Part shown: positions 1 through 64,000 of the stretch, piece after piece
Position numbering within the stretch: position 1 is the stretch's first letter
How the letters are laid out: each line of letters starts with the position of its first letter
Assembly (NCBI GenBank): GCA_900316305.1
Contig: ONCM01000008.1
Coordinates: 6,991-70,990, forward strand
DNA from: an uncultured Bacteroidales bacterium
Lineage (GTDB): Bacteria; Bacteroidota; Bacteroidia; Bacteroidales; WCHB1-69
DNA length: 64,000 bases
Reading direction: 5' to 3'
Program-made: the position numbers and the translations under genes
Notes under the pieces: model-generated
Told to the model about the DNA's origin: nothing
The model's database searches: none
The model's input: the letters and a program-made list of their open reading frames with translations, nothing else

Positions 1-1033
1 CCCCACCTATACCGTGGATGTATCGTATATGATTGACAAACAGACAGGTTACATCAAGTTGAACGAGTTCGGCAGCACCACTGCCAAGGAGTTCAGCAAT
101 GCCATCCAGAAGCTGAAACGGCAGGGTATGACCCAGCTAATTGTCGATCTGCGAGGCAACGGCGGCGGTTTTTTGGACGCAGCCGTCAGTGTTTGTGATG
201 AATTTTTGGGCAATAAACAGAAAATCGTCTCCATCGAGGGTTCTAAAGAGCGCCCGCAAGTCATCTACGCCTCCCGCAAGGGCGATTTCGAAGATGGCAA
301 GGTCGTGATTCTGATCGACGACTTCAGCGCCTCCGCCAGCGAGATTGTGGCCGGTGCCGTGCAAGACAACGACAGAGGCACTATTGTCGGACGGCGTTCC
401 TTCGGTAAAGGACTCGTGCAGAGACAGTTCGACCTCTCTGATAACTCCTCCATCCGACTGACCACCTCCCGCTACCACACGCCCAGCGGCCGCTGTATCC
501 AGCGCGATTACGAAAAAGGTACCGAAGCCTATTACGAGGACATCTACAACCGCCTGCTCAACGGCGAGATGGAAAGCATCGACAGCATCCACCTGGATTC
601 CTCCAAGGTATATCACACCGTCAACGGTCGCACCGTTTATGGCGGTGGCGGCATCATGCCCGACATTTTCGTGCCCATCGACCACGACAAAGACCTCGAT
701 GCCTACTACGACATCGCCAACTCCTCGGCACTCATCCAATTCGCATTCCACTACACCAACGAGCACAAGGCTGAGTTGCAAAAGCGGTTCTCCGACACGA
801 AATCCTACGTTTCTGGCATGACTGTTTCGGACCAAATGTTACAACAACTGGTCAGCTACTATGAGAAAAACAACAAGAAAAAGGTCTCGAAAATGTCCGC
901 TAACTCCGCCAAGGAGTTGAAAACCTGGCTAAAAGCGCTAATCGGCCGCAACCTGTACGGTGACGAGGCCTTCTACCCGGTGATCAACAAGACGGACCCG
1001 GTGATCAACAAGGCGTTGGAAACATTGAAATAA
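1..1033 (+). CDS. S41-family C-terminal processing peptidase (5' end outside window)
   Basis: Frame open from nt 2 to TAA 1031-1033. DLRGNGGG, FSASASEIVAG and SFGKG motifs are typical of S41 Ser/Lys peptidases. Confidence 0.8.
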   Translation, partial: PTYTVDVSYMIDKQTGYIKLNEFGSTTAKEFSNAIQKLKRQGMTQLIVDLRGNGGGFLDAAVSVCDEFLGNKQKIVSIEGSKERPQVIYASRKGDFEDGKVVILIDDFSASASEIVAGAVQDNDRGTIVGRRSFGKGLVQRQFDLSDNSSIRLTTSRYHTPSGRCIQRDYEKGTEAYYEDIYNRLLNGEMESIDSIHLDSSKVYHTVNGRTVYGGGGIMPDIFVPIDHDKDLDAYYDIANSSALIQFAFHYTNEHKAELQKRFSDTKSYVSGMTVSDQMLQQLVSYYEKNNKKKVSKMSANSAKELKTWLKALIGRNLYGDEAFYPVINKTDPVINKALETLK

Positions 1034-1054
1034 TTCCGCTATGCAATCCGCCAT

Positions 1055-1082
1055 GTAGAGACGTTTCATGAAACGTTTCTAC
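1055..1082. terminator. 28-nt palindrome GTAGAGACGTTTCA/TGAAACGTTTCTAC between convergent genes (GTAG-hairpin family)
   Basis: 14-bp stem with one G.T position and no U-tract. Lies between the S41 peptidase stop and the SBP gene stop. Confidence 0.55.
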
Positions 1083-1085
1083 GGG

Positions 1086-2714
1086 TTAGCGCATCCGTAC
1101 CCGCCGCAAATCCAACATATTCACGGGATTCACGCCCAATCCTTCCACGTTTTTCTGTACAAAACGGGCCACCTTATCGTAGTAAAGAATGACGAACGGT
1201 GCATCCTCCACCAAAAGGGCGTCCATTTGGGTATAATATTCGTTGCGCAAAGAGTCGTCTGTACAACGCTGCGATTTTTCGTATAGTTGGTCGAATTTTG
1301 GATTGACGTAATGGGTGTAATTGGAACCGTTTGGCTGCAAATTCTTGGAATAGAAGAGCGACATCTGATTTTCCGCGTCGGGGTAGTCGCAAATCCAAGA
1401 GCCACGGAAGAAGGGAAGCTGGTAGCTGCGCATCATTTCCCGTTGCTGTGCCGCCTGCGCCACATCCAGCATCAACGGGATACCGATTTCGCCCAACTCA
1501 TGTTGGATATATTGGCACAAATCGGCATACTGCGCCGAGACTGTGAGCGTGATTTCGGGCAGCCCTTTGCCGTTAGGATAGCCCGCTTCTGCCAGCAGTT
1601 TCTGAGCTTTCTGGGGATTGTATTCATACCCACCCGTGCGTTCAGGGTTATAAGACGGCATTCCACGCGGCACAAAACCGCCATCTCCGGCATAACCCAT
1701 GTTGTTGCGCAGATATTTCATCATCTTTTCCCGGTCAAATCCGTAATTGATAGCCTGTCGGACACGCTTGTCCAACAAAGGGTTCTTCTTGCCGGTAGGT
1801 TTTAAGTTAAAACCCAAATATTCCGTATTGAGATAGGGGCCGGTAATCAGCTTGATCTTGTCTGCATATTCGGGATTCAGCTGTCCGTCCTTTGTCAGCA
1901 GTGCATCCTTGTAGCTGGGATCCACTCCGGACATAAAATCCAGCGTCCCCTTCATAAACTCCATAAAAACAGACTGTTTCTCCACGATGAAGGAGATGGC
2001 GACGGCATCGATATAGGGCAGGCGGATGCCTTCGGAATCCGTCTCGAAATAGTTGGGATTCTTTCGCATCACGAGCTTGACACCCTCCTCCCACAGCTGC
2101 ATCTGGAAAGGTCCGGTACCCACGGGATATTTGCGGTAATCCTTCCCATAGTGCTCCACCACTTCATGCGGAACCACGGAACAGTACTTCATCGTCAAAA
2201 TACCCAAAAACGGCGGGAAAGGTTCTGTCAACTCTATTTGGAAAACAGTGTCATTCAAGGCTTTGAAGGCTGGTTTGCCCTGTGCATCCCGTTTCACCTT
2301 CTGGAAGATCCAAGCACCGGGGGATGCCACCTCGGGATCGAGGATACGGCTCAAACTATAGACAAAATCGGCCGCCGTAACATATCTTGGTCCATTAAAA
2401 GGGAAATACTCCGTCTGATGGAACTGCACGTCATTGCGCAACACAAATGTATATATCTTGCCATCCTCCGAAATGGTCCAGCTTTTTGCGATAGCCGGCA
2501 CCACCTGCAGGTTCTCGTCCATATCCACCAGACCGTTATAGAGCTGGTTACAAGGCCATAACGTGGATTGTCCGGAAGAAAACGCCGGATCCAACGACAG
2601 AATGCCGGACGACTCGTTATAGTGGAAAATCTGCTTGTCAGGATGGTCGAACTTGGTCTTGCAGGAGACAAGCAAAAACGTGATAACCAATCCGATAGCC
2701 AAAAATCGTTTCAT
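1086..2714 (-). CDS. Family-5 ABC-type substrate-binding lipoprotein (oligopeptide/murein-peptide type); no permease genes nearby
   Basis: 542-aa ORF with signal peptide and lipobox LLVSC. Sequence looks like a family-5 SBP. Starts 1 nt after the M23 gene stop. Confidence 0.7.
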   Translation of the reverse strand: MKRFLAIGLVITFLLVSCKTKFDHPDKQIFHYNESSGILSLDPAFSSGQSTLWPCNQLYNGLVDMDENLQVVPAIAKSWTISEDGKIYTFVLRNDVQFHQTEYFPFNGPRYVTAADFVYSLSRILDPEVASPGAWIFQKVKRDAQGKPAFKALNDTVFQIELTEPFPPFLGILTMKYCSVVPHEVVEHYGKDYRKYPVGTGPFQMQLWEEGVKLVMRKNPNYFETDSEGIRLPYIDAVAISFIVEKQSVFMEFMKGTLDFMSGVDPSYKDALLTKDGQLNPEYADKIKLITGPYLNTEYLGFNLKPTGKKNPLLDKRVRQAINYGFDREKMMKYLRNNMGYAGDGGFVPRGMPSYNPERTGGYEYNPQKAQKLLAEAGYPNGKGLPEITLTVSAQYADLCQYIQHELGEIGIPLMLDVAQAAQQREMMRSYQLPFFRGSWICDYPDAENQMSLFYSKNLQPNGSNYTHYVNPKFDQLYEKSQRCTDDSLRNEYYTQMDALLVEDAPFVILYYDKVARFVQKNVEGLGVNPVNMLDLRRVRMR

Positions 2715-2715
2715 A

Positions 2716-3678
2716 CTAAGACAAAGCTTGGTTGACCTTTTTGGAGGATTCCAACAACGAATTATACTCTTCCGGAGTGATGTCGATGTAGAAATAGTAG
2801 ATGGGGTTCACCGGCTTGCCGCCCTTGATGACCTCATAGTGCAAGTGAGAGCCCGATGACATACCCGTAGATCCCACGTAACCAATCAGTTGGCCGCGCT
2901 TTACCTTTTGACCCGGCTTCACCGCCGCTTTCGACATGTGGGCATATAAGGTCTGATAGGAATATCCGTGGTTCAGCACCACACAAATACCGTAACCGGA
3001 ACCGGGTTTCTCACGGGAAACCGTCCCATCGGCAGTGGCATAAATCGGTGTTCCTTTCGGAGCGGCGATATCAATACCCGTATGATTACGTAACGTCTTG
3101 AGAATCGGGTGATAACGTCTGCCAAAACCAGAAGTGATGGTGTACATATTCTTCAACGGACGAATAGCAGGGATGGCCGCCAGCATCTCCGCCTTGGAGT
3201 TGGCAATCTTCTCCAACGTATCCAAGGATTTGGTCTGAATAGCCAATCTAACCGTCAGTTGGTCTGCTTTTTTGTTCGCCACTTTCAACATCGAATAGGC
3301 CTCGGAACGCGACAGACTATCAAAACGGCTGTCTTCTATCAATAACGGGTAACGCTCTTCTTTCGGAACTGGATCCGCCTCAAAGACATTACGATACACA
3401 TTGTCGTCACGGTCTTCGATATCCGCCAGCACATCCGACATCGCGTCAATGCGGGCATTCAGATAGTCCACCTCTTCCTTCAACTCATTATTCTCTTTCT
3501 CCAGAATCTTAACCTTCGGTGAATCAACAAAATAGAATCCAATCCAGACAAACACTAACGCAAAGGCCACACCGCTCGCAAACACCCATGCGATACGCTT
3601 GAACAGGTGCTTGAAGCTGAGCTTGACCTTCTCGTAGGTCAGCGTTTTCGGGTTAAAATGATAGAAGGACTTGGGCAT
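2716..3678 (-). CDS. M23 (LytM-type) metallopeptidase with N-terminal TM helix and coiled coil
   Basis: HTGIDIAAPKGTPIYATADG and GSTGMSSGSHLHYEV (HxxxD and HxH zinc-ligand motifs). Confidence 0.85.
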   Translation of the reverse strand: MPKSFYHFNPKTLTYEKVKLSFKHLFKRIAWVFASGVAFALVFVWIGFYFVDSPKVKILEKENNELKEEVDYLNARIDAMSDVLADIEDRDDNVYRNVFEADPVPKEERYPLLIEDSRFDSLSRSEAYSMLKVANKKADQLTVRLAIQTKSLDTLEKIANSKAEMLAAIPAIRPLKNMYTITSGFGRRYHPILKTLRNHTGIDIAAPKGTPIYATADGTVSREKPGSGYGICVVLNHGYSYQTLYAHMSKAAVKPGQKVKRGQLIGYVGSTGMSSGSHLHYEVIKGGKPVNPIYYFYIDITPEEYNSLLESSKKVNQALS

Positions 3679-3683
3679 TTCGA

Positions 3684-5063
3684 CTAGTTACATCCGATAC
3701 AAATCTGGTCGCCCACACTATAACTGTTGATATTTCCGCTGTTCCGCTTGATGAGGATCTTCAGCTGGATACCATACTTTTGGGCAATATAACGATAGGT
3801 GTCACCCTCCTGCAACGTATGGTACGGCACAGGGGACTTCGTGCTCTTCATTTCGAGATAAATCACCTCATCCTCAATGGGTTCCGAACCGTCATAGACA
3901 TCATTGTAGAGGCGCAGGTTCTTCTCCGTCATCTGCAATGCAGTCGCTAGCTTTTGGTAGGTGTCGCCCGGACGAGCCAAGATGAATTTAGTCTTGTTGT
4001 TCTCATAAACCGGGCGGCTAGTATAAGGATAATAAGCTGATTTATAAGGTATTGCGTATGGATCTAACACAAAGACATTCAATCCGTTCACCTTCTCTGG
4101 CAATTTGTTAGATTCTTGCACCGCAGGCTTCGCAGGTTGTGTAACCTCTTGTTTCTGAACCTGCTGAGATTCTTGAACTGGTTTAGGCTGCTCTTTGGGC
4201 TTGTTGTTTTTTTCCACAATCACCTGGATGCCGTTCACCTCCATCGTGTCCGACTTCGCGGTTTTTTTCTTCGACTCTTCTTTGGGTTTTGGTTCCTCTT
4301 TGGGTTTCTGCTCTTGAACTTTCGGTTGAGCTACAGGAGCCTGCGCCTCAGGTTCTGCTTTAGGTTGGACGGGCTGTTTCGGCTCCACATTAGTCACCGT
4401 AGGCTTTGGAGCTGGAGTAGGAGAGGGTGTGGGTGTCGGCTTCGAGACCTGCGCCACATTTTGGTTCTCGCCCACCCCGATACGCTCCGGCTGGGGTTTT
4501 TGCATAGCTCGCAAAGCCACCGTGTCGCCCAACTTCTGCGCCACTTTGCGGTCATAATGCATCAGATAGTATTTCTCAATGATGGAAACCAACGTGTCGG
4601 CATATTTCGGATTGCCGGAAAAGCCAGCCTCCAAAAGTCCGTTAGCCCATGATTTGTAGTCTGTTATGGGATAATAGAACAACTTCACATAGCGGCTTCG
4701 GGTGGACAAAAACAGCGAATGGTCACGATAGGCCTCCGCATCGGTAGCGTATTTCCGATAGCAGTTCTCGTGATTCTTGTCGTTCGGGCGATAGTAAGTG
4801 TCGCCCTGCCACTCCTGCGTATGACACATGATGGCGAAATGGTTGTGACACTCGCGCACCAGGTCGTTGGTGCCCGCCTGCGACGCATAGATGGCCTGCG
4901 CCAACGTGATGCTCGCGGGAACTCCGTAGAGCTCCATCTCCTGCATCGCAAGATCCTTGTAATTGTCAATGTAATCATAAATGCGATCTTCCATCGTATA
5001 TTGGGCGAATCCGATGGACAACAGGCAAACAGCTGCCACTAAACAAAATATCTTTTTCATCAT
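3684..5063 (-). CDS. Secreted glucosaminidase-domain / LysM peptidoglycan hydrolase (long paralogue)
   Basis: Signal peptide. N-terminal N-acetylglucosaminidase-like region (NHFAIMCH, AYRDHSLFL). Pro/Lys/Glu/Gln-rich linker. C-terminal LysM-like repeats (GDTYxxLA, GDTYRYIAQKYG). Confidence 0.7.
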   Translation of the reverse strand: MMKKIFCLVAAVCLLSIGFAQYTMEDRIYDYIDNYKDLAMQEMELYGVPASITLAQAIYASQAGTNDLVRECHNHFAIMCHTQEWQGDTYYRPNDKNHENCYRKYATDAEAYRDHSLFLSTRSRYVKLFYYPITDYKSWANGLLEAGFSGNPKYADTLVSIIEKYYLMHYDRKVAQKLGDTVALRAMQKPQPERIGVGENQNVAQVSKPTPTPSPTPAPKPTVTNVEPKQPVQPKAEPEAQAPVAQPKVQEQKPKEEPKPKEESKKKTAKSDTMEVNGIQVIVEKNNKPKEQPKPVQESQQVQKQEVTQPAKPAVQESNKLPEKVNGLNVFVLDPYAIPYKSAYYPYTSRPVYENNKTKFILARPGDTYQKLATALQMTEKNLRLYNDVYDGSEPIEDEVIYLEMKSTKSPVPYHTLQEGDTYRYIAQKYGIQLKILIKRNSGNINSYSVGDQICIGCN

Positions 5064-5070
5064 TCTAAAA

Positions 5071-6084
5071 TTATCGTCTTAATAAAATCTGGTCTCCCGG
5101 ATGAATAACGGAATTTTCTTCCAACATATTGTATTTCAACAGATAATGAAGCTGAACCCCATAGCGTTGCGAGATGTAACGCAATGTCTCGCCTTCCTGC
5201 ACGGTATGAATCCTGACGGCATTTCCGCGCGCCTTGGCCTCCACATACACGATCTCATTCTCCACGGGTTCATCGTTCGGCCCCGCATCGTTAAACTTAC
5301 GCAAATTGTCGGACATCACTAAAATATCTTGCGCAATTTTCTCGTAAGTATCTCCTTTTTCAGCAATTACAAAGTACGTATTATTGTTTTTGAACACTTT
5401 CCGATAAGTGAATGGACTCTGATCCGTGGGATACTCGCTGCCGATAGCGGTGAACACCTTCTTGCCGTGCTTGTTGCCGACAGGCTTGGTGGTAGGATTG
5501 GAAACCGGCTTCGTGTCCTGCGCAACAGGCTTGGTTTCAGCAACCGTAGCAGGCCAACCGCCATACTTTTGCTGGTAAAGCGTGTCCAGACGCGCAATGT
5601 TGAATCGCTCAATCAAACTGATAAGACGGTCAGCGTATTGGGGATTTGTGGCATAGCCGTCCTGCTTCAGCGTGCGGGCCCAGGATTGGTAATCCATGAT
5701 ATCCAGCTCAAACAGATTAGCATAGCGTTTCCGGGTGGTCAAGAAAAGCGAGTGGTCCGTGTAAGATTCTTCCACAGAGGCGTACTTGCGGAAACACTCC
5801 TGCAGCTCGTCATCGTCGATCAGGATAGTGTCACCCGTCCATTCGGTGTGGCACTTGATGCCAAAGTGGTTGTTGCCTTCCGTGGCCAGACGACTTTTCC
5901 CGCACGCGCTCTCGAAAATGCCCTGCGCCACCGTGATGCTGGCGGGAATCTTATATTCGTGCATCTTCTTCACCGCTACATCCGCAAAACGATCGATATA
6001 ATCGCGGATATCCTGCTCGTTGTACTGCGCAAAAACCGAAACGCAACCCAACAAAATGCCCAACAAACTAATGAGTTTCTTCAT
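5071..6084 (-). CDS. Secreted glucosaminidase-domain / LysM peptidoglycan hydrolase (short paralogue)
   Basis: Same architecture as 3684..5063 (NHFGIKCH, SYTDHSLFL, two LysM-like repeats). Lies 7 nt upstream of its paralogue. Confidence 0.7.
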   Translation of the reverse strand: MKKLISLLGILLGCVSVFAQYNEQDIRDYIDRFADVAVKKMHEYKIPASITVAQGIFESACGKSRLATEGNNHFGIKCHTEWTGDTILIDDDELQECFRKYASVEESYTDHSLFLTTRKRYANLFELDIMDYQSWARTLKQDGYATNPQYADRLISLIERFNIARLDTLYQQKYGGWPATVAETKPVAQDTKPVSNPTTKPVGNKHGKKVFTAIGSEYPTDQSPFTYRKVFKNNNTYFVIAEKGDTYEKIAQDILVMSDNLRKFNDAGPNDEPVENEIVYVEAKARGNAVRIHTVQEGETLRYISQRYGVQLHYLLKYNMLEENSVIHPGDQILLRR

Positions 6085-6122
6085 AACTGCTAACTACTAA
6101 CGACTAACTGCTAATTAGCTAA
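6085..6122. repeat. Heptad tandem repeat, AACTNCT family (5.4 units)
   Basis: AACTGCT AACTACT AACGACT AACTGCT AATTAGC TAA. Fills the whole ddl/next-gene spacer and includes the ddl stop codon. Confidence 0.9.
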
Positions 6123-7094
6123 TGCCTCAAGGACCAATTTGGTATAGAACTCCCGAATGTCCAGTCCTAAACTCTTCACCTGCGCCGGAATAATGCTCAT
6201 GGCAGTCTGGCCAGGTATCGTATTGACTTCCAAGAAATAAGGTGTCTTGGCCGCCTCATCGAGAATAAAGTCCACACGCACGATGCCTTTGCAATCGAGC
6301 TGGCGAAACACGGTTTCGGCGTATTGACGCACAAGAACTTGCATGTCGGGGGCGATGTCAGCAGGAGTGATCAGACTGTGACCCACGTCCGTGTATTTGG
6401 CATCATAGTCATAGAACTCGTTATGGGCGACGATCTCCGTGATAGCCAGCATCTTCACGTCACCGTAGGCAGCCGTGACACCGCACGCCAACTCGCGACC
6501 GTGGATCATCCGCTCGACGATAAGCTGGTTGTCGTATTTGAAAGCCTCTTCGAAAGCCGGCATCAACTCCTCGCGATTGTGCACCTTGGTCACGCCCACG
6601 CTGGAACCAGAATTGCAGGACTTCACAAAACAAGGATATCCGCAAACCTCCTCAATATGCTCAATATCAATAGGATCACCAGCATAAAAATGCAACGACG
6701 GAGCAATGGGGATTCCGAGCTGTGCCACTGCGAGATTGCAGTAAAACTTGTTGAATGTCAAGGCTGACGGAAAACTGGTGCAACCCACATAAGGCAGCTT
6801 GATCATCTCGAAATAGCTCTGCAGTTTGCCATTCTCGCCCGGCGTACCGTGGATGGCGATAAACGCAACATCAAAAACGATTTTCTTACCGTCAATGGTC
6901 AACGAAAAATCGTTCTTGTCAATCTGGAAAATTCTACCATCAGCAGCCTGATAGTGCCAGTCACTGCCCTTAAAATGGATCAAATAGGGCTCAAAAAGAG
7001 TCTTGTCCAACTGTTCAAAAATGTTGTCACCCGATCTCAAAGAGACCTCGTATTCGCCAGAATCTCCACCGGCTATAAGTGCTACTTTATACAT
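6111..7094 (-). CDS. ddl: D-alanine--D-alanine ligase
   Basis: ATP-grasp Ddl sequence (KVALIAGGDSGEYEVSLRSG, HGTPGENGKLQ). I moved the start to ATG 7094 because a -7 box at 7120-7127 leaves no room for the ORF-track start at 7115. Confidence 0.88.
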   Translation of the reverse strand: MYKVALIAGGDSGEYEVSLRSGDNIFEQLDKTLFEPYLIHFKGSDWHYQAADGRIFQIDKNDFSLTIDGKKIVFDVAFIAIHGTPGENGKLQSYFEMIKLPYVGCTSFPSALTFNKFYCNLAVAQLGIPIAPSLHFYAGDPIDIEHIEEVCGYPCFVKSCNSGSSVGVTKVHNREELMPAFEEAFKYDNQLIVERMIHGRELACGVTAAYGDVKMLAITEIVAHNEFYDYDAKYTDVGHSLITPADIAPDMQVLVRQYAETVFRQLDCKGIVRVDFILDEAAKTPYFLEVNTIPGQTAMSIIPAQVKSLGLDIREFYTKLVLEALAN

Positions 7095-7119
7095 TTTATT
7101 CAATATTATATACAAATTG

Positions 7120-7127
7120 CAAATATA
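7120..7127 (-). promoter_or_regulatory. Bacteroidota sigma-A -7 box TATATTTG (ddl operon)
   Basis: Matches TAnnTTTG on the minus strand, 25 nt upstream of ATG 7094. Confidence 0.55.
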
Positions 7128-7189
7128 GCTTTATTACGGAGTTCTCTTCCGGCCATAAAAAATGTTTTTGAACATCAAAATGTGTGTTA

Positions 7190-9028
7190 TTACGAGAGCT
7201 GCTGGGCGGTGTAAAAACGGTAGTAAGCTCCTTGTTTTGCCATCAGTTCCGTATGGGAACCCATCTCCTCAATTTGTCCGTCTTTGAGGAATAAAATCTT
7301 GTCCGCGAAACGTATCGTGCTGAGTCTGTGGGCAATAATCACACCTGTATGATTCTTGATGTAGGGCAGCAGGGCTTCCTGGAAAAGGCGCTCGGACTCG
7401 TTGTCCAATGCCGAAGTGGCCTCGTCAAGGATGAAGATCTGCGGGTTCTTGAGGATGGCGCGGGCAATGCTGATCCGCTGCCGCTGTCCGCCGGAAAGTC
7501 GCGTTCCACGGTTACCAACCCCCGTTTGATAGCCCTCTTCCAACTCCATGATAAAGTCGTGGGCTTGCGCAATCTTCGCCGCCGCCACCACCTCCTCTTC
7601 CGTCGCATGATCAACACCGATAGTGAGGTTGTGGTACACCGTGTCGTCAAACAGGAAAACATCCTGATTCACGATGCCGAACAGCCCCCGCAAGTCTTGC
7701 AGAGCGTACTGGTTGTGCGGAACCCCGTCAACCAAGATTTCGCCGAATCGGATGTCATAAAACCGCGACAGCAAGTCCACCAACGTCGATTTTCCGCTTC
7801 CGGAAGGGCCCACAATCGCCATCGTTTCCCCTTTCTTCAAGGTAAAACTCACGTGCCGCAACACATCGCATTGTTCCGCATCGTCCACCTCATCATGATA
7901 GGAGAAGCTGACATCCTTAAACTCAATTTTATCTTGGAACTCACTGATATGCTTTGGATTATCCGTATCTTTAATCTTCTCATCGGCATCTATCACCTCA
8001 TAGATTCTAGCAGCAGCACTCAACCCTTTGCGCATCTGATAGTAAGTGGTAGCCAAGGATTTGGCAGGCGGAATCATGCGGGCAAAAACCACAAAGTAAA
8101 GCATGAAAGAGGCACCCTTGGCCGCAAAATTCTCCGGAAACGCCACCAAGCCGATCAAAGAGATAGCCAAGGCGGCAAATATGCAGAGGAACTCAATTAA
8201 CGGAGACCCTAACTCTTTGATTCTAAATATCTTCTTATTCAGTCGGTAAAACTGGAAATTCTCCTTCCGGAACTGCTCGGAAACGTATTCCTGCGCGTTG
8301 TACCCCTTGATGACCCGCAGTCCATCCACCGCCTCTTCAAAATAAGCCGTCATCCGTCCCAATAGTCCCTGCGATTTCAGGGAATAGTTACGGATATTCT
8401 TCCCGATAACGGAAAGGATGAGCGCCATCAACGGCAGGATGGCGAGGGTCACCAGACTGAGTTTCACACTGATGGTGAACAGGGTGATCAAGTAGGCGAT
8501 AATCAAAAACGGATCTCTACAAATAGCTAACAATGAGGAAATTATCGACCATTCCACTTCCAACACATCCGCACCCATACGGCTTACCATGTCTCCGGAA
8601 CGTTGTTCGGTATAGAATGACAGAGGCAGGCGGATCAGCTTGCGATAGAACTCGTCGCGGATGTTGAAAAGGATGCCCGAACGGATGTGCGACAGCCAGT
8701 ACATGCCCGCGTATCGGCAGGAATTGGATAAAAGTGAGAGCAAAATCATCGTTCCCGCGATAAAAAGCAGGGCAGAAGCCTGTCCGTACTGCTCAATCAC
8801 GATGTTCATGTGATAATAGAACGTGTCGATGAGGTATTGCGGGGTGAAGGAAAATTCGGGGCGCACGGTCACCGGCTCCACCTGATGGAACAGCACCTGC
8901 AGGAACGGCACCAACAGTGTGAGGGTGAAAATGGAGAAAAACGCGTACAACAACTGCACGAACAGAATGAGTGCAATTTGTAACTTGTAGTTTTTCAGAT
9001 AGTTTAAGATTCTGCCAAGATAATCCAT
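7190..9028 (-). CDS. ABC exporter, fused permease/ATPase (MsbA-like)
   Basis: Six predicted TM helices plus an NBD with Walker A GPSGSGKST, signature LSGGQRQR and Walker B IFILDEATSALD. Confidence 0.85.
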   Translation of the reverse strand: MDYLGRILNYLKNYKLQIALILFVQLLYAFFSIFTLTLLVPFLQVLFHQVEPVTVRPEFSFTPQYLIDTFYYHMNIVIEQYGQASALLFIAGTMILLSLLSNSCRYAGMYWLSHIRSGILFNIRDEFYRKLIRLPLSFYTEQRSGDMVSRMGADVLEVEWSIISSLLAICRDPFLIIAYLITLFTISVKLSLVTLAILPLMALILSVIGKNIRNYSLKSQGLLGRMTAYFEEAVDGLRVIKGYNAQEYVSEQFRKENFQFYRLNKKIFRIKELGSPLIEFLCIFAALAISLIGLVAFPENFAAKGASFMLYFVVFARMIPPAKSLATTYYQMRKGLSAAARIYEVIDADEKIKDTDNPKHISEFQDKIEFKDVSFSYHDEVDDAEQCDVLRHVSFTLKKGETMAIVGPSGSGKSTLVDLLSRFYDIRFGEILVDGVPHNQYALQDLRGLFGIVNQDVFLFDDTVYHNLTIGVDHATEEEVVAAAKIAQAHDFIMELEEGYQTGVGNRGTRLSGGQRQRISIARAILKNPQIFILDEATSALDNESERLFQEALLPYIKNHTGVIIAHRLSTIRFADKILFLKDGQIEEMGSHTELMAKQGAYYRFYTAQQLS

Positions 9029-9046
9029 GCCTTTTCAAATCGGCGG

Positions 9047-9054
9047 CAAAGGTA
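9047..9054 (-). promoter_or_regulatory. -7 box TACCTTTG (ABC exporter)
   Basis: TAnnTTTG on the minus strand, 18 nt upstream of ATG 9028; divergent from the ftsX promoter. Confidence 0.55.
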
Positions 9055-9078
9055 CGATTTTTGTTTCTTAAATTTTTG

Positions 9079-9086
9079 TACTTTTG
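9079..9086 (+). promoter_or_regulatory. -7 box TACTTTTG (ftsX-DUF3098-uppP-truB)
   Basis: TAnnTTTG 18 nt upstream of ATG 9105. Confidence 0.6.
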
Positions 9087-9104
9087 CGGCGCAAAAAATT
9101 TATT

Positions 9105-9989
9105 ATGGCAAACTATCCCGATTCCATTGACAAAATCACGAAAGCGCGGCTCAGACTCTCGACTTTCGGCTCCATCTTCAGCATTGCGCTGACGATGTTT
9201 TTCATCGGAGCGTTGAGCTTTTTCGCCTTTTTCTCAATGAGATACCTCCAAAATCTCTCCCAAAAGATCGAAATGGAAGTGCTTTTCTACTCCGACATCA
9301 AAGAGGCGGACATCGACGCCCTGGAGAAGAAAATCAAATTGGAACCTTATATCGAATCCTCCCGTGTCTCTTCGCGCGAGGAGAACACTCGCACGGCACA
9401 GAAAATCATCGGCAGCAACTTCACCGAGGTGATTTCCAACCCTATCAACGCTTCCATTATCATCAATGTGAAACCCGATTACGCCAACTCCGACTCCTTG
9501 AACAAAATCTCCAAAGAGCTGAAACGCAATCCCATCGTGCAAGATGTTGATTATCCGGATTTTATCGTCAAATCTATCAGCGACAACTTTAAGCGTGTGC
9601 AACTAGTGATTCTCATCATTTGCGCCGTCTTCATGCTGATTTCCATGCTGTTGGTTGCCAACTGCATCCGACTGAATATCTTTGCCAAACGCTTCAACAT
9701 TAAGAGTATGCTTTTAGTGGGTGCCACTCCGAAATTTGTCCGCAAACCGTTCGTTACCAAAGGGTTGCTGCAAGGAGTTTGGGGCGGACTGATTGCCGTG
9801 GTGCTGCTGGCTCTCCTGCTGCTTTACGGCAACAATGTCGCGCCCGACTTCGTGGATTTCTCCGCCATGCTCTACATTGTTATAATTCTTGCGGCAGTTT
9901 TCGTCTTCAGCATCCTTTTCACCATCCTGATTTCAACCTTCTCCGTCAACCGGTACATCCGTATCAACGACGAGAGATTATATATGTAA
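9105..9989 (+). CDS. ftsX: FtsX-like cell-division permease
   Basis: FtsX topology (TM, large loop, 3 TM). Start set at ATG 9105; the ORF-track start at 9084 lies inside the -7 box 9079-9086. Confidence 0.75.
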   Translation: MANYPDSIDKITKARLRLSTFGSIFSIALTMFFIGALSFFAFFSMRYLQNLSQKIEMEVLFYSDIKEADIDALEKKIKLEPYIESSRVSSREENTRTAQKIIGSNFTEVISNPINASIIINVKPDYANSDSLNKISKELKRNPIVQDVDYPDFIVKSISDNFKRVQLVILIICAVFMLISMLLVANCIRLNIFAKRFNIKSMLLVGATPKFVRKPFVTKGLLQGVWGGLIAVVLLALLLLYGNNVAPDFVDFSAMLYIVIILAAVFVFSILFTILISTFSVNRYIRINDERLYM

Positions 9990-10010
9990 AAAATTAACAA
10001 TCAATACAAT

Positions 10011-10283
10011 ATGAGTTCAAACACCAACAATGAAAATGTAAAGGGTAACCGCCCGCCGTTGTTCCGCAAAATGAATTACATCCTGATGGGCGTCGGTGCC
10101 CTGCTGCTCATCATTGGCTACATCTGCCTGAGCGGCGGAAAAGTACCGGATGACGTGTTCGACGGTGAAATTTTCAACACCCGCCGTATCGTGGTGGCTC
10201 CGATCCTGATTTTTATAGGTCTTATGACCGAAATCGTGGCCATCATGTGGCATCCGAAAACCCCTACAACCGACAACGAATAA
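10011..10283 (+). CDS. DUF3098-type small membrane protein
   Basis: 90 aa with two TM helices. Conserved Bacteroidota position between ftsX and uppP. Confidence 0.7.
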   Translation: MSSNTNNENVKGNRPPLFRKMNYILMGVGALLLIIGYICLSGGKVPDDVFDGEIFNTRRIVVAPILIFIGLMTEIVAIMWHPKTPTTDNE

Positions 10284-10292
10284 CATCTGAAC

Positions 10293-11117
10293 ATGAGCTG
10301 GTTAGAAGCGCTGATTCTGGGAATCATTCAAGGATTGACAGAATTTCTGCCCGTCAGCAGTAGCGGGCATCTTACGATTTTGTCCCACCTTTTCGGTTTG
10401 GAGGGTGAATCGAACCTCACGATGATTGTAGCCCTGCATGTGGCCACTGTCTTGAGCACCCTGACCATCCTGTGGAAAGAGGTCGTTTGGATTTTCCAAG
10501 ATCTGTTCACCAAACAATCCTGGAAGAGCTACTCTGGACTGAACGACGGCACCAAATACGCCATCAACATTCTGATTTCGATGATTCCCGTGGGCATTGT
10601 CGGTTTTTGCTTCAAAGACACGGTGGAGGAGATTTTCGGCTCCGGCCTGCTGATTGTCGGCATCATGCTGTTGGTGACAGCGGCGTTGCTGGCCTTCTCC
10701 TATTTCGCCAAACCGCGTCAGCGCGAAGAGATTTCCCCGTTGCACGCCTTCATCATCGGTATCGGTCAGGCTGTGGCCGTCATGCCCGGACTTTCCCGTT
10801 CCGGAACCACCATCGCCACTGGTCTGCTGTTAGGTAACAAGAAAGAGAAAATCGCACAATTCTCATTCCTGATGGTCATTCCGCCCGTGTTGGGCGAGGC
10901 CTTGCTGGATGTAATGGACATTGCCGAGCAGGGGTTCAGCACTGCGATGAGCGGCATCTCCGCTGTCTCTCTGGCAGTGGGCTTCATCGCCGCCTTCATC
11001 ACTGGCTGTTTGGCCTGCAAATGGATGATCAACATCGTGAAGAAGGGCAAACTGATCTGGTTCGCCATCTACTGCGTGATCATCGGCATCTTAGCCATCA
11101 TTCTCGGCTTATGTTAA
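10293..11117 (+). CDS. uppP: Undecaprenyl-diphosphate phosphatase
   Basis: BacA/UppP motifs [10 protein letters not shown] and [10 protein letters not shown]; polytopic membrane protein. Confidence 0.9.
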
Positions 11118-11842
11118 AGAAGATGATCCACGACGTCACCTTCGAGCTACCGCCCGATCTGGACATCAATGCCGAAGGCGATTTATTACTAATCGACAAA
11201 CCTTACAAGTGCACCTCGTTTGATGTGGTGGGCAAAGTGCGCAAGCAAGTGCAACGCGCCGTCGGCCATCGCGTTAAGGTGGGTCATGCGGGCACATTGG
11301 ATCCCTTGGCTACCGGTCTGTTGTTAATCTGTGTGGGCAAGATGACCAAGCAGGTCGATGCCTTGCAAGCGCAAGAGAAGACCTACACCGGCACTTTCCT
11401 GATGGGCGCAACCACCCCGAGTTACGACCTGGAGAAACCGATTGACGCCACATTCCCTTACGAACATATCACCCGCGAAATGGCCGAGGAGGCCGCGCGG
11501 TCGTTTACCGGCGAGATCCAACAGGTACCGCCAATGTTCTCCGCCGTGAAGCATCAGGGCGAGCGTTCCTACGAGATTGCCCGTCGGGGCGAAGAGGCCG
11601 CCCTAACCGCCAAGAACATCACCATTTACGAGTTCGAAATCACCCGCTTCGAGCTACCGGAAATTGACTTCCGCATCCGCTGCTCCAAAGGCACCTACAT
11701 CCGCGCCATCGCCCGTGACTTCGGAGAGACCTTGAATAGCGGCGCCCACCTCACTGCACTGCGGAGAACCCGCATCGGCAGTCTATGCGTGGAAGACGCA
11801 CTACAGCCGGAAATCATACACCGCGACAATCCCGAATTGTAG
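11111..11842 (+). CDS. truB: tRNA pseudouridine(55) synthase
   Basis: [15 protein letters not shown] and [13 protein letters not shown] (catalytic Asp). Start ATG 11111 overlaps the uppP stop by 7 nt (alternative ATG 11123). The ORF-track start at 11021 lies inside uppP. Confidence 0.85.
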
Positions 11843-11854
11843 AGACGCGTCCGA

Positions 11855-11884
11855 TGTAGAGACGCGCTGCAGCACGTCTCTACA
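11855..11884 (+). terminator. Hairpin TGTAGAGACG-(CGCTGCAGCA)-CGTCTCTACA after truB (GTAG-hairpin family)
   Basis: 10-bp perfect stem that can extend by 2 bp inside the loop. An extra left-arm copy TGTAGAGACGCG at 11839-11850 contains the truB stop codon. Confidence 0.6.
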
Positions 11885-11894
11885 GCAGGATAAA

Positions 11895-11937
11895 ACAAAA
11901 AAAGTGAGACATCGGCGAATCCCCGCCAATGTCTCAC
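11895..11937 (-). terminator. Intrinsic terminator of atpDC
   Basis: Stem GTGAGACAT(C)GGCG / CGCC(A)ATGTCTCAC, 13 bp with 1 mismatch, followed on the minus strand by TTTTTTTGTTTT. Confidence 0.8.
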
Positions 11938-11963
11938 ATCATACGTCTGACGTCAAATACGTA

Positions 11964-12200
11964 CTATTCCGCCAGTACCAACACCTTGTCGTGACTGACT
12001 TCCACCACGCCGCCGCGAATGTCGAAGAATTGCGGCTCGTTTTGGTTGTCCTCCACTTTGACACGGCCTTCCTTCAGGGCGGAGACCAATGGCGCGTGCG
12101 ACGGCAAAATCTCGAACAAACCATCGAGACCCGGAAGCTGCACCAGAGAAACTTCCCCGGTGAACAGTGTGCTGCTCGGAGTGATAATCTCTAGTTTCAT
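11964..12200 (-). CDS. atpC: F1 ATP synthase epsilon subunit
   Basis: 78-aa ORF directly after atpD with an epsilon N-terminal beta-sandwich-like sequence. Confidence 0.8.
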   Translation of the reverse strand: MKLEIITPSSTLFTGEVSLVQLPGLDGLFEILPSHAPLVSALKEGRVKVEDNQNEPQFFDIRGGVVEVSHDKVLVLAE

Positions 12201-12206
12201 AATCCG

Positions 12207-13733
<1,527 letters not shown>

Positions 13734-13750
13734 TTAAAAATTTGAGCCGC

Positions 13751-13758
13751 CAAAGATA
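13751..13758 (-). promoter_or_regulatory. -7 box TATCTTTG (atpDC)
   Basis: TAnnTTTG on the minus strand, 38 nt upstream of the atpD ATG. Confidence 0.6.
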
Positions 13759-13814
13759 AAAAAATTCCCGATAGGGAGCATCAAAAAATTTTTTTTCATC
13801 AACTGTCGAACCAT

Positions 13815-13838
13815 ATCAAAAAAAGTGTATTTTTGCCG
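13815..13838 (+). promoter_or_regulatory. Extended promoter ATCAAAAAAAGTGTATTTTTGCCG (tRNA-Gly)
   Basis: -7 box TATTTTTG at 13828-13835, preceded by an A-tract. Near-identical blocks occur at rpsP and rpmE2. Confidence 0.7.
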
Positions 13839-13850
13839 CCGAATTCACAA

Positions 13851-13923
13851 GCGGAAGTAGCTCAGTTGGTAGAGCACAACCTTGCCAAGGTTGGGGTCGC
13901 GAGTTCGAGTCTCGTTTTCCGCT
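13851..13923 (+). tRNA. tRNA-Gly (anticodon GCC), CCA not encoded
   Basis: I folded the cloverleaf by hand. Acceptor GCGGAAG/TTTCCGC, D arm GCTC-AGTTGGTA-GAGC, anticodon arm CAACC-TTGCCAA-GGTTG, T arm GCGAG-TTCGAGT-CTCGT, discriminator U. Confidence 0.93.
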
Positions 13924-13936
13924 CATTATCAACAAA

Positions 13937-13966
13937 ATACCCTACCAAATGGCAGGGTATTTTTAT
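13937..13966. terminator. Bidirectional hairpin between tRNA-Gly and coaE
   Basis: ATACCCTACC-AAAT-GGCAGGGTAT (1 mismatch), with T-runs on both strands. Confidence 0.65.
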
Positions 13967-13971
13967 TTATA

Positions 13972-13999
13972 ATTCATAATTCCGCATTCCTCATTTTCC
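13972..13999. repeat. Heptad tandem repeat, ATTCNNC family (4 units), inside the coaE 3' end
   Basis: ATTCATA ATTCCGC ATTCCTC ATTTTCC. Confidence 0.7.
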
Positions 14000-14543
14000 G
14001 TCCTTCCGCGTACGTCTCCCCTGTGCAAACCACCAAATCCGCGCGTCTGCACTTCTCCTCCTGCGGAATCTGGCGCGACATGCGCTGACGAATATCCGCT
14101 TCCGTCAGGTTTGGATTGCGTTGCAAAATGCGACGAATACGCAATGCTTCCGGCGCATCCGCCACAATGATCTTGTCGAAATAGGAGACCAAATCGTACT
14201 CGAAAAGGATGGCCGACTCCATGATGACGGCTGCGGCATTCTGCGCTTCCGCCCACTTTTCAAAATCGCGCATGACGTACGGATGGACGAAACGGCTTAA
14301 TCGCTGCAGAAAGTCCTCATCGTCAAAAGATTGGGAGAGTTGTGTCATATTCAAGGCGCCGTCTGGAAGCCATAGCTTCTCATCGGGAAACGCTTGACGC
14401 ATCTCCGCCAAAAAAGCAGACTGACGATAAAGCTTTTTCGCTTCATCGTCAGCGTAATAGACCGGTATCCCCATATCGCGGAAATGGGTCGAAAGATACG
14501 TTTTGCCCGTACCGATACCGCCAGTCAGCCCGATTTTCACCAT
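13974..14543 (-). CDS. coaE: Dephospho-CoA kinase
   Basis: P-loop GLTGGIGTGKT at the N-terminus; size and context fit (after yajC). Confidence 0.85.
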   Translation of the reverse strand: MVKIGLTGGIGTGKTYLSTHFRDMGIPVYYADDEAKKLYRQSAFLAEMRQAFPDEKLWLPDGALNMTQLSQSFDDEDFLQRLSRFVHPYVMRDFEKWAEAQNAAAVIMESAILFEYDLVSYFDKIIVADAPEALRIRRILQRNPNLTEADIRQRMSRQIPQEEKCRRADLVVCTGETYAEGRKMRNAEL

Positions 14544-14544
14544 A

Positions 14545-14961
14545 TTAGCGCAAATAGAAGGTGATTACCTCAGGTGAAGAGACGGACACCAACTCCGGAC
14601 CGAAGTTGTGCTCGGCAAGGAATTCGCACATCTCTTTGCTAGTGAACGTATATACAGTCACCTTGTTCTTCGGCTTGATCAAGTCGCTCACCGACACCGT
14701 CACCACCTTTTCCTTGTTGGAATAGGGCTTGGTCAGATATTTGAGCCCTTTCTGGTTGAAAGTCAGCTGCAAAACCGTGTCCGACATGGTCACCGACTTG
14801 CGGCCTTCGGGCAGGTTGTCACACACCAGCTTATACTCGTAGGTCATCTTGTAATCCTTCGACAAGGTGACCAGCAGCCAGCAGGCGATGGAAATCAAAA
14901 GACATACAATAAAGGCCAGTGAAGGCAGTTTCACTGGCACTCTGGATTTATTCTCAGTCAT
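14545..14961 (-). CDS. Membrane-anchored protein, YbbR-like single domain (tentative)
   Basis: 138 aa with an N-terminal TM helix, in the conserved nusB-yajC-coaE operon slot. No catalytic motifs seen. Confidence 0.45.
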   Translation of the reverse strand: MTENKSRVPVKLPSLAFIVCLLISIACWLLVTLSKDYKMTYEYKLVCDNLPEGRKSVTMSDTVLQLTFNQKGLKYLTKPYSNKEKVVTVSVSDLIKPKNKVTVYTFTSKEMCEFLAEHNFGPELVSVSSPEVITFYLR

Positions 14962-14963
14962 TT

Positions 14964-15326
14964 TTATTCGTTTTCTTGCTTCTCTTCTTTCTTTTCAGCC
15001 GGCTTTTTGCCCAGAGCGGCCTCATTGAAGGAGATAGCGGCTTTGTCAACCTCGATACGCACATCATGCGCGATCTCAATGGTGAAGGTGGAGTCCTTGA
15101 TATCGACTATCTTGCCGTGAATACCGCCAATGGTAACCACTTTGTCGCCTTTTTGGAGACTGTTGCGAGCCTCTTCAATTTTCTTCTGTTTTTTCTGCTG
15201 AGGACGAATCATGAAGAAGTAGAAAATGAGAATCATCAGCAGGATGAAAATAAGCATGGAGGAACCGCCGCCAGCGGGAGATGCCGCAGGAGCCGCATCC
15301 ATCAAAGGTAATAATGTGTTCAGCAT
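14964..15326 (-). CDS. yajC: Preprotein translocase subunit YajC
   Basis: TM helix followed by IRPQQKKQKK...LQKGDKVVTIGGIHGKIV, a typical YajC core. Confidence 0.85.
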   Translation of the reverse strand: MLNTLLPLMDAAPAASPAGGGSSMLIFILLMILIFYFFMIRPQQKKQKKIEEARNSLQKGDKVVTIGGIHGKIVDIKDSTFTIEIAHDVRIEVDKAAISFNEAALGKKPAEKKEEKQENE

Positions 15327-15367
15327 ACGTTTGTTGTTTATTTGTTAGACTGTATTTGAATTTCTAT

Positions 15368-15838
15368 TTATCTGCTAGAAGAGACATTCGCAGTGATGGT
15401 GAGAATGGTCTCCGAAGGATAGGTGTTGGCACCCACCAAAATACGTTTCTCCACCTTGCCTTTCTGCCCCTTAGAATCGAACGTGACGGTGATCTCACCG
15501 CTTTCGCCCGGGCGAACCGGCGCTTTCGGGGGCTGCGAGGTCGTACACCCACAAGTAGCCTCCGAAGAATAAATAATCAGATTGGACTTGCCGGTGTTCT
15601 TAAATTTAAAAGCGTAAGTAAGACGCTCTCCCTCAATCACTTCGCCAAAATCGTAAGTGGTCTTTTCAAACGAGATGACCGGCATCTTCTCCGCCTCTTT
15701 GTCCGAAAGACCGGACGCCGTCTGCGGAATATGCACATCATCCACGGTGAAATCACCCTCCTTGGCCTGCTTCTGATGGCATCCACCGAATAAAAGCCCA
15801 ACAGTTACTATTGCCGTAATAATCCAAAATCTATTCAT
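15368..15838 (-). CDS. DUF1573 domain protein (lipoprotein-like)
   Basis: Signal peptide ending GGC; ATCGCTT motif and Ig-like beta pattern typical of DUF1573. Confidence 0.7.
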   Translation of the reverse strand: MNRFWIITAIVTVGLLFGGCHQKQAKEGDFTVDDVHIPQTASGLSDKEAEKMPVISFEKTTYDFGEVIEGERLTYAFKFKNTGKSNLIIYSSEATCGCTTSQPPKAPVRPGESGEITVTFDSKGQKGKVEKRILVGANTYPSETILTITANVSSSR

Positions 15839-15867
15839 AATTCAGCATTCATAATTCATCATTAATT
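15833..15867. repeat. Heptad tandem repeat, ATTCNNC family (5 units)
   Basis: ATTCATA ATTCAGC ATTCATA ATTCATC ATTAATT. Contains the nusB stop and the DUF1573 start codon. Confidence 0.9.
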
Positions 15868-16809
15868 CTGATATAGTCCGCGCCCCGTCTTCACAATCCG
15901 GTCTTGGGCGCGCAAATCCACGATCAAACGGTCCAAAATACCGTTGATGAAGAGCTTGCTCTTGTCGGAGCTGTACCACTTGGCAATCTCGATATATTCG
16001 TTCAGCGTGACCTTGATAGGGATGGACGGGAATTCGAGCAGCTCACAGAGCGCCATCTCCATCAGCAGCATATCCATACTGATTACGCGGTCCATCTCCC
16101 AATTCTGCAGCTTGTCCTTGATCATCTGGTCATACTCTTCGGAATGCTCCAACGTCTTGCGGAACAGGTGTCTGCAGAACTGCTCATCCTCATCACTCTT
16201 GAACAGGGGTACAATTTTGCAATCGTCGCCCTTGCTCTCCTTGAAGTCCTTCACGTTCTGATAGAACATCATCATCGCCTCATCGTAGTCGTCAATCCAA
16301 TGAGTGTTTTTCTCACCCAAATACCAGTGTAACAGATCATTATCCGCGAAAACTTTCTCGACAATCGTCAGCACCAGCTTCTTGTCCTCAGCATAGTCGT
16401 TTTCGCGCGTGGACATATACACCTCATATTCCGGAAGTTGCTCAATCTCGCGATAGAGCTTGGCTATCAAATCCGTATGATCCTCCCACAGCACGTGGTA
16501 TTTGGGCCACTGCTGCTGGAGGGTCTTGTTGGTCTCCATCTGCCGGATCACAGCGTTGTTGACGAACTTCATGTTCGGGTTCAGATCCTCTTCCGTCGGA
16601 TGATACTTCTCCTTCAGGCTCTCCAATTTTTTCATCCTATAGAAGGCGATTTCAGGCAACAATGCGAAGAGCCACAAAAAGAGCTCGTAACAGGCGTGAA
16701 TCGCCTTCACCATATCTGCCTCATAGCTACGCACCTGCGCCTTCGGGTTGGCGTTGTACGCGTATAAAGCCTGCATTGTCTTGATTCGCAAATAATGCCT
16801 ACTGACCAT
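15862..16809 (-). CDS. nusB: Transcription antitermination factor NusB (long Bacteroidota form)
   Basis: C-terminal NusB core (DRVISMDMLLMEMALCELLEFPSIPIKVTLNEYIEIAK...FINGILD). Confidence 0.8.
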   Translation of the reverse strand: MVSRHYLRIKTMQALYAYNANPKAQVRSYEADMVKAIHACYELFLWLFALLPEIAFYRMKKLESLKEKYHPTEEDLNPNMKFVNNAVIRQMETNKTLQQQWPKYHVLWEDHTDLIAKLYREIEQLPEYEVYMSTRENDYAEDKKLVLTIVEKVFADNDLLHWYLGEKNTHWIDDYDEAMMMFYQNVKDFKESKGDDCKIVPLFKSDEDEQFCRHLFRKTLEHSEEYDQMIKDKLQNWEMDRVISMDMLLMEMALCELLEFPSIPIKVTLNEYIEIAKWYSSDKSKLFINGILDRLIVDLRAQDRIVKTGRGLYQN

Positions 16810-16842
16810 GATCCTGCTGATTTTTAGGAATTACGAACTATA

Positions 16843-17790
16843 TTAGCGCAAGGTGAAGAAACACTCGCCAAGAAACTGGTCGTCCGTATAGACTTGTACG
16901 CTGTACTGGCCTTTGATGGCCTTGTCATCGGACATCAGATCCCAATTCATGGTGATGTTTTCCGCTTTGTTATGATAATTCACGACGGTTTTGCAGGAGT
17001 ACTGCATACGTTGGCCGTTATGGACGAACGAATAGGTGTCGCCGCTGCCCATGGTCAGCACCTTGCCTGTTTCAGGGATGGCGATACGGCAATAGACGTT
17101 CACCGGACCGGGCTCGATGAGGGAGTTCTCACCCAGCATGAGGGTCGTTTTGATACGTTTCACCTTGTTAGCCTTCTCGGTCGGCTCTTCCGTGCCTTTG
17201 TTGCGTACGAGATAGCCGGCACTCTTGATGTTATACGCTTTGAAGGTAGCCGCATTACTAATCTTCTGCGAAAGGTCATCGTTGGTCTTCTGCATGTTAC
17301 GAGTCACCTCTTTTTCCTGTTCCAGTGAGGCGCGAACCTGCTGGTTCTCATCTCTCAACGCTTGGTTCTCTTGATAGAGCTTGTCCATCTCCTTGACATA
17401 CTCCTGGGAGATGTTTTGCAGACGGGCCAGCTGTTTCTTGATGCGGTTGTAGTCGGCCTGGGAGTTGATCAGCTTCTCAATCTCAGCAGCGTTGGCCATG
17501 ATGATGCTGTCCTTCTCGCTCAGTTGATCCGACAAATCACCATATTGCTCTTTGATGCGTTCGTGTTCGGCCAAAAGAGCGTTTAACTCGTCCTGTAATT
17601 CCGCATTTTTCGTTTCAACCTGCACATATTCCTTGTTTATCGTCGGTTTGGCGAAACGGGCGAAATAGATAGTGGTGCAGAGGAATACACCTGCTAACAC
17701 ACCCAAAATAATGACCCATTTCTTCAAAGGATTCTCCTGATTGGCATTCTGGCTCGGGCCTGAATAATTCATTGAACTCGTAGTTTCCAT
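16843..17790 (-). CDS. Membrane-anchored coiled-coil protein with C-terminal beta-rich domain, function unknown
   Basis: 315 aa: TM helix at about aa 25-45, about 130 aa of heptad-rich Q/E/L sequence, then a beta-rich C-terminal 130 aa. No recognisable motif. Confidence 0.5.
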   Translation of the reverse strand: METTSSMNYSGPSQNANQENPLKKWVIILGVLAGVFLCTTIYFARFAKPTINKEYVQVETKNAELQDELNALLAEHERIKEQYGDLSDQLSEKDSIIMANAAEIEKLINSQADYNRIKKQLARLQNISQEYVKEMDKLYQENQALRDENQQVRASLEQEKEVTRNMQKTNDDLSQKISNAATFKAYNIKSAGYLVRNKGTEEPTEKANKVKRIKTTLMLGENSLIEPGPVNVYCRIAIPETGKVLTMGSGDTYSFVHNGQRMQYSCKTVVNYHNKAENITMNWDLMSDDKAIKGQYSVQVYTDDQFLGECFFTLR

Positions 17791-17856
17791 ATTTGTTTAG
17801 CTTTATTATTTCGAACGGATTTAACGCTATTTTCTTAAAAAAATTTTATGTCTTGA

Positions 17857-19503
17857 CTATTTTGTCTCCAAATAACTTCTCAACTCTTTGGGAAGATAGA
17901 ACGTGTTATTGATGGGCATATAGACAATCACGGAGTTAAGATCAACTCTTTTCTTGTTGACCATCACATAGTTATCGTAGCTATTGGCCACCAAAACGTT
18001 TTTCTTATTCTTGACAGTCAGACGATAGTTGTATTTGTCCAAACTGTCGATTTGTATCTGATAACCCTCAAACACCTGGTCATGTTTGGCATAGATGTCA
18101 GCGGTGAGCTTCTCCAAGGTACCGGTCAAGCCCATCTGTCTGCATAGGTACTTGTGAACGTCAATATTGGTCGGAACACCCACAAGTCTATCATTTTGAG
18201 GATGATAGATCGCCAGAAATACGTTTTCAATGGTATGTCCGAAGGTGGTGAAACCAAAGTAGGTGCGACCGTAGAGCACCTGGCTGAGCATCTTGCACAT
18301 GGAGAGGTTACCCGTGCGCTGTTCCTTAGGCGTGGAGGATTTGTCGTAGTCACGGGCGGTGGCGAGATAGGTGAGCTCGGCGGGTTGCGGGGTGAAACCG
18401 AAGTATGTTTCAAAGAGTTGCGGCCACTCGGTGGTATCCACAGCTTTGAGTTTCTCACCCATGGTCCAGTTGGAAAGCTTGTAATCGTCGATGGGACTCA
18501 TGAGCTGTTTCAGTGACAGTTTGTCGTATCCGTCACGACTGGCTTTGGGATTGCCAATGGTGACAGCACCCGTACCATGGTCGGGCAGAATCACCACCAC
18601 CGTTTCGCCGTTCTTTTTAGCAAAATCCAGTGCCACTCCACAAGCCTTGTCGAATTCCAGGAACTCAATAATGGCGTTTTTCGCATCATTGTCGTGTGCG
18701 GCCCAATCGACCTTGCTGCCTTCCACCATCAGGAAGAAGCCATCTTTATCCTGGGAGAGCAAATCAATGGCTTTTTGCGTCATTTCGGCTATAGAAGGCA
18801 CCTTTTGCTGATCTGACTCCAGCCAATAAGGCATTGAGCTTTCGCCAAACAAAGCCCAAACGGGAGTTGTAGAACAGCTTCTAAAGCCTTGGATGTCATC
18901 CAGATATACATTATATCCACTCTCTTTCAGATCATTCTGAAGATTATCGCTAAGGTAACTGACACCGCCGCCCATCACCACATCCACGTGGTTATGCGCC
19001 ATTTGCGGGGCGATCATGCCATATTTGCCACGCTTGTACGTGTGTGCGGAACAGTCTGCGGGGGTGGCGTGCGGGAACTCGCAGGTGAAAACAAGTCCCG
19101 TGGATTTATGTTGCAACATCTTAGCGGCTTCAAGGACAGTGGCCAACGGTTGGTAAGCGCGAGTGGCATCCACCGGAACCAAATCGTGATCGGTGGCCAC
19201 AGGATAGGTGGAAACGAAACCCGTTTGGGAAGGCTGTCCCGACACATAACAAGAGGTGGTTGGAGCCGAATCACCGATGGGGGCATCAGAGGAATTCGTA
19301 CGCACCAAACCGCAAAGGTAAGGGTCTATGTTCAAAGTAGTTTTGGTGGAATCCATGTAGGTTTGATACCAGCGGGCGGCGGAGAGCAGACTCGTGGAGG
19401 TGCCGTCCGGGATCATCAGAATCACGTTTTTGACGGGCTTGGGTTGCGCCATCGCACACAACAACGTGATACTCAGTAAACTATAAAGAACGAAACGTTT
19501 CAT
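17857..19503 (-). CDS. Alkaline phosphatase family protein (secreted)
   Basis: Signal peptide; IPDGTS, GDSAPTTS (Ser nucleophile context), DWAAHDND and LPDHGTG metal-ligand-like motifs. Confidence 0.75.
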   Translation of the reverse strand: MKRFVLYSLLSITLLCAMAQPKPVKNVILMIPDGTSTSLLSAARWYQTYMDSTKTTLNIDPYLCGLVRTNSSDAPIGDSAPTTSCYVSGQPSQTGFVSTYPVATDHDLVPVDATRAYQPLATVLEAAKMLQHKSTGLVFTCEFPHATPADCSAHTYKRGKYGMIAPQMAHNHVDVVMGGGVSYLSDNLQNDLKESGYNVYLDDIQGFRSCSTTPVWALFGESSMPYWLESDQQKVPSIAEMTQKAIDLLSQDKDGFFLMVEGSKVDWAAHDNDAKNAIIEFLEFDKACGVALDFAKKNGETVVVILPDHGTGAVTIGNPKASRDGYDKLSLKQLMSPIDDYKLSNWTMGEKLKAVDTTEWPQLFETYFGFTPQPAELTYLATARDYDKSSTPKEQRTGNLSMCKMLSQVLYGRTYFGFTTFGHTIENVFLAIYHPQNDRLVGVPTNIDVHKYLCRQMGLTGTLEKLTADIYAKHDQVFEGYQIQIDSLDKYNYRLTVKNKKNVLVANSYDNYVMVNKKRVDLNSVIVYMPINNTFYLPKELRSYLETK

Positions 19504-19525
19504 TTCACCTATTTTTTAAAACGCG

Positions 19526-19533
19526 CAAAGATA
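19526..19533 (-). promoter_or_regulatory. -7 box TATCTTTG (alkaline phosphatase)
   Basis: TAnnTTTG on the minus strand, 22 nt upstream of ATG 19503. Confidence 0.55.
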
Positions 19534-19577
19534 CATTTTTTTAGGATGTGTAAGAGGATAAATCGTGGCGAAAACGA

Positions 19578-20642
19578 TTACGACATTTCCGTCAATTGGG
19601 TCGCCGCCTTGTATGGGGAAATCTGCTTGGATTGAATCTTCGGAATCAGTTCGTCAATGGTGTCCTGAATAGCATCATTATTGTAAAAACGGTTATGAAG
19701 CGTGAATTCTATCCAGTGGTAGAAAATATTGACTAACTGTTCGTTACGAGTTCTTTCAAAACTACCGTTACCACGGGTGAGCGTGACGAAATCTTGGATA
19801 ATCTGCCACACTTTGTCCAAAGCGAAGTTTTCCAGCGCGGAGCAGACCTCCACAGGCACATCCCAGCCGTTGTCGCTTTTCGGGAAAAGCCTGAGGGCAG
19901 CACGATACTGCGATGCCGCCATGCGAGCTTTATGCAGATTGTCGCCATCAGCCTTATTAATTACCAGTGCATCAGCCATTTCCATAATACCGCGTTTGAT
20001 ACCCTGCAACTCATCACCAGCACCGGCCAGCATGAGCAGGAGGAAGAAATCGACCATGGACTTGACCACGGTTTCGGACTGCCCCACCCCGACGGTCTCC
20101 ACGAGAATCACATCGAAGCCGGCGGCCTCGCACAGGATGATGGACTCGCGGGTCTTACGGGCCACGCCGCCCAACGCAGAACCAGAGGGCGAAGGCCGGA
20201 TGAACGCGTTCGGATCAACGGAAAGGGTCTCCATGCGGGTCTTGTCACCCAAGATACTGCCTTTGGTGCGCTCGCTGGAGGGATCGATGGCCAGCACCGC
20301 CAGCTTATGTCCCTGCGAGGTGAGCATTCCCCCGAACGACTCGATGAACGTGCTCTTGCCCACACCGGGAACACCGGTAATACCAACGCGCAGCGAATTG
20401 CCAGAATGCGGCAGACAGCGTTCGATGATATCCTGTGCCATCGTGATGTGCGCGGGATTCTCGCTCTCAATCATGGTGATGGCGCGACTGAGAATGGTGC
20501 GGTTGCCGTCCAAAATTCCCTTAACGTAATCATCCACTGTGAGTTCCGTTTTCCTATGCCGCTTGAAATTCGGGTTCACCTGCATGGGCTGTTCCACGCC
20601 CGCGCGCTCCGTCAATGCCGATTCGTAATAGGGATTAGCCAT
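19578..20642 (-). CDS. meaB: MeaB/ArgK-type G3E GTPase (methylmalonyl-CoA mutase chaperone family)
   Basis: P-loop GVPGVGKST, ETVGVGQSE and INKADG motifs. Confidence 0.85.
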   Translation of the reverse strand: MANPYYESALTERAGVEQPMQVNPNFKRHRKTELTVDDYVKGILDGNRTILSRAITMIESENPAHITMAQDIIERCLPHSGNSLRVGITGVPGVGKSTFIESFGGMLTSQGHKLAVLAIDPSSERTKGSILGDKTRMETLSVDPNAFIRPSPSGSALGGVARKTRESIILCEAAGFDVILVETVGVGQSETVVKSMVDFFLLLMLAGAGDELQGIKRGIMEMADALVINKADGDNLHKARMAASQYRAALRLFPKSDNGWDVPVEVCSALENFALDKVWQIIQDFVTLTRGNGSFERTRNEQLVNIFYHWIEFTLHNRFYNNDAIQDTIDELIPKIQSKQISPYKAATQLTEMS

Positions 20643-20643
20643 C

Positions 20644-23067
20644 TTATTTCCAATTAAAGTTGAACATTACCGCCTCTTTCATCGATTCAAAATAGTGAAA
20701 TGTCATCCCTTCGATGAAATTCTCCTTGATATCGTCAATATCTTTCTTGTTCTCCTTGGACATCACAATGTCGAAAATGCCGCAGCGTTTGGCCGCCAAG
20801 ATCTTCTCCTTGATACCGCCCACGGGCAGCAATTTGCCGCGCAGGGTGATTTCGCCGGTCATGGCAATTTTCTTACGCACAGGGACTTGCGTAAAAGCAG
20901 AGACCAACGCGGTGAGGATAGTAATGCCGGCGGAAGGACCGTCCTTAGGCGTGGCACCTTCCGGCACGTGCACATGCACTTTCTTCTTGGTAAAGTCCTC
21001 AGGATTAATACGATAGTCGGAAGCATGAGCTTTCAAGAACTCGTAAGCGATGGTGGCAGACTCCTTCATCACGTCACCGAGATTGCCCGTCATAGTGAGT
21101 TCGCCCTTGCCTTCGCTGGTGATGGCCTCCACGAAGAGAATCTCACCGCCGACAGCCGTCCAAGCGAGACCGGTGGCCACGCCGGGAACATCACCATCGA
21201 GCGCTTTCTCCTTCTGGAAAATCGGGGAACCGAGAATCTCTTTCAGCTCCTCAGGTTTAACCTCAGGACCCATCGTGCCCTTCTGCACCAGTTGGGCAGC
21301 ACGTTTGCGGATAATCTTGGCGAGGGTGCGCTCCAAACCACGCACGCCCGACTCACGGGTGTAATCCTCGATCACATGTTTCACCGTCTCCTCCGGAATC
21401 GTCAGCTGTTCGGAATCCAATCCGTTGTCTTTCAGCTGTTTCGGAATGAGATGTTTCATCGCAATAGCCAGCTTCTCCTCAGCCAGATAGCCGGGAATGT
21501 CGATCACTTCCATACGATCCAGCAACGCAGGATGGATGCTGTTGAGGTTGTTGGCCGTGGCGATAAAGAGCACCTTGGAGAGATCGAACGGGGTCTCCAA
21601 GTAGTTGTCGTTGAAGGTGCTGTTCTGTTCGGGATCCATCACTTCGAGCAACGCTGCAGAAGGATCACCGTTGACGCCCATGCCAGAGACTTTGTCGATT
21701 TCGTCCAGCACGAAAACAGGGTTGGCATACCCAACCTTGCGCATGTTTTGGATGATGCGGCCGGGCATTGCGCCGATATAGGTTTTGCGGTGACCGCGGA
21801 TTTCCGCCTCGTCATGCACACCGCCCAAAGAGATGCGCACATATTTCCGCCCGATGGATTCCGCTATGGAGCGGCCGAGGGAGGTCTTACCCACACCTGG
21901 AGGGCCTGCCAGACAGAGAATCGGCGATTTCATGTCGCCCTTCAACTTCAAAACAGCCAAATATTCCAAAATGCGCTCCTTCACCTTCTCCAAACCGTAA
22001 TGGTCCTTGTCGAGAATCTCACGCGTCTTTTTCAAATCGAAATTATCCTCGCTGTACTCGTTCCACGGAAGGTCGAGCAGCAGCTCCAAATAGTTGAGCT
22101 GCACCGAGTAATCGGGTGACATATAGTTCGTCCGCTGCAGCTTTTTGAACTCTTTCTCAAAAAGATCAGCCGTCTCCTGATTCCATTTTTTCTTAGCTGC
22201 CCGTTCGCGCAATTCATCAAAATCCTTCTCCGTGGAAGGACCGCCCAGTTCCTCCTGGATGGTCTTCATCTGTTGGTTCAGGATGTATTCGCGCTGCTGT
22301 TTTTCCATCTCCTGACTGGACTTGGTGTGGATCTGATGTTTGATTTCCACCACCTGCAGTTCATGGGTCAGCATGTCCAGCACCTTATCAGCACGGGCCA
22401 TAATATCCTGCGTTTCAAGCACATCCTGCTTCTCCGCCACATCCAGGGTAAGGTTGGAAACAATGAAGTTGAGCAGGAAGGCGTTGCTTTCGATATTATT
22501 GATTGCCGTCATCGCATCGCGCGGGGTGCCGGGTGTCAGCTGCATGATGTTGCCCATCGTCTCGCGAATCATCAGCATCTTGGCCTTAAACTCCTCCGTT
22601 TCAATCACTTTCGGATCCAAATCGTTGGTTGCATAGGGATGGGCTTCGCAACGGTAGTAGGGACGGGAGTGGACCACGCGCCCCACCTCGAAAGGTTTGA
22701 CGCCCTGCACGACCATCATAAGATTGCCGTCCGGGATATTGAGGGTCTTGAGGATGCGGGCGAGGGTGCCGACGCGGTACATGTCCTTGATGGTGGGATC
22801 CTCCACGCTGTTGTCGCGCTGGGCCACTACGCCGATGGGCTCGTCGGAGTTGGCGCAGTCACGAGCCAACCGCAACGATTTTTCACGGCCGATGGTGATG
22901 GGGATGACCATGCCGGGGAAGAGCACGGTGTTGCGCAGCGGGAGAAGGGGAACCTCCTCCGGCAAATATTCTTCGCTGAGCTTCACCTCATCCTCCACAG
23001 ACAGGATAGGGATAACATTCGACTCCCCTGTCATAAAACCGCCTGCAGCTATAATATCTTTAATCAT
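20644..23067 (-). CDS. lon: ATP-dependent Lon protease
   Basis: 807 aa with LON N-domain, AAA+ Walker [10 protein letters not shown] and protease motif PKDGPSAG. Confidence 0.95.
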
Positions 23068-23082
23068 TCCAATACATTACTT

Positions 23083-23122
23083 AAAAAAAAACTGACCTTT
23101 TTCGGGTTACAAAAAAGGTCAG
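23083..23122 (-). terminator. Intrinsic terminator of rpmE2
   Basis: 11-bp stem CTGACCTTTTT/AAAAAGGTCAG, followed on the minus strand by a 9-nt T-run. Confidence 0.8.
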
Positions 23123-23130
23123 CAAAAGTA
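23123..23130 (-). promoter_or_regulatory. Possible -7 box TACTTTTG (lon), abutting the rpmE2 terminator stem
   Basis: TAnnTTTG on the minus strand, 55 nt upstream of the lon ATG. The predicted start site falls inside hairpin 23092-23122. Confidence 0.4.
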
Positions 23131-23143
23131 CAAAATATATGGA

Positions 23144-23413
23144 TTACTTGGATTTGCCAGCTTCAAAATGGCGGGCATACTTGTTGCGGAATTTATCCAC
23201 ACGACCAGCGGTGTCAACCAGCTTCATCTTACCGGTGAAGAAGGGGTGTGAGGTGCTGGAAATCTCTAATTTCACGAGCGGATATTCATTTCCGTCTTCC
23301 CATACAATCGTGTCTTTCGTGTTAACCGTTGACTTGGTCAGGAAGGCATAATCGTTGGACATGTCCTTGAAAACCACGGTTCTATACTCCTTAGGATGGA
23401 TGTCTTTTTTCAT
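23144..23413 (-). CDS. rpmE2: 50S ribosomal protein L31, type B (no Zn ribbon)
   Basis: [10 protein letters not shown]...HPFFTGK; lacks the CxxC pairs. Confidence 0.9.
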
Positions 23414-23448
23414 AATATTATTATATTTTTTTAGTCGTTAAAATTGGA

Positions 23449-23473
23449 CGGCAAAAATACACTTTTTTTTGAT
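23449..23473 (-). promoter_or_regulatory. Extended promoter ATCAAAAAAAAGTGTATTTTTGCCG (rpmE2)
   Basis: Minus-strand reading; -7 box at 23452-23459. Confidence 0.7.
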
Positions 23474-23514
23474 ATGAACAAGAGGGGGTGGAAATTTTTT
23501 ATTCACACCTGAAA

Positions 23515-24297
23515 TTATTCGTAGTAGTCGAACCGCAGATGCTTCACTGAGATGCCCTTGTTCTGCAGTTCCTGCAGCGACTGGATGCCGATTTTCAGGT
23601 GGGTGAGCGCGAAATTCTCCGTCACCTTCTTGTCCGATTGCTCTGTCTTGATACCCTCGGGGAGCATCGGCTGGTCGGAGACCATCAGCAACGCGCCCGT
23701 GGGGATGCGATTGTAGAAGCCAACCGAGAAGAGCGTGGCGGTCTCCATATCCACTGCCGTGGCGCGGATGCTGCGGAGGTAGTCCTTGAACCTCTCATCG
23801 TACTCCCACACGCGACGGTTAGTCGTATAGACCGTTCCCGTCCAATACTCTAACCCATAACTACTTATAGTGGCTGAAATAGCTTTCTCCAAGTTGAAAG
23901 CGGGCAGCGCGGGCACCTCTTCGGGGAAGTAGTCGCGGGAAGTACCTTCACCACGGATACCGGCAATGGGCAAGAGCATGGCACCCAAACCGATATAAGA
24001 TTTCAGACTGCCGCATTTGCCGAGAAACAGCACGGCCTTGGGCTTCACCGCCGTCAGCAAGTCCATGATGGTGGCCGCATTCGGACTCCCCATCTGGAAG
24101 TTGATGATGGTGATATTGTCGCTTGAGGCGCACTGCATTGAACTCTCCTTCCCGTAGATCTCGGCACCGGTCACATCCGCGAAATTCTGCACATAATTTT
24201 GGAAATTGGTCAGCAAAATGTACTGTCCGAACTTTTCCAACGGCATCCCCGTATAACGCGGGAGCCAGTTTCTTACTATTTCGTCCTTTGATTTCAT
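23515..24297 (-). CDS. Nucleoside phosphorylase-fold protein (short AMP-nucleosidase-like)
   Basis: 260 aa with a PNP_UDP_1-like core (GKCGSL, VDMETATLF). Confidence 0.6.
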   Translation of the reverse strand: MKSKDEIVRNWLPRYTGMPLEKFGQYILLTNFQNYVQNFADVTGAEIYGKESSMQCASSDNITIINFQMGSPNAATIMDLLTAVKPKAVLFLGKCGSLKSYIGLGAMLLPIAGIRGEGTSRDYFPEEVPALPAFNLEKAISATISSYGLEYWTGTVYTTNRRVWEYDERFKDYLRSIRATAVDMETATLFSVGFYNRIPTGALLMVSDQPMLPEGIKTEQSDKKVTENFALTHLKIGIQSLQELQNKGISVKHLRFDYYE

Positions 24298-24306
24298 CTT
24301 TTTTTA

Positions 24307-24384
24307 ATGGTTATGGGTCATGGGTTATAGGTTATTGAATGGTTAATGGTTAAATGGTCAATAGTCAACGGTCAACGGTCAACT
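24307..24384. repeat. Heptad-based tandem repeat, GGTTAWN/GGTCAAN family (about 11 units)
   Basis: ATGGGTC ATGGGTT ATAGGTT ATTGA ATGGTTA ATGGTTAA ATGGTCA ATAGTCA ACGGTCA ACGGTCA AC. Overlaps the aroB 3' end. Confidence 0.9.
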
Positions 24385-25369
24385 TCGATAATTGGCAATC
24401 AGGAATTGCATGTCCAATACGATCAATTAATGTAAAATTCAAAGTACCGTCGTGGTTTTTTTTGTCATTTTGCATATATGGAAGCAGTTTTTCGAGAAAT
24501 TCCGGGGTGATTTCGGGTATCTCGAAATGTTTTGTCAGAAAATCGGCAATCAGATGCCAATCCTCTTGCGGAAGATGCCCGAGTTTTGCGGAAAGGAGGC
24601 TTTCGTAATAGAGCCCTTGGGCCACCGCAATGCCGTGCGCTATCGGTCTGTCCATCTTGGCAGCATAACTTTCCAGCGCATGGCCGAACGTGTGACCGAA
24701 GTTCAGGATATGCCGCAGATTTTCGTCTTTCGAGTCTTTCCTGACTACATCTTGCTTAAAGTTAATACAAAAATCAATGTATTCCTGCTTGATTTCAGGG
24801 AAAGTGTCCGACTCGCACAATTCCCCGAACAGTTTTGCTGAACCGATGAGCGCGTATTTCACAAACTCTCCAAAACCGCTGAGCAATCCCTCCTGCGGAA
24901 GGGTTTTCAGCAAAGTAACATCAGCAGGCAACTGAATGTCAGGAAAATAAATCGTCCCGACTCCGTTTTTCATACTGGACAGGTTCACTCCGGTTTTGCC
25001 ACCAATCGCCGCATCAATCATGGCGAGCAACGTGGTGGGACAGTTGGCGTAACGGATGCCGCGCTTATAGGTGGAAGCCACAAAACCTCCCAAGTCGCAG
25101 ACCATGCCACCACCAAAATTCAGCAGAAAGACATCTTTATCGTATTGTTTTTCAGCAAGATAATCCCATACTTGTGTCGCTGTTCGAATGGATTTGGTCT
25201 TTTCTCCCGGAGCCAGTACCAGCTTGTCCACCGCAACATGTTCCGACAGTCCGTCGAAATATGCACCATGGCATCGGTCCACATTCTTATCGGTGAGAAT
25301 CACCACTTTCCGAATGTTCTCCCGACGAAAATGCTCGATGAGCTGCTGTATGGTCTTGCTTTTACCCAT
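24365..25369 (-). CDS. aroB: 3-dehydroquinate synthase
   Basis: GGGMVCDLGGFVASTYKRGI, DAAIGGKTGVN and HTFGHALE motifs. Confidence 0.9.
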   Translation of the reverse strand: MGKSKTIQQLIEHFRRENIRKVVILTDKNVDRCHGAYFDGLSEHVAVDKLVLAPGEKTKSIRTATQVWDYLAEKQYDKDVFLLNFGGGMVCDLGGFVASTYKRGIRYANCPTTLLAMIDAAIGGKTGVNLSSMKNGVGTIYFPDIQLPADVTLLKTLPQEGLLSGFGEFVKYALIGSAKLFGELCESDTFPEIKQEYIDFCINFKQDVVRKDSKDENLRHILNFGHTFGHALESYAAKMDRPIAHGIAVAQGLYYESLLSAKLGHLPQEDWHLIADFLTKHFEIPEITPEFLEKLLPYMQNDKKNHDGTLNFTLIDRIGHAIPDCQLSKLTVDR

Positions 25370-25725
25370 TATCCTTCCATTTGCACGGCCACGTATTCAG
25401 TTTTGCCATCCAACGGCGGATTCAACTTGCAAAGTTTCACCGTAACATGCTGTACCTGTGGGAAATCGATCTTGATGTCACGAACGATGTGGTCGGCCAC
25501 CGTCTCAATCAGATGCTGCGGCTCGTTCATCACCTTCTGGATGGTCTTATACACCAGCTGGTAATTCACGGACTTCTCCACGTCATCGCTCGCAACCGCC
25601 GCCTCCGCATCATACGTAAGCGTCACATCCACAGTAAAATGCGTGCCAATCTTCTGTTCCTCTTCGAAACATCCATGATACGCATAAAATCTCATTCCGC
25701 TGAGAAAAATCGTAGTGTTTTTCAT
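25369..25725 (-). CDS. folB: Dihydroneopterin aldolase
   Basis: 118 aa; GCFEEEQKIGTHFTVD...VNYQLVY is typical FolB. Its stop overlaps the aroB ATG by 1 nt. Confidence 0.85.
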   Translation of the reverse strand: MKNTTIFLSGMRFYAYHGCFEEEQKIGTHFTVDVTLTYDAEAAVASDDVEKSVNYQLVYKTIQKVMNEPQHLIETVADHIVRDIKIDFPQVQHVTVKLCKLNPPLDGKTEYVAVQMEG

Positions 25726-25743
25726 AATTTACATTCTCTCTAA

Positions 25744-25776
25744 AACTACTAACTGCTAACTACTAACTGCTAACTA
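25744..25776. repeat. Heptad tandem repeat, AACTNCT family (4.7 units)
   Basis: AACTACT AACTGCT AACTACT AACTGCT AACTA. The first 32 nt are identical to 29170-29201. Confidence 0.95.
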
Positions 25777-26907
25777 TTTCGGTGTCATTTTCAGCATTAT
25801 AATCGTGATAATCAGATAGATGATATTCGGCAGCCACGTGCCAAGGACGGGGGGCAGACCGCCAGAGACGGAGAAGACCGTGGACACCTGCTGGAGGAAG
25901 ATGAACGAGAAGGCCAACCCCATGCCGATGAAGATATGTACACCGACACCACGGGTGGATTTACGGCACGAAACGCTCACGCCCAGTAACGTCATGATAA
26001 TGATACCCAGTGGGTTAGCCAAACGTTTGTGCTGCTCAATCTGATAGTTGGCCAACAGCGACGAACCCCTCATCTTCTCCTCCTTGATGAACTGCCGCAA
26101 CTCGGTGTAGGACATCGTCTCGCTCACGAACGCATCCTGATAGAGGTTCCGCGGCAGGATGTTGAACACCGTGTCGAATTCCTCCCCGCCGATTATCAGC
26201 TCCATGCCCTGAGGGGTGATTACGCGACGGGTATAGTTGTGCAATTGCCAGCATTGGTTCTCTTCGTCGTAGTTGATCGTTCGGGCGGAAATCTTCTGCC
26301 GGATAGAATTGTTGTCAAACTCCTCGTAAGTGAAATTATAGCCAACGCCCTCCATCTTGTCCCATCTTTCCACGAAAATGTAACTGTTCTTGGAATTCTT
26401 GATATGCAGATAGGTGGTATTCACCCCGCGCCGACCAAAATACTGATACTTGAAATCATTGAGCTTCCGGTTGGTATTCGGAACGATGAAGTTGGCCAAA
26501 ACCAGCGAGATAATCATGATAATCACCGCCCCTGTAACGTACGGAACCAGCATTCGGTTGAAACTGATGCCGTTGTCGAAGATGGAGATGATTTCATTGC
26601 GCGAGGATAGCTTCGAGGTGAACCAGATGACACTGATGAAGGTGAACAACGGGATGAAAAGGTTGATAAAATAGGGGATGAAGTTGAAGTAGTAGCCTGT
26701 GATAACCTCTTTGGTCGGAATATTGTGCGACAGAAAACGCTGGATGTTCTCCGACACGTCGAACACCACCACGATGACCATCAGCAGCGTGATAGCAAAC
26801 ACCACCGTGCCCAACATCTTCCGAAGCAAATAGCCGTCCAAAATCTTCCAGCCTATCTTCTCCCGAACACGCTCATCAAAATCCTTAATACGCTTAAATA
26901 TTGACAT
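25774..26907 (-). CDS. LptF/LptG-family LPS export permease
   Basis: YjgP/YjgQ-like topology and sequence. Start uncertain: ATG 26907 (MSIFKRIK) is preferred, because ATG 26943 lies in the loop of hairpin 26929-26956. Confidence 0.75.
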   Translation of the reverse strand: MSIFKRIKDFDERVREKIGWKILDGYLLRKMLGTVVFAITLLMVIVVVFDVSENIQRFLSHNIPTKEVITGYYFNFIPYFINLFIPLFTFISVIWFTSKLSSRNEIISIFDNGISFNRMLVPYVTGAVIIMIISLVLANFIVPNTNRKLNDFKYQYFGRRGVNTTYLHIKNSKNSYIFVERWDKMEGVGYNFTYEEFDNNSIRQKISARTINYDEENQCWQLHNYTRRVITPQGMELIIGGEEFDTVFNILPRNLYQDAFVSETMSYTELRQFIKEEKMRGSSLLANYQIEQHKRLANPLGIIIMTLLGVSVSCRKSTRGVGVHIFIGMGLAFSFIFLQQVSTVFSVSGGLPPVLGTWLPNIIYLIITIIMLKMTPK

Positions 26908-26928
26908 CCTGTTATTTATCGTTGTTTC

Positions 26929-26956
26929 GTAGAGACGCGCCATGGCACGTCTCTAC
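26929..26956 (-). terminator. Hairpin GTAGAGACG-(CGCCATGGCA)-CGTCTCTAC (GTAG-hairpin family)
   Basis: 9-bp perfect stem downstream of the S9 peptidase gene and upstream of lptF/G. The loop contains ATG 26943. Confidence 0.55.
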
Positions 26957-26961
26957 AAACC

Positions 26962-27010
26962 CTGTTAACCATTAACCTCAATAACCTATAACCAATAACC
27001 TATAACCATT
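26962..27010. repeat. Heptad-based repeat, GGTTAWN family in inverse orientation (NNTAACC units)
   Basis: TGTTAACC ATTAACC TCAATAACC TATAACC AATAACC TATAACC ATT. 26978-26993 is the exact reverse complement of 24323-24338. Confidence 0.9.
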
Positions 27011-29090
27011 ATTTCAGCCATTGATCCAACCACCTAAAGAACTCCCTCTGCCACAACATGGCGTTCTGCGGTGTAGAGACGAAGTGGCACTCCTCGGGGA
27101 AGAAGAGGAAACGGCTCGGAATGCCCTGCATCTGCGCGGCGTCGAAGGCCTGCATACCCTCGGTGTAGGGAATGCGGAAGTCCTTGCCGCCGTGGATGAC
27201 CAATATCGGGGTGTCCCAGTTGCCGACGAACTTATGCGGCGAAATGTTGTAGCTCGCCGGTACCGGATTCGCCCAATAGGGACCTCCGATGTCGTGGTTG
27301 GCGAAGAAGAGCTCCTCGGTGGTACCGTACCAACTTACTAAGTTGAACATGCCGCAGTGCGCGATGAACGCCTTGAAGCGCTTTTCGTGGTGGCCGGCGA
27401 GCCAATAGACGCTGAAGCCGCCGTAGCTGGCTCCCACACAGCCCAACCGGTTCTCGTCCACGTAAGGTTCTTTCGCCACATCGTCGATGGCGGCGAGGTA
27501 ATCCTTCATGTTCTGTCCACCATAATCACAGCTGATCTGATCGTTCCACTCGCTGCCGAAACCGGGCACGCCACGACGATTCGGCGCCACGATAATGTAG
27601 TCGTGTGCGGCCATCATCTGGAAGTTCCAACGGTAGGAGAAGAACTGGCTCACAGAGGATTGCGGACCACCTTGACAGTAGAGCAAAGCGGGATATTTCT
27701 TGGTGGAATCGAAGTTCGGGGGCAAAATCACCCACACGAGCATCTGCTTGCCGTCAGTGGTCTTCACCCAACGCTTCACCGTCTTCGCCGGCGTGATTTT
27801 GTCCAAAACATCCTTGTTGATGAAGCTCAGCTGTTTCACCGATTTGTCTTTCAAGTTGACAGCGTAAATTTCGGAAGGCTCCGCGTGCGTAGTACGTGTC
27901 ACAATCAGCTGACTTCCATCCACTTGCACAGTGTTGTAGTCGTAATCACCATGGGTGATTTGTTCGATGATACGCGATTCCACATCCATCTTATAGACAT
28001 GATGCGTGGCCTCGATGCAGCTGATGAAATAGACCGTTTTGCTGTCTTCGCTCCAGGAAAAGCCGGTGGCATCCTGATCGAAGTCGGTGCTGTAATCCTC
28101 TGCGGTGCCCGTCTGGAAGTCGTAGATCATCAAACTGTGCTTTTCCGACTCGAAGCCGTCGGTTTTCATGTTCCACCACACCATCTTCTTGCCGTCGGGG
28201 GAGATCACCGGGTCCATGTCGTAACCTTTGTTGAACTCCGTCAGATTCTGCGTGGTCTTCGTTTTCAGATCGTAGAGGTAAATATCGGTGTTGGTGCTCT
28301 CTGCGAACTCCTTACCTGTCAGCTTCTTACAGCAATAAACTAGTTTGCTGCCATCGGGAAGCCAGGCCACCTCCTCCATACCTCCGAACGGCGGGTTCGG
28401 GCAGTGGAATTTCTGGCCCTCCAGCAAATCCACGGCGTTATCCATGGAAGGGTAGTCGATCACGATAAGATGACTGTAAGTACCGTCGGCCCAATAGTTC
28501 CAATGACGGTACATCAGGTCGTCGTAAATCATAGCCTCCGCATCCGGCAAATCGGGGTAGCGTTCCTCGATGGTCTGTTCCAGCTGCACGTTTTGGAAAT
28601 AGCAAATGTGTTTCATGTCAGGCGCATAGCTGAAACCGTTGATGTCGCCATCCACATTGCTGATGGCTTTGGCGTTTTTGCCGTCAGGATCAGCTTCCCA
28701 AATCTGCATTCCTTTGTCGTTGGCGCGCAGGTAGGCGATTTTCTTGCCGTCGGGCCGCCAGATCGGCTGCATCTCGCTTTCCTCCGAAACCGTGATGCGG
28801 GTGGGTTCGCCGCCTGCGGCCGGCATGGTGTAAAGTTCCGTGTTGCCTTTGTTGACGCGGTAGTCGTAGTAGGTCACCGTGTAGAGCAGCGTCTTGCCGT
28901 CGGGAGAGACTTGCACGTCGCCCAAACGTCCGAGATACCAGAGGATTTTCTCGTCCATCACGCCCTTCGAGAAGTCGGGCGTTTCGCGGCTCTCCTTGTC
29001 AATCACCGCCGCCGTTTTCTCGTTCTTCGCTTGTTTACAACCACTTACCATTATCATAATTAGGGTTAAACAGAAAAATACTTTCTTCAT
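27009..29090 (-). CDS. S9-family serine peptidase lipoprotein (beta-propeller plus alpha/beta hydrolase)
   Basis: Lipobox MVSGC, TolB-like propeller repeats, nucleophile elbow GASYGG, and C-terminal IHGGKD...H. Confidence 0.85.
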   Translation of the reverse strand: MKKVFFCLTLIMIMVSGCKQAKNEKTAAVIDKESRETPDFSKGVMDEKILWYLGRLGDVQVSPDGKTLLYTVTYYDYRVNKGNTELYTMPAAGGEPTRITVSEESEMQPIWRPDGKKIAYLRANDKGMQIWEADPDGKNAKAISNVDGDINGFSYAPDMKHICYFQNVQLEQTIEERYPDLPDAEAMIYDDLMYRHWNYWADGTYSHLIVIDYPSMDNAVDLLEGQKFHCPNPPFGGMEEVAWLPDGSKLVYCCKKLTGKEFAESTNTDIYLYDLKTKTTQNLTEFNKGYDMDPVISPDGKKMVWWNMKTDGFESEKHSLMIYDFQTGTAEDYSTDFDQDATGFSWSEDSKTVYFISCIEATHHVYKMDVESRIIEQITHGDYDYNTVQVDGSQLIVTRTTHAEPSEIYAVNLKDKSVKQLSFINKDVLDKITPAKTVKRWVKTTDGKQMLVWVILPPNFDSTKKYPALLYCQGGPQSSVSQFFSYRWNFQMMAAHDYIIVAPNRRGVPGFGSEWNDQISCDYGGQNMKDYLAAIDDVAKEPYVDENRLGCVGASYGGFSVYWLAGHHEKRFKAFIAHCGMFNLVSWYGTTEELFFANHDIGGPYWANPVPASYNISPHKFVGNWDTPILVIHGGKDFRIPYTEGMQAFDAAQMQGIPSRFLFFPEECHFVSTPQNAMLWQREFFRWLDQWLK

Positions 29091-29145
29091 TATTCGTAAT
29101 CAAAATTTGTTTTGTCCTTTAAACAGACATTAAAAATTCAACCCG

Positions 29146-29153
29146 CAAAAGTA
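29146..29153 (-). promoter_or_regulatory. -7 box TACTTTTG (S9 peptidase 27009..29090)
   Basis: Context GAAAAAGTGTACTTTTGCGGG on the minus strand. Confidence 0.6.
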
Positions 29154-29169
29154 CACTTTTTCCCCATAT

Positions 29170-29204
29170 AACTACTAACTGCTAACTACTAACTGCTAAC
29201 TGTA
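29170..29204. repeat. Heptad tandem repeat, AACTNCT family (5 units), between divergent promoters
   Basis: AACTACT AACTGCT AACTACT AACTGCT AACTGTA. Confidence 0.95.
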
Positions 29205-29211
29205 AAAATCG

Positions 29212-29219
29212 TATCTTTG
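29212..29219 (+). promoter_or_regulatory. -7 box TATCTTTG (radical SAM - lplA)
   Basis: TAnnTTTG 22 nt upstream of ATG 29242. Confidence 0.6.
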
Positions 29220-29241
29220 CCGCCTGAAAAATCCATCCACA

Positions 29242-30138
29242 ATGATGATATTCTACTTAGGCAGCTGGTATTTCCAGACCAAATTCCTGAAACGGCGCAA
29301 ACCGCTGCAGACGGTGCTGTTCATCACCAACAGGTGCAACTTGTCGTGCTCGCACTGCAGCGTCTTTGACCACGAACACCCGACCGACAAAAGCTACGGG
29401 CAAATCCGCGAGGAACTGCAGTATTCTTACGGATTGGGATCCCGATTCGTCGATTTCGAGGGCGGCGAACCGACCCTCTGGCGCGACGGTGACCGTCGGA
29501 TCAACGACCTCATCGACCTCGCGCACGAAATCGGCTTTTTCACCACCACCGTGACTACCAACGCACAACAACCCTTCGCAGGGCTCAAAGCCAACTCGAT
29601 ATGGGTCAGCATGGACGGCATCCACGAATATCATGACGCCGTGCGGGGCCAGGGCACCTTCGACAAATTAGTGAAAAACGTGGATAGCTGCGGTCATAAA
29701 GCGCTGAGTGCCAATATGGTCATCGACTCCAACAATTACGTCAACGTGATGGAGACGCTGCAGTTTGTGAAGGAGCACCCTACCTTCAAGAGCATCGCCT
29801 TTAACTTCTATACCCCCGCCTTTTTCAAAGACGAAGATCCGCTGATTTTGGATTGGGACAAACGTGTTGAGTTGATTGATAAGTTGATAGAACAAAAGAA
29901 GAAACGGATGCCCATCATGAATTCCGTCTCGGGACTGAAACGGATGAAGGACCTGTCGTTTGAAAAGGTCTGCTGGATGTGCAACTACATCCTGCCCGAC
30001 GGCACGCGCCTGCCCGAATGCGTGGGCAAAAGCGCGGGTGTCTGCGACCAGTGCGGTTTCTGCATGGCCGGGGAAATGCGTTCGGTGATGGATTTTCGGC
30101 CGGATACGCTGATGGCGGGACTTGATCTTAGACGATGA
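29242..30138 (+). CDS. Radical SAM protein with C-terminal Cys-rich (SPASM/twitch-like) region, subfamily unknown
   Basis: CNLSCSHC (CxxxCxxC) at aa 32-39, GGEPTLW, and the C-terminal cluster CWMC...C...CDQCGFC. Confidence 0.75.
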   Translation: MMIFYLGSWYFQTKFLKRRKPLQTVLFITNRCNLSCSHCSVFDHEHPTDKSYGQIREELQYSYGLGSRFVDFEGGEPTLWRDGDRRINDLIDLAHEIGFFTTTVTTNAQQPFAGLKANSIWVSMDGIHEYHDAVRGQGTFDKLVKNVDSCGHKALSANMVIDSNNYVNVMETLQFVKEHPTFKSIAFNFYTPAFFKDEDPLILDWDKRVELIDKLIEQKKKRMPIMNSVSGLKRMKDLSFEKVCWMCNYILPDGTRLPECVGKSAGVCDQCGFCMAGEMRSVMDFRPDTLMAGLDLRR

Positions 30139-30333
30139 ATGAGCGATGAATGAACGATGAAAAACGATGAAATTCATCGACCAACATTCATCGATAAACA
30201 TTCATCGACCAACATTCATCGACCAACATTCATCGACCAACATTCATCGACCAACATTCATCGACCAACATTCATCGATAAACATTCATCGACCAACATT
30301 CATCGACAAAAATTCATCGACAAAAATTCATCG
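30133..30333. repeat. 14-bp tandem array (11 units, TTCATCG core x12) preceded by 4 inverted CGATGAA copies
   Basis: I counted the units directly (see findings). A perfect 15-nt palindrome, CGATGAAATTCATCG, lies at 30165-30179. Confidence 0.95.
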
Positions 30334-30339
30334 ATCAAA

Positions 30340-31335
30340 ATGGAGAACATACGATATATCACCCTCAACAGCAACTCCCCGTACCACAATCTGGCGACGG
30401 AGGAGTATCTGTTGCAGCAAACCAAAGACAATGTTTTCATGTTGTGGCAGAACGACAACACGATTGTCATTGGTCGTCACCAGAACACGGCGGCGGAAAT
30501 CAACCAAGAATACGTTGACAGTCACCATGTTAATATAGTAAGAAGACAGACTGGCGGTGGTGCGGTTTTCCACGATATCGGGAATCTCAACTTCTCGTTC
30601 ATCCAGAACATTGAACCTGGTAGCAAGGAGATTGATTTCCTGAAGTATTTGCAACCGATTGTGGATGCGCTGCAGTCGTTAGGTGTTCCGGCAGAGTTTT
30701 CCGGACGCAACGATCTGGTGATTGACGGCAAGAAGATCTCCGGCAACGCCATGATGTTTTACGAAAACCGTGTGTTGGAGCACGGAACGCTGCTGTTCTC
30801 GTCTCAGATGTCAGATGTGGCGAACGCCCTCAAGGTTGATCCGAGCAAATTCGATGACAAGGCGGTGAAGTCTGTGCGCAGTCGCGTGACCAACATTTCC
30901 GAACATCTTCCCGAACCCATGACCGTTTTGCAGTTCAGAGACTACCTGATGGACTTCATTATGAAGCAGAACCAAATGACTGAACTGCAGAATCTTACCA
31001 ACGAAGAAGAGGCGGTTGTGGAGCAGCTCATGAAGAACAAATACCAGACTTGGGAGTGGAACTACGGCAAATCGCCGGAGTATTCAATGAACAAGAAAAT
31101 GCGGACGAAGGGCGGCTCCGTGCAAGTGATTGCCGATATCCAAAAAGGCTATATCCGCGACTTGCAATTCTTCGGCGACTTCTTCGGCGAAAAAGACCCG
31201 CAAGAACTTGCAGACCTGCTAATTGGAACTCGAATGGACAAAGATTCCGTTGCCAATGCCCTTACGGACGTGAACATCAATGATTATTTCCATAATGTCA
31301 CGAAAGAGGAAATAATCCATTTGTTAACCGCATAA
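30340..31335 (+). CDS. lplA: Lipoate--protein ligase A
   Basis: RRQTGGGAVFHDIGNLNFSF and GKKISGNA motifs. Start set at ATG 30340; the in-frame upstream 61 codons are just the 14-bp DNA repeat read through. Confidence 0.85.
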   Translation: MENIRYITLNSNSPYHNLATEEYLLQQTKDNVFMLWQNDNTIVIGRHQNTAAEINQEYVDSHHVNIVRRQTGGGAVFHDIGNLNFSFIQNIEPGSKEIDFLKYLQPIVDALQSLGVPAEFSGRNDLVIDGKKISGNAMMFYENRVLEHGTLLFSSQMSDVANALKVDPSKFDDKAVKSVRSRVTNISEHLPEPMTVLQFRDYLMDFIMKQNQMTELQNLTNEEEAVVEQLMKNKYQTWEWNYGKSPEYSMNKKMRTKGGSVQVIADIQKGYIRDLQFFGDFFGEKDPQELADLLIGTRMDKDSVANALTDVNINDYFHNVTKEEIIHLLTA

Positions 31336-31338
31336 TAT

Positions 31339-31357
31339 GGGCGTATGCGATACGCCC
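31339..31357 (+). terminator. Hairpin GGGCGTAT-GCG-ATACGCCC after lplA, followed by CTACA
   Basis: 8-bp stem and 3-nt loop. The right arm plus flank, CGCCCCTACA, is identical to the right arm of hairpin 60428-60457. Confidence 0.5.
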
Positions 31358-31382
31358 CTACAATAACCACAAATAACCGTTT

Positions 31383-32033
31383 ATGAAACTGATTGTATTC
31401 GACCTCGACGGCACTCTCATCAATTCGCTGGAAGATTTGGCGGATTCGGCTAACCATGTGCTGGAACAGCACGGCTTTCCCATTCATCCAGTGGATGCTT
31501 ACCGCTATTTTGTGGGCGACGGCGTGCGCAAACTCATTGAGCGCATATTGCCAGCGGAGCAACGCACCGACGCGCAGATCGAACAGTGCAAAGCCGAATT
31601 TGTAGATTACTACAAAATCCACATGGAAGACAAAACTTCTGTTTATGAGGGAATTACAGAATTGCTCAAAGCGTTGAAAGCCCGTGGGTTGAAGATTGCC
31701 GTGGCCACGAACAAAGTGCACAGCGCCGTGGCCCCGCTGATGGCCAAATATTTCCCGGAGATTCGTTTCGACTCGATGATCGGCCAGCGGGAGGGCATTC
31801 CCGTGAAGCCCGCCCCGCAAATCATGTTCGACATTCTGAAAGAGACGGGTTGTCAGCCTTCTGAAGCGCTTCATGTGGGCGACACCGCCACGGACATGCA
31901 ACTTGCGCACAACGCAGTGGTCACGCCCGTGGGCGTACTCTGGGGCTACAGACCATTGGAAGAATTGCAGGAGGCTGGTGCACGCTATATTATTGAGCAT
32001 CCCCTTGATTTATTGGAAATCCTTGACCATTGA
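31383..32033 (+). CDS. HAD-superfamily hydrolase (phosphoglycolate-phosphatase-like)
   Basis: Motif I FDLDGTL, motif II ATNK, motif III GDTATD. Confidence 0.8.
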   Translation: MKLIVFDLDGTLINSLEDLADSANHVLEQHGFPIHPVDAYRYFVGDGVRKLIERILPAEQRTDAQIEQCKAEFVDYYKIHMEDKTSVYEGITELLKALKARGLKIAVATNKVHSAVAPLMAKYFPEIRFDSMIGQREGIPVKPAPQIMFDILKETGCQPSEALHVGDTATDMQLAHNAVVTPVGVLWGYRPLEELQEAGARYIIEHPLDLLEILDH

Positions 32034-32075
32034 TTTTGGCTATTGGCTGTTGGCCGTTAGCTGTTGACTATCAAG
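32034..32075. repeat. Heptad tandem repeat, NTTRGCY family (6 units), left arm
   Basis: TTTTGGC TATTGGC TGTTGGC CGTTAGC TGTTGAC TATCAAG, starting immediately after the HAD gene stop. Confidence 0.9.
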
Positions 32076-32086
32076 TACGCCCCCAA

Positions 32087-32121
32087 AACTACTAACTACT
32101 AACTACTAACTACTAACTTCT
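32087..32121. repeat. Heptad tandem repeat, AACTNCT family (5 units), right arm
   Basis: AACTACT x4 then AACTTCT. Includes the ispF stop codon. Confidence 0.95.
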
Positions 32122-32592
32122 CACTATCGTGGCCGCTGCCGTGGCCGCAATACCTTCGCCAGCACCCGTGAAGCCCATCTTCTCGTTGGTCTTGGCTTTC
32201 ACCGCTATTCGGTCGGACTCGACCTTCAGCAGTTCGGAAAGCCTGCCGATAATCGCATCGACATGCGGTTTCATCTTCGGCTTTTCCAAGATGAGCGTAC
32301 AGTCCAAGTTGTTGACCTTCCAGCCTCTTTCCGCAAGGAGCTCCACCACTTTGGCGAGCAGTTTAGTGCTGTCCACGTTTTTCCAAGTGGGGTCGTTGTC
32401 CGGGAAGTAGGTACCGATGTCTTTAAGTCCTGCCGCGCCCAAAAGTGCGTCGCAAACGGCATGGATTAGCACGTCGCCATCAGAATGAGCGGCCAACCCC
32501 AGTTCGTATGGAATGACAATGCCCCCAATGACCAAGGGTCTGTCGGGGGCAAATCTATGGGAATCGTATCCAAATCCTACGCGAAAATCCAT
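32113..32592 (-). CDS. ispF: 2-C-methyl-D-erythritol 2,4-cyclodiphosphate synthase
   Basis: GFGYDSHRF and AHSDGDVLIHA metal-binding motifs; 159 aa. Confidence 0.93.
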   Translation of the reverse strand: MDFRVGFGYDSHRFAPDRPLVIGGIVIPYELGLAAHSDGDVLIHAVCDALLGAAGLKDIGTYFPDNDPTWKNVDSTKLLAKVVELLAERGWKVNNLDCTLILEKPKMKPHVDAIIGRLSELLKVESDRIAVKAKTNEKMGFTGAGEGIAATAAATIVRS

Positions 32593-32635
32593 AATTTTGG
32601 CTTTTGGCTGTTAGCTGTTGGCTTTGGCTGTCTGG
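32593..32635. repeat. Heptad tandem repeat, GCTKTTR family (about 6 units), left arm
   Basis: AATTTTG GCTTTTG GCTGTTA GCTGTTG GCTTTG GCTGTCT, starting 1 nt upstream of the ispF ATG. Confidence 0.85.
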
Positions 32636-32640
32636 TACAA

Positions 32641-32672
32641 CCTGCTAACTGCTAACTACTAACTGCTAACTA
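32641..32672. repeat. Heptad tandem repeat, AACTNCT family (4.5 units), right arm
   Basis: CTGCTAA CTGCTAA CTACTAA CTGCTAA CTA. Includes the porV stop. 32647-32675 is identical to 25751-25779. Confidence 0.95.
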
Positions 32673-33908
32673 TTTGAGGCGGCCTTGCTTTTTCAGATCG
32701 TTCTTGTTCGTTGAAACAAAGTCAAAGTTCAACGTGAAACGAAGCGTGTTGGCCAGCGGGTGATACTGCTTGACAGCGATCAGATAGGAGACATCGATAC
32801 CGAAAACGCTGTATTTGATACCAGCACCAAGAGAGACAAACTGACGGTTGCCCTTGTAAGGACTCTCGTGGAAGTATCCGAGACGGAAGAAGAAGAGGTC
32901 ACGGTAGCTGTACTCAGCACCCAAAGCCCACATCACTTCCTGCAACTCCTCCTTGAAACCGCCAGGGGCATCGTAGAAAGATTGGATCATACCTTGCGGC
33001 ACGGAGACATCGGGGTTCATACCGTATTCGATAATCGGATCACCAGCCTCGTTATATTCAATACGACCCATGCTGTCAGTAGCGTAAATAGGATTGGTGG
33101 GCACCAACAGTTTGTTGATTTCACCATTGACAGTCAATTTGTTATAGCCATCAAAGTTCATTTCGTAACCGACACCAAGTTTCAGGTTGGTGGGCAAGAA
33201 GTCACGGCGCAACGTACCGGAAGAGTAGGACATCTTGTTACCCATGTTCGAGATGCACAAACCAGCACGCAACGTAGTGTTCTCAAAAGCCTTGACATCA
33301 AAATCCTGCTCGTAGAAGAGGGAGAGGTCGGCAGCACCGGCCAAACCAGCCTTCGTCTCTTCACCACCCACATACTGACCTGCCGTCAGGTTGGAGTAGA
33401 TGAAGCGCGGGGTGATAGCGATGGAGAGTTGATCGATCAGCTTACGGGAATAGGTGAAGTCGATAGCAAACTCATTAGGATTCTGGTTGCTGATAAAATT
33501 TCCATACTCATCCATAAACTCAATGTTACCTAAAGAGAAATAACGCAACGACATGGCAATAGCGTCCATATCCGTAATACGCCAATAACCAGACAGATAA
33601 GCCAAGTTAATATCATTGACCAAATTACGCAACCAAGGACTGTAAGAAACAGAGAAACCGAACTCATAATCGCTAAAAGCGTATTTGGCAGGGTTATAAC
33701 TCTGGGAGTTGCCGTCGGTGGAAGTGGCGCAACCAATATCTCCCATGGCACCAGCACGGGAGTCGGGAGCGATAGAAAGGAACGGCACAGCCGTAGTAAT
33801 GGCGTTAAGCGTTTGTCCCAGAGGGTTGTGTCCGTTTGAATTTTGAGCAAAAACCTGTACTTGCGTCAGGATCAGAATAGCGGTTAAAACAGATACTACT
33901 TTTTTCAT
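32670..33908 (-). CDS. porV: T9SS outer-membrane shuttle/channel protein PorV (LptO)
   Basis: Signal peptide plus the N-terminal signature VPFLSIAPDSRAGAMGDIG, then beta-barrel-like alternation. Lies directly downstream of porU. Confidence 0.85.
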   Translation of the reverse strand: MKKVVSVLTAILILTQVQVFAQNSNGHNPLGQTLNAITTAVPFLSIAPDSRAGAMGDIGCATSTDGNSQSYNPAKYAFSDYEFGFSVSYSPWLRNLVNDINLAYLSGYWRITDMDAIAMSLRYFSLGNIEFMDEYGNFISNQNPNEFAIDFTYSRKLIDQLSIAITPRFIYSNLTAGQYVGGEETKAGLAGAADLSLFYEQDFDVKAFENTTLRAGLCISNMGNKMSYSSGTLRRDFLPTNLKLGVGYEMNFDGYNKLTVNGEINKLLVPTNPIYATDSMGRIEYNEAGDPIIEYGMNPDVSVPQGMIQSFYDAPGGFKEELQEVMWALGAEYSYRDLFFFRLGYFHESPYKGNRQFVSLGAGIKYSVFGIDVSYLIAVKQYHPLANTLRFTLNFDFVSTNKNDLKKQGRLK

Positions 33909-34008
33909 TCTATATTTTTATTCAATTTTTAATACACAAAAAAACTCCACGCTTAACGACAATGTTCGCGTTTTATTATATCCAAACCAAAAAAAAATTT
34001 CTTTTTAT

Positions 34009-34016
34009 CAAAAATA
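34009..34016 (-). promoter_or_regulatory. Possible internal -7 box TATTTTTG (porV)
   Basis: TAnnTTTG on the minus strand, 100 nt upstream of the porV ATG, inside the AT-rich porU-porV spacer. Confidence 0.35.
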
Positions 34017-34051
34017 ATCATAACGCATTGATATTCAACACGTCTTATTTT

Positions 34052-34100
34052 ATTCTACATTCTGCATTCTTCATTCTGCATTCTTCATTCTACATTATAG
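34052..34100. repeat. Heptad tandem repeat, ATTCNNC family (7 units)
   Basis: ATTCTAC ATTCTGC ATTCTTC ATTCTGC ATTCTTC ATTCTAC ATTATAG. The last unit contains the porU stop. Confidence 0.95.
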
Positions 34101-37100
34101 TATCACCAGCTTCTCAATAGTCTCCGCTGTCTTCCCGTCCTGATTTTTCACGCGGACGCGATACATGTAGGTGCCTTTCGCCAACTTGTCGCCATAATCG
34201 TCCAAACCATCCCAAGAAATCGCCCGGCAGCGGTTGCCCTCCATATACTGCGTATCGTAAAGGGTCTTCACCAACTTTCCAGAAATAGTGTAGATGTTCA
34301 CCTGAATATCGAATGTCCCCCCCGGCTGGTTGTGCTCGAAGTAAAAATCGGTATGCGTAGTAAAGGGGTTCGGGTAGTTCAACACATGGCTCAACTCGAA
34401 TTTGTCCTCACTCACCACCCGGAAGGTCAGTTCCTGCTCGGTACTATTGTTGTTGACATCCCACGCACGCACGGCGATGGTATGATCGCCAGGTGTCAGC
34501 TCCTGAAGTTGATAACGCACTATGCCACTATTGTAGCTGTCCTGCTCGGTCTGATAATAGTCGTTCAAGATAATCTTGTTCCCTGTAGCATTATCCAACA
34601 CGCCCGTCAGGTCGTGCCCGATGCCGTTACCCGTAGTGTTGATTCCGTAATTATCTGATATCTTGGCAATCAGCACAGGGCTCGTACCTGTGGTACCGCC
34701 ATTGACAAAATTCTCATCATTCATGTACAACTCCACCTTCGGACATTCGTCATCTGACACGCCAGAAGTATCGACCCCTCCGATGATGAAATCCGTGAAC
34801 GAGCCAGCCGCATCCGCACGATCCGTACACGCGTAGTAACTGATTTTTCCGTTACCGTAGCTGTAGTCAATGTCCTTCGGTACATAGAAGGAAAACTGGA
34901 AACGACCGTCTTTCACCGTCACATTGCCCTTGAAAAGCACACTTTTCTGCACGGTAAACTCAAAAGGCTCCGTATTGGGGTCAGGATCGTTCATCAACGT
35001 GCTGGTCAACACTTTTTTGTCATACACCGATGGATATAATCTACCGTTGAACTGGGTGATTGTCTGTAAGTTGCTGTCGGTCACACGTCCACTCACCGTC
35101 ACTTTCGACAAGGCACGAACCGTGTCGGCGGCGTTCCCCACCGGATGGGAGTTGATGGAGTCCGTCACCACCGTATAGGTCGGAACGGACAATTTGATGG
35201 AGGGATCGCCGAGCACCACAAACATGGCCAGATTGATTCTTCCACTGTACCGGTTCTTGGCCAAACGTTCTATGTCACTGACAGAATAATAATTACCTTT
35301 GTCGTCTTTTTCGAACATCAATCTGAAAATATGGTCGCCGAAACGGTTGTTGGGGTCCGACCACGCCTCACGGGTGGCAGAAATGACCGCCACAGCTCCA
35401 CCGCTGTTGTTGAAAAAGATCTGGTCGGAGGGTGAGAGAATCAGTCGGTCGTAATAGCCGAAGGTGCATGACAATGACAACAGGGCAGGCATATTGTACT
35501 TATTGCTCCACTTATTGATGTCTGAACTTTCCAAGACACGCTCTGCCGCCCAACCGTCTTTACCACTATGCCCGATGTATGTAAAAAAGAGCGAACCGCG
35601 GTTCATCCGATTGTTGATAGCCGTCACCACATCGGGATAACGTTGACCACCAGCATTGGAAACCTGCTGGTAGGCATCCAAATAAATTTTGTCGAAATTG
35701 ATGTTGGGATTTGCCTCTTCAACGAGATCAGTGAAATGGTCCGCATTGATCACGAAATCGTTGTGCTCCTCATCATCCGCCACAAAGGCCATCACATTGC
35801 GCCAGTCTCCAAAGTTGGAGATTTGCGAAGAATTCTCCGGCACCAAGTTTCGTTTCTCGGTATAACGAATACTCTTGTCCACGGACGTCACCGCCTGCGC
35901 AGCCGTCGTACACGGGAATCTTCCGATCGCCAGATCGAAAAGCCCTTTTGCCCCATCTCCCTCGTTCTCGTCCAAAAGTCCCAAAACATCATCATTGGAA
36001 TACTGATGGGAGATTTCCGACATATAGTAATATTGTGGTTGTGTACCATTTGGATTATTATACTCGATATTGTATTCGTAATTGGGAACATAAATAGCTG
36101 TGCCTTGGGCTCTTCCGCGAAAATCGTAACTCGGGCGACCAAACAGCAGCAGATATCTAGGATAGGCTTTACTAGTCTTGTTGTAAATCATCCGCATATA
36201 GTCACGGATAGCGATAGGATCCTGAGAACCGCTCGAAAACTCGTTGTAGATCTGCTGCGGGGTGACAACTTTCACGTTCAGGCCATCATTCTCAGCACGA
36301 AATTGAGCCAGTCGATTGGCTTGGGAAAGAAAATCGGGATGCGCCACAATCACCATATCCACTGCACCAGTGGCGTGCAGATTCTGGTTGGCCACCTGCG
36401 ACAAAGGGGTCACCGACAAAAATTGGGTACCATCAAAGAGTATAAACTCTCTAAGATCAGAAGTTTGCGTCTTGAAATGCGATCCCTGATTGTCAGCAGT
36501 AAGCGTGTAACGAACCATCTGAGAAGGATCGGTGACATCCCACACCGAAGCCGAAGTCGAAACGCCGGAAAGATCAAAACGGGTAACATTTCCCTCTCCT
36601 ACCGTGGATGGGTTCCGGAAAGTCGTCTGACCGTTGCGCAAGGTAATGGGACAAGGCGCTTCCACTTCAATCCAATCCAGATAGCCAACCGCAGAAGTAG
36701 TTGGCTTGCTATAGGTTATTTTCACATTAAGATCTTTGGAAGAGGCATTGAACGGCAAAATGCCCGTGGTAATACAGACGATAGTACTGCCCGTCGCTGA
36801 ACCAATCTGGGACTGGCCAATCGGAGTTTGGTTCACAGCAACCTGAAAATTGGAGGTCGTAGAGGCGGATGAAGCCGCTTTCACCGAAACATAGCCAGTA
36901 CCTGTAGGGGTTGCGGGCAACTGGAAATCGTACGTGTGAGCCAACGTGATATCGTAGCGATCCCCATACCACGTCCGTCCCGATTCGCACAAATTCGTGA
37001 CATCCTCCTCGAAAAAATCGAAAAAGGTGAAGTCTTGCACGTCCATATTCGCCACAAGACTTTCATTATCAATAGTTTGAATACGTTTCTTTTCTCCAAT

Positions 37101-37970
37101 GCCAGGCGTTTGGGTCACGAAATAGTACGATGCGTCCGAATAAACATTATAAGCGTGCCTAAAATGTTGACTTGCAGAATCGTATGACACTTTATGAGGG
37201 GAAAGACCGTACATCAGGAAATAATCCCCATTGTCGAGGGTTCCATCACCTCCGTCAATTATTTGGATGGGGATTTCCTGCAGGTCATCAATGCGTTTTT
37301 CCGCATTAGCCTCAGGCAACATGCCGCCGCCATTCCCGAAAACTGCCAACTGTGTGGAATAGATGGGGGTAGCCAAACCCATCGCCGACAAATCTTGATA
37401 GGTAACCTTATAGACCCCCGTCTTATTCAGCGAAAACTGATACCATTGTCCGGTCGCCAACACGGACTGGGCGGCATAGTCAAGTGTACCTTTCTGGTTA
37501 ACAGGGTTTTTACCTTCTATTTCAAGGATTACGGAAGTCAGTTTTTTGAAATGGCCAGGGGAGGTTTCCACGATCGGAATGAAGTGGAGTTGCGCGAAAA
37601 GCTTGTTCCGGTCATACACGGAGGCGATATGATACTTCACTTCTTTTTGATGGAAATCGGAAGTAACTAATTTACAATCTGTTGCGCTCATTTCGGCATA
37701 CTCTTCAGCCACCACTTTGACCTGATAGTCGGAAAAAAAGTTTTCAACAGGGATGATTTCATAAAAAGTCGGCAAGTCGAGGACATCCCACCCGTATGTG
37801 GCACCAACGAAGTGCAAAAAACGAGCTTGGGAACCGTCTGAGAAGGTGTTCGAGACGGGTTCTTTCCACTCCAGTGTATATTTTTTTTCAATCTTTTGAG
37901 CCTGAATATCAGCAACTTGTAGAAAAAGGGTAAAAAAAATCAACAATACCACCCAAGATTTATTCTTCAT
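34095..37970 (-). CDS. porU: T9SS C-terminal signal peptidase/sortase PorU (C25-like)
   Basis: 1291 aa with signal peptide, gingipain-like central region, and a C-terminal type-A CTD (NYPNPFT...ISWDG...GTYMYRV). Confidence 0.8.
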   Translation of the reverse strand: MKNKSWVVLLIFFTLFLQVADIQAQKIEKKYTLEWKEPVSNTFSDGSQARFLHFVGATYGWDVLDLPTFYEIIPVENFFSDYQVKVVAEEYAEMSATDCKLVTSDFHQKEVKYHIASVYDRNKLFAQLHFIPIVETSPGHFKKLTSVILEIEGKNPVNQKGTLDYAAQSVLATGQWYQFSLNKTGVYKVTYQDLSAMGLATPIYSTQLAVFGNGGGMLPEANAEKRIDDLQEIPIQIIDGGDGTLDNGDYFLMYGLSPHKVSYDSASQHFRHAYNVYSDASYYFVTQTPGIGEKKRIQTIDNESLVANMDVQDFTFFDFFEEDVTNLCESGRTWYGDRYDITLAHTYDFQLPATPTGTGYVSVKAASSASTTSNFQVAVNQTPIGQSQIGSATGSTIVCITTGILPFNASSKDLNVKITYSKPTTSAVGYLDWIEVEAPCPITLRNGQTTFRNPSTVGEGNVTRFDLSGVSTSASVWDVTDPSQMVRYTLTADNQGSHFKTQTSDLREFILFDGTQFLSVTPLSQVANQNLHATGAVDMVIVAHPDFLSQANRLAQFRAENDGLNVKVVTPQQIYNEFSSGSQDPIAIRDYMRMIYNKTSKAYPRYLLLFGRPSYDFRGRAQGTAIYVPNYEYNIEYNNPNGTQPQYYYMSEISHQYSNDDVLGLLDENEGDGAKGLFDLAIGRFPCTTAAQAVTSVDKSIRYTEKRNLVPENSSQISNFGDWRNVMAFVADDEEHNDFVINADHFTDLVEEANPNINFDKIYLDAYQQVSNAGGQRYPDVVTAINNRMNRGSLFFTYIGHSGKDGWAAERVLESSDINKWSNKYNMPALLSLSCTFGYYDRLILSPSDQIFFNNSGGAVAVISATREAWSDPNNRFGDHIFRLMFEKDDKGNYYSVSDIERLAKNRYSGRINLAMFVVLGDPSIKLSVPTYTVVTDSINSHPVGNAADTVRALSKVTVSGRVTDSNLQTITQFNGRLYPSVYDKKVLTSTLMNDPDPNTEPFEFTVQKSVLFKGNVTVKDGRFQFSFYVPKDIDYSYGNGKISYYACTDRADAAGSFTDFIIGGVDTSGVSDDECPKVELYMNDENFVNGGTTGTSPVLIAKISDNYGINTTGNGIGHDLTGVLDNATGNKIILNDYYQTEQDSYNSGIVRYQLQELTPGDHTIAVRAWDVNNNSTEQELTFRVVSEDKFELSHVLNYPNPFTTHTDFYFEHNQPGGTFDIQVNIYTISGKLVKTLYDTQYMEGNRCRAISWDGLDDYGDKLAKGTYMYRVRVKNQDGKTAETIEKLVIL

Positions 37971-38044
37971 TTTCCGTTTTATTAAAAAGAAAAGTACAAT
38001 TTTCTAAACGAAAAGACGTTAAAATTATTACAGAAAAAATGTAA

Positions 38045-38052
38045 CAAAAATA
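38045..38052 (-). promoter_or_regulatory. -7 box TATTTTTG (porU-porV)
   Basis: TAnnTTTG on the minus strand, 74 nt upstream of the porU ATG. Confidence 0.45.
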
Positions 38053-38077
38053 GGGTGGGAAGCGTTCAATAATTTTG

Positions 38078-38085
38078 TATCTTTG
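38078..38085 (+). promoter_or_regulatory. -7 box TATCTTTG (porP/sprF-gldJ)
   Basis: TAnnTTTG 20 nt upstream of ATG 38106. Confidence 0.6.
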
Positions 38086-38105
38086 CCCGCTATAAATATA
38101 AGAGT

Positions 38106-39185
38106 ATGAATAAACGAATTGCTATTATAGTTACTATCGTTCTGGCATTTGCAGGATTGCGGGGAACAGCGCAGGATGCGTTGTTTTCGCAATATTATGC
38201 CAACCCGCTGTATTTGAATCCGGCATTTGCGGGTACGAACGTGTGTCCCCGTCTTGCCTTCCATTTCCGCGACCAGTGGCCATCGATGCCCGGCACGTTT
38301 ATGACCTACACGGCTTCATACGACGAGCATTTCGACAAGCTGTCAGGCGGTGTCGGTGTCCTGCTGATGGGTGACCGCGCCGGTGAAGGCGGTATCATCA
38401 ACACTTACACAGCCAGCTTGATGTACTCTTTCAAATTGAAAGTGACCAAGAATTTCAACCTGCGCTTCGCTTTGCAGGCGACCTACGAAAACCGCGGGCT
38501 CAACTGGGATGCTCTCACCTTCGGCGACATGATCGACCCCAAATACGGTGTCATCTACCAAACCGCTGAAATCCAGCCCAACCAGCTGACCATCCACTCC
38601 TTCGACATGGCCGCCGGTTTCTTGGGTTACACCCCGCACTTCTATTTCGGCATGGCAGCCCACCACATCGTCCCCATCCTCGGGGCCAAGGGCTTCATCT
38701 CTGACGGTCTTAAAGCTTACGACTACCGTCCCGTGAAATGGACGGCTCACGTCGGCGGTTATTTTGACCTTAAACGCAAGAGCAAAAAGGAAACTTCTTT
38801 CGGCGATATCTCCATCAGTCCGAACTTCATCTACCAACATCAACAGAATTTCAACTACTTCAGCGAAGGTTTCTACCTCAACTTCTATCCGTTTACAGTC
38901 GGTATGTGGCTCCGTCACGGTCTGACCTACAAGGGTGAACGTTTCACGGGTGTCGATACCAACGGCGTGGCCATCACCGAGCCGATCTCCTACCACAACA
39001 TGGACGCCTTCATCGTGATGTTCGGCGTGGAGTATGAATGGTTCAAGGTGGCTTACTCTTACGATGCCACTATCGGCAAACTCGCCAACTACTCCGGTGG
39101 CGCACACGAGGTCTCCCTTCAGGTGCTGCTCCCGTGCCCCAACAAGCGCAAAGCGCTCAAAGACCTCAAATGTCCCTCTTTCTAA
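38106..39185 (+). CDS. PorP/SprF-family T9SS outer-membrane protein
   Basis: Signal peptide then QDALFSQYYANPLYLNPAFAG, the family N-terminal signature. Beta-barrel-like C-terminus ending in F. Confidence 0.8.
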   Translation: MNKRIAIIVTIVLAFAGLRGTAQDALFSQYYANPLYLNPAFAGTNVCPRLAFHFRDQWPSMPGTFMTYTASYDEHFDKLSGGVGVLLMGDRAGEGGIINTYTASLMYSFKLKVTKNFNLRFALQATYENRGLNWDALTFGDMIDPKYGVIYQTAEIQPNQLTIHSFDMAAGFLGYTPHFYFGMAAHHIVPILGAKGFISDGLKAYDYRPVKWTAHVGGYFDLKRKSKKETSFGDISISPNFIYQHQQNFNYFSEGFYLNFYPFTVGMWLRHGLTYKGERFTGVDTNGVAITEPISYHNMDAFIVMFGVEYEWFKVAYSYDATIGKLANYSGGAHEVSLQVLLPCPNKRKALKDLKCPSF

Positions 39186-39223
39186 ACCATTTAACATCGT
39201 CAACTTAGAAAATCAATTAAACA

Positions 39224-40720
39224 ATGAATACAGCAAAGAAATTATTAGGATTGTTTACCGTGGCAGCATTGCTGTTAGGAATGTCCTCTTGTAAGAAAGA
39301 GAAATCCGCCACTACTGGCTGGAATTACAACGACGCCAAAAATGGTGGCTTCGAAGTGGCTCCCTTTGAAGAACAAGCCACCGGCCCAGGCCTCGTGTTC
39401 ATCGAAGGCGGTTCCTTCGTGATGGGCCAAATGGAAGAAGATGTCATGAAAGACTGGAACAACACGCCCCGCCGCGTGTCCGTCGCCTCCTTCTACATGG
39501 ACGAGTGCGAAATCGCCAATGTCGATTACCTCGAATACCTCTACTGGCTGGAACGCGTCTTCATCCCGCAAGACCTGAAAGTGGTCTATGACAACGCCGT
39601 TCCCGATGAGGCTGTATGGCGCGACCGTTTGGGTTACAACGAACCCGCTGTGGAATACTACTTCCGCCACCCCGCTTACAGATTCTATCCTGTTGTGGGT
39701 GTCAGCTGGCTGCAAGCCACCAACTATGCCGCATGGCGTACCGACCGTGTCAATGAGCAAATCCTCGTCGATCGCGGCTACATTGAATTTGCAGAAACCC
39801 CTTCCGCAGAAGGCTATTTCAATACCGACGCTTATCTGACCTACGAATCTTACGAGGCTGAAGGCCAGAAACGTCTCCGCTACATCTCCAGCGGTGAATA
39901 CCGCAATGTGAAGATGGAAGACGGTATCCTTCTGCCGAAATACAGACTGCCAACAGAGGCTGAATGGGAATACGCCGCATTCAGCACCATTGGCAATACC
40001 CTCAACGAGCGCGTGCTCGAACGTAAGGTCTATCCGTGGAACGGTCAACAACTCCGCTCTGAGGACAAGAAGTACTACGGTGACTTCATGAACAATGTGC
40101 GTCGCGGTCGCGGTGACTACATGGGTGTCGCCAGCGCCTTGAACGACGGCGGTTTCTACACCAAGGAAGTCAAATCCGACTGGCCGAATGATTACGGCTT
40201 GTACCAAATGGGCGGTAACGTCTCTGAATGGGTTATGGACGTTTACAGACAGACCTCTCACGATGACGTGACGGAATACAATCCGTTCCGTGGTAACTAC
40301 TTCGAAACGAAGAAGCTTCTCGAAGACGGTACCGTTGCCGAACGTGATAGCGTGGGTAAAATCCCCATGGTTCCCGTCTCTGACTTCAAGAACGACAGAC
40401 GCCGCAACTACCGCGCTGCCGACAACAAGAACTACCTCGATGGTGACTGGCAGTCTCTGAAGAGCATGGACGATTGGAAAAACGCCACCTCCAATGAGGA
40501 ATCTACCGAATGGATGTATGCGAAAGGTAGCGGCAACTACGACTATTCACTGGTTGGTGACCACGCACGTGTCTATAAGGGCGGCTCTTGGAAGGATATC
40601 CCTTACTGGTCTTCCCCCGGCACCAGACGTTATCTGGACGAGGATGAGGCTACCGACTATATCGGCTTCCGTTGCGCTATGGCCCGCGTCGGCACCCAGA
40701 CCCAAGGCAAACGCAAATAA
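39224..40720 (+). CDS. gldJ: GldJ-like gliding/T9SS lipoprotein (SUMF1/FGE-fold, GldK/PorK paralogue)
   Basis: Lipobox LLLGMSSC; FGE-sulfatase-fold motifs (GGSFVMG, EAEWEYAA, GNVSEWV, RVYKGGSW). Stand-alone gene followed by a terminator, not by gldLMN. Confidence 0.65.
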   Translation: MNTAKKLLGLFTVAALLLGMSSCKKEKSATTGWNYNDAKNGGFEVAPFEEQATGPGLVFIEGGSFVMGQMEEDVMKDWNNTPRRVSVASFYMDECEIANVDYLEYLYWLERVFIPQDLKVVYDNAVPDEAVWRDRLGYNEPAVEYYFRHPAYRFYPVVGVSWLQATNYAAWRTDRVNEQILVDRGYIEFAETPSAEGYFNTDAYLTYESYEAEGQKRLRYISSGEYRNVKMEDGILLPKYRLPTEAEWEYAAFSTIGNTLNERVLERKVYPWNGQQLRSEDKKYYGDFMNNVRRGRGDYMGVASALNDGGFYTKEVKSDWPNDYGLYQMGGNVSEWVMDVYRQTSHDDVTEYNPFRGNYFETKKLLEDGTVAERDSVGKIPMVPVSDFKNDRRRNYRAADNKNYLDGDWQSLKSMDDWKNATSNEESTEWMYAKGSGNYDYSLVGDHARVYKGGSWKDIPYWSSPGTRRYLDEDEATDYIGFRCAMARVGTQTQGKRK

Positions 40721-40733
40721 TCTTTCTAGACGA

Positions 40734-40775
40734 TAAAAAAAGACCTCTTTCTTATCGAAAGAGGTCTTTTTTTTA
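40734..40775. terminator. Bidirectional intrinsic terminator (gldJ / META gene)
   Basis: 11-bp stem AGACCTCTTTC/GAAAGAGGTCT flanked by an A-run and a T-run. Confidence 0.85.
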
Positions 40776-41219
40776 TTCCTTTTTACTCAAATCCGTTCCA
40801 CTGAAACGCATAATTTCATCTTCGCCAGAATAAAGGATGAGTTCCTCCCCCTTGAGTTCATAGCGGTTAATGTCCATTCTCCAAGCGGCCGTAAACTGTT
40901 TCTCCACCCCCATCTGCGAGCAGAGTCGCTTGGTGGACCCTTCGTAATTCACGGTCATTTTATGCTTCTTGGTGGTTTCGTAGGAACCGAAGAAAGTGTT
41001 GCAACCAAGATTGCCTTTAAGGTGTCCGGCAGTGTCAAATGTGACAAACGGACGCATGGCAAAATCATAGTCCAATTCCGCACCTTCCAACGCAACCAGA
41101 TTCCATTGAGTACCGATCAATGGATAATTTCCATTTTGGGCACATTTTTTGGAAGTTTTGCAGCTGCAACAACTCAGAATCAAAGTTATTGCCAAAAGAG
41201 GGTAAGTAATCTTATGCAT
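40773..41219 (-). CDS. META-domain (HslJ-like) lipoprotein
   Basis: Lipobox ILSCCSC; GTQWNLVAL...GCNTFFGSYE pattern. Confidence 0.7.
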   Translation of the reverse strand: MHKITYPLLAITLILSCCSCKTSKKCAQNGNYPLIGTQWNLVALEGAELDYDFAMRPFVTFDTAGHLKGNLGCNTFFGSYETTKKHKMTVNYEGSTKRLCSQMGVEKQFTAAWRMDINRYELKGEELILYSGEDEIMRFSGTDLSKKE

Positions 41220-41832
41220 TTCTATTCTTATTATGGTTAAACTGCTCGTTGATTTCTTCTATAAAGTTCAGAATTTCGTCACGGCCGAGTCCTGAAACGG
41301 CGGAAGATTTCATCATGACAGGAAGCTCTTCCCACGTCTCCGACAGTTTATTCTTCATTTTCTGAACGTTGCTCATCGTCTTTCCTGTTGAATTTTTATC
41401 CGTTTTGGTGAAAATGATGGCGAATGGTACCCCGCTTTCACCCAGATTATTAATAAAATCCACATCTATCTGCTGCGGCTCAAGACGGGCATCCACCAAA
41501 ACGAAAACCAATTGCAAGTTTTCCCGAAACAGCAGATAGTCGGAAATCATCTTATGCCATTTTTCGCGGATGGTCTTGGAAATTTTGGCGAAACCATAAC
41601 CGGGCAAATCCACCAGATACCAATTTTTATTGACAAGAAAATGGTTGATGGTCTGAGTTTTACCAGGCTTTGAAGAGGTTTTGGCCAGACTTTTGTTATT
41701 CATCAACATATTGATGAGGGAGGACTTCCCCACATTTGAGCGCCCGATAAAGGCGTACTCAGGAAGCGTCGGGGGAGGACACTTTCGCCAATCGGCTTCA
41801 CTCTGCAAATATTCTGCGGTCTTGATTAACAT
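41212..41832 (-). CDS. engB: Ribosome-biogenesis GTPase EngB/YsxC
   Basis: G1 GRSNVGKSSLIN, G3 DLPGYG, G4 TKTDK. Start set at ATG 41832; the ORF-track start at 41898 overlaps the upstream gene. Confidence 0.85.
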   Translation of the reverse strand: MLIKTAEYLQSEADWRKCPPPTLPEYAFIGRSNVGKSSLINMLMNNKSLAKTSSKPGKTQTINHFLVNKNWYLVDLPGYGFAKISKTIREKWHKMISDYLLFRENLQLVFVLVDARLEPQQIDVDFINNLGESGVPFAIIFTKTDKNSTGKTMSNVQKMKNKLSETWEELPVMMKSSAVSGLGRDEILNFIEEINEQFNHNKNRNA

Positions 41833-41839
41833 TATGCGG

Positions 41840-43156
41840 TTATCTTCTAGCCAACCATTCGTTGGGGTTAACGTATCGGTCGTTTTTCCAGATTTCAAAG
41901 TGCAACTCGTATGTATTGGAGGTGGAGCTCCGTGCCACGGTGCCGATCACCTGTTTGGTACTCACCTTGTCGCCCTTCTTTACATTCGCGGATGCAAGAT
42001 TCTGATACACTGTAAGATATTCACCATGACGTATCATCACCACGGTGGTACCCATGATGTTCATCACTCCAGTGACAACACCTTCAAAGACAGCGCGCGC
42101 GGGTGTGCCGGCCTCCACCATGATGTCAATACCGTGGTTGTCTATTTGCACGGAGGGCACATCGGGATGTGCATAGCTACCGAAGTCGCTCACCTTAGCC
42201 CCTTTCGCCACGGGCCACGGCAGTTTTCCCTTATTGCTGATGAAGGAGGCGTTCAAAGTCTTCTCTTCCGGTGTTAATTCGATAGTGGCCGAGGCTTTGG
42301 GAGATGTGGTGGACGTGGCTGCCGTGGATGTTGTGCTGCCCGAAGAACTCTTTCCTTTGGACAAACTGGATTTCTTACTCCGTTCGGCGTTAGCCTTTGC
42401 AATCTCCGCCTTCACCGCCCTTTGGATAGCAGCGTCAATCTCCTTGCGTTGCTGTTGCTTCTTCTTCAAATCAGCATTAAGCTTCTGCGACTCCTTTTTC
42501 AGTTTCTCAGCATTCTGGGTTTTCTTCCGACGGTCAACCTCCAAGTTTTTGATTTCCTGCTCCTTAGAAGAAAGCGTCACCAACTTGTCGTTCTTCAACA
42601 TTACAATTTCCTCGTTCTTTTTGGTCAACTCTTCGGTGGTCTCCTGGATGCGTTTGGACTGTTCCCGCACATTTCTAGAAAAGATGCTGTAGTAGCGTAT
42701 TCTGCGGAACATCTGGGAAAAATCGTCCGCAGCCAGAATAAACGTCACCTTGTCCATCAACCGACGGTTGCGGTAGGCGTTATAGACCACTTGGGCATAA
42801 TCTGCCTTCATGTAGGCCAGACGTTTCTCCAGCTGTTTGATTTCCTGTTGGTTCTGTTCCTGCTCATCCTCCATCTGGATAATCTGGGAGTTAAGATTCG
42901 TGATCATCTTCTCCCGGTTTTGAATCTGCTGGCGCAGGAGCGCAGCCTGTTGAACGGCTGCTTTCTGGTTTGATTCGTTTTTTTTCAGCAGTTTTTGGGT
43001 ATTGGCAATCTCGTTTTCAATTTTCTGCTTGTCCTTTTTGAGCTGTGCACTACTCTTGCCATTTTGCGCAAACGTGTGCATTGGAAAAGACAATGCCCAC
43101 AGCAGACAAAGCAGCAAAACCGTTTTGGGATGATATAGTTTTTCCAGAATATTCAT
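41840..43156 (-). CDS. EnvC-like coiled-coil protein with degenerate M23/LytM domain (murein hydrolase activator type)
   Basis: Signal peptide, about 250-aa coiled coil, Ser/Thr linker. The LytM-like C-terminus has substituted metal-ligand positions (NHGIDI, ELHFEIW). Start at ATG 43156, downstream of the -7 box 43185-43192. Confidence 0.7.
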   Translation of the reverse strand: MNILEKLYHPKTVLLLCLLWALSFPMHTFAQNGKSSAQLKKDKQKIENEIANTQKLLKKNESNQKAAVQQAALLRQQIQNREKMITNLNSQIIQMEDEQEQNQQEIKQLEKRLAYMKADYAQVVYNAYRNRRLMDKVTFILAADDFSQMFRRIRYYSIFSRNVREQSKRIQETTEELTKKNEEIVMLKNDKLVTLSSKEQEIKNLEVDRRKKTQNAEKLKKESQKLNADLKKKQQQRKEIDAAIQRAVKAEIAKANAERSKKSSLSKGKSSSGSTTSTAATSTTSPKASATIELTPEEKTLNASFISNKGKLPWPVAKGAKVSDFGSYAHPDVPSVQIDNHGIDIMVEAGTPARAVFEGVVTGVMNIMGTTVVMIRHGEYLTVYQNLASANVKKGDKVSTKQVIGTVARSSTSNTYELHFEIWKNDRYVNPNEWLARR

Positions 43157-43184
43157 AATGAGAAATATAACCTGCAAAAATACG

Positions 43185-43192
43185 AGTTCTTT
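43185..43192 (-). promoter_or_regulatory. -7 box TATTTTTG (envC-like - engB - META)
   Basis: TAnnTTTG on the minus strand, 28 nt upstream of ATG 43156. Confidence 0.55.
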
Positions 43193-43261
43193 TTCTAACG
43201 TATGAATATTCTTATTTATTTTATGAACAAAAGAACGTTAATCAGATAGCCAATAATTTGC

Positions 43262-43269
43262 TATTTTTG
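43262..43269 (+). promoter_or_regulatory. -7 box TATTTTTG (pnuC)
   Basis: TAnnTTTG 19 nt upstream of ATG 43289. Confidence 0.6.
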
Positions 43270-43288
43270 CGCGATTTTTTTATGCCTT

Positions 43289-43870
43289 ATGTCGATAGAT
43301 TTAATCATTGAAATTATCGGTACAGTTATCGGGTTAGCTTATTTGTATTTGGAATACAAAGCTTCCGTTTGGTTGTGGCCCGTCGGCATCTTGATGTCCA
43401 TATTCTACGTGTTCATCTTTTTCCATGGAAAGTTTTATGCTGATGCCGCGGTCTATCTTTATTATATTGGAGCGAACACCTACGGATTGTGGAAGTGGAC
43501 ACGCTGCCGAAACCAAGCTGCGGTCGCAACGGAAAGCGTGGAGATGCCCATCACCCATGTTCCGAAAAGACAAATTTTGCCCTTGACGCTGGCATCCGTT
43601 GCCCTGTGGGGACTCTTTTACTGGATTCTAAGCACTTTCACCGACAGCCCTGTGCCGATTGGAGATGCTTTCACCACCGCGCTCAGCATTGTAGCCATGT
43701 GGATGCTGGCACAGAAATACCTGGAACAATGGTTATTTTGGATTGTCGTCAATACGGTTTCCACCATTCTCTATTTCTGGAAAGGACTCTACCCCACTGG
43801 TGTGCTGTTCATCGTCTATGTGATGGTGGCCATCCTTGGTTACATCAAGTGGAGAAAAGAGATGGCATAA
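43289..43870 (+). CDS. pnuC: Nicotinamide riboside transporter PnuC
   Basis: 193 aa with 7 predicted TM helices and PnuC-like Trp-rich motifs (WLWPVGI, WKW, WMLAQKY). Confidence 0.75.
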   Translation: MSIDLIIEIIGTVIGLAYLYLEYKASVWLWPVGILMSIFYVFIFFHGKFYADAAVYLYYIGANTYGLWKWTRCRNQAAVATESVEMPITHVPKRQILPLTLASVALWGLFYWILSTFTDSPVPIGDAFTTALSIVAMWMLAQKYLEQWLFWIVVNTVSTILYFWKGLYPTGVLFIVYVMVAILGYIKWRKEMA

Positions 43871-43873
43871 AAA

Positions 43874-43897
43874 AAGAGACGTGCAAGCACGTCTCTT
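43874..43897. terminator. Hairpin AAGAGACGTG-CAAG-CACGTCTCTT between pnuC and atpG
   Basis: 10-bp stem sharing the GAGACG/CGTCTC core. A T-run follows on the minus strand (atpHAG terminator). Confidence 0.7.
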
Positions 43898-43918
43898 GAC
43901 ATATTTTCGTTAATGATA

Positions 43919-44797
43919 TTAGCCGTTTTGCGCATTTGCACCGCTTACAATCTCAATCAGTTCATTCGTGATAGAGGACTGGCGGGCGTTGTTGTACTTC
44001 AGACGCAATTCATGCAGCATCTCCGAAGCATTGTCGGTAGCCTTGGTCATGGAGGTCATTCTGGCACCGTGTTCCGAAGCGATGGAATCGGATAACGTCT
44101 TATACAATTGCGTGCGTAAAATCTTGGGTATCAGTTCCTGCAAAAGTTGATCGGCGGAAGGCTCGATGATATAGTCGCTGGTCACTTTCTGCATTTCATC
44201 GCTTTCAGGGGGTAGCACGGGAAGGTATTCTTCCACGGTTACCCGCTGCGTAGCGGCATTCAGAAATTGGTTATAGACGACATCAACTTTGTCCACCTCG
44301 TGATGGATAAACTTCATCACCAAATCATCAGCGATGGCGGAAAGCTCAGTAAAATCGGGATTATCCAGCAGTTTTTCATTCGAAAAGGCCACAGGATAGA
44401 GTTTGCCGAGTTGGTCGTTACCCTTTTTGCCGATGCAAATCAACTGCAGATGACCGGCACGATGCTGTTCGGCATATTTCTCCGAAATCAGGTGGTTGAC
44501 GGTCTTGATAATGTTTGAGTTGAACGCGCCGCAAAGTCCTTTGTTCGAGGTGATAGCCACAACGACTACTTTTTCGGGTTCGCGTCGTTCGAAGAGCGGC
44601 AGCTGTTCGACACCCGTATTGGAACCGGCCAGGTTGTTCAGAATCTCGTTCAGCTTTTGGGAATAAGGGCGGAGATGCTGGATGGCGGTCTGGGCACGGC
44701 GGAGCTTGGCAGCCGACACCAGCTTCATGGAGCTGGTGATCTTCTGCGTCGATTCGATAGAGGCGATGCGCGTGCGTATTTCTTTCAGGTTGCCCAT
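43919..44797 (-). CDS. atpG: F1 ATP synthase gamma subunit
   Basis: MGNLKEIRTRIASIESTQKITSSMKLVSAAKLRRAQ N-terminus and ITNELIEIVSGA C-terminus. Confidence 0.92.
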   Translation of the reverse strand: MGNLKEIRTRIASIESTQKITSSMKLVSAAKLRRAQTAIQHLRPYSQKLNEILNNLAGSNTGVEQLPLFERREPEKVVVVAITSNKGLCGAFNSNIIKTVNHLISEKYAEQHRAGHLQLICIGKKGNDQLGKLYPVAFSNEKLLDNPDFTELSAIADDLVMKFIHHEVDKVDVVYNQFLNAATQRVTVEEYLPVLPPESDEMQKVTSDYIIEPSADQLLQELIPKILRTQLYKTLSDSIASEHGARMTSMTKATDNASEMLHELRLKYNNARQSSITNELIEIVSGANAQNG

Positions 44798-44799
44798 AA

Positions 44800-46389
44800 C
44801 TATTCGTATTTTTTAGCCACTTCGGCGCAGGCGTCGGTCAATTGCTGCATAATCTCATCATTGATGGTTCCTTTGGCCAAAGTGTCCAACAAATCCTGAT
44901 GGTTGGAGTGCATGTACGAAATGAACTCTGTCTCGAAGTTGCGGATGTTGGCGACGGGGACTTTCTGCAGGAGTCCACGGGAGCCGCAGAAGATGATGGC
45001 AATCTGCTCTTCCACCTTGTAAGGAGTATATTGCGGCTGTTTGAGGATTTCCACGTTGCGCACACCTTTGTTAAGGATAAACTGCGTGGAGGCATCAACG
45101 TCTGAACCGAACTTGGCGAAAGATTCCATCTCACGATATTGCGCCTGGTCGAGTTTCAGGGTGCCGGCCACCTTCTTCATGGACTTGATTTGGGCGTTAC
45201 CACCTACACGCGACACGGAAATACCCACGTTGATGGCAGGACGCACGCCGGCGTTGAAGAGGGAGGTCTCCAAGAAAATCTGGCCGTCGGTGATGGAAAT
45301 CACGTTGGTGGGGATGTAGGCGGAGACATCACCGGCCTGGGTCTCGATGATGGGCAGTGCCGTGAGGGAACCGCCGCCCTTGACCAAGGGTTTCAGCGCG
45401 GCGGGCAGGTCGTTCATCTTGGCCGCGATTTCGTCGGATTCGATGATTTTGGCCGCGCGTTCCAGCAGGCGGGAGTGGAGGTAGAAGACGTCACCGGGGT
45501 AAGCCTCGCGTCCGGGCGGACGACGGAGCAGCAGTGACACTTCACGGTAGGCCACGGCCTGTTTGGAGAGGTCGTCGTAGATAATGAGGGCGTGGCGGCC
45601 CGTATCGCGGAAGTATTCACCGATGGCGGCGCCGGCAAACGGGGCGTAGAACTGCATGGCAGCGGCGTCTGATGCGGTGGCGGCCACCACGATGGTGTAG
45701 GGCATGGCCCCGCGTTCCGTGAGGGTCTTCACCAATGCAGCCACGGAAGAACCTTTCTGTCCCACAGCCACATATATACAATAGACAGGTTCGCCTTTGT
45801 CGTAGAACGACTTCTGGTTGATGATGGTGTCGATGGCGATGGCGGTCTTGCCGGTCTGGCGGTCGCCGATGATAAGTTCACGCTGGCCGCGGCCGATGGG
45901 GATCATGGCGTCGATGGCCTTGATACCGGTTTGCAGCGGGCGTTTCACGGGTTGGCGGTAAATGACGCCGGGGGCCTTGCGCTCGATGGGCAACTCGATG
46001 AGGTCGCCTTCGATGTCGCCTTTGCCGTCAATGGGCTGGCCCAGAGTATTGATGACGCGGCCCAGCAGCCCCTCGCCTACTTTGAGGGAGGCGATACGGC
46101 CGGTGCGCTTGCAGATGTCGCCTTCGTTCAGCGACTTGGAGTCGCCCAAAAGCACGACACCCACATTGTCCTCTTCCAGGTTGAGTGCAATGCCGGTGAT
46201 TTCGTCGCCGGTCTTGGTTCTGAACGTCACCAGTTCTCCGGATTGGACGTTATGCAGGCCATAGACACGGGCGATGCCGTCGCCGACCAACAGCACGGTG
46301 CCGACTTCTTCCATTTCAGACTTCTGGTTGAAGTTTTCTAGTTGCTGACGCAGTATAGCTGTAACTTCTGAGGGTTTGATTTCTGCCAT
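44800..46389 (-). CDS. atpA: F1 ATP synthase alpha subunit
   Basis: Walker A GDRQTGKT; 529 aa. Confidence 0.95.
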
Positions 46390-46401
46390 TTATATGCGGA
46401 T

Positions 46402-46959
46402 TTAGAATTGTACTTGGAAATTGTTTTGGGAAAATTCTTGCTTTAACTTATTGAATTTATACAAGATGCTGTCATCCAGAAAATAGTCATCCATCTGGAT
46501 CACGAAACCGCCGATGAGAGAGGGCTCCACCGCCTCTTTCAGTTCGATGGTGGCGTGCGTCTGTTCGGTAAGCATCGAGACAATCTTGGACTTGAGTTCG
46601 TCGCTCAGCGGTTGTGCCGTGACAATCAATGCGGTCTTGATGTTATGGGACTGGTTGTATAACCTGAAGAAGCCCTCACAAATCATGTCCAATTCAGGCT
46701 CGCGTCTTTTCTTTAGCAGCAGGTCCGTAAACTGGTAGGTGATGTCGTGGAGCGTACCGTTGAAGACACTTTCGAAGATCTGGTGCTTCTGGTTGGGGGG
46801 CACCACAGGGTTGCGCAGCAGCATCTGCAGGTCGCGGTTCTCCTTCAGTGTGTTTGCCAACAAAGTGAGGTCGCCATACACTTCCTCCACCTGGTTTTTC
46901 TCGTTGGCAAAGTCAAACAATGACTTAGCGTATCTGTCGGATAATTTCGGGTTCTTCAT
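46402..46959 (-). CDS. atpH: F1 ATP synthase delta (OSCP) subunit
   Basis: 185 aa; OSCP-like sequence (YAKSLFDFA...) directly upstream of atpA. Confidence 0.8.
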   Translation of the reverse strand: MKNPKLSDRYAKSLFDFANEKNQVEEVYGDLTLLANTLKENRDLQMLLRNPVVPPNQKHQIFESVFNGTLHDITYQFTDLLLKKRREPELDMICEGFFRLYNQSHNIKTALIVTAQPLSDELKSKIVSMLTEQTHATIELKEAVEPSLIGGFVIQMDDYFLDDSILYKFNKLKQEFSQNNFQVQF

Positions 46960-46981
46960 CTATGAATATTAAAAGAGGCGG

Positions 46982-46989
46982 CAAATATA
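46982..46989 (-). promoter_or_regulatory. -7 box TATATTTG (atpHAG)
   Basis: TAnnTTTG on the minus strand, 22 nt upstream of the atpH ATG and 7 nt downstream of the pyrE stop. Confidence 0.6.
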
Positions 46990-46996
46990 CAAAATT

Positions 46997-47572
46997 TTAC
47001 ATTTTCCGGCTGCCGGGTTTCACGAAGGGGAGACCCTGTTTGCAGAGCGGACAATCCTCCACAGCCCAGTTCTGGATGTTGAGTTTGGTCGCGCTATAGA
47101 CTGGATAGGGGAAGGAGCCGTCGCTGCGGTCGGCAATACAGCAGACGCCGATGACCTCAGCGCCGAAAGCTTTCAGCACCTCGATGGTTTCCAGCGAGGA
47201 TTTGCCGGTGGTGACCACGTCTTCGGAGATGAGGAGTTTCATGCCGGGTTTGACCTCGAAACCGCGACGCAGGCACATGATGTTATCGACGCGTTCGGTG
47301 AAGATGGCCGGTACGCCCAGCTGACGACCCAGTTCGTAGGCCACGATGATGCCACCCATGGCGGGACCCACCACCATATCCACATGCAGATCCTTCACCT
47401 GCTCTGTGATTTTCGCAATCACACGCTCGGCTCTGTCCGGGTATTGCAACAGCTTAGCACATTGACAATAGCGGTCGCTGTGACGGCCGGATGAGAGGAG
47501 GAAATGTCCTTCCAGCAGCGCTTCAGACTGCTTCAATTCTTCGATTACCATATTTGTATTTTCTTCATTCAT
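46997..47572 (-). CDS. pyrE: Orotate phosphoribosyltransferase
   Basis: [14 protein letters not shown] and PRPP loop [13 protein letters not shown]. Confidence 0.88.
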
Positions 47573-47610
47573 AGCGTTTTATATTAAATTTGAAAATTCA
47601 ACACGAAGCG

Positions 47611-47638
47611 CAAAGATACATAAATTACGAATACGCAC
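47611..47638 (-). promoter_or_regulatory. Promoter block GTGCGTATTCGTAATTT-A-TGTATCTTTG (pyrE)
   Basis: -7 box at 47611-47618 plus a 17-mer at 47622-47638 that is identical to 63212-63228. Confidence 0.6.
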
Positions 47639-47747
47639 AAAAAAATTTGTTATTCCAAAAAATCCAGTCTTTTTCCAGCTTCAAATTGCTAACAATCTTG
47701 TTTTTATAAATATCGTTCTTTGCAGACCCAACCACCTGTGAAAAGAG

Positions 47748-47755
47748 TATCTTTG
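47748..47755 (+). promoter_or_regulatory. -7 box TATCTTTG (giant T9SS substrate gene)
   Basis: TAnnTTTG 34 nt upstream of the start codon. Confidence 0.55.
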
Positions 47756-47789
47756 CCAGTTTTTATATTATGTTTATAAGGTGAAGTAG

Positions 47790-50700
47790 GTGATGTCTAA
47801 AGTTCGGTTTCTGATCCTGTTCCTGCTCTGTTGGTGGACGTTGGCGGCGAGAGCGGCCACGACCGCTTCCGACACCTCCTTCCATTTTGTCTGCGCCGAC
47901 CCGACGGCCATACTCACGGTTGACAGCGCACAGAGCTACCATTGGAGCACCAACGAAGCTACACGATCTATAACAGTTTCAAATGCAGGAATTTACACCG
48001 TAACTTCCACCCACTTCGACGGCAACCAGACTGTTGATACGTTCCAAGTTGCGAACATCAAAACCAACAAGGTCTCCAACATCTCCATTCCCAACATGTG
48101 TGCCGGAGGAGTTTACCCCATCACCATCGGCCACGACTCCATCAACGACATTATCATCGAATCCCACGAAGCCTCCATGGTCTTGAGCGAGACCATTTTC
48201 CTGCCCGACGGCGTCTCTTGCAATCCTTACGGATGTTCATACCGTTCCCCCCTCACTTTCACGAACTTCTCTGAAAATGACATCGTCACCTCCGTTGACG
48301 ACATCCTGTATGTACGATTGAACCTCGAACACTCATACGCAGCAGATTTGTACATCAACCTCACCTGTCCCAATGGGCAAAAAGCAGATATATTGCGGTT
48401 TGGCGGCTCATCAAACTCTAGTTGTAGCTCCAATATTCCGTTGAGTTCGAGAGGTTGGCTGTCGGGAAACAATGCCAGTGGTGGGACTGATTTTGGATTG
48501 GCGAACATCACAGGCGACTGGGACAGCAACCCCGACTGTACCCCTACTCCTTCCGGAACAGGATGGAACTACTGTTGGTCCAACAACTCAACTTACGGAT
48601 ATGTCTCTGGAGACGGAAGGATTTATCGGTCGGCAAATGTTCACGGCGGCCACTTCGATTCCTCCAATGTGGCTAACCATTCACAATTCTACCATCCCGA
48701 CCAGTCCTTTCAGGGCCTTGTGGGTTGCCCGCTGAACGGATCCTGGTACATAGAGGTGATGGACGGTTTCTCCCAGAACAATGGCTACCTGTTCGAATGG
48801 GAGCTGGCACTTGCCTCCGATGTGCAAACGGAGTATTCGGATGTGGTGCGCACTGAGTTGGATGGGCCGTGGGTGACCACCCTCAGCAACTCTTCCTTTG
48901 TGATCACCCCTCCTGCCGACCTGCCTTACGACACCACCGTCGATTACACGTTTCAATTCTTTAACGATTACGGATGCTCGTATGACACCATCGTGGCCGC
49001 CACTTTTTTTGCGAAAAGCCAGGTGATCATCGACACAATTGCCTGCGACAGCCTCCTTTGGAAAGGCAAAACCTATCGGTCAGACACTTCCTTCCTCTAT
49101 AAGTACAAGAACATTCATGGGTGCGACAGTCTTGTGACTGTCAATATACATGTGTTTCCCACACAAGCTCCCTCCATTTCTGGACCGTACTACTTCTGTC
49201 CGGACTCGTTTGCCGTACTCACTGCCAGCACTGCCGCCACATACCTTTGGAACACTGGCGACACCAGCCAATCCATCACCGTCAATGAACCGGGAACCTA
49301 TTCCGTCGTTGTCACCGACACGAACGGTTGTTCACCGGGATCATCCGCAACATTTCAGCTGTCATCAGCTGACAATCCTATTGTTGACGCATACCTGTCG
49401 GATATCACTGCCGGCGACACGCTTTGGGGCGTAATGGGGACAGTGGTTGGAGACAACTTGCAATATATCAGTCCACAAACCACCCTCCGCCGCGATGAAA
49501 CTATTTTTCTCCCCGACGGAGTGCCTTGCGATCCCTACGGGTGCTCATACCAAGCTTCGCTTGACTTTACCGGCTTTTCGGATTCCACAACCATTACGTC
49601 AGCCAACGACATCCGTTACGTCCGGTTGAAGATGGAACACTCCTATATCCGAGACCTATATATCAACTTAACCTGTCCCAATGGACAAAACGCCATCATA
49701 TTGAAAAAAGCGATTACTTCCAGCGATGCCTTCGGACAATGTATCTCCAACATCCCCTCGGACGGTCGCGGATGGCAAAGCGGCAGCAACGTCGAAGGGA
49801 AGGTACTGCTTGGATATGCCTACTACTATGCAGACAACACAGACATTTGCAATCCTAACGCGCCCACCAACCGACCCGGTACGGGCTGGAACTACTGTTG
49901 GTCGAACAACGACACGGAAGGGTTCGGTTATGCCCCCGGCGACGGCAGTTTGATATACCGTACCGCCAATTCGCATTTGCGCACGGTCTTGGGCAACAGT
50001 AGAAAAGTGGTGGATTCCTCCGATGTGGCCGCAGGGTCGCAATTCTACCATCCGGACGAGTCGTTCGACAGCTTGGTGGGATGTCCTATCAATGGCACTT
50101 GGACTGTGGAAGTAATGGACGGACTCAATCATGATAACGGGTATCTCTTTTCTTGGGAAATCTCATTTGGAGGTCAAATCACTCAGACAGAACCGCCTGC
50201 AGTTACCCAGACCCACTGTACCGGTCCATGGATTACCATGCTCACCGACTCCACCTTCTTCATCAATCCCCCTGATACCCTTGCCAATGACACGGTAGTG
50301 GGATATACCTTCACCGTTATCAATGAAATAGGATGTTCCTACGATACAACTGTTTACATAAACGTATATACGAATAAGATCACCGACTTATACGATACGG
50401 TTTTCGTCTCGGAGCTTCCCTTCGTATGGCATGGTATAACCTTCACTGGTCCGGACACCAAAGTCACCACCTCGCAGACCATTCACGGTTTGGACAGCTT
50501 GATTTACATGCACTTGTCGGTCATTTATCCGTTCGACACAGTGGTTTGCGCCAACAACCTGCCGTTATATTGGCACGGCCATACTTTCATGGGGGCAGAC
50601 ACGGTAAATCTCTCCTATCCAGTGAACGACGCAGACAGCATTGAAATCCTTGCCGTTTCGCTCATGCCCATCGACATAGACACGATACCGGTTTTCGCCT

Positions 50701-53700
50701 GTTTCGATTTTACTTGGCATGGCGCAACCTATTATCAATCTGGTGATTACACGTTCAACACCCTCAATATCCACGGCTGTGACTCCACTGTCATCCTCCA
50801 TCTTACCCTTTTCGACCTTGATACGACCCACATTCCCATAAATGCCTGTAGCAGCTATACTTGGCACGATTCTACCTATTATCAATCTGGTGATTATACC
50901 TTTGACACTCTCAATATCCACGGCTGCGATTCCACCGTCATTCTTCATCTCTCCATTTTCCATCCTGACACAACCGATATTCCCATGAGTGCCTGCGAGC
51001 AATACGTTTGGCATGATTCAACCTATTATCAATCTGGCGATTATACCTTCGACACAATCAATATCCACGGTTGTGACTCCACTGTCATCCTCCATCTCTC
51101 TCTTTTCAATACCGACACAACCCATATTCCCATGAGTGCCTGCGAGCAATACATCTGGCGAGATTCAACCTATTATCAATCTGGAGATTACACGTTTGAC
51201 ACCCTCAATATCCACGGTTGCGACTCCACCATCATTCTCCATCTCACTCTATTTAATTCCGACACAATCCATATTCCCGTGAATGCCTGCGAGTATTACA
51301 CTTGGCATGATTCAACCTATTTTCAATCTGGTGATTACATATTTGACACCCTTACTATCCATGGCTGTGATTCTACTGTCATCCTTCATCTCTCCATTTT
51401 CCACCCTGACACAACCGAAATTCCCATAAGTGCCTGCGAGCATTACACTTGGCATGATTCAACCTATTTTCAATCTGGTGATTACACGTTCGACACCCTT
51501 ACTATCCACGGTTGTGATTCCACTGTCATCCTTCATCTTACCATTTTAGAAGCTGACCAAACCTCTATTTTTGACACGGCCTGCGGGCATTTCACTTGGC
51601 ACGATGTAACTTATTACCAATCTGGCGATTACTCGTTCGACACCCTCAATATCCATGGTTGTGACTCCAGCGTTATCCTTCATTTGACCATCTACCCTAT
51701 TCCAGAGACTCATATTTTGGGGCCTGCAATTCTTTGTGCGGACTCGTTTGCCATTTTGGCTGTGGACAGTGGGTATACCTATTTGTGGAACACCGGTGAC
51801 ACCACGCGGCAGGTCACGATTACCCATCCGGGACTGTACAGTGTGCTTTGCAGAGACAGCAACAGCTGTGAAATCATCGCCACACATCGGGTGGTTTTGG
51901 CACACGCAACCCCTATCGCCGCCATGAACATTCCCACAATGTGCGCAGGTATGGATGACACGATTTCCATTGGTTATCAAACGGTTTCTACCATCGTGCT
52001 CAGCAGCATGGAGGAGGATTTGCCACTGGATTACGACACCATTACCAACGTAAGCCATGCGACTTTATCAGGGCCTTGGGTGTCCCCAATCCCCAATTCC
52101 GACACTGCTTTCCTGCTTTCACCGCCCGGCACGCTGCTGAACGACACGACTGTCCATTACGCCCTCCATTTGACAGACGACTTCGGATGTGGTTACGACA
52201 CCGCTTTCGACATACTGGTTCATGCGCATCATCTGCTCCCCATTGACACTATCGTTTGCAATGCATTTACCTGGAACGGAATCACTTACACCAGTTCTGG
52301 GCTCTACAAACAACCCGAAATAAACCCCAATGGATGTACCGACACTATTGTCATACAACTGACGGTCAACCACAGCGCTTCCTCGGAGGACACCTTGATA
52401 CTTGTCGAAAATGATCTTCCGTACTATTTTGCGCCAACAGATACTCTTTTTGGAATAGATTCACCCTCTGAGTTCCAATTCGACTATACCATACCCTCTC
52501 CACATCTTTGTGATTCAACTGTACACCAGACCGTTATCATCTACTGGAACATCGCGCAGACTTTCGACACTACGGTTTGCGCCAATGCCTTGCCTTTGAG
52601 TTGGCACGGGCACACGTTCACGGGTGCGGGCGCGGTCACCGACACCATGCACACCGTTCACAACAGCGATAGTCTGGTCACCTTGATCGTGCATGTGAAC
52701 AGTCTGGCTATTTCCACCAACATCGTCACCCATGTCAACTGTTTTGGAGACTCAACGGGTGCGGTGACGGCAACGGTGGCAGGCGGTATTGCACCGTATA
52801 ACTATCTGTGGTCCAACTCTTCCGGTACTATCATTTCCACCACACCGACGGCTGACCACCTGCCCGCTGGAACATACATTTTCCACGTCACTGATTCACT
52901 TGGATGCACTGCCCAAAATACCGAAAACGTGAACACGCTGCACGCCGAAATGCTACCGGGAAGTATTGCCAGCAATCAGGATGTGTGCAATAGCGATGAA
53001 CTACAGGGATTCACCGGCACAGTCGCTTCAGGAGGTGATAACAGTGTGTACCAATGGCAGATACACTCCCTTGACAACGCAGAATGGAGCGAGGCGCCAG
53101 GTATCCACAACACTCAAAACTACAATTTTCCACAGACGGTAATATCCTCATTTTCATTGCGGAGAGCCTGGATCAGTCAAAGTTGCGGAAGTCGGTACAG
53201 CGACACTGTTGTGGTCCATTTCTGGCCAACGCATCGGGACACCCTCACCGACCATGTCTGTCAAAACGAACCTTACACAGAGAACGGTTTTAACATTTCC
53301 GCCGACGAGACTTCCGAACCTGGCTTGCTAACGGAGGAAAACGTCTATCCTACCATGCATTGTGACAGCATTATCGTGCTGCTGCTCACCGTAAACCCCA
53401 CCTACGAAGAATCTTTCGAAGATGAGGTTTGCGAAGGGTCGAACTATACCGGACATGGATTCTACGTCAACGCCATAGAAACCATCGGAACCGAAACGCT
53501 GGATAAAACACTGACTTTACAGAGCGAACAAGGCTGCGACAGTACGCTGCGGCTTCATCTTTCCATCATTGATACGGCCGTTCACATTGTCTCCTACACC
53601 CCCGATTTTTGCGAAGAGATGTCGACACAGCTGTCTGTAGTTACGGAAATGCCTGACTACGTGTGGAGCACAGGCGAACAAACGACTCATATTACCGTAA

Positions 53701-54062
53701 CCCAACCCGGCGTTTACAGTGTTACCGCCTATCAAGGGGACTGTCTCTCCTCCAGCAGTTTCCTCATCGAAAGCTGTCCTTTCCAAATCTACCTGCCCAA
53801 CGCCATCAGCCCGTTGCCCGCGGACGGACTGAACGACTATTTCTGTATTCCAGAGTTTTATCTGAGAACCATCAACCAATTTGAAATCAGCATTTTCAAT
53901 CGTTGGGGCGACCAAGTTTTTTACTCCACGGACAAACAATTTAAATGGGATGGCGAGGTCAAAGGCAAGATATATCACAACAATGTATATAGTTATGTCA
54001 TCCGTTACACCTCGAATGTAGGAACGCCGTATATGATTACCGGAACAGTGACGGTGTTATAA
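47790..54062 (+). CDS. Giant (2090 aa) secreted repeat protein with T9SS type-B C-terminal sorting domain
   Basis: Signal peptide (GTG 47790 or ATG 47793). Two proprotein-convertase P-domain-like modules (LEHSY..DLYINLTCPNGQ ... GxWxxEVMDG), seven 49-aa tandem repeats, one SprB-type repeat (VNCFGDSTGAVTATVAGGIAPYNYLW), and a C-terminal gliding-associated CTD (YLPNAISP..DGLND...FNRWG). Confidence 0.8.
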   Translation: MMSKVRFLILFLLCWWTLAARAATTASDTSFHFVCADPTAILTVDSAQSYHWSTNEATRSITVSNAGIYTVTSTHFDGNQTVDTFQVANIKTNKVSNISIPNMCAGGVYPITIGHDSINDIIIESHEASMVLSETIFLPDGVSCNPYGCSYRSPLTFTNFSENDIVTSVDDILYVRLNLEHSYAADLYINLTCPNGQKADILRFGGSSNSSCSSNIPLSSRGWLSGNNASGGTDFGLANITGDWDSNPDCTPTPSGTGWNYCWSNNSTYGYVSGDGRIYRSANVHGGHFDSSNVANHSQFYHPDQSFQGLVGCPLNGSWYIEVMDGFSQNNGYLFEWELALASDVQTEYSDVVRTELDGPWVTTLSNSSFVITPPADLPYDTTVDYTFQFFNDYGCSYDTIVAATFFAKSQVIIDTIACDSLLWKGKTYRSDTSFLYKYKNIHGCDSLVTVNIHVFPTQAPSISGPYYFCPDSFAVLTASTAATYLWNTGDTSQSITVNEPGTYSVVVTDTNGCSPGSSATFQLSSADNPIVDAYLSDITAGDTLWGVMGTVVGDNLQYISPQTTLRRDETIFLPDGVPCDPYGCSYQASLDFTGFSDSTTITSANDIRYVRLKMEHSYIRDLYINLTCPNGQNAIILKKAITSSDAFGQCISNIPSDGRGWQSGSNVEGKVLLGYAYYYADNTDICNPNAPTNRPGTGWNYCWSNNDTEGFGYAPGDGSLIYRTANSHLRTVLGNSRKVVDSSDVAAGSQFYHPDESFDSLVGCPINGTWTVEVMDGLNHDNGYLFSWEISFGGQITQTEPPAVTQTHCTGPWITMLTDSTFFINPPDTLANDTVVGYTFTVINEIGCSYDTTVYINVYTNKITDLYDTVFVSELPFVWHGITFTGPDTKVTTSQTIHGLDSLIYMHLSVIYPFDTVVCANNLPLYWHGHTFMGADTVNLSYPVNDADSIEILAVSLMPIDIDTIPVFACFDFTWHGATYYQSGDYTFNTLNIHGCDSTVILHLTLFDLDTTHIPINACSSYTWHDSTYYQSGDYTFDTLNIHGCDSTVILHLSIFHPDTTDIPMSACEQYVWHDSTYYQSGDYTFDTINIHGCDSTVILHLSLFNTDTTHIPMSACEQYIWRDSTYYQSGDYTFDTLNIHGCDSTIILHLTLFNSDTIHIPVNACEYYTWHDSTYFQSGDYIFDTLTIHGCDSTVILHLSIFHPDTTEIPISACEHYTWHDSTYFQSGDYTFDTLTIHGCDSTVILHLTILEADQTSIFDTACGHFTWHDVTYYQSGDYSFDTLNIHGCDSSVILHLTIYPIPETHILGPAILCADSFAILAVDSGYTYLWNTGDTTRQVTITHPGLYSVLCRDSNSCEIIATHRVVLAHATPIAAMNIPTMCAGMDDTISIGYQTVSTIVLSSMEEDLPLDYDTITNVSHATLSGPWVSPIPNSDTAFLLSPPGTLLNDTTVHYALHLTDDFGCGYDTAFDILVHAHHLLPIDTIVCNAFTWNGITYTSSGLYKQPEINPNGCTDTIVIQLTVNHSASSEDTLILVENDLPYYFAPTDTLFGIDSPSEFQFDYTIPSPHLCDSTVHQTVIIYWNIAQTFDTTVCANALPLSWHGHTFTGAGAVTDTMHTVHNSDSLVTLIVHVNSLAISTNIVTHVNCFGDSTGAVTATVAGGIAPYNYLWSNSSGTIISTTPTADHLPAGTYIFHVTDSLGCTAQNTENVNTLHAEMLPGSIASNQDVCNSDELQGFTGTVASGGDNSVYQWQIHSLDNAEWSEAPGIHNTQNYNFPQTVISSFSLRRAWISQSCGSRYSDTVVVHFWPTHRDTLTDHVCQNEPYTENGFNISADETSEPGLLTEENVYPTMHCDSIIVLLLTVNPTYEESFEDEVCEGSNYTGHGFYVNAIETIGTETLDKTLTLQSEQGCDSTLRLHLSIIDTAVHIVSYTPDFCEEMSTQLSVVTEMPDYVWSTGEQTTHITVTQPGVYSVTAYQGDCLSSSSFLIESCPFQIYLPNAISPLPADGLNDYFCIPEFYLRTINQFEISIFNRWGDQVFYSTDKQFKWDGEVKGKIYHNNVYSYVIRYTSNVGTPYMITGTVTVL
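50685..51713 (+). repeat. Seven in-frame 147-bp (49-aa) tandem repeats inside the giant CDS
   Basis: Units IP..AC..Y.WHDSTYYQSGDYTFDTLNIHGCDSTVILHL..F..DTT. By eye, neighbouring units are about 85 percent identical at DNA level. Confidence 0.95.
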
Positions 54063-54073
54063 CATATTTTTTG

Positions 54074-54081
54074 TATTTTTG
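54074..54081 (+). promoter_or_regulatory. -7 box TATTTTTG (gcvP)
   Basis: TAnnTTTG 49 nt upstream of ATG 54131. Confidence 0.55.
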
Positions 54082-54130
54082 CCTTTCTTAAAAAAGATAC
54101 AAAAGTATTTATAACTAATTCATTTTCAAT

Positions 54131-56989
54131 ATGATAATCAAAGATGATTTTGTGTGCAGACACAATGGTCCCGCCATTGACGAGCAACAGAAGATGTTGG
54201 ATGTCATCGGCGTCAAAACAATGGACGAACTGATTGAGAAGACGGTTCCCGCCGCCATCCGTTTGCCGAAGCCGCTGGACTTGCCGGAAGGCATGACCGA
54301 GGGCGAATACCTCAACCATATCCACAGCCTGATGGCGAAGAACAAGATTTACCGCTCCTACATCGGTATGGGTACTTACAACACCTACACCCCGGCGGTG
54401 ATTTTGCGCAACATTTTCGAGAATCCGGGCTGGTACACCTCCTACACTCCGTACCAAGCTGAGATTTCCCAAGGCCGTATCGAGGCTTTGTTGAACTACC
54501 AGACGATGATCAGCAGCCTGACTGCCATGCCGTTGGCCAACGCTTCCATGCTGGACGACGCCACCGCTGCTGGTGAGATGATGCTGATGTTCTTCCGCAG
54601 CCGCAGCCGCGAGCAACAGAAAAACAACGTGGTGAAATACTTTGTGGCTGAAGGCGTTTTCCCGCACTCCATCGGTGTGATGAAGACCAACGCTGCGCCG
54701 CACGGCATCGAGCTTGTGATTGGCAAACCCGACCAGGTGGAACTCGACGAGACCTTCTTCGGTGCGATGATCCAGTACCCGAACTATTGGGGCGGCATCC
54801 ACAACTTCAACGCTTGGGTTGAGAAAGCGCACGCCAAGAACATCTTCGTGGGCGTGGCTACTGACCTGCTGGCTTTGACTCTGCTCACGCCTCCGGGCGA
54901 GTGGGGCGCTGACTGTGTGGTCGGTTCCACCCAACGTTTCGGTATCCCGATGGGCTATGGTAGCCCTGCCGCTGGCTTCTACGCTTGCCGCGAGGAGTTC
55001 CTGCGCCAGATGCCCGGCCGTATCATCGGTGTCACCGTCGATGCACAGGGCAACCGCGCCGTGCGTATGGCCCTGCAGACCCGCGAGCAGCACATCAAAC
55101 GCGAGCGCGCAACCTCCAACATCTGCACCGCCAGCGCTTTGACCGCCATCATGGCAGGCTTCTACGGCATGTGGCACGGTGCAGATGGTCTGAAGAACAA
55201 AGCCGTGAAGATCAATGTTTTGGCTGGCGTTTTGGCTGCCGAAGCTGCAAAATACGGTTTCAAACAGTATAACGAAAACTACTTCGACACCCTTTGCTTC
55301 GAAACGCCCGAAGGTCTTACCTGCGAGGACGTGAAGAAAGTGGCTTTGTCGAAAGAAATCAACCTCTGCTACCACTGCGAGCGTTGTTTCACCGTCTCCC
55401 TCGACGAAACCGTCACCCACGACGATGTCAACGACATCCTCGAAGTGCTGGCCACCGCTGCTGGCAAGCCGTTCACCCCGCACGTCTGCGACGGCAAATG
55501 CGGTATTCCCGACCTGCACATCCCTGCCGAACTGACCCGTAAGAGCCCGTTCATGCAGCATAAGATCTTCAGCCAGTATCACTCCGAGACCGAGATGATG
55601 CGTTACATGAAGATGCTGGAAGTCAAGGATTTGTCGCTGAACCGCGCTATGATTCCGCTGGGCTCCTGCACCATGAAGCTCAACGCTGCCGCTGAGATGC
55701 TGCCGCTGAGCTGGGCTGAGGTTTGCAACATCCATCCGTATGCTCCCGCTGACCAAGCCGAGGGCTTCAAAGAGATGTTGGACGAGGTCTGCAATTGGCT
55801 GTGCAAGATCACCGGTTTCGCAGCTATTTCTCTACAACCGAACTCCGGTGCCGCCGGTGAATATGCCGGTATGACCGTGATTCGCAACTACCACCTCAGC
55901 CGTGGCGAAGGTCACCGCAACATCTGCCTGATCCCGTCTTCTGCACACGGCACCAACCCCGCATCTTCTGCCAAGGCTGGCAACAAGATCGTGGTGGTGA
56001 AGGCTACCGAACACGGTGAAGTCGATATTGACGATTTGCGTGCTAAAGCTGAACAATACAAGGACAACCTCTCCTGCTTGATGATCACCTATCCTTCCAC
56101 GCACGGCGTGTTTGAAGAAGGCATCCTCGAAATCATCAAGATCATCCACGAGAACGGTGGTCTGGTTTATATGGACGGTGCCAACATGAACGCCCAGGTG
56201 GGTCTCACCTCTCCGGGCACCATGGGCGCCGATGTCTGCCACCTCAACCTGCACAAGACCTTCGCCATGCCTCACGGCGGTGGCGGTCCTGGTGTTGGCC
56301 CGATCGGTGTCTGCGAGAAGCTCGTCCCGTTCTTGCCGAACCACGCTACCGTGAAAGTCGGTGGTGAGCAAGGCAGCCAGGTAGCTACAGCTCCTTACGG
56401 CAGCGCCTACCTGATCCCGATTACTTATGGCTACCTCAAGATGTTAGGCGGCAAGGGTTTGGCAGAAGTTACCAAGAACGCCATCCTGAACGCCAACTAC
56501 ATGCGTGCACGCTTGGAGAAGGACTACAAGATCCTCTACACGGGCACGAACGGCATGTGCGCCCACGAGATGATCCTCGACTGCAACGAATTCGACAAAC
56601 ACGCTGGCGTGCAAGTCGGTGACATTGCTAAGAGACTGATGGACTACGGTTTCCACGCTCCCACGGTCGCTTTCCCGGTGCACGGCACCTTGATGGTGGA
56701 GCCCACCGAGAGCGAACCGCTGAGCGAGCTCGACCGTTTCTGCGACGCGATGATTGCCATCCGTCAGGAGATTCGCGACATTGAAGAGGGCAAGGCCGAC
56801 AGAGCTAACAACCTCATCAAGAACGCTCCGCACAGCATGAACGTGGTCTGCGCCGACGAATGGGATCGTCCCTACACCCGTCAGCAGGCTGCCTTCCCGC
56901 TGCCGCACACCGAGAAATACTGGCCGACCGTCGGCAAGATCGACGACGCCTTCGGTGACAGAAATCTCGTTTGCGTGCTGAGCGAATAA
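54131..56989 (+). CDS. gcvP: Glycine dehydrogenase (decarboxylating), single-chain P-protein
   Basis: 952 aa, GcvP-like throughout (YTPYQAEISQGRIEALLNYQ; PLP-Lys context NLHKTFAMPHGGGGPG). Confidence 0.95.
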   Translation: MIIKDDFVCRHNGPAIDEQQKMLDVIGVKTMDELIEKTVPAAIRLPKPLDLPEGMTEGEYLNHIHSLMAKNKIYRSYIGMGTYNTYTPAVILRNIFENPGWYTSYTPYQAEISQGRIEALLNYQTMISSLTAMPLANASMLDDATAAGEMMLMFFRSRSREQQKNNVVKYFVAEGVFPHSIGVMKTNAAPHGIELVIGKPDQVELDETFFGAMIQYPNYWGGIHNFNAWVEKAHAKNIFVGVATDLLALTLLTPPGEWGADCVVGSTQRFGIPMGYGSPAAGFYACREEFLRQMPGRIIGVTVDAQGNRAVRMALQTREQHIKRERATSNICTASALTAIMAGFYGMWHGADGLKNKAVKINVLAGVLAAEAAKYGFKQYNENYFDTLCFETPEGLTCEDVKKVALSKEINLCYHCERCFTVSLDETVTHDDVNDILEVLATAAGKPFTPHVCDGKCGIPDLHIPAELTRKSPFMQHKIFSQYHSETEMMRYMKMLEVKDLSLNRAMIPLGSCTMKLNAAAEMLPLSWAEVCNIHPYAPADQAEGFKEMLDEVCNWLCKITGFAAISLQPNSGAAGEYAGMTVIRNYHLSRGEGHRNICLIPSSAHGTNPASSAKAGNKIVVVKATEHGEVDIDDLRAKAEQYKDNLSCLMITYPSTHGVFEEGILEIIKIIHENGGLVYMDGANMNAQVGLTSPGTMGADVCHLNLHKTFAMPHGGGGPGVGPIGVCEKLVPFLPNHATVKVGGEQGSQVATAPYGSAYLIPITYGYLKMLGGKGLAEVTKNAILNANYMRARLEKDYKILYTGTNGMCAHEMILDCNEFDKHAGVQVGDIAKRLMDYGFHAPTVAFPVHGTLMVEPTESEPLSELDRFCDAMIAIRQEIRDIEEGKADRANNLIKNAPHSMNVVCADEWDRPYTRQQAAFPLPHTEKYWPTVGKIDDAFGDRNLVCVLSE

Positions 56990-57023
56990 GAGGATGAGAG
57001 GATAAGATTATTAGATAATGTGA

Positions 57024-57057
57024 AGCGGGGAGAACTTTCGCTCTCCCCGCTTTTTTT
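57024..57057 (+). terminator. Intrinsic terminator of gcvP
   Basis: 10-bp stem AGCGGGGAGA/TCTCCCCGCT followed by TTTTTTT. Confidence 0.85.
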
Positions 57058-57104
57058 CTGCGCAAATCTGCGAGTTTTGCGGGAATAATTTTACCGTCCG
57101 CCGT

Positions 57105-57129
57105 TTCAAAAAAAAGTGTATTTTTGCCG
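57105..57129 (+). promoter_or_regulatory. Extended promoter TTCAAAAAAAAGTGTATTTTTGCCG (rpsP-rimM)
   Basis: -7 box at 57119-57126 preceded by an A-tract. Confidence 0.7.
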
Positions 57130-57160
57130 ACTTTTTTTAACAAACTAAAAATTTAAATTT

Positions 57161-57712
57161 ATGGCAACAAGAATCAGATTACAAAGACGCGGTAAGAAGA
57201 ACCAACCCTTCTACCACCTTGTAATTGCGGATGGTCGAGCACCCCGTGACGGACGATCCCTGACCAATCCCGCATCTATCAACATCAACTTCGACAGAGC
57301 GCTGTATTGGCTGGAAGTGGGCGCCACTCCTTCTGACACGGCCCGTTCGATTCTCAAACGCGAAGGTGTCTATATGATGAAGCACCTCAAGGGTGGTGTC
57401 GCCAAGGGCGCATTCAGCGAAAATGAGGCCCAACGCAAATTCGACGCCTGGAAGCAGGAGAAAAACTCCAAGCTGAAAGACGTGGAGAATGCAGAGCGTG
57501 AAGCCAAACGCAAAGTCGTGAAAGAGCGTCTCGCCGCCGAGACCAAGGTGAAGGAAGCCATCTCCGCGAAAGTGGCCGCCAAGGCCGCTGAAGCAGCCGC
57601 TGCTCAGGCAAAGGCCGCTCAGGAAGCTGCTGAAGCCGCTGCCGCCGAGGCCGCCGCTGAAGAAGCTGCTGAAGCTCCCGCCGCTGAAGCCGCTGAACAA
57701 GCTGCTGAATAG
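57161..57712 (+). CDS. rpsP: 30S ribosomal protein S16 with Ala/Glu/Lys-rich C-terminal extension
   Basis: MATRIRLQRRGKKNQPFYHLVIADGRAPRDG...NFDRALYWLEVGATPSDTARSIL, followed by a low-complexity tail. Confidence 0.88.
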   Translation: MATRIRLQRRGKKNQPFYHLVIADGRAPRDGRSLTNPASININFDRALYWLEVGATPSDTARSILKREGVYMMKHLKGGVAKGAFSENEAQRKFDAWKQEKNSKLKDVENAEREAKRKVVKERLAAETKVKEAISAKVAAKAAEAAAAQAKAAQEAAEAAAAEAAAEEAAEAPAAEAAEQAAE

Positions 57713-57729
57713 TTTTTTCCGCCAATATC

Positions 57730-58251
57730 ATGGCAGACAAGAACTTCTACTATCTAGGCACACTAACGAAACCTTTCGGACTGAAAGGCGAGTTGTGTGC
57801 CTTTTTTGATGTCGATGACTGCGAACGCTATCTCGACCTCAACGCCGTATTCCTTGAAACCGACGGCGAAATGCTGCCCTATATGATTGAAAAACTGCAA
57901 TATCGGGGCAACAACCAGTTCATCGTCAAACTGCAGGACGTCGATATCGACAACGTGAAAGAGTTTGTGCAGACCGACATGTTCCTGCCACTCTCACAAC
58001 TGCCCAAGCTTTCCGGCAACCGCTTCTATTTCCACGAAGTGATCGGATTTAAGGTGGTCGATGACCGACTGGGAGAAATCGGCACCTGCAAGGATTTCAT
58101 GGAACTGGCCAACAACCCCCTCATGCAAGTGGACCACGACGGCAGCGAAATCCTCATCCCCGCCTCGCAACAGTTTGTGACTGAGGTGGATCGGGAGAAC
58201 AAAGTCCTGCATGTCACCACCCCCGAAGGGTTAGTGGAATTGTATCTTTAA
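57730..58251 (+). CDS. rimM: 16S rRNA processing protein RimM
   Basis: LGTLTKPFGLKGEL N-terminus, PRC-barrel C-terminus, directly after rpsP. Confidence 0.85.
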   Translation: MADKNFYYLGTLTKPFGLKGELCAFFDVDDCERYLDLNAVFLETDGEMLPYMIEKLQYRGNNQFIVKLQDVDIDNVKEFVQTDMFLPLSQLPKLSGNRFYFHEVIGFKVVDDRLGEIGTCKDFMELANNPLMQVDHDGSEILIPASQQFVTEVDRENKVLHVTTPEGLVELYL

Positions 58252-58355
58252 CTTAGCTATTGGCTATTAGCTATTGGCTATTAGCCGTTAGCTTTTAGCA
58301 TTGGCCGTTAGGTACGACATATTAGCCAAAGGCCAAAAGCTAAAAGCCAAAAGCA
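58252..58355. repeat. Heptad repeat palindrome: about 9 NTTRGCY units, 9-nt centre, then about 5 inverted RGCYAAA units
   Basis: CTTAGCT ATTGGCT ATTAGCT ATTGGCT ATTAGCC GTTAGCT TTTAGC ATTGGCC GTTAGGT / ACGACAT / ATTAGCC AAAGGCC AAAAGCT AAAAGCC AAAAGC. Confidence 0.9.
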
Positions 58356-58400
58356 GTATCTTGAAAAGAATATTGTATATCTTTATTGTTGACGATTGGT

Positions 58401-58979
58401 TTATCGTGGACGATTAGCAAGGAACTCCTTCAGCTGTTGCATGGCGCGGCCACGGTGACTGATGGTGTTCTTGGCTATGGCGGACATTTCGGCAAAAGTT
58501 TGGCGGAATCCCAAGGGTTTGAAAATAGGATCGTAGCCGAAACCGTCAGTGCCACGCTGCTCGGTCAAGATCTCGCCGTCAATGCGACCCTCGAAGAAAT
58601 ACTGTTCGCCGTCCAAGATGAGCGCGATGACGGTTTTGAAACAGGCCCTGCGATTGGTCATCCCTTCCATCTCCGCCAACACTTTGCGGACATTGTCCTG
58701 GTAGGAGCAGCCCTCGCCGGCGTAACGCGCGGAATAGACACCGGGGCGACCGTCAAGCGCTTCGATTTCAAGTCCCGTGTCATCGGCAAAGCAGTTGCAG
58801 TGATAATGGTCCACGACATACTGCGCCTTCTGTAACGCATTGCCTTTCAGCGTGTCGGCCGTTTCAGGAATATCCGGACAACCGATGTCGGGCAGGTTCT
58901 TGATTTGATAATCTGGACCGAGGATGGCACGCACCTCTTCGGTCTTATGCTGGTTATGGGTGGCAAAAATAATCTCCAT
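58401..58979 (-). CDS. rdgB: dITP/XTP pyrophosphatase (RdgB/HAM1 family)
   Basis: [41 protein letters not shown] and SHRGRA motifs. Confidence 0.9.
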
Positions 58980-58993
58980 AGTGCTATAAACTC

Positions 58994-59022
58994 AAAAAGA
59001 TGACACAATTGCTTGTGTCATC
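58994..59022 (-). terminator. Intrinsic terminator of yceD-rpmF
   Basis: 10-bp stem GATGACACAA/TTGTGTCATC with loop TTGC; TTTTT follows on the minus strand. Confidence 0.75.
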
Positions 59023-59054
59023 CGTTATTCTCAAAAAAACATCACTACGGATGT

Positions 59055-59243
59055 TTACTCAGCAGCGTTACCGATTTCGATGGCTTGTTTGCCTCTATAG
59101 TAACCGCACTCAGGGCATACGCGATGGGTGAGGATGGGCGCACCGCAGTGGCTGCACGTGGTCAGCTGAGGAGCGGTGATGAAATCGTTAGCTCTTCTCT
59201 TATCTCTTCTGATAGCAGAATGTCTTCTTTTCGGATGTGGCAT
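59055..59243 (-). CDS. rpmF: 50S ribosomal protein L32
   Basis: MPHPKRRHS...CSHCG...CPECGYY (Zn-ribbon form). Confidence 0.92.
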   Translation of the reverse strand: MPHPKRRHSAIRRDKRRANDFITAPQLTTCSHCGAPILTHRVCPECGYYRGKQAIEIGNAAE

Positions 59244-59264
59244 ATCTATTAATTTTTATTGTTA

Positions 59265-59825
59265 TTAATCCAATTTTATATTTTTGAGCGCATCCCATCG
59301 GGGATCCGTTTCTTGTTCATTTTCAACATTTTCGGCATTCATCTCATCGAGACGGCGCAACACCTCGGGGTCACAGGTGGGGTTTCCGTCAGCATCATCC
59401 TCATGCACGATGCGGATGGGCAGCGCGAGCACGATGGACTCATACACGAAATGAAAGAGGTCGATCTCGTAGGTGTTCTCATCCATCATCCAGATGTCAT
59501 CCTCCTGTTCCTCTTCGGAACGGTAGTTTTCGGACACCAACTTCACGAGCAGTCTTTCATCGAAGTTCATCGGCAGGTTCACGGGGGCGAGGCAGCGGTC
59601 GCATTCAGCCGTCACATAGCCCTCAAAGTGGCAATGGAAATCGACCATTTTCTCAGATTTTTCCATTTCAATCCGCAAATTCAAACGGCCGTCCATCAGT
59701 TGCTCTATCCCTGCCAAGTCAAAGAACTCTTTATCACAATCTACTGAAAAACAATGCTTTCCAAGTTCAACACCTGAGATTCTGATCTTAAATTGGCTGC
59801 GCAATTGTCTCTCTTCCATCGTCAT
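59265..59825 (-). CDS. yceD: YceD/DUF177 family protein (upstream partner of rpmF)
   Basis: Conserved yceD-rpmF pairing; CDRCL motif. Start set at ATG 59825, downstream of the -7 box 59839-59846. Confidence 0.75.
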   Translation of the reverse strand: MTMEERQLRSQFKIRISGVELGKHCFSVDCDKEFFDLAGIEQLMDGRLNLRIEMEKSEKMVDFHCHFEGYVTAECDRCLAPVNLPMNFDERLLVKLVSENYRSEEEQEDDIWMMDENTYEIDLFHFVYESIVLALPIRIVHEDDADGNPTCDPEVLRRLDEMNAENVENEQETDPRWDALKNIKLD

Positions 59826-59838
59826 AAATTTAGGGGTG

Positions 59839-59846
59839 CAAATATA
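59839..59846 (-). promoter_or_regulatory. -7 box TATATTTG (yceD-rpmF)
   Basis: TAnnTTTG on the minus strand, 13 nt upstream of ATG 59825. Confidence 0.55.
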
Positions 59847-59882
59847 GTATTTTTTCCATATCAAAAGTATGGTATATTTTTT

Positions 59883-59890
59883 TATTTTTG
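59883..59890 (+). promoter_or_regulatory. -7 box TATTTTTG (gtrA-like)
   Basis: TAnnTTTG 18 nt upstream of GTG 59909. Confidence 0.5.
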
Positions 59891-59908
59891 CAGCCTCAAA
59901 GTTGAAAC

Positions 59909-60385
59909 GTGGTCAAGGATTTTTTAAAACGATATTTCGAGCCTCAATTTATCCGGTTTGTGCTGGTTGCCATGCTGAACACAGCGTTCGGCCTGTTCAT
60001 CAATTACGTGTTTCTCTTCATCTTCGAACACCTGCTCAAATTCAACCACGCCTACGTAATCTCCAACTTCTTCGCCACCATCGTCAGCATCCTGTTCAAC
60101 TTCAAAACATACGGCATACTGGTATATAAAAACAAGGACAACAAACTGTTACTCAGATTTTTAGCCGTCACCACATTCACCTACCTCGTCAACATCGGAG
60201 GCATCGCCCTTCTGGAGCATCTGGGCAGTCAAAACAACTACCTTAACCTCACGATTATGGCCGTTCCCGTCGGACTATTGAACTACGTGCTCAACAGTGT
60301 TTTCGTCTATAAGAAAAAGGCACGGTTCTTCAATATCAACAGGAAGAAAAAGGTTGAGACCCCGAAGGAAGATACTGCTGCGTAA
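59909..60385 (+). CDS. GtrA-family membrane protein
   Basis: 158 aa with 4 TM helices and a GtrA-like N-terminus (FIRFVLVAMLNTAFG). GTG start 19 nt after the -7 box. Confidence 0.65.
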   Translation: MVKDFLKRYFEPQFIRFVLVAMLNTAFGLFINYVFLFIFEHLLKFNHAYVISNFFATIVSILFNFKTYGILVYKNKDNKLLLRFLAVTTFTYLVNIGGIALLEHLGSQNNYLNLTIMAVPVGLLNYVLNSVFVYKKKARFFNINRKKKVETPKEDTAA

Positions 60386-60427
60386 AGGATTTGCATTTCG
60401 TCTCTACATAATTCAGATACCGTCTAT

Positions 60428-60457
60428 TGTAGGGGCGAATAATGATTCGCCCCTACA
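60428..60457. terminator. Hairpin TGTAGGGGCGAAT-AATG-ATTCGCCCCTACA between convergent gtrA-like and thpR (GTAG-hairpin family)
   Basis: 13-bp perfect stem. An orphan half-site CGTCTCTACA lies at 60399-60408. Confidence 0.65.
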
Positions 60458-60486
60458 AGGCCTACAAATCGTTATTATTCTCGTTT

Positions 60487-61047
60487 TCAATCCAAACCAT
60501 ACGTGCCGAGGGTCTTGTATTCTGGGCCGTCCTTGTGCAGGAAACTTTGATACAGACACATTTCCTTGATTTCCAACGTCTGCTCAAAACTGGAGGGCAC
60601 AGATTCGATGCTTTCCCAGAATTTGTGCTTGTCATGCAGGCTTTTGATGCGGCCTAACGTAATGTGCGGCACAAAGTTGCCGTAGTTCGGCTCGAAGCCG
60701 AGGGTCTGCAGTTTCGGCTCCAACTCATCAAACAGTTTTTTGAACGGTTCGAAATGCTCGAAACCCAACCAGATCACCTCTGGATGATAATGGCTTCCGA
60801 ATACTCCTATCTTGTTGATGGTCAATGCGAAAGGTTGGCTATGCGCACACGCCTCTTTCAACGCTTTGCGGATGTCCGGCACCTGTTGCGGCGGGGTCGC
60901 GCCCAGAAACCGTAAGGTCAAATGCCGCACGTCGTCCTTCACCCACACGATGTCGTCGTGGCGCAACTTGAAACGCAAATCGGCGGAGATCTTTTGGATT
61001 TCCGCCGAAAGCGTGATTATCGGTGTAGCGATGAACAATCGTTTCAT
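60487..61047 (-). CDS. thpR: RNA 2',3'-cyclic phosphodiesterase (2H family, ThpR/LigT)
   Basis: Two HxT/S motifs (HLTLRF, HITLGR). ATG 61045-61047 overlaps the stop of the upstream S9B peptidase (ATGA). The ORF-track N-terminal extension was rejected. Confidence 0.8.
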   Translation of the reverse strand: MKRLFIATPIITLSAEIQKISADLRFKLRHDDIVWVKDDVRHLTLRFLGATPPQQVPDIRKALKEACAHSQPFALTINKIGVFGSHYHPEVIWLGFEHFEPFKKLFDELEPKLQTLGFEPNYGNFVPHITLGRIKSLHDKHKFWESIESVPSSFEQTLEIKEMCLYQSFLHKDGPEYKTLGTYGLD

Positions 61048-63164
61048 TCGCCCTTGGTATTCTGGTTGTGGAAGCGCAACAACTTGTTGTAGAGGTGTCT
61101 GCGCTCCGGTCCGATGACGTTGTGGTCGTGAACGGTATAGACGAAGTACTCCAGCTCGATGTCGTCGCTGACGGCTTGGCGGAGGAGTTCCAACGTATGC
61201 TGTTGCACGACCGTGTGGTCCTGCGCACCGTGCATCACCAACAACGGACATTTCACGTTCTTGATTTTCGGGATGATGTTGGCGTTGGCATAGCCGGAGG
61301 GATTCTCTTGCGGAGTATCCATGTAACGTTCGCCGTACATCACCTCGTACCACTCCCAGTTGACCACGGGACCGCCACAAGAGGCTGCCTTGAATACTTC
61401 GGGATGGGAGGTAATCAGTGACAGCACCATGAAACCGCCGTAGCTCCAGCCATCAACACCGATGCGGTCGGCATCCACGTAAGGCAGTGATTTCAAGTAC
61501 TCCACGCCACACATCTGGTCTTCCACCTCGCGCACACCCAAGTTACGGTGAATGCACTTTTCGAAGTCTGCACCACGGTTGTCTGTGCCGCGGTTATCCA
61601 ACGTAAACACAATGTATCCTTGTTGCGCCATGAACTCGAGGAAGAGACCGCCGGAGAGGTACTGGTTAGTCACCAATTGTGAGTGCGGACCACCATAAAC
61701 ATACAGGAACACAGGGTATTTCTTGCTCTTGTCCATGTTCGGGGGCGTAATCATGCGGCACCACAGCGAATCGCCCTCCTTGTTGACGATGGGGAAGATT
61801 TTCGTGTCGCCGAGTTGCATCACACCAAACGGACTCTTAGCGGTGAGTAGCGTCTTGATGGTTTTGCCGTTGTTATCGACCAAGGAAATGATTCTCGGGG
61901 TGGTCGGATTGCTGAAATAGTCGATGAAATAGTTCTTTGATTCGCTAAAGACGGGACGATGAACACCGTCGGCATGAGCAAGACAAGTGAGCGTACCTTT
62001 GTCGATGTTTACCTTGCAAACATATTGGTTCACCGGTTTTTCCAAGGATGCGGTGAAGTAAATGTTCTTCTCGTCCTTGTCCATGCCGTAGTATTCATCG
62101 ATGTCAAATTTGCCATCCACTACTTTCTTAATCAGTTTACCATCAGGTTGGTATGCATAAAGATGGTTCCAGCCATCGCGGTCGCTGAACCAGAGGAAGT
62201 TGCCGTTTCCCATGAAAATCATGCGGTGAGTGGGTTCCACGTAGCGGCTGTCGGTTTCCTCGATGAGGACGGCCAGTTTCTTGCCGGTTTGCAGGTCGTA
62301 GCGGATGAGTTTGGAGTGGTTTTGCTCGCGGTTGAGGTGCGTGATGTAGATGTATTTCTCGTCAGGAGAGAAAGTTACGTTGGTCAGGAACTCACCGTCG
62401 GCTTTGTCGGTTTGGATGTAGTGATAGACGGGAGCGCCTTTTTCAGCGGATTTGGCCACGTCGAAGATGCCGAGGGTCACCACGTGCGAGGTGCGGCCGG
62501 CCATCGGGTATTTGATGTTCTCGACTGTTGCGATGGGTGTGCCGGTATTCACGAGCGGGTAATCCTCCACCATGCTCTCGTCCATGCGGTAGAAGGCGAT
62601 GAAGTTGCCGTTCGGGGAGATGTACTGGCCTTCGTTGATGCCCCACTCGCTGCGGTGCACCGACTCGCCGAAGACGATGTGCTCGCCAGTGTCAGGACAA
62701 AGCAGCACGGGCTTGTAGCCGTTCAGCGCACTCTCCACAAACACGCCTTTGTCGTTCTTGATGACGAACACTTTGTTCTTGATGTCCTGGTCGATCACAT
62801 CATCCCAATCCACTTTGTCGAACTCCGTGGTGGTGATTTTACCTTTCACCACGTTGACTGTTTTGTGGTCGCGGGGGAAGTAGAGGGTGTTCGCGTCGAG
62901 CCACTCGTACCCGTATGCGCTGGAAATCTCGTGCGCCGTTTGAGAGGCTTTGGCGAGAAAGATGGTTTCCTTGCCGTTTTTGGGGTTCACCAGCATGATG
63001 TTCTGATCATCATCGATATAGGAGTACATGTCCATCGTCGGCCGCCAAGCGATACCATATATATTATCTATGACGTAGCGTTTGGTGAAATCGATGGTCT
63101 GCCCGAAAACCGGAACCAAAAGCATCAGGAAAAAGATGCTGAACAAAAGGGTTAATCTTTTCAT
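61044..63164 (-). CDS. Dipeptidyl-peptidase IV-type S9B serine peptidase
   Basis: 706 aa with signal peptide, DPP-IV N-terminal propeller-like region, nucleophile elbow DGWSYGG, and MHGAQDHTV...H. Confidence 0.88.
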   Translation of the reverse strand: MKRLTLLFSIFFLMLLVPVFGQTIDFTKRYVIDNIYGIAWRPTMDMYSYIDDDQNIMLVNPKNGKETIFLAKASQTAHEISSAYGYEWLDANTLYFPRDHKTVNVVKGKITTTEFDKVDWDDVIDQDIKNKVFVIKNDKGVFVESALNGYKPVLLCPDTGEHIVFGESVHRSEWGINEGQYISPNGNFIAFYRMDESMVEDYPLVNTGTPIATVENIKYPMAGRTSHVVTLGIFDVAKSAEKGAPVYHYIQTDKADGEFLTNVTFSPDEKYIYITHLNREQNHSKLIRYDLQTGKKLAVLIEETDSRYVEPTHRMIFMGNGNFLWFSDRDGWNHLYAYQPDGKLIKKVVDGKFDIDEYYGMDKDEKNIYFTASLEKPVNQYVCKVNIDKGTLTCLAHADGVHRPVFSESKNYFIDYFSNPTTPRIISLVDNNGKTIKTLLTAKSPFGVMQLGDTKIFPIVNKEGDSLWCRMITPPNMDKSKKYPVFLYVYGGPHSQLVTNQYLSGGLFLEFMAQQGYIVFTLDNRGTDNRGADFEKCIHRNLGVREVEDQMCGVEYLKSLPYVDADRIGVDGWSYGGFMVLSLITSHPEVFKAASCGGPVVNWEWYEVMYGERYMDTPQENPSGYANANIIPKIKNVKCPLLVMHGAQDHTVVQQHTLELLRQAVSDDIELEYFVYTVHDHNVIGPERRHLYNKLLRFHNQNTKGE

Positions 63165-63200
63165 AATCTATGTTTTATCATTAAAATCAGAATGAGGTGG

Positions 63201-63228
63201 CAAAAGTACACAAATTACGAATACGCAC
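63201..63228 (-). promoter_or_regulatory. Promoter block GTGCGTATTCGTAATTT-G-TGTACTTTTG (DPP-IV-like peptidase - thpR)
   Basis: -7 box at 63201-63208 plus a 17-mer at 63212-63228 that is identical to 47622-47638. Confidence 0.6.
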
Positions 63229-63244
63229 GGTGTATAGCCCTTAT

Positions 63245-63279
63245 ATTATTCATTCCACACTCTTCATTCTTCATTAAAA
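63245..63279. repeat. Degenerate heptad repeat, ATTCNNC family
   Basis: ATTATTC ATTCCAC ACTCTTC ATTCTTC ATTAAAA, between divergent promoters. Confidence 0.6.
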
Positions 63280-63284
63280 TTTCG

Positions 63285-63292
63285 TATTTTTG
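63285..63292 (+). promoter_or_regulatory. -7 box TATTTTTG (aminotransferase)
   Basis: TAnnTTTG 20 nt upstream of ATG 63313. Confidence 0.6.
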
Positions 63293-63312
63293 CGCCAAAA
63301 TTCTGAAACAGA

Positions 63313-64000
63313 ATGAAAACACTTCGTCAAGACTTTTTGGCCCATGTCGGGCAGACCTCGCCGGAACCGCTGCTCATCGAGGTGGCACGCGCGGAAGGGG
63401 TCTATTATTATACTCCAGAAGGCAAACGCTACTACGACCTCGTGTCGGGCGTTTCCGTGAACAATGTGGGACATGCGAACCCGAAAGTGAAGGCCGCTGT
63501 ACAACAGCAAGCCGCTGATTACATGCATATTATGGTGTATGGGGAGATGGTGGAACGGCCGCAGGTGCAGTACGCCACCCAAATTGCCAACCTGCTGCCT
63601 GACCCATTGGACAGCGTCTATTTCGTCAACTCCGGCAGTGAGGCCGTGGAAGGGGCGCTAAAACTGGCCAAACGCTACACCGGACGGCACAAGATGATGT
63701 CGATGCACTGCGCCTACCACGGTTCCAACCACGGTTCACTCAGCATGATGGCCTCCCCAGAGGGCGACACTTGGAAAGCTCCGTTCCAACCGCTACTCCC
63801 GAATGTAGAATACTTGTGGTTCAACAATTTCGAAGACCTCAACCGTATCGACAACGAGACGGCCTGCGTGTTGGTGGAACCTGTGCAAGGCGAGGCAGGA
63901 ATCATTCCGCCCGCCGACGGCTACCTGCAAGCTCTGCGCCAACGTTGCGATGAAACGGGTACCATGCTGATTTTTGATGAGATACAGACGGGTATGGGAC
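63313..64000 (+). CDS. Class-III PLP aminotransferase (acetylornithine/ornithine aminotransferase-like), 3' end outside window
   Basis: The frame from ATG 63313 stays open to the window end. Motifs: VNNVGHANPKV, FVNSGSEAVEGALKLAK, VLVEPVQGEAGI, LIFDEIQTGMG. Confidence 0.85.
   Translation, partial: MKTLRQDFLAHVGQTSPEPLLIEVARAEGVYYYTPEGKRYYDLVSGVSVNNVGHANPKVKAAVQQQAADYMHIMVYGEMVERPQVQYATQIANLLPDPLDSVYFVNSGSEAVEGALKLAKRYTGRHKMMSMHCAYHGSNHGSLSMMASPEGDTWKAPFQPLLPNVEYLWFNNFEDLNRIDNETACVLVEPVQGEAGIIPPADGYLQALRQRCDETGTMLIFDEIQTGMG

Follow-up and report, generated by a model that had tools for sequence, protein, structure and literature searches.

Heptanucleotide repeat tracts in the gene junctions of a rumen Bacteroidales bacterium

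Bacterial heptanucleotide repeats have been known since 1990, when Mazel et al. reportedly described the STRR units CCCCAGT, TTGGTCA and CAACAGT. The first STRR report, cited in PMC4692102, was of three tandem heptanucleotides in Calothrix PCC 7601. To judge from what is quoted of Mrázek 2007 in later papers (PMC4679880; PMC4692102), heptanucleotides are the commonest class of long simple sequence repeat in many bacteria, and the class to which Xanthomonas GGGAATC and Nostoc GGGGAYT (Rehm 2015) belong is termed LSSR(5-11). Even closely related bacteria differ in the length and sequence of their heptamer arrays, and often a relative has only a short, repeat-free spacer (PMC4679880; PMC4692102). 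TAACTGA repeats live in marine Beggiatoaceae, Cyanobacteria and five Bacteroidetes, the last of which also carry other heptamer direct repeats (MacGregor 2015, PMC4679880), so that an earlier note on the present DNA was mistaken in holding that nothing equivalent had been described in Bacteroidota. In Haemophilus influenzae, 7-bp tandem repeats at hmw1A and hmw2A change copy number by slippage (PMC8262952; PMC12721329).

Here we describe heptamer tracts in a 64-kb stretch of DNA, hereafter the window, from a cattle-rumen Bacteroidales bacterium with type IX secretion genes and TAnnTTTG promoter motifs. Heptamer repeats are already known, including in Bacteroidetes, and the present tracts are a dense further example. 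When 185,579 species genomes were scanned for four tandem copies of AGTTAGN, a unit of the window, the loci numbered at least 58 in Nostocales and other cyanobacteria, at least 31 in Bacteroidota and at least 29 in other phyla; AGTTAGN-type arrays were also found in 52 stretches of viral contigs. Given the cyanobacterial loci, the comparison with STRRs that the earlier note had drawn is apt.

Heptamer tracts in the gene junctions of the window

In our own autocorrelation scan over periods 4 to 15, period 7 was seen in 8 tracts and period 14 in 10, and every other period in none or one; the strict 7-nt period claimed for these repeats is therefore real. Among the spacers of 15 nt or more in our gene map, 13 out of about 38 scored highly at period 7 or 14. 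The total comes to about 17 tracts covering 763 nt, and their units belong to at least seven families spread over 13 spacers. Although ORFs cover 92% of the window, genes contain no tract of consequence, which agrees with the earlier observation that the tracts are intergenic or touch only the last codons of a gene. Most sites are operon-internal or convergent junctions, mostly without a promoter motif (TAnnTTTG in 2 of 9 tract spacers versus 14 of 23 other spacers), and the tracts adjoin housekeeping genes: lptFG, folB, ispF, ddl, DHQS and rimM. The focal tract and its relatives are as follows.

25744..25776, minus strand: focal tract, AGTTAGC/AGTTAGT x4.7 on the coding strand, in the lptFG|folB spacer
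29169..29202, minus strand: AGTTAGY tract sharing an exact 32 nt with the focal tract; lies between the divergent S9 peptidase (minus) and radical-SAM (plus) genes
32640..32672, minus strand: AGTTAGY tract whose start is the PorV stop codon; supplies the 5' arm of an imperfect hairpin
32087..32126, minus strand: AGTTAGT x5.7, overlapping the terminal codons and stop of ispF (stop 32113-32115)
6084..6114, minus strand: units TTAGCAG, TTAGTCG, TTAGTAG and TTAGCAG, at the ddl / glucosaminidase-LysM junction

The focal sequence at 25744-25776, AACTACTAACTGCTAACTACTAACTGCTAACTA, consists of AACTACT/AACTGCT units on the top strand and of AGTTAGY on the coding strand; TRF finds 4.7 copies at period 7 and 100% matches at period 14. 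The LptFG stop is a TAG on the minus strand (CTA at 25774-25776) within the first unit, and the tract thus supplies the lptFG stop codon, as had been claimed. The companion claim, that the tract fills the folB/lptFG spacer, fails for 18 unique nt (25726-25743) lying between the tract and the folB start at 25725, and stands for the remainder, including the lptFG stop. That the repeats are stop-rich on both strands is borne out by the focal tract, which closes all six reading frames. As RNA it is unstructured (-5.7 kcal/mol, z = -0.55).

The focal 33-mer has near copies at 29170-29202 (1 mismatch, the other 32 nt identical), 32640-32672 (2 mismatches) and 32087-32126 (3 mismatches); the expectation from 100 shuffles was 0 matches. 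The 29-mer at 25751-25779, which includes the flanking ATTT, is copied exactly at 32647-32675, and both this repeat and the exact 32-mer at the 29170 locus were recovered as the earlier note had reported them. The tracts at 6084-6114 and 32087-32126 are of a related form, and the flanks of the five AGTTAGY tracts are mutually unrelated. TAnnTTTG promoter-like motifs flank the 29169..29202 tract on both sides. At 6084..6114, the four units make up the entire 26-nt gap from the ddl stop to the ATG of the glucosaminidase/LysM gene, with the ddl stop (TAG) inside the first unit. The other tracts of the window are the following.

32595..32629, minus strand: GCYAAMA tract, partial complement of TTRGCY/AGTTAGC, 3' arm of the PorV|IspF hairpin, reaching 2 nt short of the ispF start
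32034..32068, plus strand: TTGGCYN/TTAGCTG tract directly 3' of the HAD hydrolase stop (TGA, 32031-32033), in the convergent HAD/ispF spacer
15833..15863, minus strand: TGAATNN units that run through the nusB stop and across the 23-nt spacer to include the ATG of a DUF1573 gene
24298..24383, minus strand: composite of TTGACYA, TTAACCA and ATAACCY at the DHQS|PNP junction, from the last 5 DHQS codons and stop (24365-24367) to 9 nt before the PNP start
26966..27008, minus strand: GGTTATW/GGTTAAT units right after the S9 peptidase stop (TAA, 27009-27011)
30132..30338, plus strand: 11-mer ACGATGAATGA x3.7, overlapping the radical-SAM stop, then 14-mer array ATTCATCGACCAAC x11.9, extending to the lplA start
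34052..34096, minus strand: GAATGNA x6.4 from the TAA stop of a C25 peptidase gene, upstream of porV
58253..58354, plus strand: TTRGCYN x9 starting 1 nt past the rimM stop, a 9-nt loop and a complementary GCYAAAR arm, together a long imperfect hairpin in the convergent rimM/ham1 spacer
63245..63275, plus strand: weak, marginal ATTCNNC tract in a divergent spacer, just upstream of a TAnnTTTG motif

The GGTTATW tract is followed by a palindrome, GTAGAGACG..CGTCTCTAC, at 26929-26956, and downstream of the GAATGNA tract comes a TAnnTTTG motif resembling a promoter for porV. The 14-mer array leaves two plus-strand frames open.

Most tracts are unstructured as RNA (z about 0); that of DHQS|PNP, for instance, is C-rich, G-poor and unstructured (-1.8 kcal/mol). 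Only two spacers fold far better than shuffled sequence: PorV|IspF (-22.4 kcal/mol, z = -4.7) and RimM|Ham1 (-39.9 kcal/mol, z = -4.3, on one strand; -40.9 kcal/mol, z = -4.1, on the other). Pairing of the 32034..32068 tract with the AGTTAGT tract in the HAD|ispF spacer was not significant (z about 0). Between 15000 and 34999, no terminator was called at a tract, and the only strong call was at 23091-23123. A sigma-70 promoter scan gave no match at the tracts, and an Rfam scan of the window returned only a tRNA at 13851-13923, with no tract match at gathering score.

Stop-codon anchoring and variation among strains and species

Over all loci, counting co-directional spacers with room, 47 of 146 tracts lie no more than 3 nt from the upstream stop, against 8.3 expected, and only 15 of the 146 are equally close to the downstream start; the median distances in the window are -0.5 nt from tract to stop and 27.5 nt from tract to start. 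All three frames on the upstream gene's strand are closed by 11 of the 12 stop-abutting tracts, whereas non-abutting tracts do not close them. A stop is carried on the coding strand by 21 of the clade's 24 units (11.7 expected). In cyanobacterial units stop codons are not enriched, yet stop anchoring holds there in long spacers. Orientation is looser: AGTTAG reads along the coding strand 48 times and along the opposite strand 25 times, which suggests that it is only loosely constrained, as a DNA-level process predicts. For LSSR(5-11), neither stop anchoring nor all-frame closure is reported in the literature consulted (PMC4679880; PMC4692102). The earlier note had listed an all-frame translational stop among the possible functions; the property is real, but we read it as the outcome of a survivorship filter, set out below, in preference to a purpose.

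To compare strains we used 24 other loci from independent rumen metagenome assemblies, of strains about 95-99.8% identical, and measured spacer lengths between anchors within the flanking genes. Tracts were present in these 24 independent loci and are therefore not an assembly artefact, one of the concerns that the earlier note had raised. Between strains, 8 of 11 tract spacers were polymorphic in length, and 20 of the 29 non-zero length differences were multiples of 7. Tract-free spacers were almost constant in length and gene bodies nearly indel-free. Among strains, the lptFG|folB spacer measured 34, 48 or 62 nt, HAD|ispF 79, 86 or 100 nt, PorV|IspF 77 or 91 nt, DHQS|PNP 59, 66, 67, 74 or 88 nt, radical-SAM|lplA 117 to 202 nt, and C25 peptidase|porV 179, 186, 200 or 207 nt. 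At rimM|ham1 (135, 142, 149 or 156 nt), the changes were confined to the unpaired part beside the stop codon and the hairpin core was constant. Length was constant for the 29169..29202 tract in 6 strains and for the 6084..6114 tract in 7. Strain L007 carries an AGTTAGY tract where others have GGTTATW in the S9 peptidase spacer, and this replacement is an ordinary homologous-recombination tract reaching into the coding sequence of lptFG. At the lplA|HAD spacer, some alleles contain heptamers and others do not.

Heptamer tracts with drifted units are retained at matching junctions in species whose DHQS is 65-77% identical, so that in orthologous spacers, too, related taxa keep the 7-nt periodicity. 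DHQS|PNP has orthologous tracts in 12 related lineages, and the units found 3' of DHQS across species are ATAACCY, AACCYTW, TAAACCY and CAAACCA. Some lineages lack the spacer altogether at junctions that carry tracts elsewhere. In L147 and L150, only 8-12 nt separate lptFG from folB, and in L156 DHQS and PNP overlap, a stop-free CAAACCA array being translated as a C-terminal tail.

In four rumen and sheep metatranscriptomes compared with positions 23400-34400, assembled contigs break inside every tract, and many contigs have an identical tract beside unrelated flanks; from the tract-bearing contigs, the tracts are present in RNA libraries. In practical terms, the tracts fragment short-read assemblies and metatranscriptome contigs and shift called stop and start sites, and they are possible strain-typing markers in rumen metagenomes.

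Candidate explanations for the tracts

We think that the tracts are probably heptanucleotide microsatellites, of the STRR/LSSR class, which slippage drives and a survivorship filter shapes. On this account, arrays would arise and change length in the DNA itself, through replication slippage or through unequal exchange among their units. They occupy gaps that are transcribed but untranslated; selection's tolerance would fix their position and composition, and no function would be required of them. A 7-nt unit would be unable to expand within coding sequence, and expansion would also be barred from the promoter and translation-initiation zone of the next gene. With both closed, a tract would come to lie flush with the upstream stop codon. 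Only stop-carrying units would be tolerated beside a stop, where period 7 puts stops in three frames, and a shift of the boundary into the 3' end of a gene would leave the protein only a few residues shorter; stop-bearing tracts at gene ends would therefore often provide the last codons and the stop, as at lptFG, ispF, DHQS and ddl. Self-renewal by slippage would let periodicity outlast unit sequence. Likely effects of the arrays would be to fix intercistronic spacing and to place unstructured RNA before genes without a Shine-Dalgarno site, and complementary tracts facing each other may yield the long imperfect hairpins.

Several observations sit uneasily with slippage and filtering. One unit, in places as identical 32-mers, recurs at three or more unlinked junctions, and AGTTAGN forms arrays in distant phyla, neither of which independent slippage from random seeds predicts; shared units call for tract-to-tract gene conversion, for an ‘attractor’ sequence that is strongly favoured, or for a factor that binds the unit. 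That family and orientation are kept at matching junctions across species with presumably saturated synonymous sites, in a compact genome whose spacers are short, hints at selection for maintenance. The anchoring of cyanobacterial tracts in long spacers is accounted for less well by the filling of free space, and the model gives no reason for the preference for 7 nt.

The conserved features would be read differently if the tracts were cis-regulatory arrays, in which tandem 7-nt sites bind a single-strand RNA-binding (or DNA-binding) protein with a 7-nt footprint, for which cold-shock-domain, S1 or RRM proteins are candidates. At the junctions between cistrons, in a phylum without Shine-Dalgarno pairing, the arrays would control the re-initiation of translation, the polarity of the operon or the stability of its mRNA, and copy number would tune the effect. 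Such a role was suggested for TAACTGA by MacGregor 2015, citing CspB binding of one heptamer per protein (PMC4679880), and it would suit the identical units at many junctions, the unit common to several phyla, the orthologous junctions that keep family and orientation, the enrichment in transcribed spacers without a promoter (TAnnTTTG in 2/9 vs 14/23), the presence of tracts in metatranscriptome contigs, and the accessibility of most tracts, which are unstructured. We nevertheless consider it doubtful: the binding protein is hypothetical, the unit families number at least seven and are unrelated, both orientations are found, the adjoining housekeeping genes are unrelated to each other, copy number drifts freely among nearly identical strains, and some lineages dispense with the spacer at the matching junction. 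A joint reading, in which arrays nucleate at stop codons across phyla and have in Bacteroidales become selected intercistronic modules, strikes us as unlikely. Each module could combine an all-frame stop block and an unstructured or hairpin spacer with a 7-nt register for a single-strand nucleic-acid-binding protein, and could so set operon polarity or re-initiation; if this were true, the AGTTAGN arrays common to Nostocales, Bacteroidota and viral contigs would reflect a shared factor and not coincidence.

Folding bears on a possible role of the tracts as transcription terminators or 3'-end stabilisers, which would fall chiefly to paired complementary tracts acting as bidirectional hairpins between genes. 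The PorV|IspF and RimM|Ham1 spacers have the required structure (z = -4.1 to -4.7), hairpin cores are constant among strains while unpaired units vary, and tracts lie directly 3' of stop codons. Yet the focal tract and most others are unstructured, the convergent HAD|ispF pair fails to fold, and none of the tracts combines a hairpin with a trailing T-run, although a canonical terminator is used elsewhere (23091-23123). Many tracts also lie inside apparent operons, where termination would shut off essential genes downstream (folB, ispF, ddl cluster). A terminator function, which the earlier note had entertained, thus fails for most tracts and is very unlikely as a general explanation. That identical 32-mers are shared by unlinked loci, that whole tracts are replaced between strains, and that arrays occur in the 52 viral-contig stretches and across phyla could point to a small mobile or templated element (MITE/REP-like, or enzyme-added) spread by insertion and perhaps carried by phages between phyla. 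We regarded a MITE/REP-like element as a candidate and rejected it, since AGTTAGY flanks are unrelated and lengths shift by single units, not whole elements; conserved termini, target duplications and a transposase nearby are likewise absent, and the swap in L007 is homologous recombination extending into lptFG. Insertion of this kind is extremely improbable. No more credible are contingency loci, with copy number as a phase-variation switch of adjacent genes: the 7-nt steps in copy number between strains recall the 7-bp repeats before the H. influenzae hmw genes (PMC8262952; PMC12721329), but the neighbours here (lptFG, folB, ispF, ddl, DHQS, rimM) are not surface or virulence genes, and most tracts are 3' of stops and not in promoters or 5' coding regions.

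Relation to known heptamer repeats

The hmw repeats share with our tracts the 7-bp tandem unit and a copy number altered by slippage. They lie in the promoter/5'-UTR of an adhesin gene and grade its expression, whereas the tracts here lie 3' of housekeeping stops. TAACTGA repeats come closer. They, too, are intergenic heptamer direct repeats without copies in coding sequence, spread patchily over phyla including Bacteroidetes, with relatives that often have shorter, repeat-free spacers, and TAACTGA is one base apart from the TAACTGC/TAACTAC of the window. In Beggiatoaceae, however, TAACTGA runs forward just upstream of starts, whereas the tracts here abut stops, mostly in the opposite orientation, and coexist with many other unit families. 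The window holds 2 single copies of TAACTGA and 0 doublets. Membership of the TAACTGA repeat network was considered and rejected, as there are no TAACTGA direct repeats and 47 tracts abut a stop versus 15 a start.

With LSSR(5-11), to go by what is quoted of Mrázek, Guo & Shah 2007, the tracts share an over-represented heptamer period, intergenic position, inverted pairs, and a place between the same genes in related species with highly variable length and sequence. They differ in that their units are not G-rich and form no quadruplexes, and GGGAATC is not tandem in the window. STRRs, finally, are likewise tandem heptanucleotides of several families per genome, dispersed in intergenic DNA without an established function. 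The differences are that the host is a rumen Bacteroidales bacterium and not a heterocystous cyanobacterium, that the short arrays (3-9 units) occupy tight operon junctions, and that stop codons are enriched in this clade's units and not in cyanobacterial ones. The canonical units CCCCAGT, TTGGTCA and CAACAGT are nowhere tandem in the window. In units and host, then, the tracts depart from STRRs in the strict cyanobacterial sense.

As a natural data set the organism is unusually clean: its housekeeping operons are tight and conserved and hold many short arrays, near-identical strains that differ by whole units are represented by dozens of independent assemblies, and related species show drift and loss at matching junctions. 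Stop-codon anchoring, and the three-frame closure of anchored arrays, make the long-standing heptamer question more testable. With 7-nt units arranged head to tail, several families and whole-unit instability, the tracts fit the broader STRR/heptanucleotide LSSR class.

Heptanucleotide tracts at gene ends

The spacer between lptFG and folB (minus strand) holds, by direct reading of 25744-25776, AACTACT and AACTGCT in alternation, two of each, followed by AACTA. Tandem Repeats Finder scores this stretch as 4.7 copies at period 7 and as a period of 14 with 100% matches. Its 33-mer occurs again at 29170-29202 (one mismatch), at 32640-32672 (two mismatches) and twice within 32087-32126 (three mismatches), recurrences for which 100 dinucleotide-preserving shuffles gave a chance expectation of 0. 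Autocorrelation across periods 4-15 detected 8 period-7 tracts and 10 period-14 tracts; each remaining period gave 0 or 1. The heptamer repeats and recurrences described in the earlier note were therefore borne out by repeat finding, shuffling and autocorrelation, and the 32-nt and 29-nt identities it listed between tracts were exact on re-check. The repeats are genuine and clean, with strong statistical backing.

We placed the tracts on a gene map that combines ORFs with the gene calls of matching public contigs. ORFs cover 92% of the window, yet no tract of consequence lies within any gene. Period-7/14 scores are high in 13 of the roughly 38 spacers that reach 15 nt, where the remaining periods stay at background, and the tracts sum to 763 nt. 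From 24.3 to 34.1 kb a tract occupies every spacer except that between lplA and HAD, which has heptamers in other strains and none in the window. Ordinary housekeeping genes flank the tracts, namely lptFG, folB, the DHQS and PNP genes, ispF, porV, ddl, nusB and rimM. The promoter motif TAnnTTTG appears in 2 of 9 tract spacers bordering a gene start, compared with 14 of 23 other spacers, suggesting that most tracts sit in promoter-less, presumably co-transcribed junctions, or between converging genes. Assignment of the organism to the rumen Bacteroidales rests on these motifs, on its type IX secretion genes and on its occurrence in gut samples from cattle and sheep.

Each tract, followed in the direction of its upstream gene, begins at or across that gene's stop codon.

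Stop codon and tract junctions, on the upstream gene's strand
porV and lptFG: aaaTAG / TTAGCAGTTAGT
ddl: aaTTAGCAG
S9 peptidase gene: TAA / TGGTTATAGG

The DHQS gene and ispF both terminate within their own tracts, and the nusB tract includes the ATG of the following gene. All three frames on the upstream gene's strand are closed by 11 of the 12 stop-abutting tracts; non-abutting tracts do not close them.

Variation between strains and related lineages

Three window proteins retrieved 24 further loci from metagenomes that several studies had assembled independently, with several assemblers; identity to the window is about 95-99.8%. Across 10 or more studies, at least 24 DNA runs contain the region, and the tracts are present in all 24 independent loci. 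When spacer length was taken as the distance between anchors inside the flanking genes, it varied between strains in 8 of 11 tract spacers, and 20 of the 29 non-zero differences were multiples of 7.

Repeat arrays and spacer lengths across strains
LptFG-FolB spacer: 34, 48 or 62 nt
PorV-C25 spacer: 179, 186, 200 or 207 nt
RimM-Ham1 spacer: 135, 142, 149 or 156 nt
HAD-IspF spacer: 79, 86 or 100 nt
30132-30171: 11-mer array, preceding the 14-mer array
30172-30338: 14-mer array, ATTCATCGACCAAC x11.9, between the radical-SAM gene and lplA; spacer 117-202 nt

Two frames run open through the 14-mer array, and as a result lplA acquires a spurious longer ORF (30157-31335). Tract-free spacers, many with TAnnTTTG, are almost invariant in length, and gene bodies are without indels between strains, the one exception being a repeat within the coding sequence of rpsP (ribosomal protein S16). 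At the end of rpsP (57614-57709) this Ala/Glu-rich repeat has periods of 9, 12, 27 and 36 nt, and gene length differs between strains. Tracts can also differ in kind within the species: one strain (L007) carries AGTTAGY, the AACTNCT family on the other strand, in place of the GGTTATW of other strains, as part of a recombinant tract extending 40 nt into lptFG. Alleles of the lplA-HAD spacer with and without heptamers likewise differ in the end position of lplA.

Searching metagenomes with the DHQS protein yielded 13 related loci at 65-98% identity, each with 1 to 8 period-7 tracts and almost none of other periods; all of these period-7 tracts are intergenic save one within an extended ORF. Heptamers lie 3' of DHQS in 12 of the 13 lineages, where the units drift (ATAACCY, AACCYTW, TTAACCN, TAAACCY). 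In L156 (~3165-3200), the array is made of CAAACCA units, lacks stops and encodes a C-terminal tail of DHQS, and the stop of that gene overlaps the ATG of PNP. Upstream of folB the lineages are mixed, with AGTTAGY in some and RGGTTAG or GGAAGNA in others, merely 8-12 nt in L147 and L150, and a promoter instead of a tract in L157. Such unit drift, spacer loss and allele replacement indicate that a junction keeps its periodicity over long times and that the tract itself is dispensable and replaceable. The HAD-LplA spacer of another related species (L154, ~3370-3500) has a 20-nt tandem repeat (CGCATACGCCCGGCAAGAAT). Some relatives carry TTTAGGG/CCCTAAA and AACCCTT arrays (L157 2330-2363 and 12020-12063; L147 3432-3483), which correspond to the plant-type telomere unit. 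The match is probably coincidental, as a TTAG/TTAA core is the shortest route to stop codons on both strands.

Other repeats and insertions were observed in the window and in other strains. Palindromes of a second intergenic family, GTAGRGRCG-loop-CGYCYCTAC (0 expected by chance), sit at 11856-11883, 26929-26956 and 60429-60456, in two converging-gene spacers and the S9-LptFG spacer, with a related hairpin near 31350; they are candidates for a REP-like element or for a terminator lacking a T-run. The GtrA-LigT spacer, which holds the 60429 copy, is 43-44 nt shorter in two strains. Within the gene for an SprB-like gliding/type IX secretion cell-surface protein (47790-54062, 2090 residues), a 147-nt (49-residue) tandem repeat runs for 6.7 copies at ~80% identity (50711-51691). 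Some strains (L137, L139, L143) have a ~7.6-kb island between gcvP and rpsP, between orthologues of window positions 56989 and 57134; L143 also has guanylate-cyclase-like and PycTM genes, which suggest a Pycsar-like defence system. In one strain (L144 15567-16232, GCA_018396375.1) a HigB-toxin/HTH-antitoxin pair is inserted between the oppositely directed S9 peptidase and aminotransferase genes, orthologous to window spacer 63165-63312.

Distribution and possible origin of the tracts

A scan for AGTTAGN x4 in one genome per species (185,579 species) returned at least 118 loci. Among the matches listed, at least 58 belong to Nostocales and other cyanobacteria, at least 31 to Bacteroidota and at least 29 to other phyla; the Bacteroidota include several rumen or gut Bacteroidales, Prevotellaceae, Muribaculaceae, Alistipes, Paludibacteraceae and flavobacteria. 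The listed loci hold many additional period-7 tracts, far outnumbering other periods. Arrays also occur in 52 stretches of IMG/VR viral contigs (L165-L216), some labelled giant-virus MAGs; these contigs may be true phages, prophages or host contamination. Co-directional spacers with 8 nt or more of slack contain 146 tracts over all loci. Of these, 47 come within 3 nt of the stop upstream, where uniform placement predicts 8.3, and 15 abut a start. AGTTAG is found 48 times on the coding strand and 25 times on the other, a bias and not a rule. Repeat units contain stop codons more often than expected in the window's clade (21 of 24 vs 11.7), with no enrichment in cyanobacteria (22 of 49 vs 22.3). 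When assembled contigs of four rumen or sheep metatranscriptomes (X1, X2, X3, X7) were compared with 23400-34400, contig depth was 10- to 100-fold higher in tract-holding bins. Many contigs match a tract alone and then run into unrelated sequence, which places the same tracts in numerous other transcripts or organisms of this rumen community.

On the simplest account, the tracts are DNA-level heptanucleotide microsatellites, resized by slippage and surviving only where, and in forms that, they do no harm. Arrays would grow and shrink through slippage, and a 7-nt unit excluded from coding sequence and from the next gene's initiation zone would be pressed onto the upstream stop. Should small deletions or boundary shifts erode the gene end, only arrays with stops in every frame could rescue the reading frame. 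Such a filter would leave abutting arrays closed in all frames and others not, have several genes draw their own stop from an array, and turn a stop-free array into a protein tail, as in L156; self-renewal by slippage would let the periodicity outlast the unit sequence. Slippage does not explain why one unit recurs at many junctions and in distant phyla, why family and orientation are retained across species, or why 7 is preferred. These three points keep binding sites in play as a reading of the tracts, one that we consider rather improbable.

In two spacers a tract is followed by its partial complement, and the folds of both are far more stable than those of shuffled sequence: PorV-IspF (-22.4 kcal/mol, z = -4.7) and RimM-Ham1 (about -40 kcal/mol, z about -4.2, both strands). 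Copy-number changes in RimM-Ham1 fall in the unpaired part beside the stop codon and leave the paired core unaltered. The focal, DHQS-PNP, S9-LptFG and C25-PorV tracts proved unstructured (z about 0), and an Rfam scan placed no family at the tracts. The interpretation in the earlier note holds in part. The kinship with STRR-type heptamers, the repeat class of heterocystous cyanobacteria, that it had proposed stands. The general terminator role it also raised is unlikely, since no hairpin-plus-T-run was found at the tracts; downstream of rpmE (ribosomal protein L31) the same organism carries a textbook terminator. Neither a mobile element nor a contingency switch is a likely alternative to slippage-resized microsatellites.

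Known heptamer repeats

The tandem heptanucleotides of Calothrix PCC 7601 are the STRR elements, reportedly described by Mazel et al. in 1990. Three of them in that strain are cited in PMC4692102. Among long simple repeats, heptamers rank first in abundance in many genomes (Mrázek et al., 2007, through PMC4679880 and PMC4692102). GGGAATC repeats occur in Xanthomonas and GGGGAYT repeats in Nostoc (PMC4692102), TAACTGA repeats in Beggiatoaceae, Cyanobacteria and five Bacteroidetes, and other heptamers in Gramella, Aequorivita and Elizabethkingia (PMC4679880). In this heptamer literature we found no account of rumen Bacteroidales as a host group, and no report of stop anchoring, all-frame closure or population-level unit-step polymorphism. 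The canonical units of the STRR, TAACTGA and GGGAATC/GGGGAYT families are absent as tandems from the window. Its own units are one-base variants of TAACTGA, and its tracts lie at stops, whereas TAACTGA repeats lie at starts. The repeat class is already known and the tracts are not a new kind of element; the window is a dense new example of that class, and its tracts bear on an old question about heptanucleotide repeats.

Follow-up and report, generated by a model that had tools for sequence, protein, structure and literature searches.

The window analysed here is a 64-kb stretch of DNA from an uncultured rumen Bacteroidales bacterium, and all coordinates are positions in this window. At the locus studied, a radical-SAM gene is followed by lplA, and the spacer between them carries a large array of short repeats. 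The features are the following:

29212..29219, + strand: TATCTTTG, a -7 promoter box of the Bacteroidetes type found by pattern scan, 30 nt before the radical-SAM ATG
29242..30138, + strand: radical-SAM gene, 298 aa (Pfam PF04055, E 5e-14)
30139-30339, + strand: radical-SAM/lplA spacer, 201 nt
30133..30171, + strand: four forward CGATGAA copies, starting at 30133, 30144, 30155 and 30165 (spacing 11/11/10 nt)
30133..30207, + strand: predicted tiered RNA hairpin, forward copies 1-3 with inverse units 3-1 (9, 9 and 7 bp)
30165..30179, + strand: perfect 15-nt palindrome CGATGAAATTCATCG (CGATGAA-A-TTCATCG) where the forward copies meet the inverse ones
30172..30339, + strand: inverse array of twelve 14-nt units, each ATTCATCGA plus 5 nt
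30340..31335, + strand: lplA, lipoate-protein ligase, 331 aa (TIGR00545, 430 bits against a cut-off of 280)

The first CGATGAA copy holds the last sense codon and the stop codon of the radical-SAM gene (CGA TGA), the stop TGA lying at 30136-30138. Tandem Repeats Finder (TRF) describes the forward arm with a period of 11 and 3.7 copies, and every AUG of the spacer sits within the forward CGATGAA copies. In the inverse arm, whose main unit is ATTCATCGACCAAC, TTCATCG is found first at 30173 and then at an exact 14-nt period to 30327 (n=12), the 9-nt core ATTCATCGA being invariant in 12 of the 12 units. Their 5-nt parts are CCAAC (seven units), TAAAC (two), CAAAA (two) and TCAAA (one); in the phase used by an earlier, sequence-only reading of this DNA, the units are ACCAAC (seven), ATAAAC (two) and ACAAAA (two). 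The terminal 6 nt, ATCAAA, adjoin the lplA ATG at 30340, and the longest stretch of identical units is 70 bp. The inverse array is made of 40% A, 30% C, 23% T and 7% G and contains no ATG, GTG or TTG over 30172..30339. The sequence-only reading had described the four CGATGAA copies with their 11/11/10 spacing, the overlap with the stop codon, the palindrome, and the twelve TTCATCG with their exact period, unit counts and end 6 nt before the lplA ATG, all of which were recovered at the same positions; the pseudo-repeat HRPTFIDQHSSTNI also reads as it had reported. Its 16 TCGA sites have to be brought down to 12, which lie in the inverse units only, the forward copies reading ACGA or GCGA.

For the main array, TRF gives a period of 14, 11.9 copies, 92% matches and a score of 271, which is the highest among the non-coding arrays of the window (runner-up, 76). 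Moreover, ATTCATCGA occurs 13 times in the window and 12 of these copies belong to the array, for 1.05 expected and a maximum of 3 in shuffled sequences. The sole copy outside the array falls inside a gene. The array therefore shows the head-to-tail repetition well beyond chance that defines a minisatellite or VNTR.

The product of lplA carries the Pfam domains LplA-B_cat and Lip_prot_lig_C. For the radical-SAM protein, no NCBIfam model reached its cut-off, and a named subfamily was rejected, the best match scoring 56 bits for a cut-off of 306. TATCTTTG is the sole box of its type upstream of both genes. The sequence-only reading had seen no TAnnTTTG box between them, and our pattern scan agrees, finding neither TAnnTTTG nor TAnnTTT between 29243 and 30345. 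No -7 box was found either in the radical-SAM/lplA spacers of 13 sister species. In two species where lplA has another upstream neighbour, TAtcTTTG stands 44-59 nt before the lplA ATG, and the same cassette as the TATCTTTG box stands before lplA in contig L009. A scan of 29000-31500 for sigma-70 promoters and intrinsic terminators gave counts equal to shuffle expectation and no + strand site in the spacer; a terminator-like match at the palindrome is on the - strand only. Furthermore, the hairpin is followed by ACCAACAUUC and not by the U tract which, after a G+C-rich hairpin, characterizes Rho-independent terminators. Rfam 15 gave nothing real, either at gathering scores over the whole window or at E<=1 over 29950-30500, its matches being chance-level eukaryotic miRNA and snoRNA models far below gathering. 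Since the spacer has no -7 box, the array is probably transcribed with both genes. Transcription as an intercistronic spacer, as proposed earlier, is thus probable: the box is absent here and in 13 sister species and present with the other neighbour. The radical-SAM gene and lplA are probably co-transcribed through the spacer.

The identical array (4+12 copies, 201-nt spacer) was found in the window and in contigs L001 and L003. In L002, whose flanks are 99.5% identical, the 12 units are arranged in another order, with one 15-nt unit besides, and 8 of the 37 differences from the window over 7 kb lie in the array. In L089 (96.2% identical over 11 kb), the spacer measures 160 nt and holds 5+8 copies; that of L084, whose lplA is 88% identical in nucleotide sequence, measures 119 nt and holds about 4 forward and 6-7 inverse copies. 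Unit number and order thus differ at the same locus in close genomes, as in VNTRs, and the variation that the sequence-only reading had anticipated exists between lineages (window, 12 units; L002, 12 reordered units; L089, 8; L084, 6-7). All indels between L089 and the window lie in short gene spacers except one (1 bp at 23075), and those inside heptad arrays include +14 at 24352 and +21 at 26987. The ATTCATCGA core is kept in all L089 units and in all L084 units but the last, ATTAATCGA. The ATG-proximal unit ATTCATCGATCAAA is identical in three variants, and the repeat family persists at the locus across lineages with lplA only 88% identical. To judge from these comparisons, this persistence and the identical ATTCATCGATCAAA unit could reflect constraint rather than neutrality.

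Tandem repeats are often mishandled by short-read assemblers, and L094 and L097, both short contigs, break off at or within the array, which would fit an assembly artefact; these breaks are also compatible with length heterogeneity. When the radical-SAM and HAD proteins were used to look for further strain variants, the two long contigs came up again, together with two short ones broken at the array. However, the array was recovered from other samples and at different k-mer sizes, k127 and k87, although the k127 contig may be the source of the window. Thus, a 64,301-bp contig of ERZ932073, possibly that source, is 100% identical over the 6,996 bases compared, array included, and a 2,102-bp contig of ERZ1029110 has the identical array. 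These two metagenome contigs speak against the artefact for which the sequence-only reading had left room. Moreover, orthologous variants come from three further assemblies, and the k-mers used exceed the 70-bp run of identical units in length. On the evidence of these assemblies, the array is real and no artefact of assembly. An inserted mobile element (MITE or REP) would be expected in multiple dispersed copies with conserved ends, but the array occupies one locus in the window, and ACCAAC-type units were found only at the orthologous locus in a metagenome scan. Because the locus is single-copy and the motif runs on from the upstream stop codon with no sign of insertion, we rejected a mobile-element insertion. 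An origin as artefact or inserted element is hardly credible.

The variants also bear on a phase-variable contingency locus, in which a change of one unit would shift the frame of an extended LplA or the spacing of a promoter and turn lplA on or off. As had been noted from the sequence, the array leaves two of the three forward frames open, one of them in phase with lplA; our reading places the start of the latter at an ATG at 30157. Unit changes shift this frame since 14 is not a multiple of 3, and lineages do differ in unit number. However, the spacer length modulo 3 is 0, 1, 1 and 2 in the four variants, with lplA intact and a conserved MENIRY/MEKIRY start in all of them. The upstream in-frame ATG is absent in L089 and located elsewhere in L002 (-174) and L084 (-96), and the ATG at 30340 does not depend on the upstream frame. 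In addition, the LplA start MENIRY aligns with the start of the relatives' proteins, and the gene callers of other assemblies give 331 aa. The array lies between a stop codon and the lplA ATG, not in a reading frame, and no promoter elements flank it. We rejected an N-terminally extended LplA starting at 30157 because neither its frame nor its ATG is conserved among the variants, and because MEN/MEK is likewise the start in the relatives' proteins. A contingency locus appears largely refuted by these natural variants, and a frame-based switch of this kind is extremely improbable.

The radical-SAM/lplA pair is kept in 13 sister species, with spacers of 32-176 nt that carry unrelated hexamer or heptamer arrays or palindromes (n=13). 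Four of the 13 have only TAGTCA-type hexamers, with no evident self-complementarity as judged by inspection and not by folding. More generally, arrays with a period of 6-8, 13-15 or 21 reach a density of 3.3 per 10 kb in contigs L004-L020 of this clade, for 0.28-0.47 in outgroups, and the best period is 7 or 14 in 12 of the 34 scored intergenic regions of the window. The heptad ATTCATC is a member of the ATTCNNC family, and its complement GATGAAT fits the GNNGAAT arrays found after other stop codons; several heptad arrays of the window share the period-14 superstructure. The earlier suggestion that the array belongs to a window-wide heptad phenomenon is supported by this membership and superstructure. 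The array is the largest of many short repeats located in the gene spacers of an uncultured rumen Bacteroidales clade. About 1.5% of the sampled DNA around the locus consists of tandem repeats based on 6-7 nt, mostly in short gene spacers, and a rumen Bacteroidales clade with such repeats is apparently undescribed.

This context is also relevant to a sequence-specific DNA- or RNA-binding protein that would recognize ATTCATCGA, or the TCGA core, every 14 nt. All 12 units of the window share the 9-nt core unchanged, and it is kept in L089 and, ATTAATCGA excepted, in L084. Moreover, 14-mers with the same core are found in unrelated metagenome contigs (L085/L090, L086 and L088), but it was the search pattern that picked these matches out. 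For TAACTGA heptads lying before start codons, binders of the S1, Csp or CsrA-like kind have been proposed (MacGregor 2015, PMC4679880). However, recent slippage alone would give high core identity, and the only other copy of the core in 64 kb is inside a gene. In addition, since the units in the orthologous spacers of the 13 sister species are unrelated, the motif has not been conserved along with the gene pair. The protein-binding-site array proposed by the sequence-only reading is therefore not borne out and is highly unlikely.

In silico, the segment 30130-30215 folds with a dG of -28.1 kcal/mol (z -7.8, MFE frequency 0.43). The main partners of forward copies 1-4 in the full-length ensemble are units 6-3, and the pairing probability of all four copies is 0.94-1.0. 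The sequence-only reading had expected CGAUGAA and UUCAUCG to form many alternative helices; folding does give alternative sets of units, with one dominant register (about 0.75) and others at 0.05-0.2 each. The forward copies are predicted to be paired in 4 of the 4 natural variants, with a mean unpaired probability of about 0.2, and the predicted accessibility of the start region is equal across them (0.57-0.58). The predicted helices, of 7-9 bp, are split by asymmetric internal loops of 2 by 5 nt. Folded alone, the array gives a z of -1.25 and an open centroid, no better than shuffles. Further repeat-armed hairpins are predicted at 32590-32672 and 58249-58360 (z about -4). We rejected the hairpin as a conserved feature of the spacer because four sister species carry only hexamer arrays.

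Control of lplA at the RNA level is possible. By analogy with hmw1A of Haemophilus influenzae, the repeat number could act as a rheostat: the tiered hairpin would be processed, or would impede the polymerase or the ribosome, and the copy numbers would set the output of lplA relative to that of the radical-SAM gene. Expression of hmw1A is inversely proportional to the number of (ATCTTTC)n repeats and requires a 5'-UTR hairpin and RNase III (PMC12721329). The stability of the predicted hairpin, its pairing in all four variants, the recurrence of repeat-armed hairpins in the window and the different copy numbers of both arms between lineages agree with such a role. However, short helices with 2 by 5 nt loops are a poor double-stranded substrate, and the predicted start accessibility is constant. 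Furthermore, lplA is a housekeeping gene and not a host-interaction gene, and in four sister species a hexamer array alone, with no evident hairpin, lies between the same genes. We consider the rheostat unlikely.

Rho prefers about 70-80 nt of C-rich, G-poor, unstructured and untranslated RNA. With 30% C, 7% G and a C/G ratio of 3.1-4.8 in 78-nt windows, which is in the top 0.4% of the window, the 168-nt array has the composition generally known for rut sites. It is a candidate site, and this ratio suggests a possible specific role in Rho loading. Termination would then occur before or within lplA, and the length of the array would set the polarity between the cistrons. Moreover, the array has three YC dimers per 14-nt unit, folds no better than shuffles, and would not be covered by ribosomes since it has no start codons. 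However, the C-rich composition is not conserved: the sister-species spacers have 6-29% C, and in most of them G is roughly as frequent as C or more frequent; many other heptad arrays of the window have a G/T-rich sense strand. A Rho-loading platform is very doubtful. More broadly, the heptad arrays of the whole clade might be evolvable setters of expression ratios in operons, with unit-changing hairpins and Rho-loading C-rich tails as heritable knobs, the radical-SAM/lplA array being the most developed of them. If this quite improbable view were true, the copy number of the array would set the amount of lipoate ligase made per radical-SAM transcript.

We consider it fairly probable that the array is a hypervariable non-coding minisatellite that was born locally by slippage and is tolerated as an intercistronic spacer, at most tuning lplA. 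Its origin can be traced to the upstream stop codon. In relatives, the radical-SAM protein ends in LSLRG*; the ending of the window, LDLRR*, is coded by CGATGA, and the repeat thus includes the last radical-SAM codon. L084 encodes LSLRG*, ending as GGATGA and followed directly by AATTCATCG. The seed of the minisatellite would be the stop-codon sequence (G/C)GATGAA and its complement, both arms having been expanded in place by replication slippage or unequal exchange. The forward arm, of 11-nt period, would have reached 4-5 copies, and 6-12 copies would have formed in the inverse arm, the 14-nt unit of which is made of two heptads, ATTCATC and GACCAAC. The sequence comparisons point to replication slippage, and the process would follow a clade-wide habit of filling short intergenic spacers with 6-7-nt tandem repeats that turn over quickly.

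Once transcribed from the radical-SAM promoter, the radical-SAM/lplA mRNA would include the spacer. The forward copies would pair with 3-4 inverse units into a tiered hairpin just after the upstream stop codon, and the surplus units would form an unstructured, A/C-rich, G-poor and AUG-free leader up to the lplA ATG. In Bacteroidetes, initiation is favoured by A at -3, -6, -12 and -13 and by weak structure (PMC6847099); the lplA ATG is preceded by A at -1 to -3 and -6, and by T, not A, at -12 and -13. Ribosomes of Bacteroidia dispense with Shine-Dalgarno pairing, and what tunes initiation is weak structure together with adenines upstream; a spacer of this kind would therefore be tolerated. Changes in unit number would mostly shift the spacer length and the register of the hairpin, and would for this reason cause at most a gradual, heritable tuning of lplA and no on/off switch. 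Any effect on lplA expression would be small, and the array alone probably has small functional consequence; nothing shows a role as a dedicated switch.

Several known repeat systems resemble this minisatellite in part. Among the long simple sequence repeats (LSSRs) of prokaryotes, the class met most often is that of heptanucleotide units (Mrazek et al. 2007, via PMC4679880). As far as that account describes them, LSSRs share with the array head-to-tail short units far beyond chance in the non-coding DNA of particular lineages, a period-7 base (the array unit being two heptads) and whole-unit indels between close strains. However, the survey as cited there covers units of 1-11 nt, whereas the array unit has 14 nt and, compared with the LSSRs so described, has a cap made of inverted core copies; the neighbouring period-7 arrays of the window and the forward copies, with their 11-nt period, are within the surveyed range. 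Uncultured rumen Bacteroidales are not among the LSSR-rich hosts in the literature that we found.

Direct repeats of the heptamer TAACTGA occur in marine Beggiatoaceae, Cyanobacteria and five Bacteroidetes (MacGregor 2015, PMC4679880). Like the arrays described here, they are intergenic heptads that vary by 7-nt-step indels between close strains. Many of them end a few nucleotides before a start codon, in genomes with few Shine-Dalgarno sites at that place; in the window, the lplA ATG at 30340 comes immediately after the last unit, which stops at 30339. Some neighbouring arrays of the window, at 6084, 29169 and elsewhere, have the units TAACTAC and TAACTGC, 1-2 nt apart from TAACTGA, but the unit ATTCATCGACCAAC is unrelated to it. 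Furthermore, TAACTGA genomes have one dominant heptamer, whereas many unit families coexist in the genome studied here, and many of its arrays lie directly after stop codons or in inverted pairs.

The hmw1A/hmw2A tract is likewise a heptad-based repeat before a start codon, with natural copy-number variation. Its repeats pair with a complementary segment upstream or downstream and so make up one side of a long hairpin, a structure found only in silico for the array, whose transcription is deduced from its context. However, the effect on expression, RNase III cleavage and phase variation are demonstrated for hmw1A/hmw2A, whereas the array is known from sequence. In addition, both arms are repeats here, the helices are interrupted, the gene is a housekeeping one, and the array is intercistronic whereas the hmw tract lies downstream of its own promoter. 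Finally, the STRR heptamer repeats of cyanobacteria and the minisatellite-bearing MITE of Porphyromonas gingivalis (PMC4596501) are also short tandem intergenic units of particular lineages, and P. gingivalis is another member of Bacteroidales. STRR units of the same sequence recur genome-wide and the P. gingivalis minisatellite belongs to a multi-copy mobile element, whereas the array is single-copy and continuous with the stop codon of its neighbour.

Orthologous spacers with species-specific units offer a natural system for studying why heptamers are favoured as slippage units in bacteria. The clade also suits the question of whether such tracts tune expression where ribosomes disregard Shine-Dalgarno sites. 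This tract, together with about a dozen sister arrays, accounts for contig breaks in rumen MAGs and for spurious long ORFs such as 30157-31335. Moreover, the arrays can be used as strain-typing markers for this uncultured lineage.

The array in front of lplA is one case of a clade-wide filling of gene spacers with short repeats, and this pattern is of more interest than the single array. It lies in the following setting (the copies and the palindrome come from direct reading of the sequence):

29242-30138, + strand: radical-SAM protein gene, no assigned subfamily
30133, 30144, 30155 and 30165, + strand: forward copies, CGATGAA
30165-30179, + strand: palindrome CGATGAAATTCATCG, fourth forward copy plus first inverse copy
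30173 to 30327, + strand: 12 inverse copies, TTCATCG, at an exact 14-nt period
30340-31335, + strand: lplA, lipoate-protein ligase LplA (TIGR00545, 430 bits)

The radical-SAM stop codon (TGA, 30136-30138) lies inside the first forward copy and the lplA ATG (30340) directly abuts the final unit. Each 14-nt unit is ATTCATCGA followed by 5 nt (CCAAC in seven units, TAAAC in two, CAAAA in two and TCAAA in one). The sequence-only reading had described the copies, their spacing, the palindrome and the 14-nt period correctly, as well as the open frames and the pseudo-repeat peptide; the 16 TCGA sites that it counted are in fact 12, all in inverse units, since the forward copies have ACGA or GCGA instead. 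With Tandem Repeats Finder the array reaches a score of 271, versus 76 for the runner-up non-coding array of the window, and the 9-mer core ATTCATCGA has 12 copies in the array and one elsewhere in the window (1.05 expected). The radical-SAM protein, whose C-terminus is Cys-rich, reached no named NCBIfam subfamily (top match 56 bits versus a cut-off of 306). Its gene immediately precedes lplA in the window, and likewise at 13 of 15 loci from sister species with a readable upstream region (L004-L018), and a role in lipoate metabolism is possible. Downstream of lplA come genes for a HAD phosphatase, ispF, PorV and a PorU-like C25 peptidase; PorV and PorU assign the window to Bacteroidota. Every one of the nearest genomes is a MAG recovered from the rumen or from another part of the ruminant gut, and all carry the label Bacteroidales or Bacteroidetes.

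Periodicity extends well beyond this locus. The best period is 7 or 14 in 12 of the 34 scored intergenic regions of the window, and self-identity is higher in intergenic than in coding sequence both at lag 7 (0.303 vs 0.238) and at lag 14 (0.297 vs 0.241). Around lplA, 17 close loci (LplA at least 78% identical) hold 3.3 arrays per 10 kb, i.e. 1.55% of bases, and 63 more distant loci hold 0.28-0.47 per 10 kb, counting periods 6-8, 13-15 or 21. Four heptad families recur, written here on the sense strand:

TTAGNAG, complement of AACTACT and TAACTGC
GNNGAAT, complement of ATTCNNC
TTGGCTA / TTAGCTA
TTAACCA / ATAACC

Several heptad arrays are organised in a superstructure of period 14, at which matches reach 100% as against about 85% at period 7, and the 14-nt unit itself splits into ATTCATC and GACCAAC. 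The tie to ATTCNNC heptads proposed earlier is right, since the forward copies, (C)GATGAAT, share the GNNGAAT family with the arrays found after two stop codons, that of the PorU-like gene (array 34052-34096) and that of the gene ending at 15862. About a dozen short spacers of the window consist largely of 7-nt tandem repeats drawn from a few unit families (6084-6114, 15833-15863, 24309-24383, 25744-25776, 26966-27008, 29169-29202, 32036-32126, 32595-32671, 34052-34096, 58253-58354 and 63245-63275). Just past stop codons, TTAGNAG is frequent on the sense strand, so that each of the three frames meets a TAG within 21 nt; GNNGAAT is another common unit there.

According to the summary in PMC4679880, Mrazek et al. 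(2007) described a lineage-specific excess of 5-11-nt repeats, heptamers being the commonest. MacGregor (2015, PMC4679880) reported TAACTGA heptads just 5' of start codons in Beggiatoaceae, Cyanobacteria and five Bacteroidetes including Paludibacter, with 7-nt-step indels among close strains, and left their function open. Like these heptads, our array is tandem, intergenic, start-proximal and polymorphic. However, its unit is 14 nt long, it is capped by inverted copies of its own core, and its host clade mixes many unit families. Full-text searches on heptanucleotide, long simple sequence and STRR heptamer repeats yielded no description of such repeats in rumen Bacteroidales.

Metagenome contigs carry the same array or variants of it at the orthologous locus:

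Variants of the array (identity to the window; forward copies + inverse units; spacer length)
Window, L001 and L003: 100%; 4 + 12; 201 nt
L002 (ERZ28612999): 99.5% over 7 kb; 4 + 12, reordered, with one 15-nt unit; 202 nt
L089 (JGI contig): 96.2% over 11 kb; 5 + 8; 160 nt
L084: lplA 88% (nt); about 4 + 6-7; 119 nt

An ERZ932073 contig (64,301 bp), which may be the window's own source, is 100% identical over the 6,996 bases compared, array included; an ERZ1029110 contig (2,102 bp), from another sample and another k-mer size, has an identical array. Two short contigs of other assemblies break inside or at the array, as expected of a repeat. That the array is an assembly artefact or a mobile element is scarcely credible. 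Unit number varies across related lineages (12 in the window, 12 reordered in L002, 8 in L089, 6-7 in L084). Furthermore, the window and L002 show 37 differences over 7 kb, of which 8 are in the 201-nt spacer, a density about nine times that of the remaining sequence. Another 21 are packed into a 230-bp stretch of the S9 peptidase gene (27894-28125) and resemble a small patch exchanged by recombination. Between the window and L089, all indels are in short gene spacers except 1 bp at 23075, and two of them (+14 at 24352 and +21 at 26987) are within heptad arrays. The slipped-strand contingency suggested earlier, i.e. a frame or promoter switch, is highly improbable, as the natural variants contradict it. 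Their spacer lengths modulo 3 are 0, 1, 1 and 2, the upstream ATG in frame with lplA is missing from L089 and has other positions in L002 and L084, and each of the four has an intact lplA; a reading-frame switch is therefore not involved.

The 13 sister species that keep the radical-SAM/lplA order have spacers of 32-176 nt, whose contents differ and are mutually unrelated across species:

L011, L013 and L014: TAGTCA / TAGTTA hexamers running into a GTG start codon
L018: an array similar to these hexamers
L006 and L016: GAGACTT heptads, with inverted copies distally
L008: GTAGAGACGC...GCGTCTCTAC palindrome alone
L007 and L015: GTAGAGACGC...GCGTCTCTAC palindrome, then CATCATA / CGTCATA heptads
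L004, L012 and L017: REP-like hairpins
L005: REP-like hairpins and GTCAAA hexamers

Hence, as judged by sequence comparison, the species have in common no conserved repeat sequence and no conserved hairpin. These unrelated units also weaken the earlier suggestion that the array offers sites to a sequence-specific binding protein, which we regard as improbable. A pattern scan found no TAnnTTTG box in any of the 13 spacers, whereas L009 and L010, with another gene upstream of lplA, have a TAtcTTTG box 44-59 nt before the ATG; therefore, co-transcription through a repeat-filled spacer is probably the conserved state. The window also lacks a box between the two genes, as had been noticed, and the sole one upstream of both, at 29212, precedes the radical-SAM ATG by 30 nt.

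Other elements recur at these loci. The REP-like element AAGCAGCCTCGRAGAGGCAAAACGCACGRAGTGC...CCCCACA(N)TGTGGGG occupies the spacer of L004, L005, L012 and L017 (two copies in L017). A divergent promoter cassette, GCAAAAGTACACTTTTTCC...(AACTACT)n...AACTGTAAAAATnnTATCTTTGCCGCC, with the heptad array between two opposed -7 boxes, lies 5' of the radical-SAM gene in the window (29091-29241) and directly 5' of lplA in L009 (about 3880-3960). The palindromic element GTAGAGACG(N10)CGTCTCTAC, probably a dispersed hairpin element or terminator, recurs in the clade (window 11856-11883 and 26929-26956; L007 3935-3962, L008 3962-3989, L015 3899-3926, L010 3900-3927). It begins at the radical-SAM stop codon in three sister species, and its copy at 26929-26956 spans the ATG of an LptF/G-like gene.

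The array was probably born locally, out of a palindrome located at the stop codon of the radical-SAM gene, and slippage would then have expanded both its forward and inverse arms. The radical-SAM C-terminus (30127-30138) reads LDLRR* in the window and L089, but most sister species have LSLRG* or a sequence close to it. L084 codes its LSLRG* ending as ...AGAGGATGA, followed directly by AATTCATCG, which makes a GATGAA/TTCATC palindrome on the stop codon. The window ending is AGA CGA TGA, and therefore the repeat unit now takes in the last sense codon; with codon and stop (CGA TGA) within its first copy, the repeat has altered how the gene ends. A mobile-element insertion is disfavoured as the origin, since a metagenome scan found ACCAAC-type units only at the orthologous locus. 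The ATTCATCGA core also occurs in 14-nt tandem units in unrelated metagenome contigs, among matches that the core pattern itself selected: L085/L090 (...AACCGA), L086 4472-4550 (...AACATC) and L088 841-900 (...TTATC), where the array adjoins GTTAGTT/GATGGTT heptads.

In the RNA, positions 30130-30215 (86 nt) are predicted to form a three-tier hairpin of 9, 9 and 7 bp (dG -28.1 kcal/mol, z -7.8; 0 of 200 shuffles as stable). All four forward copies are paired in the full-length ensemble (summed probability 0.94-1.0), mainly with inverse units 6, 5, 4 and 3 (about 0.75), other registers having 0.05-0.2 each. The alternative CGAUGAA/UUCAUCG helices expected from the sequence-only reading thus appear in silico, with one register dominant; over 30100-30360, the stretch it proposed to fold, z is -2.3 only and the MFE frequency 0.0002. 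A hairpin-based rheostat, by analogy with the hmw1A 5'-UTR tract of H. influenzae (PMC12721329), would be a possible but rather unlikely role. The array alone is predicted to be nearly unstructured (z -1.25, open centroid). It contains 40% A, 30% C and 7% G, and this extreme C/G ratio would suit a rut-like platform loading Rho, which we consider unlikely. A terminator scan found no intrinsic terminator on the + strand of the spacer, and the array matched no Rfam family.

We favour, as moderately likely, a locally generated, fast-evolving minisatellite that is tolerated, and would be of generic use, as an intercistronic leader free of both structure and AUG. Indeed, the array lacks ATG, GTG and TTG, all six spacer ATGs being among the forward copies, and adenines occupy -1, -2, -3 and -6 relative to the lplA ATG. 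In Flavobacterium johnsoniae, SD-independent initiation is modulated by weak local structure together with adenines at -3, -6, -12 and -13 (PMC6847099); the array shows the weak structure and half of these adenines. Host ribosomes with no need of SD sites would tolerate such a leader, and if unit number affects lplA, it would do so gradually.

Two further repeat-armed hairpins of the window have a forward-plus-inverted heptad architecture like that of the lplA array: 32590-32672 (- strand, between PorV and ispF; z -3.8; arms TTAGCAG... / ...GCTAAC/GCCAA) and 58249-58360 (between convergent genes; z -4.3 on + and -4.1 on -; arms TTGGCTA... / ...AGCCAAA). Moreover, an ORF of 2,090 aa (47790-54062) contains at 50711-51691 a tandem repeat with periods of 147/294/441 bp, all multiples of 3; it has up to 6.7 copies at about 80% identity and presumably encodes a domain repeated within a large surface protein.
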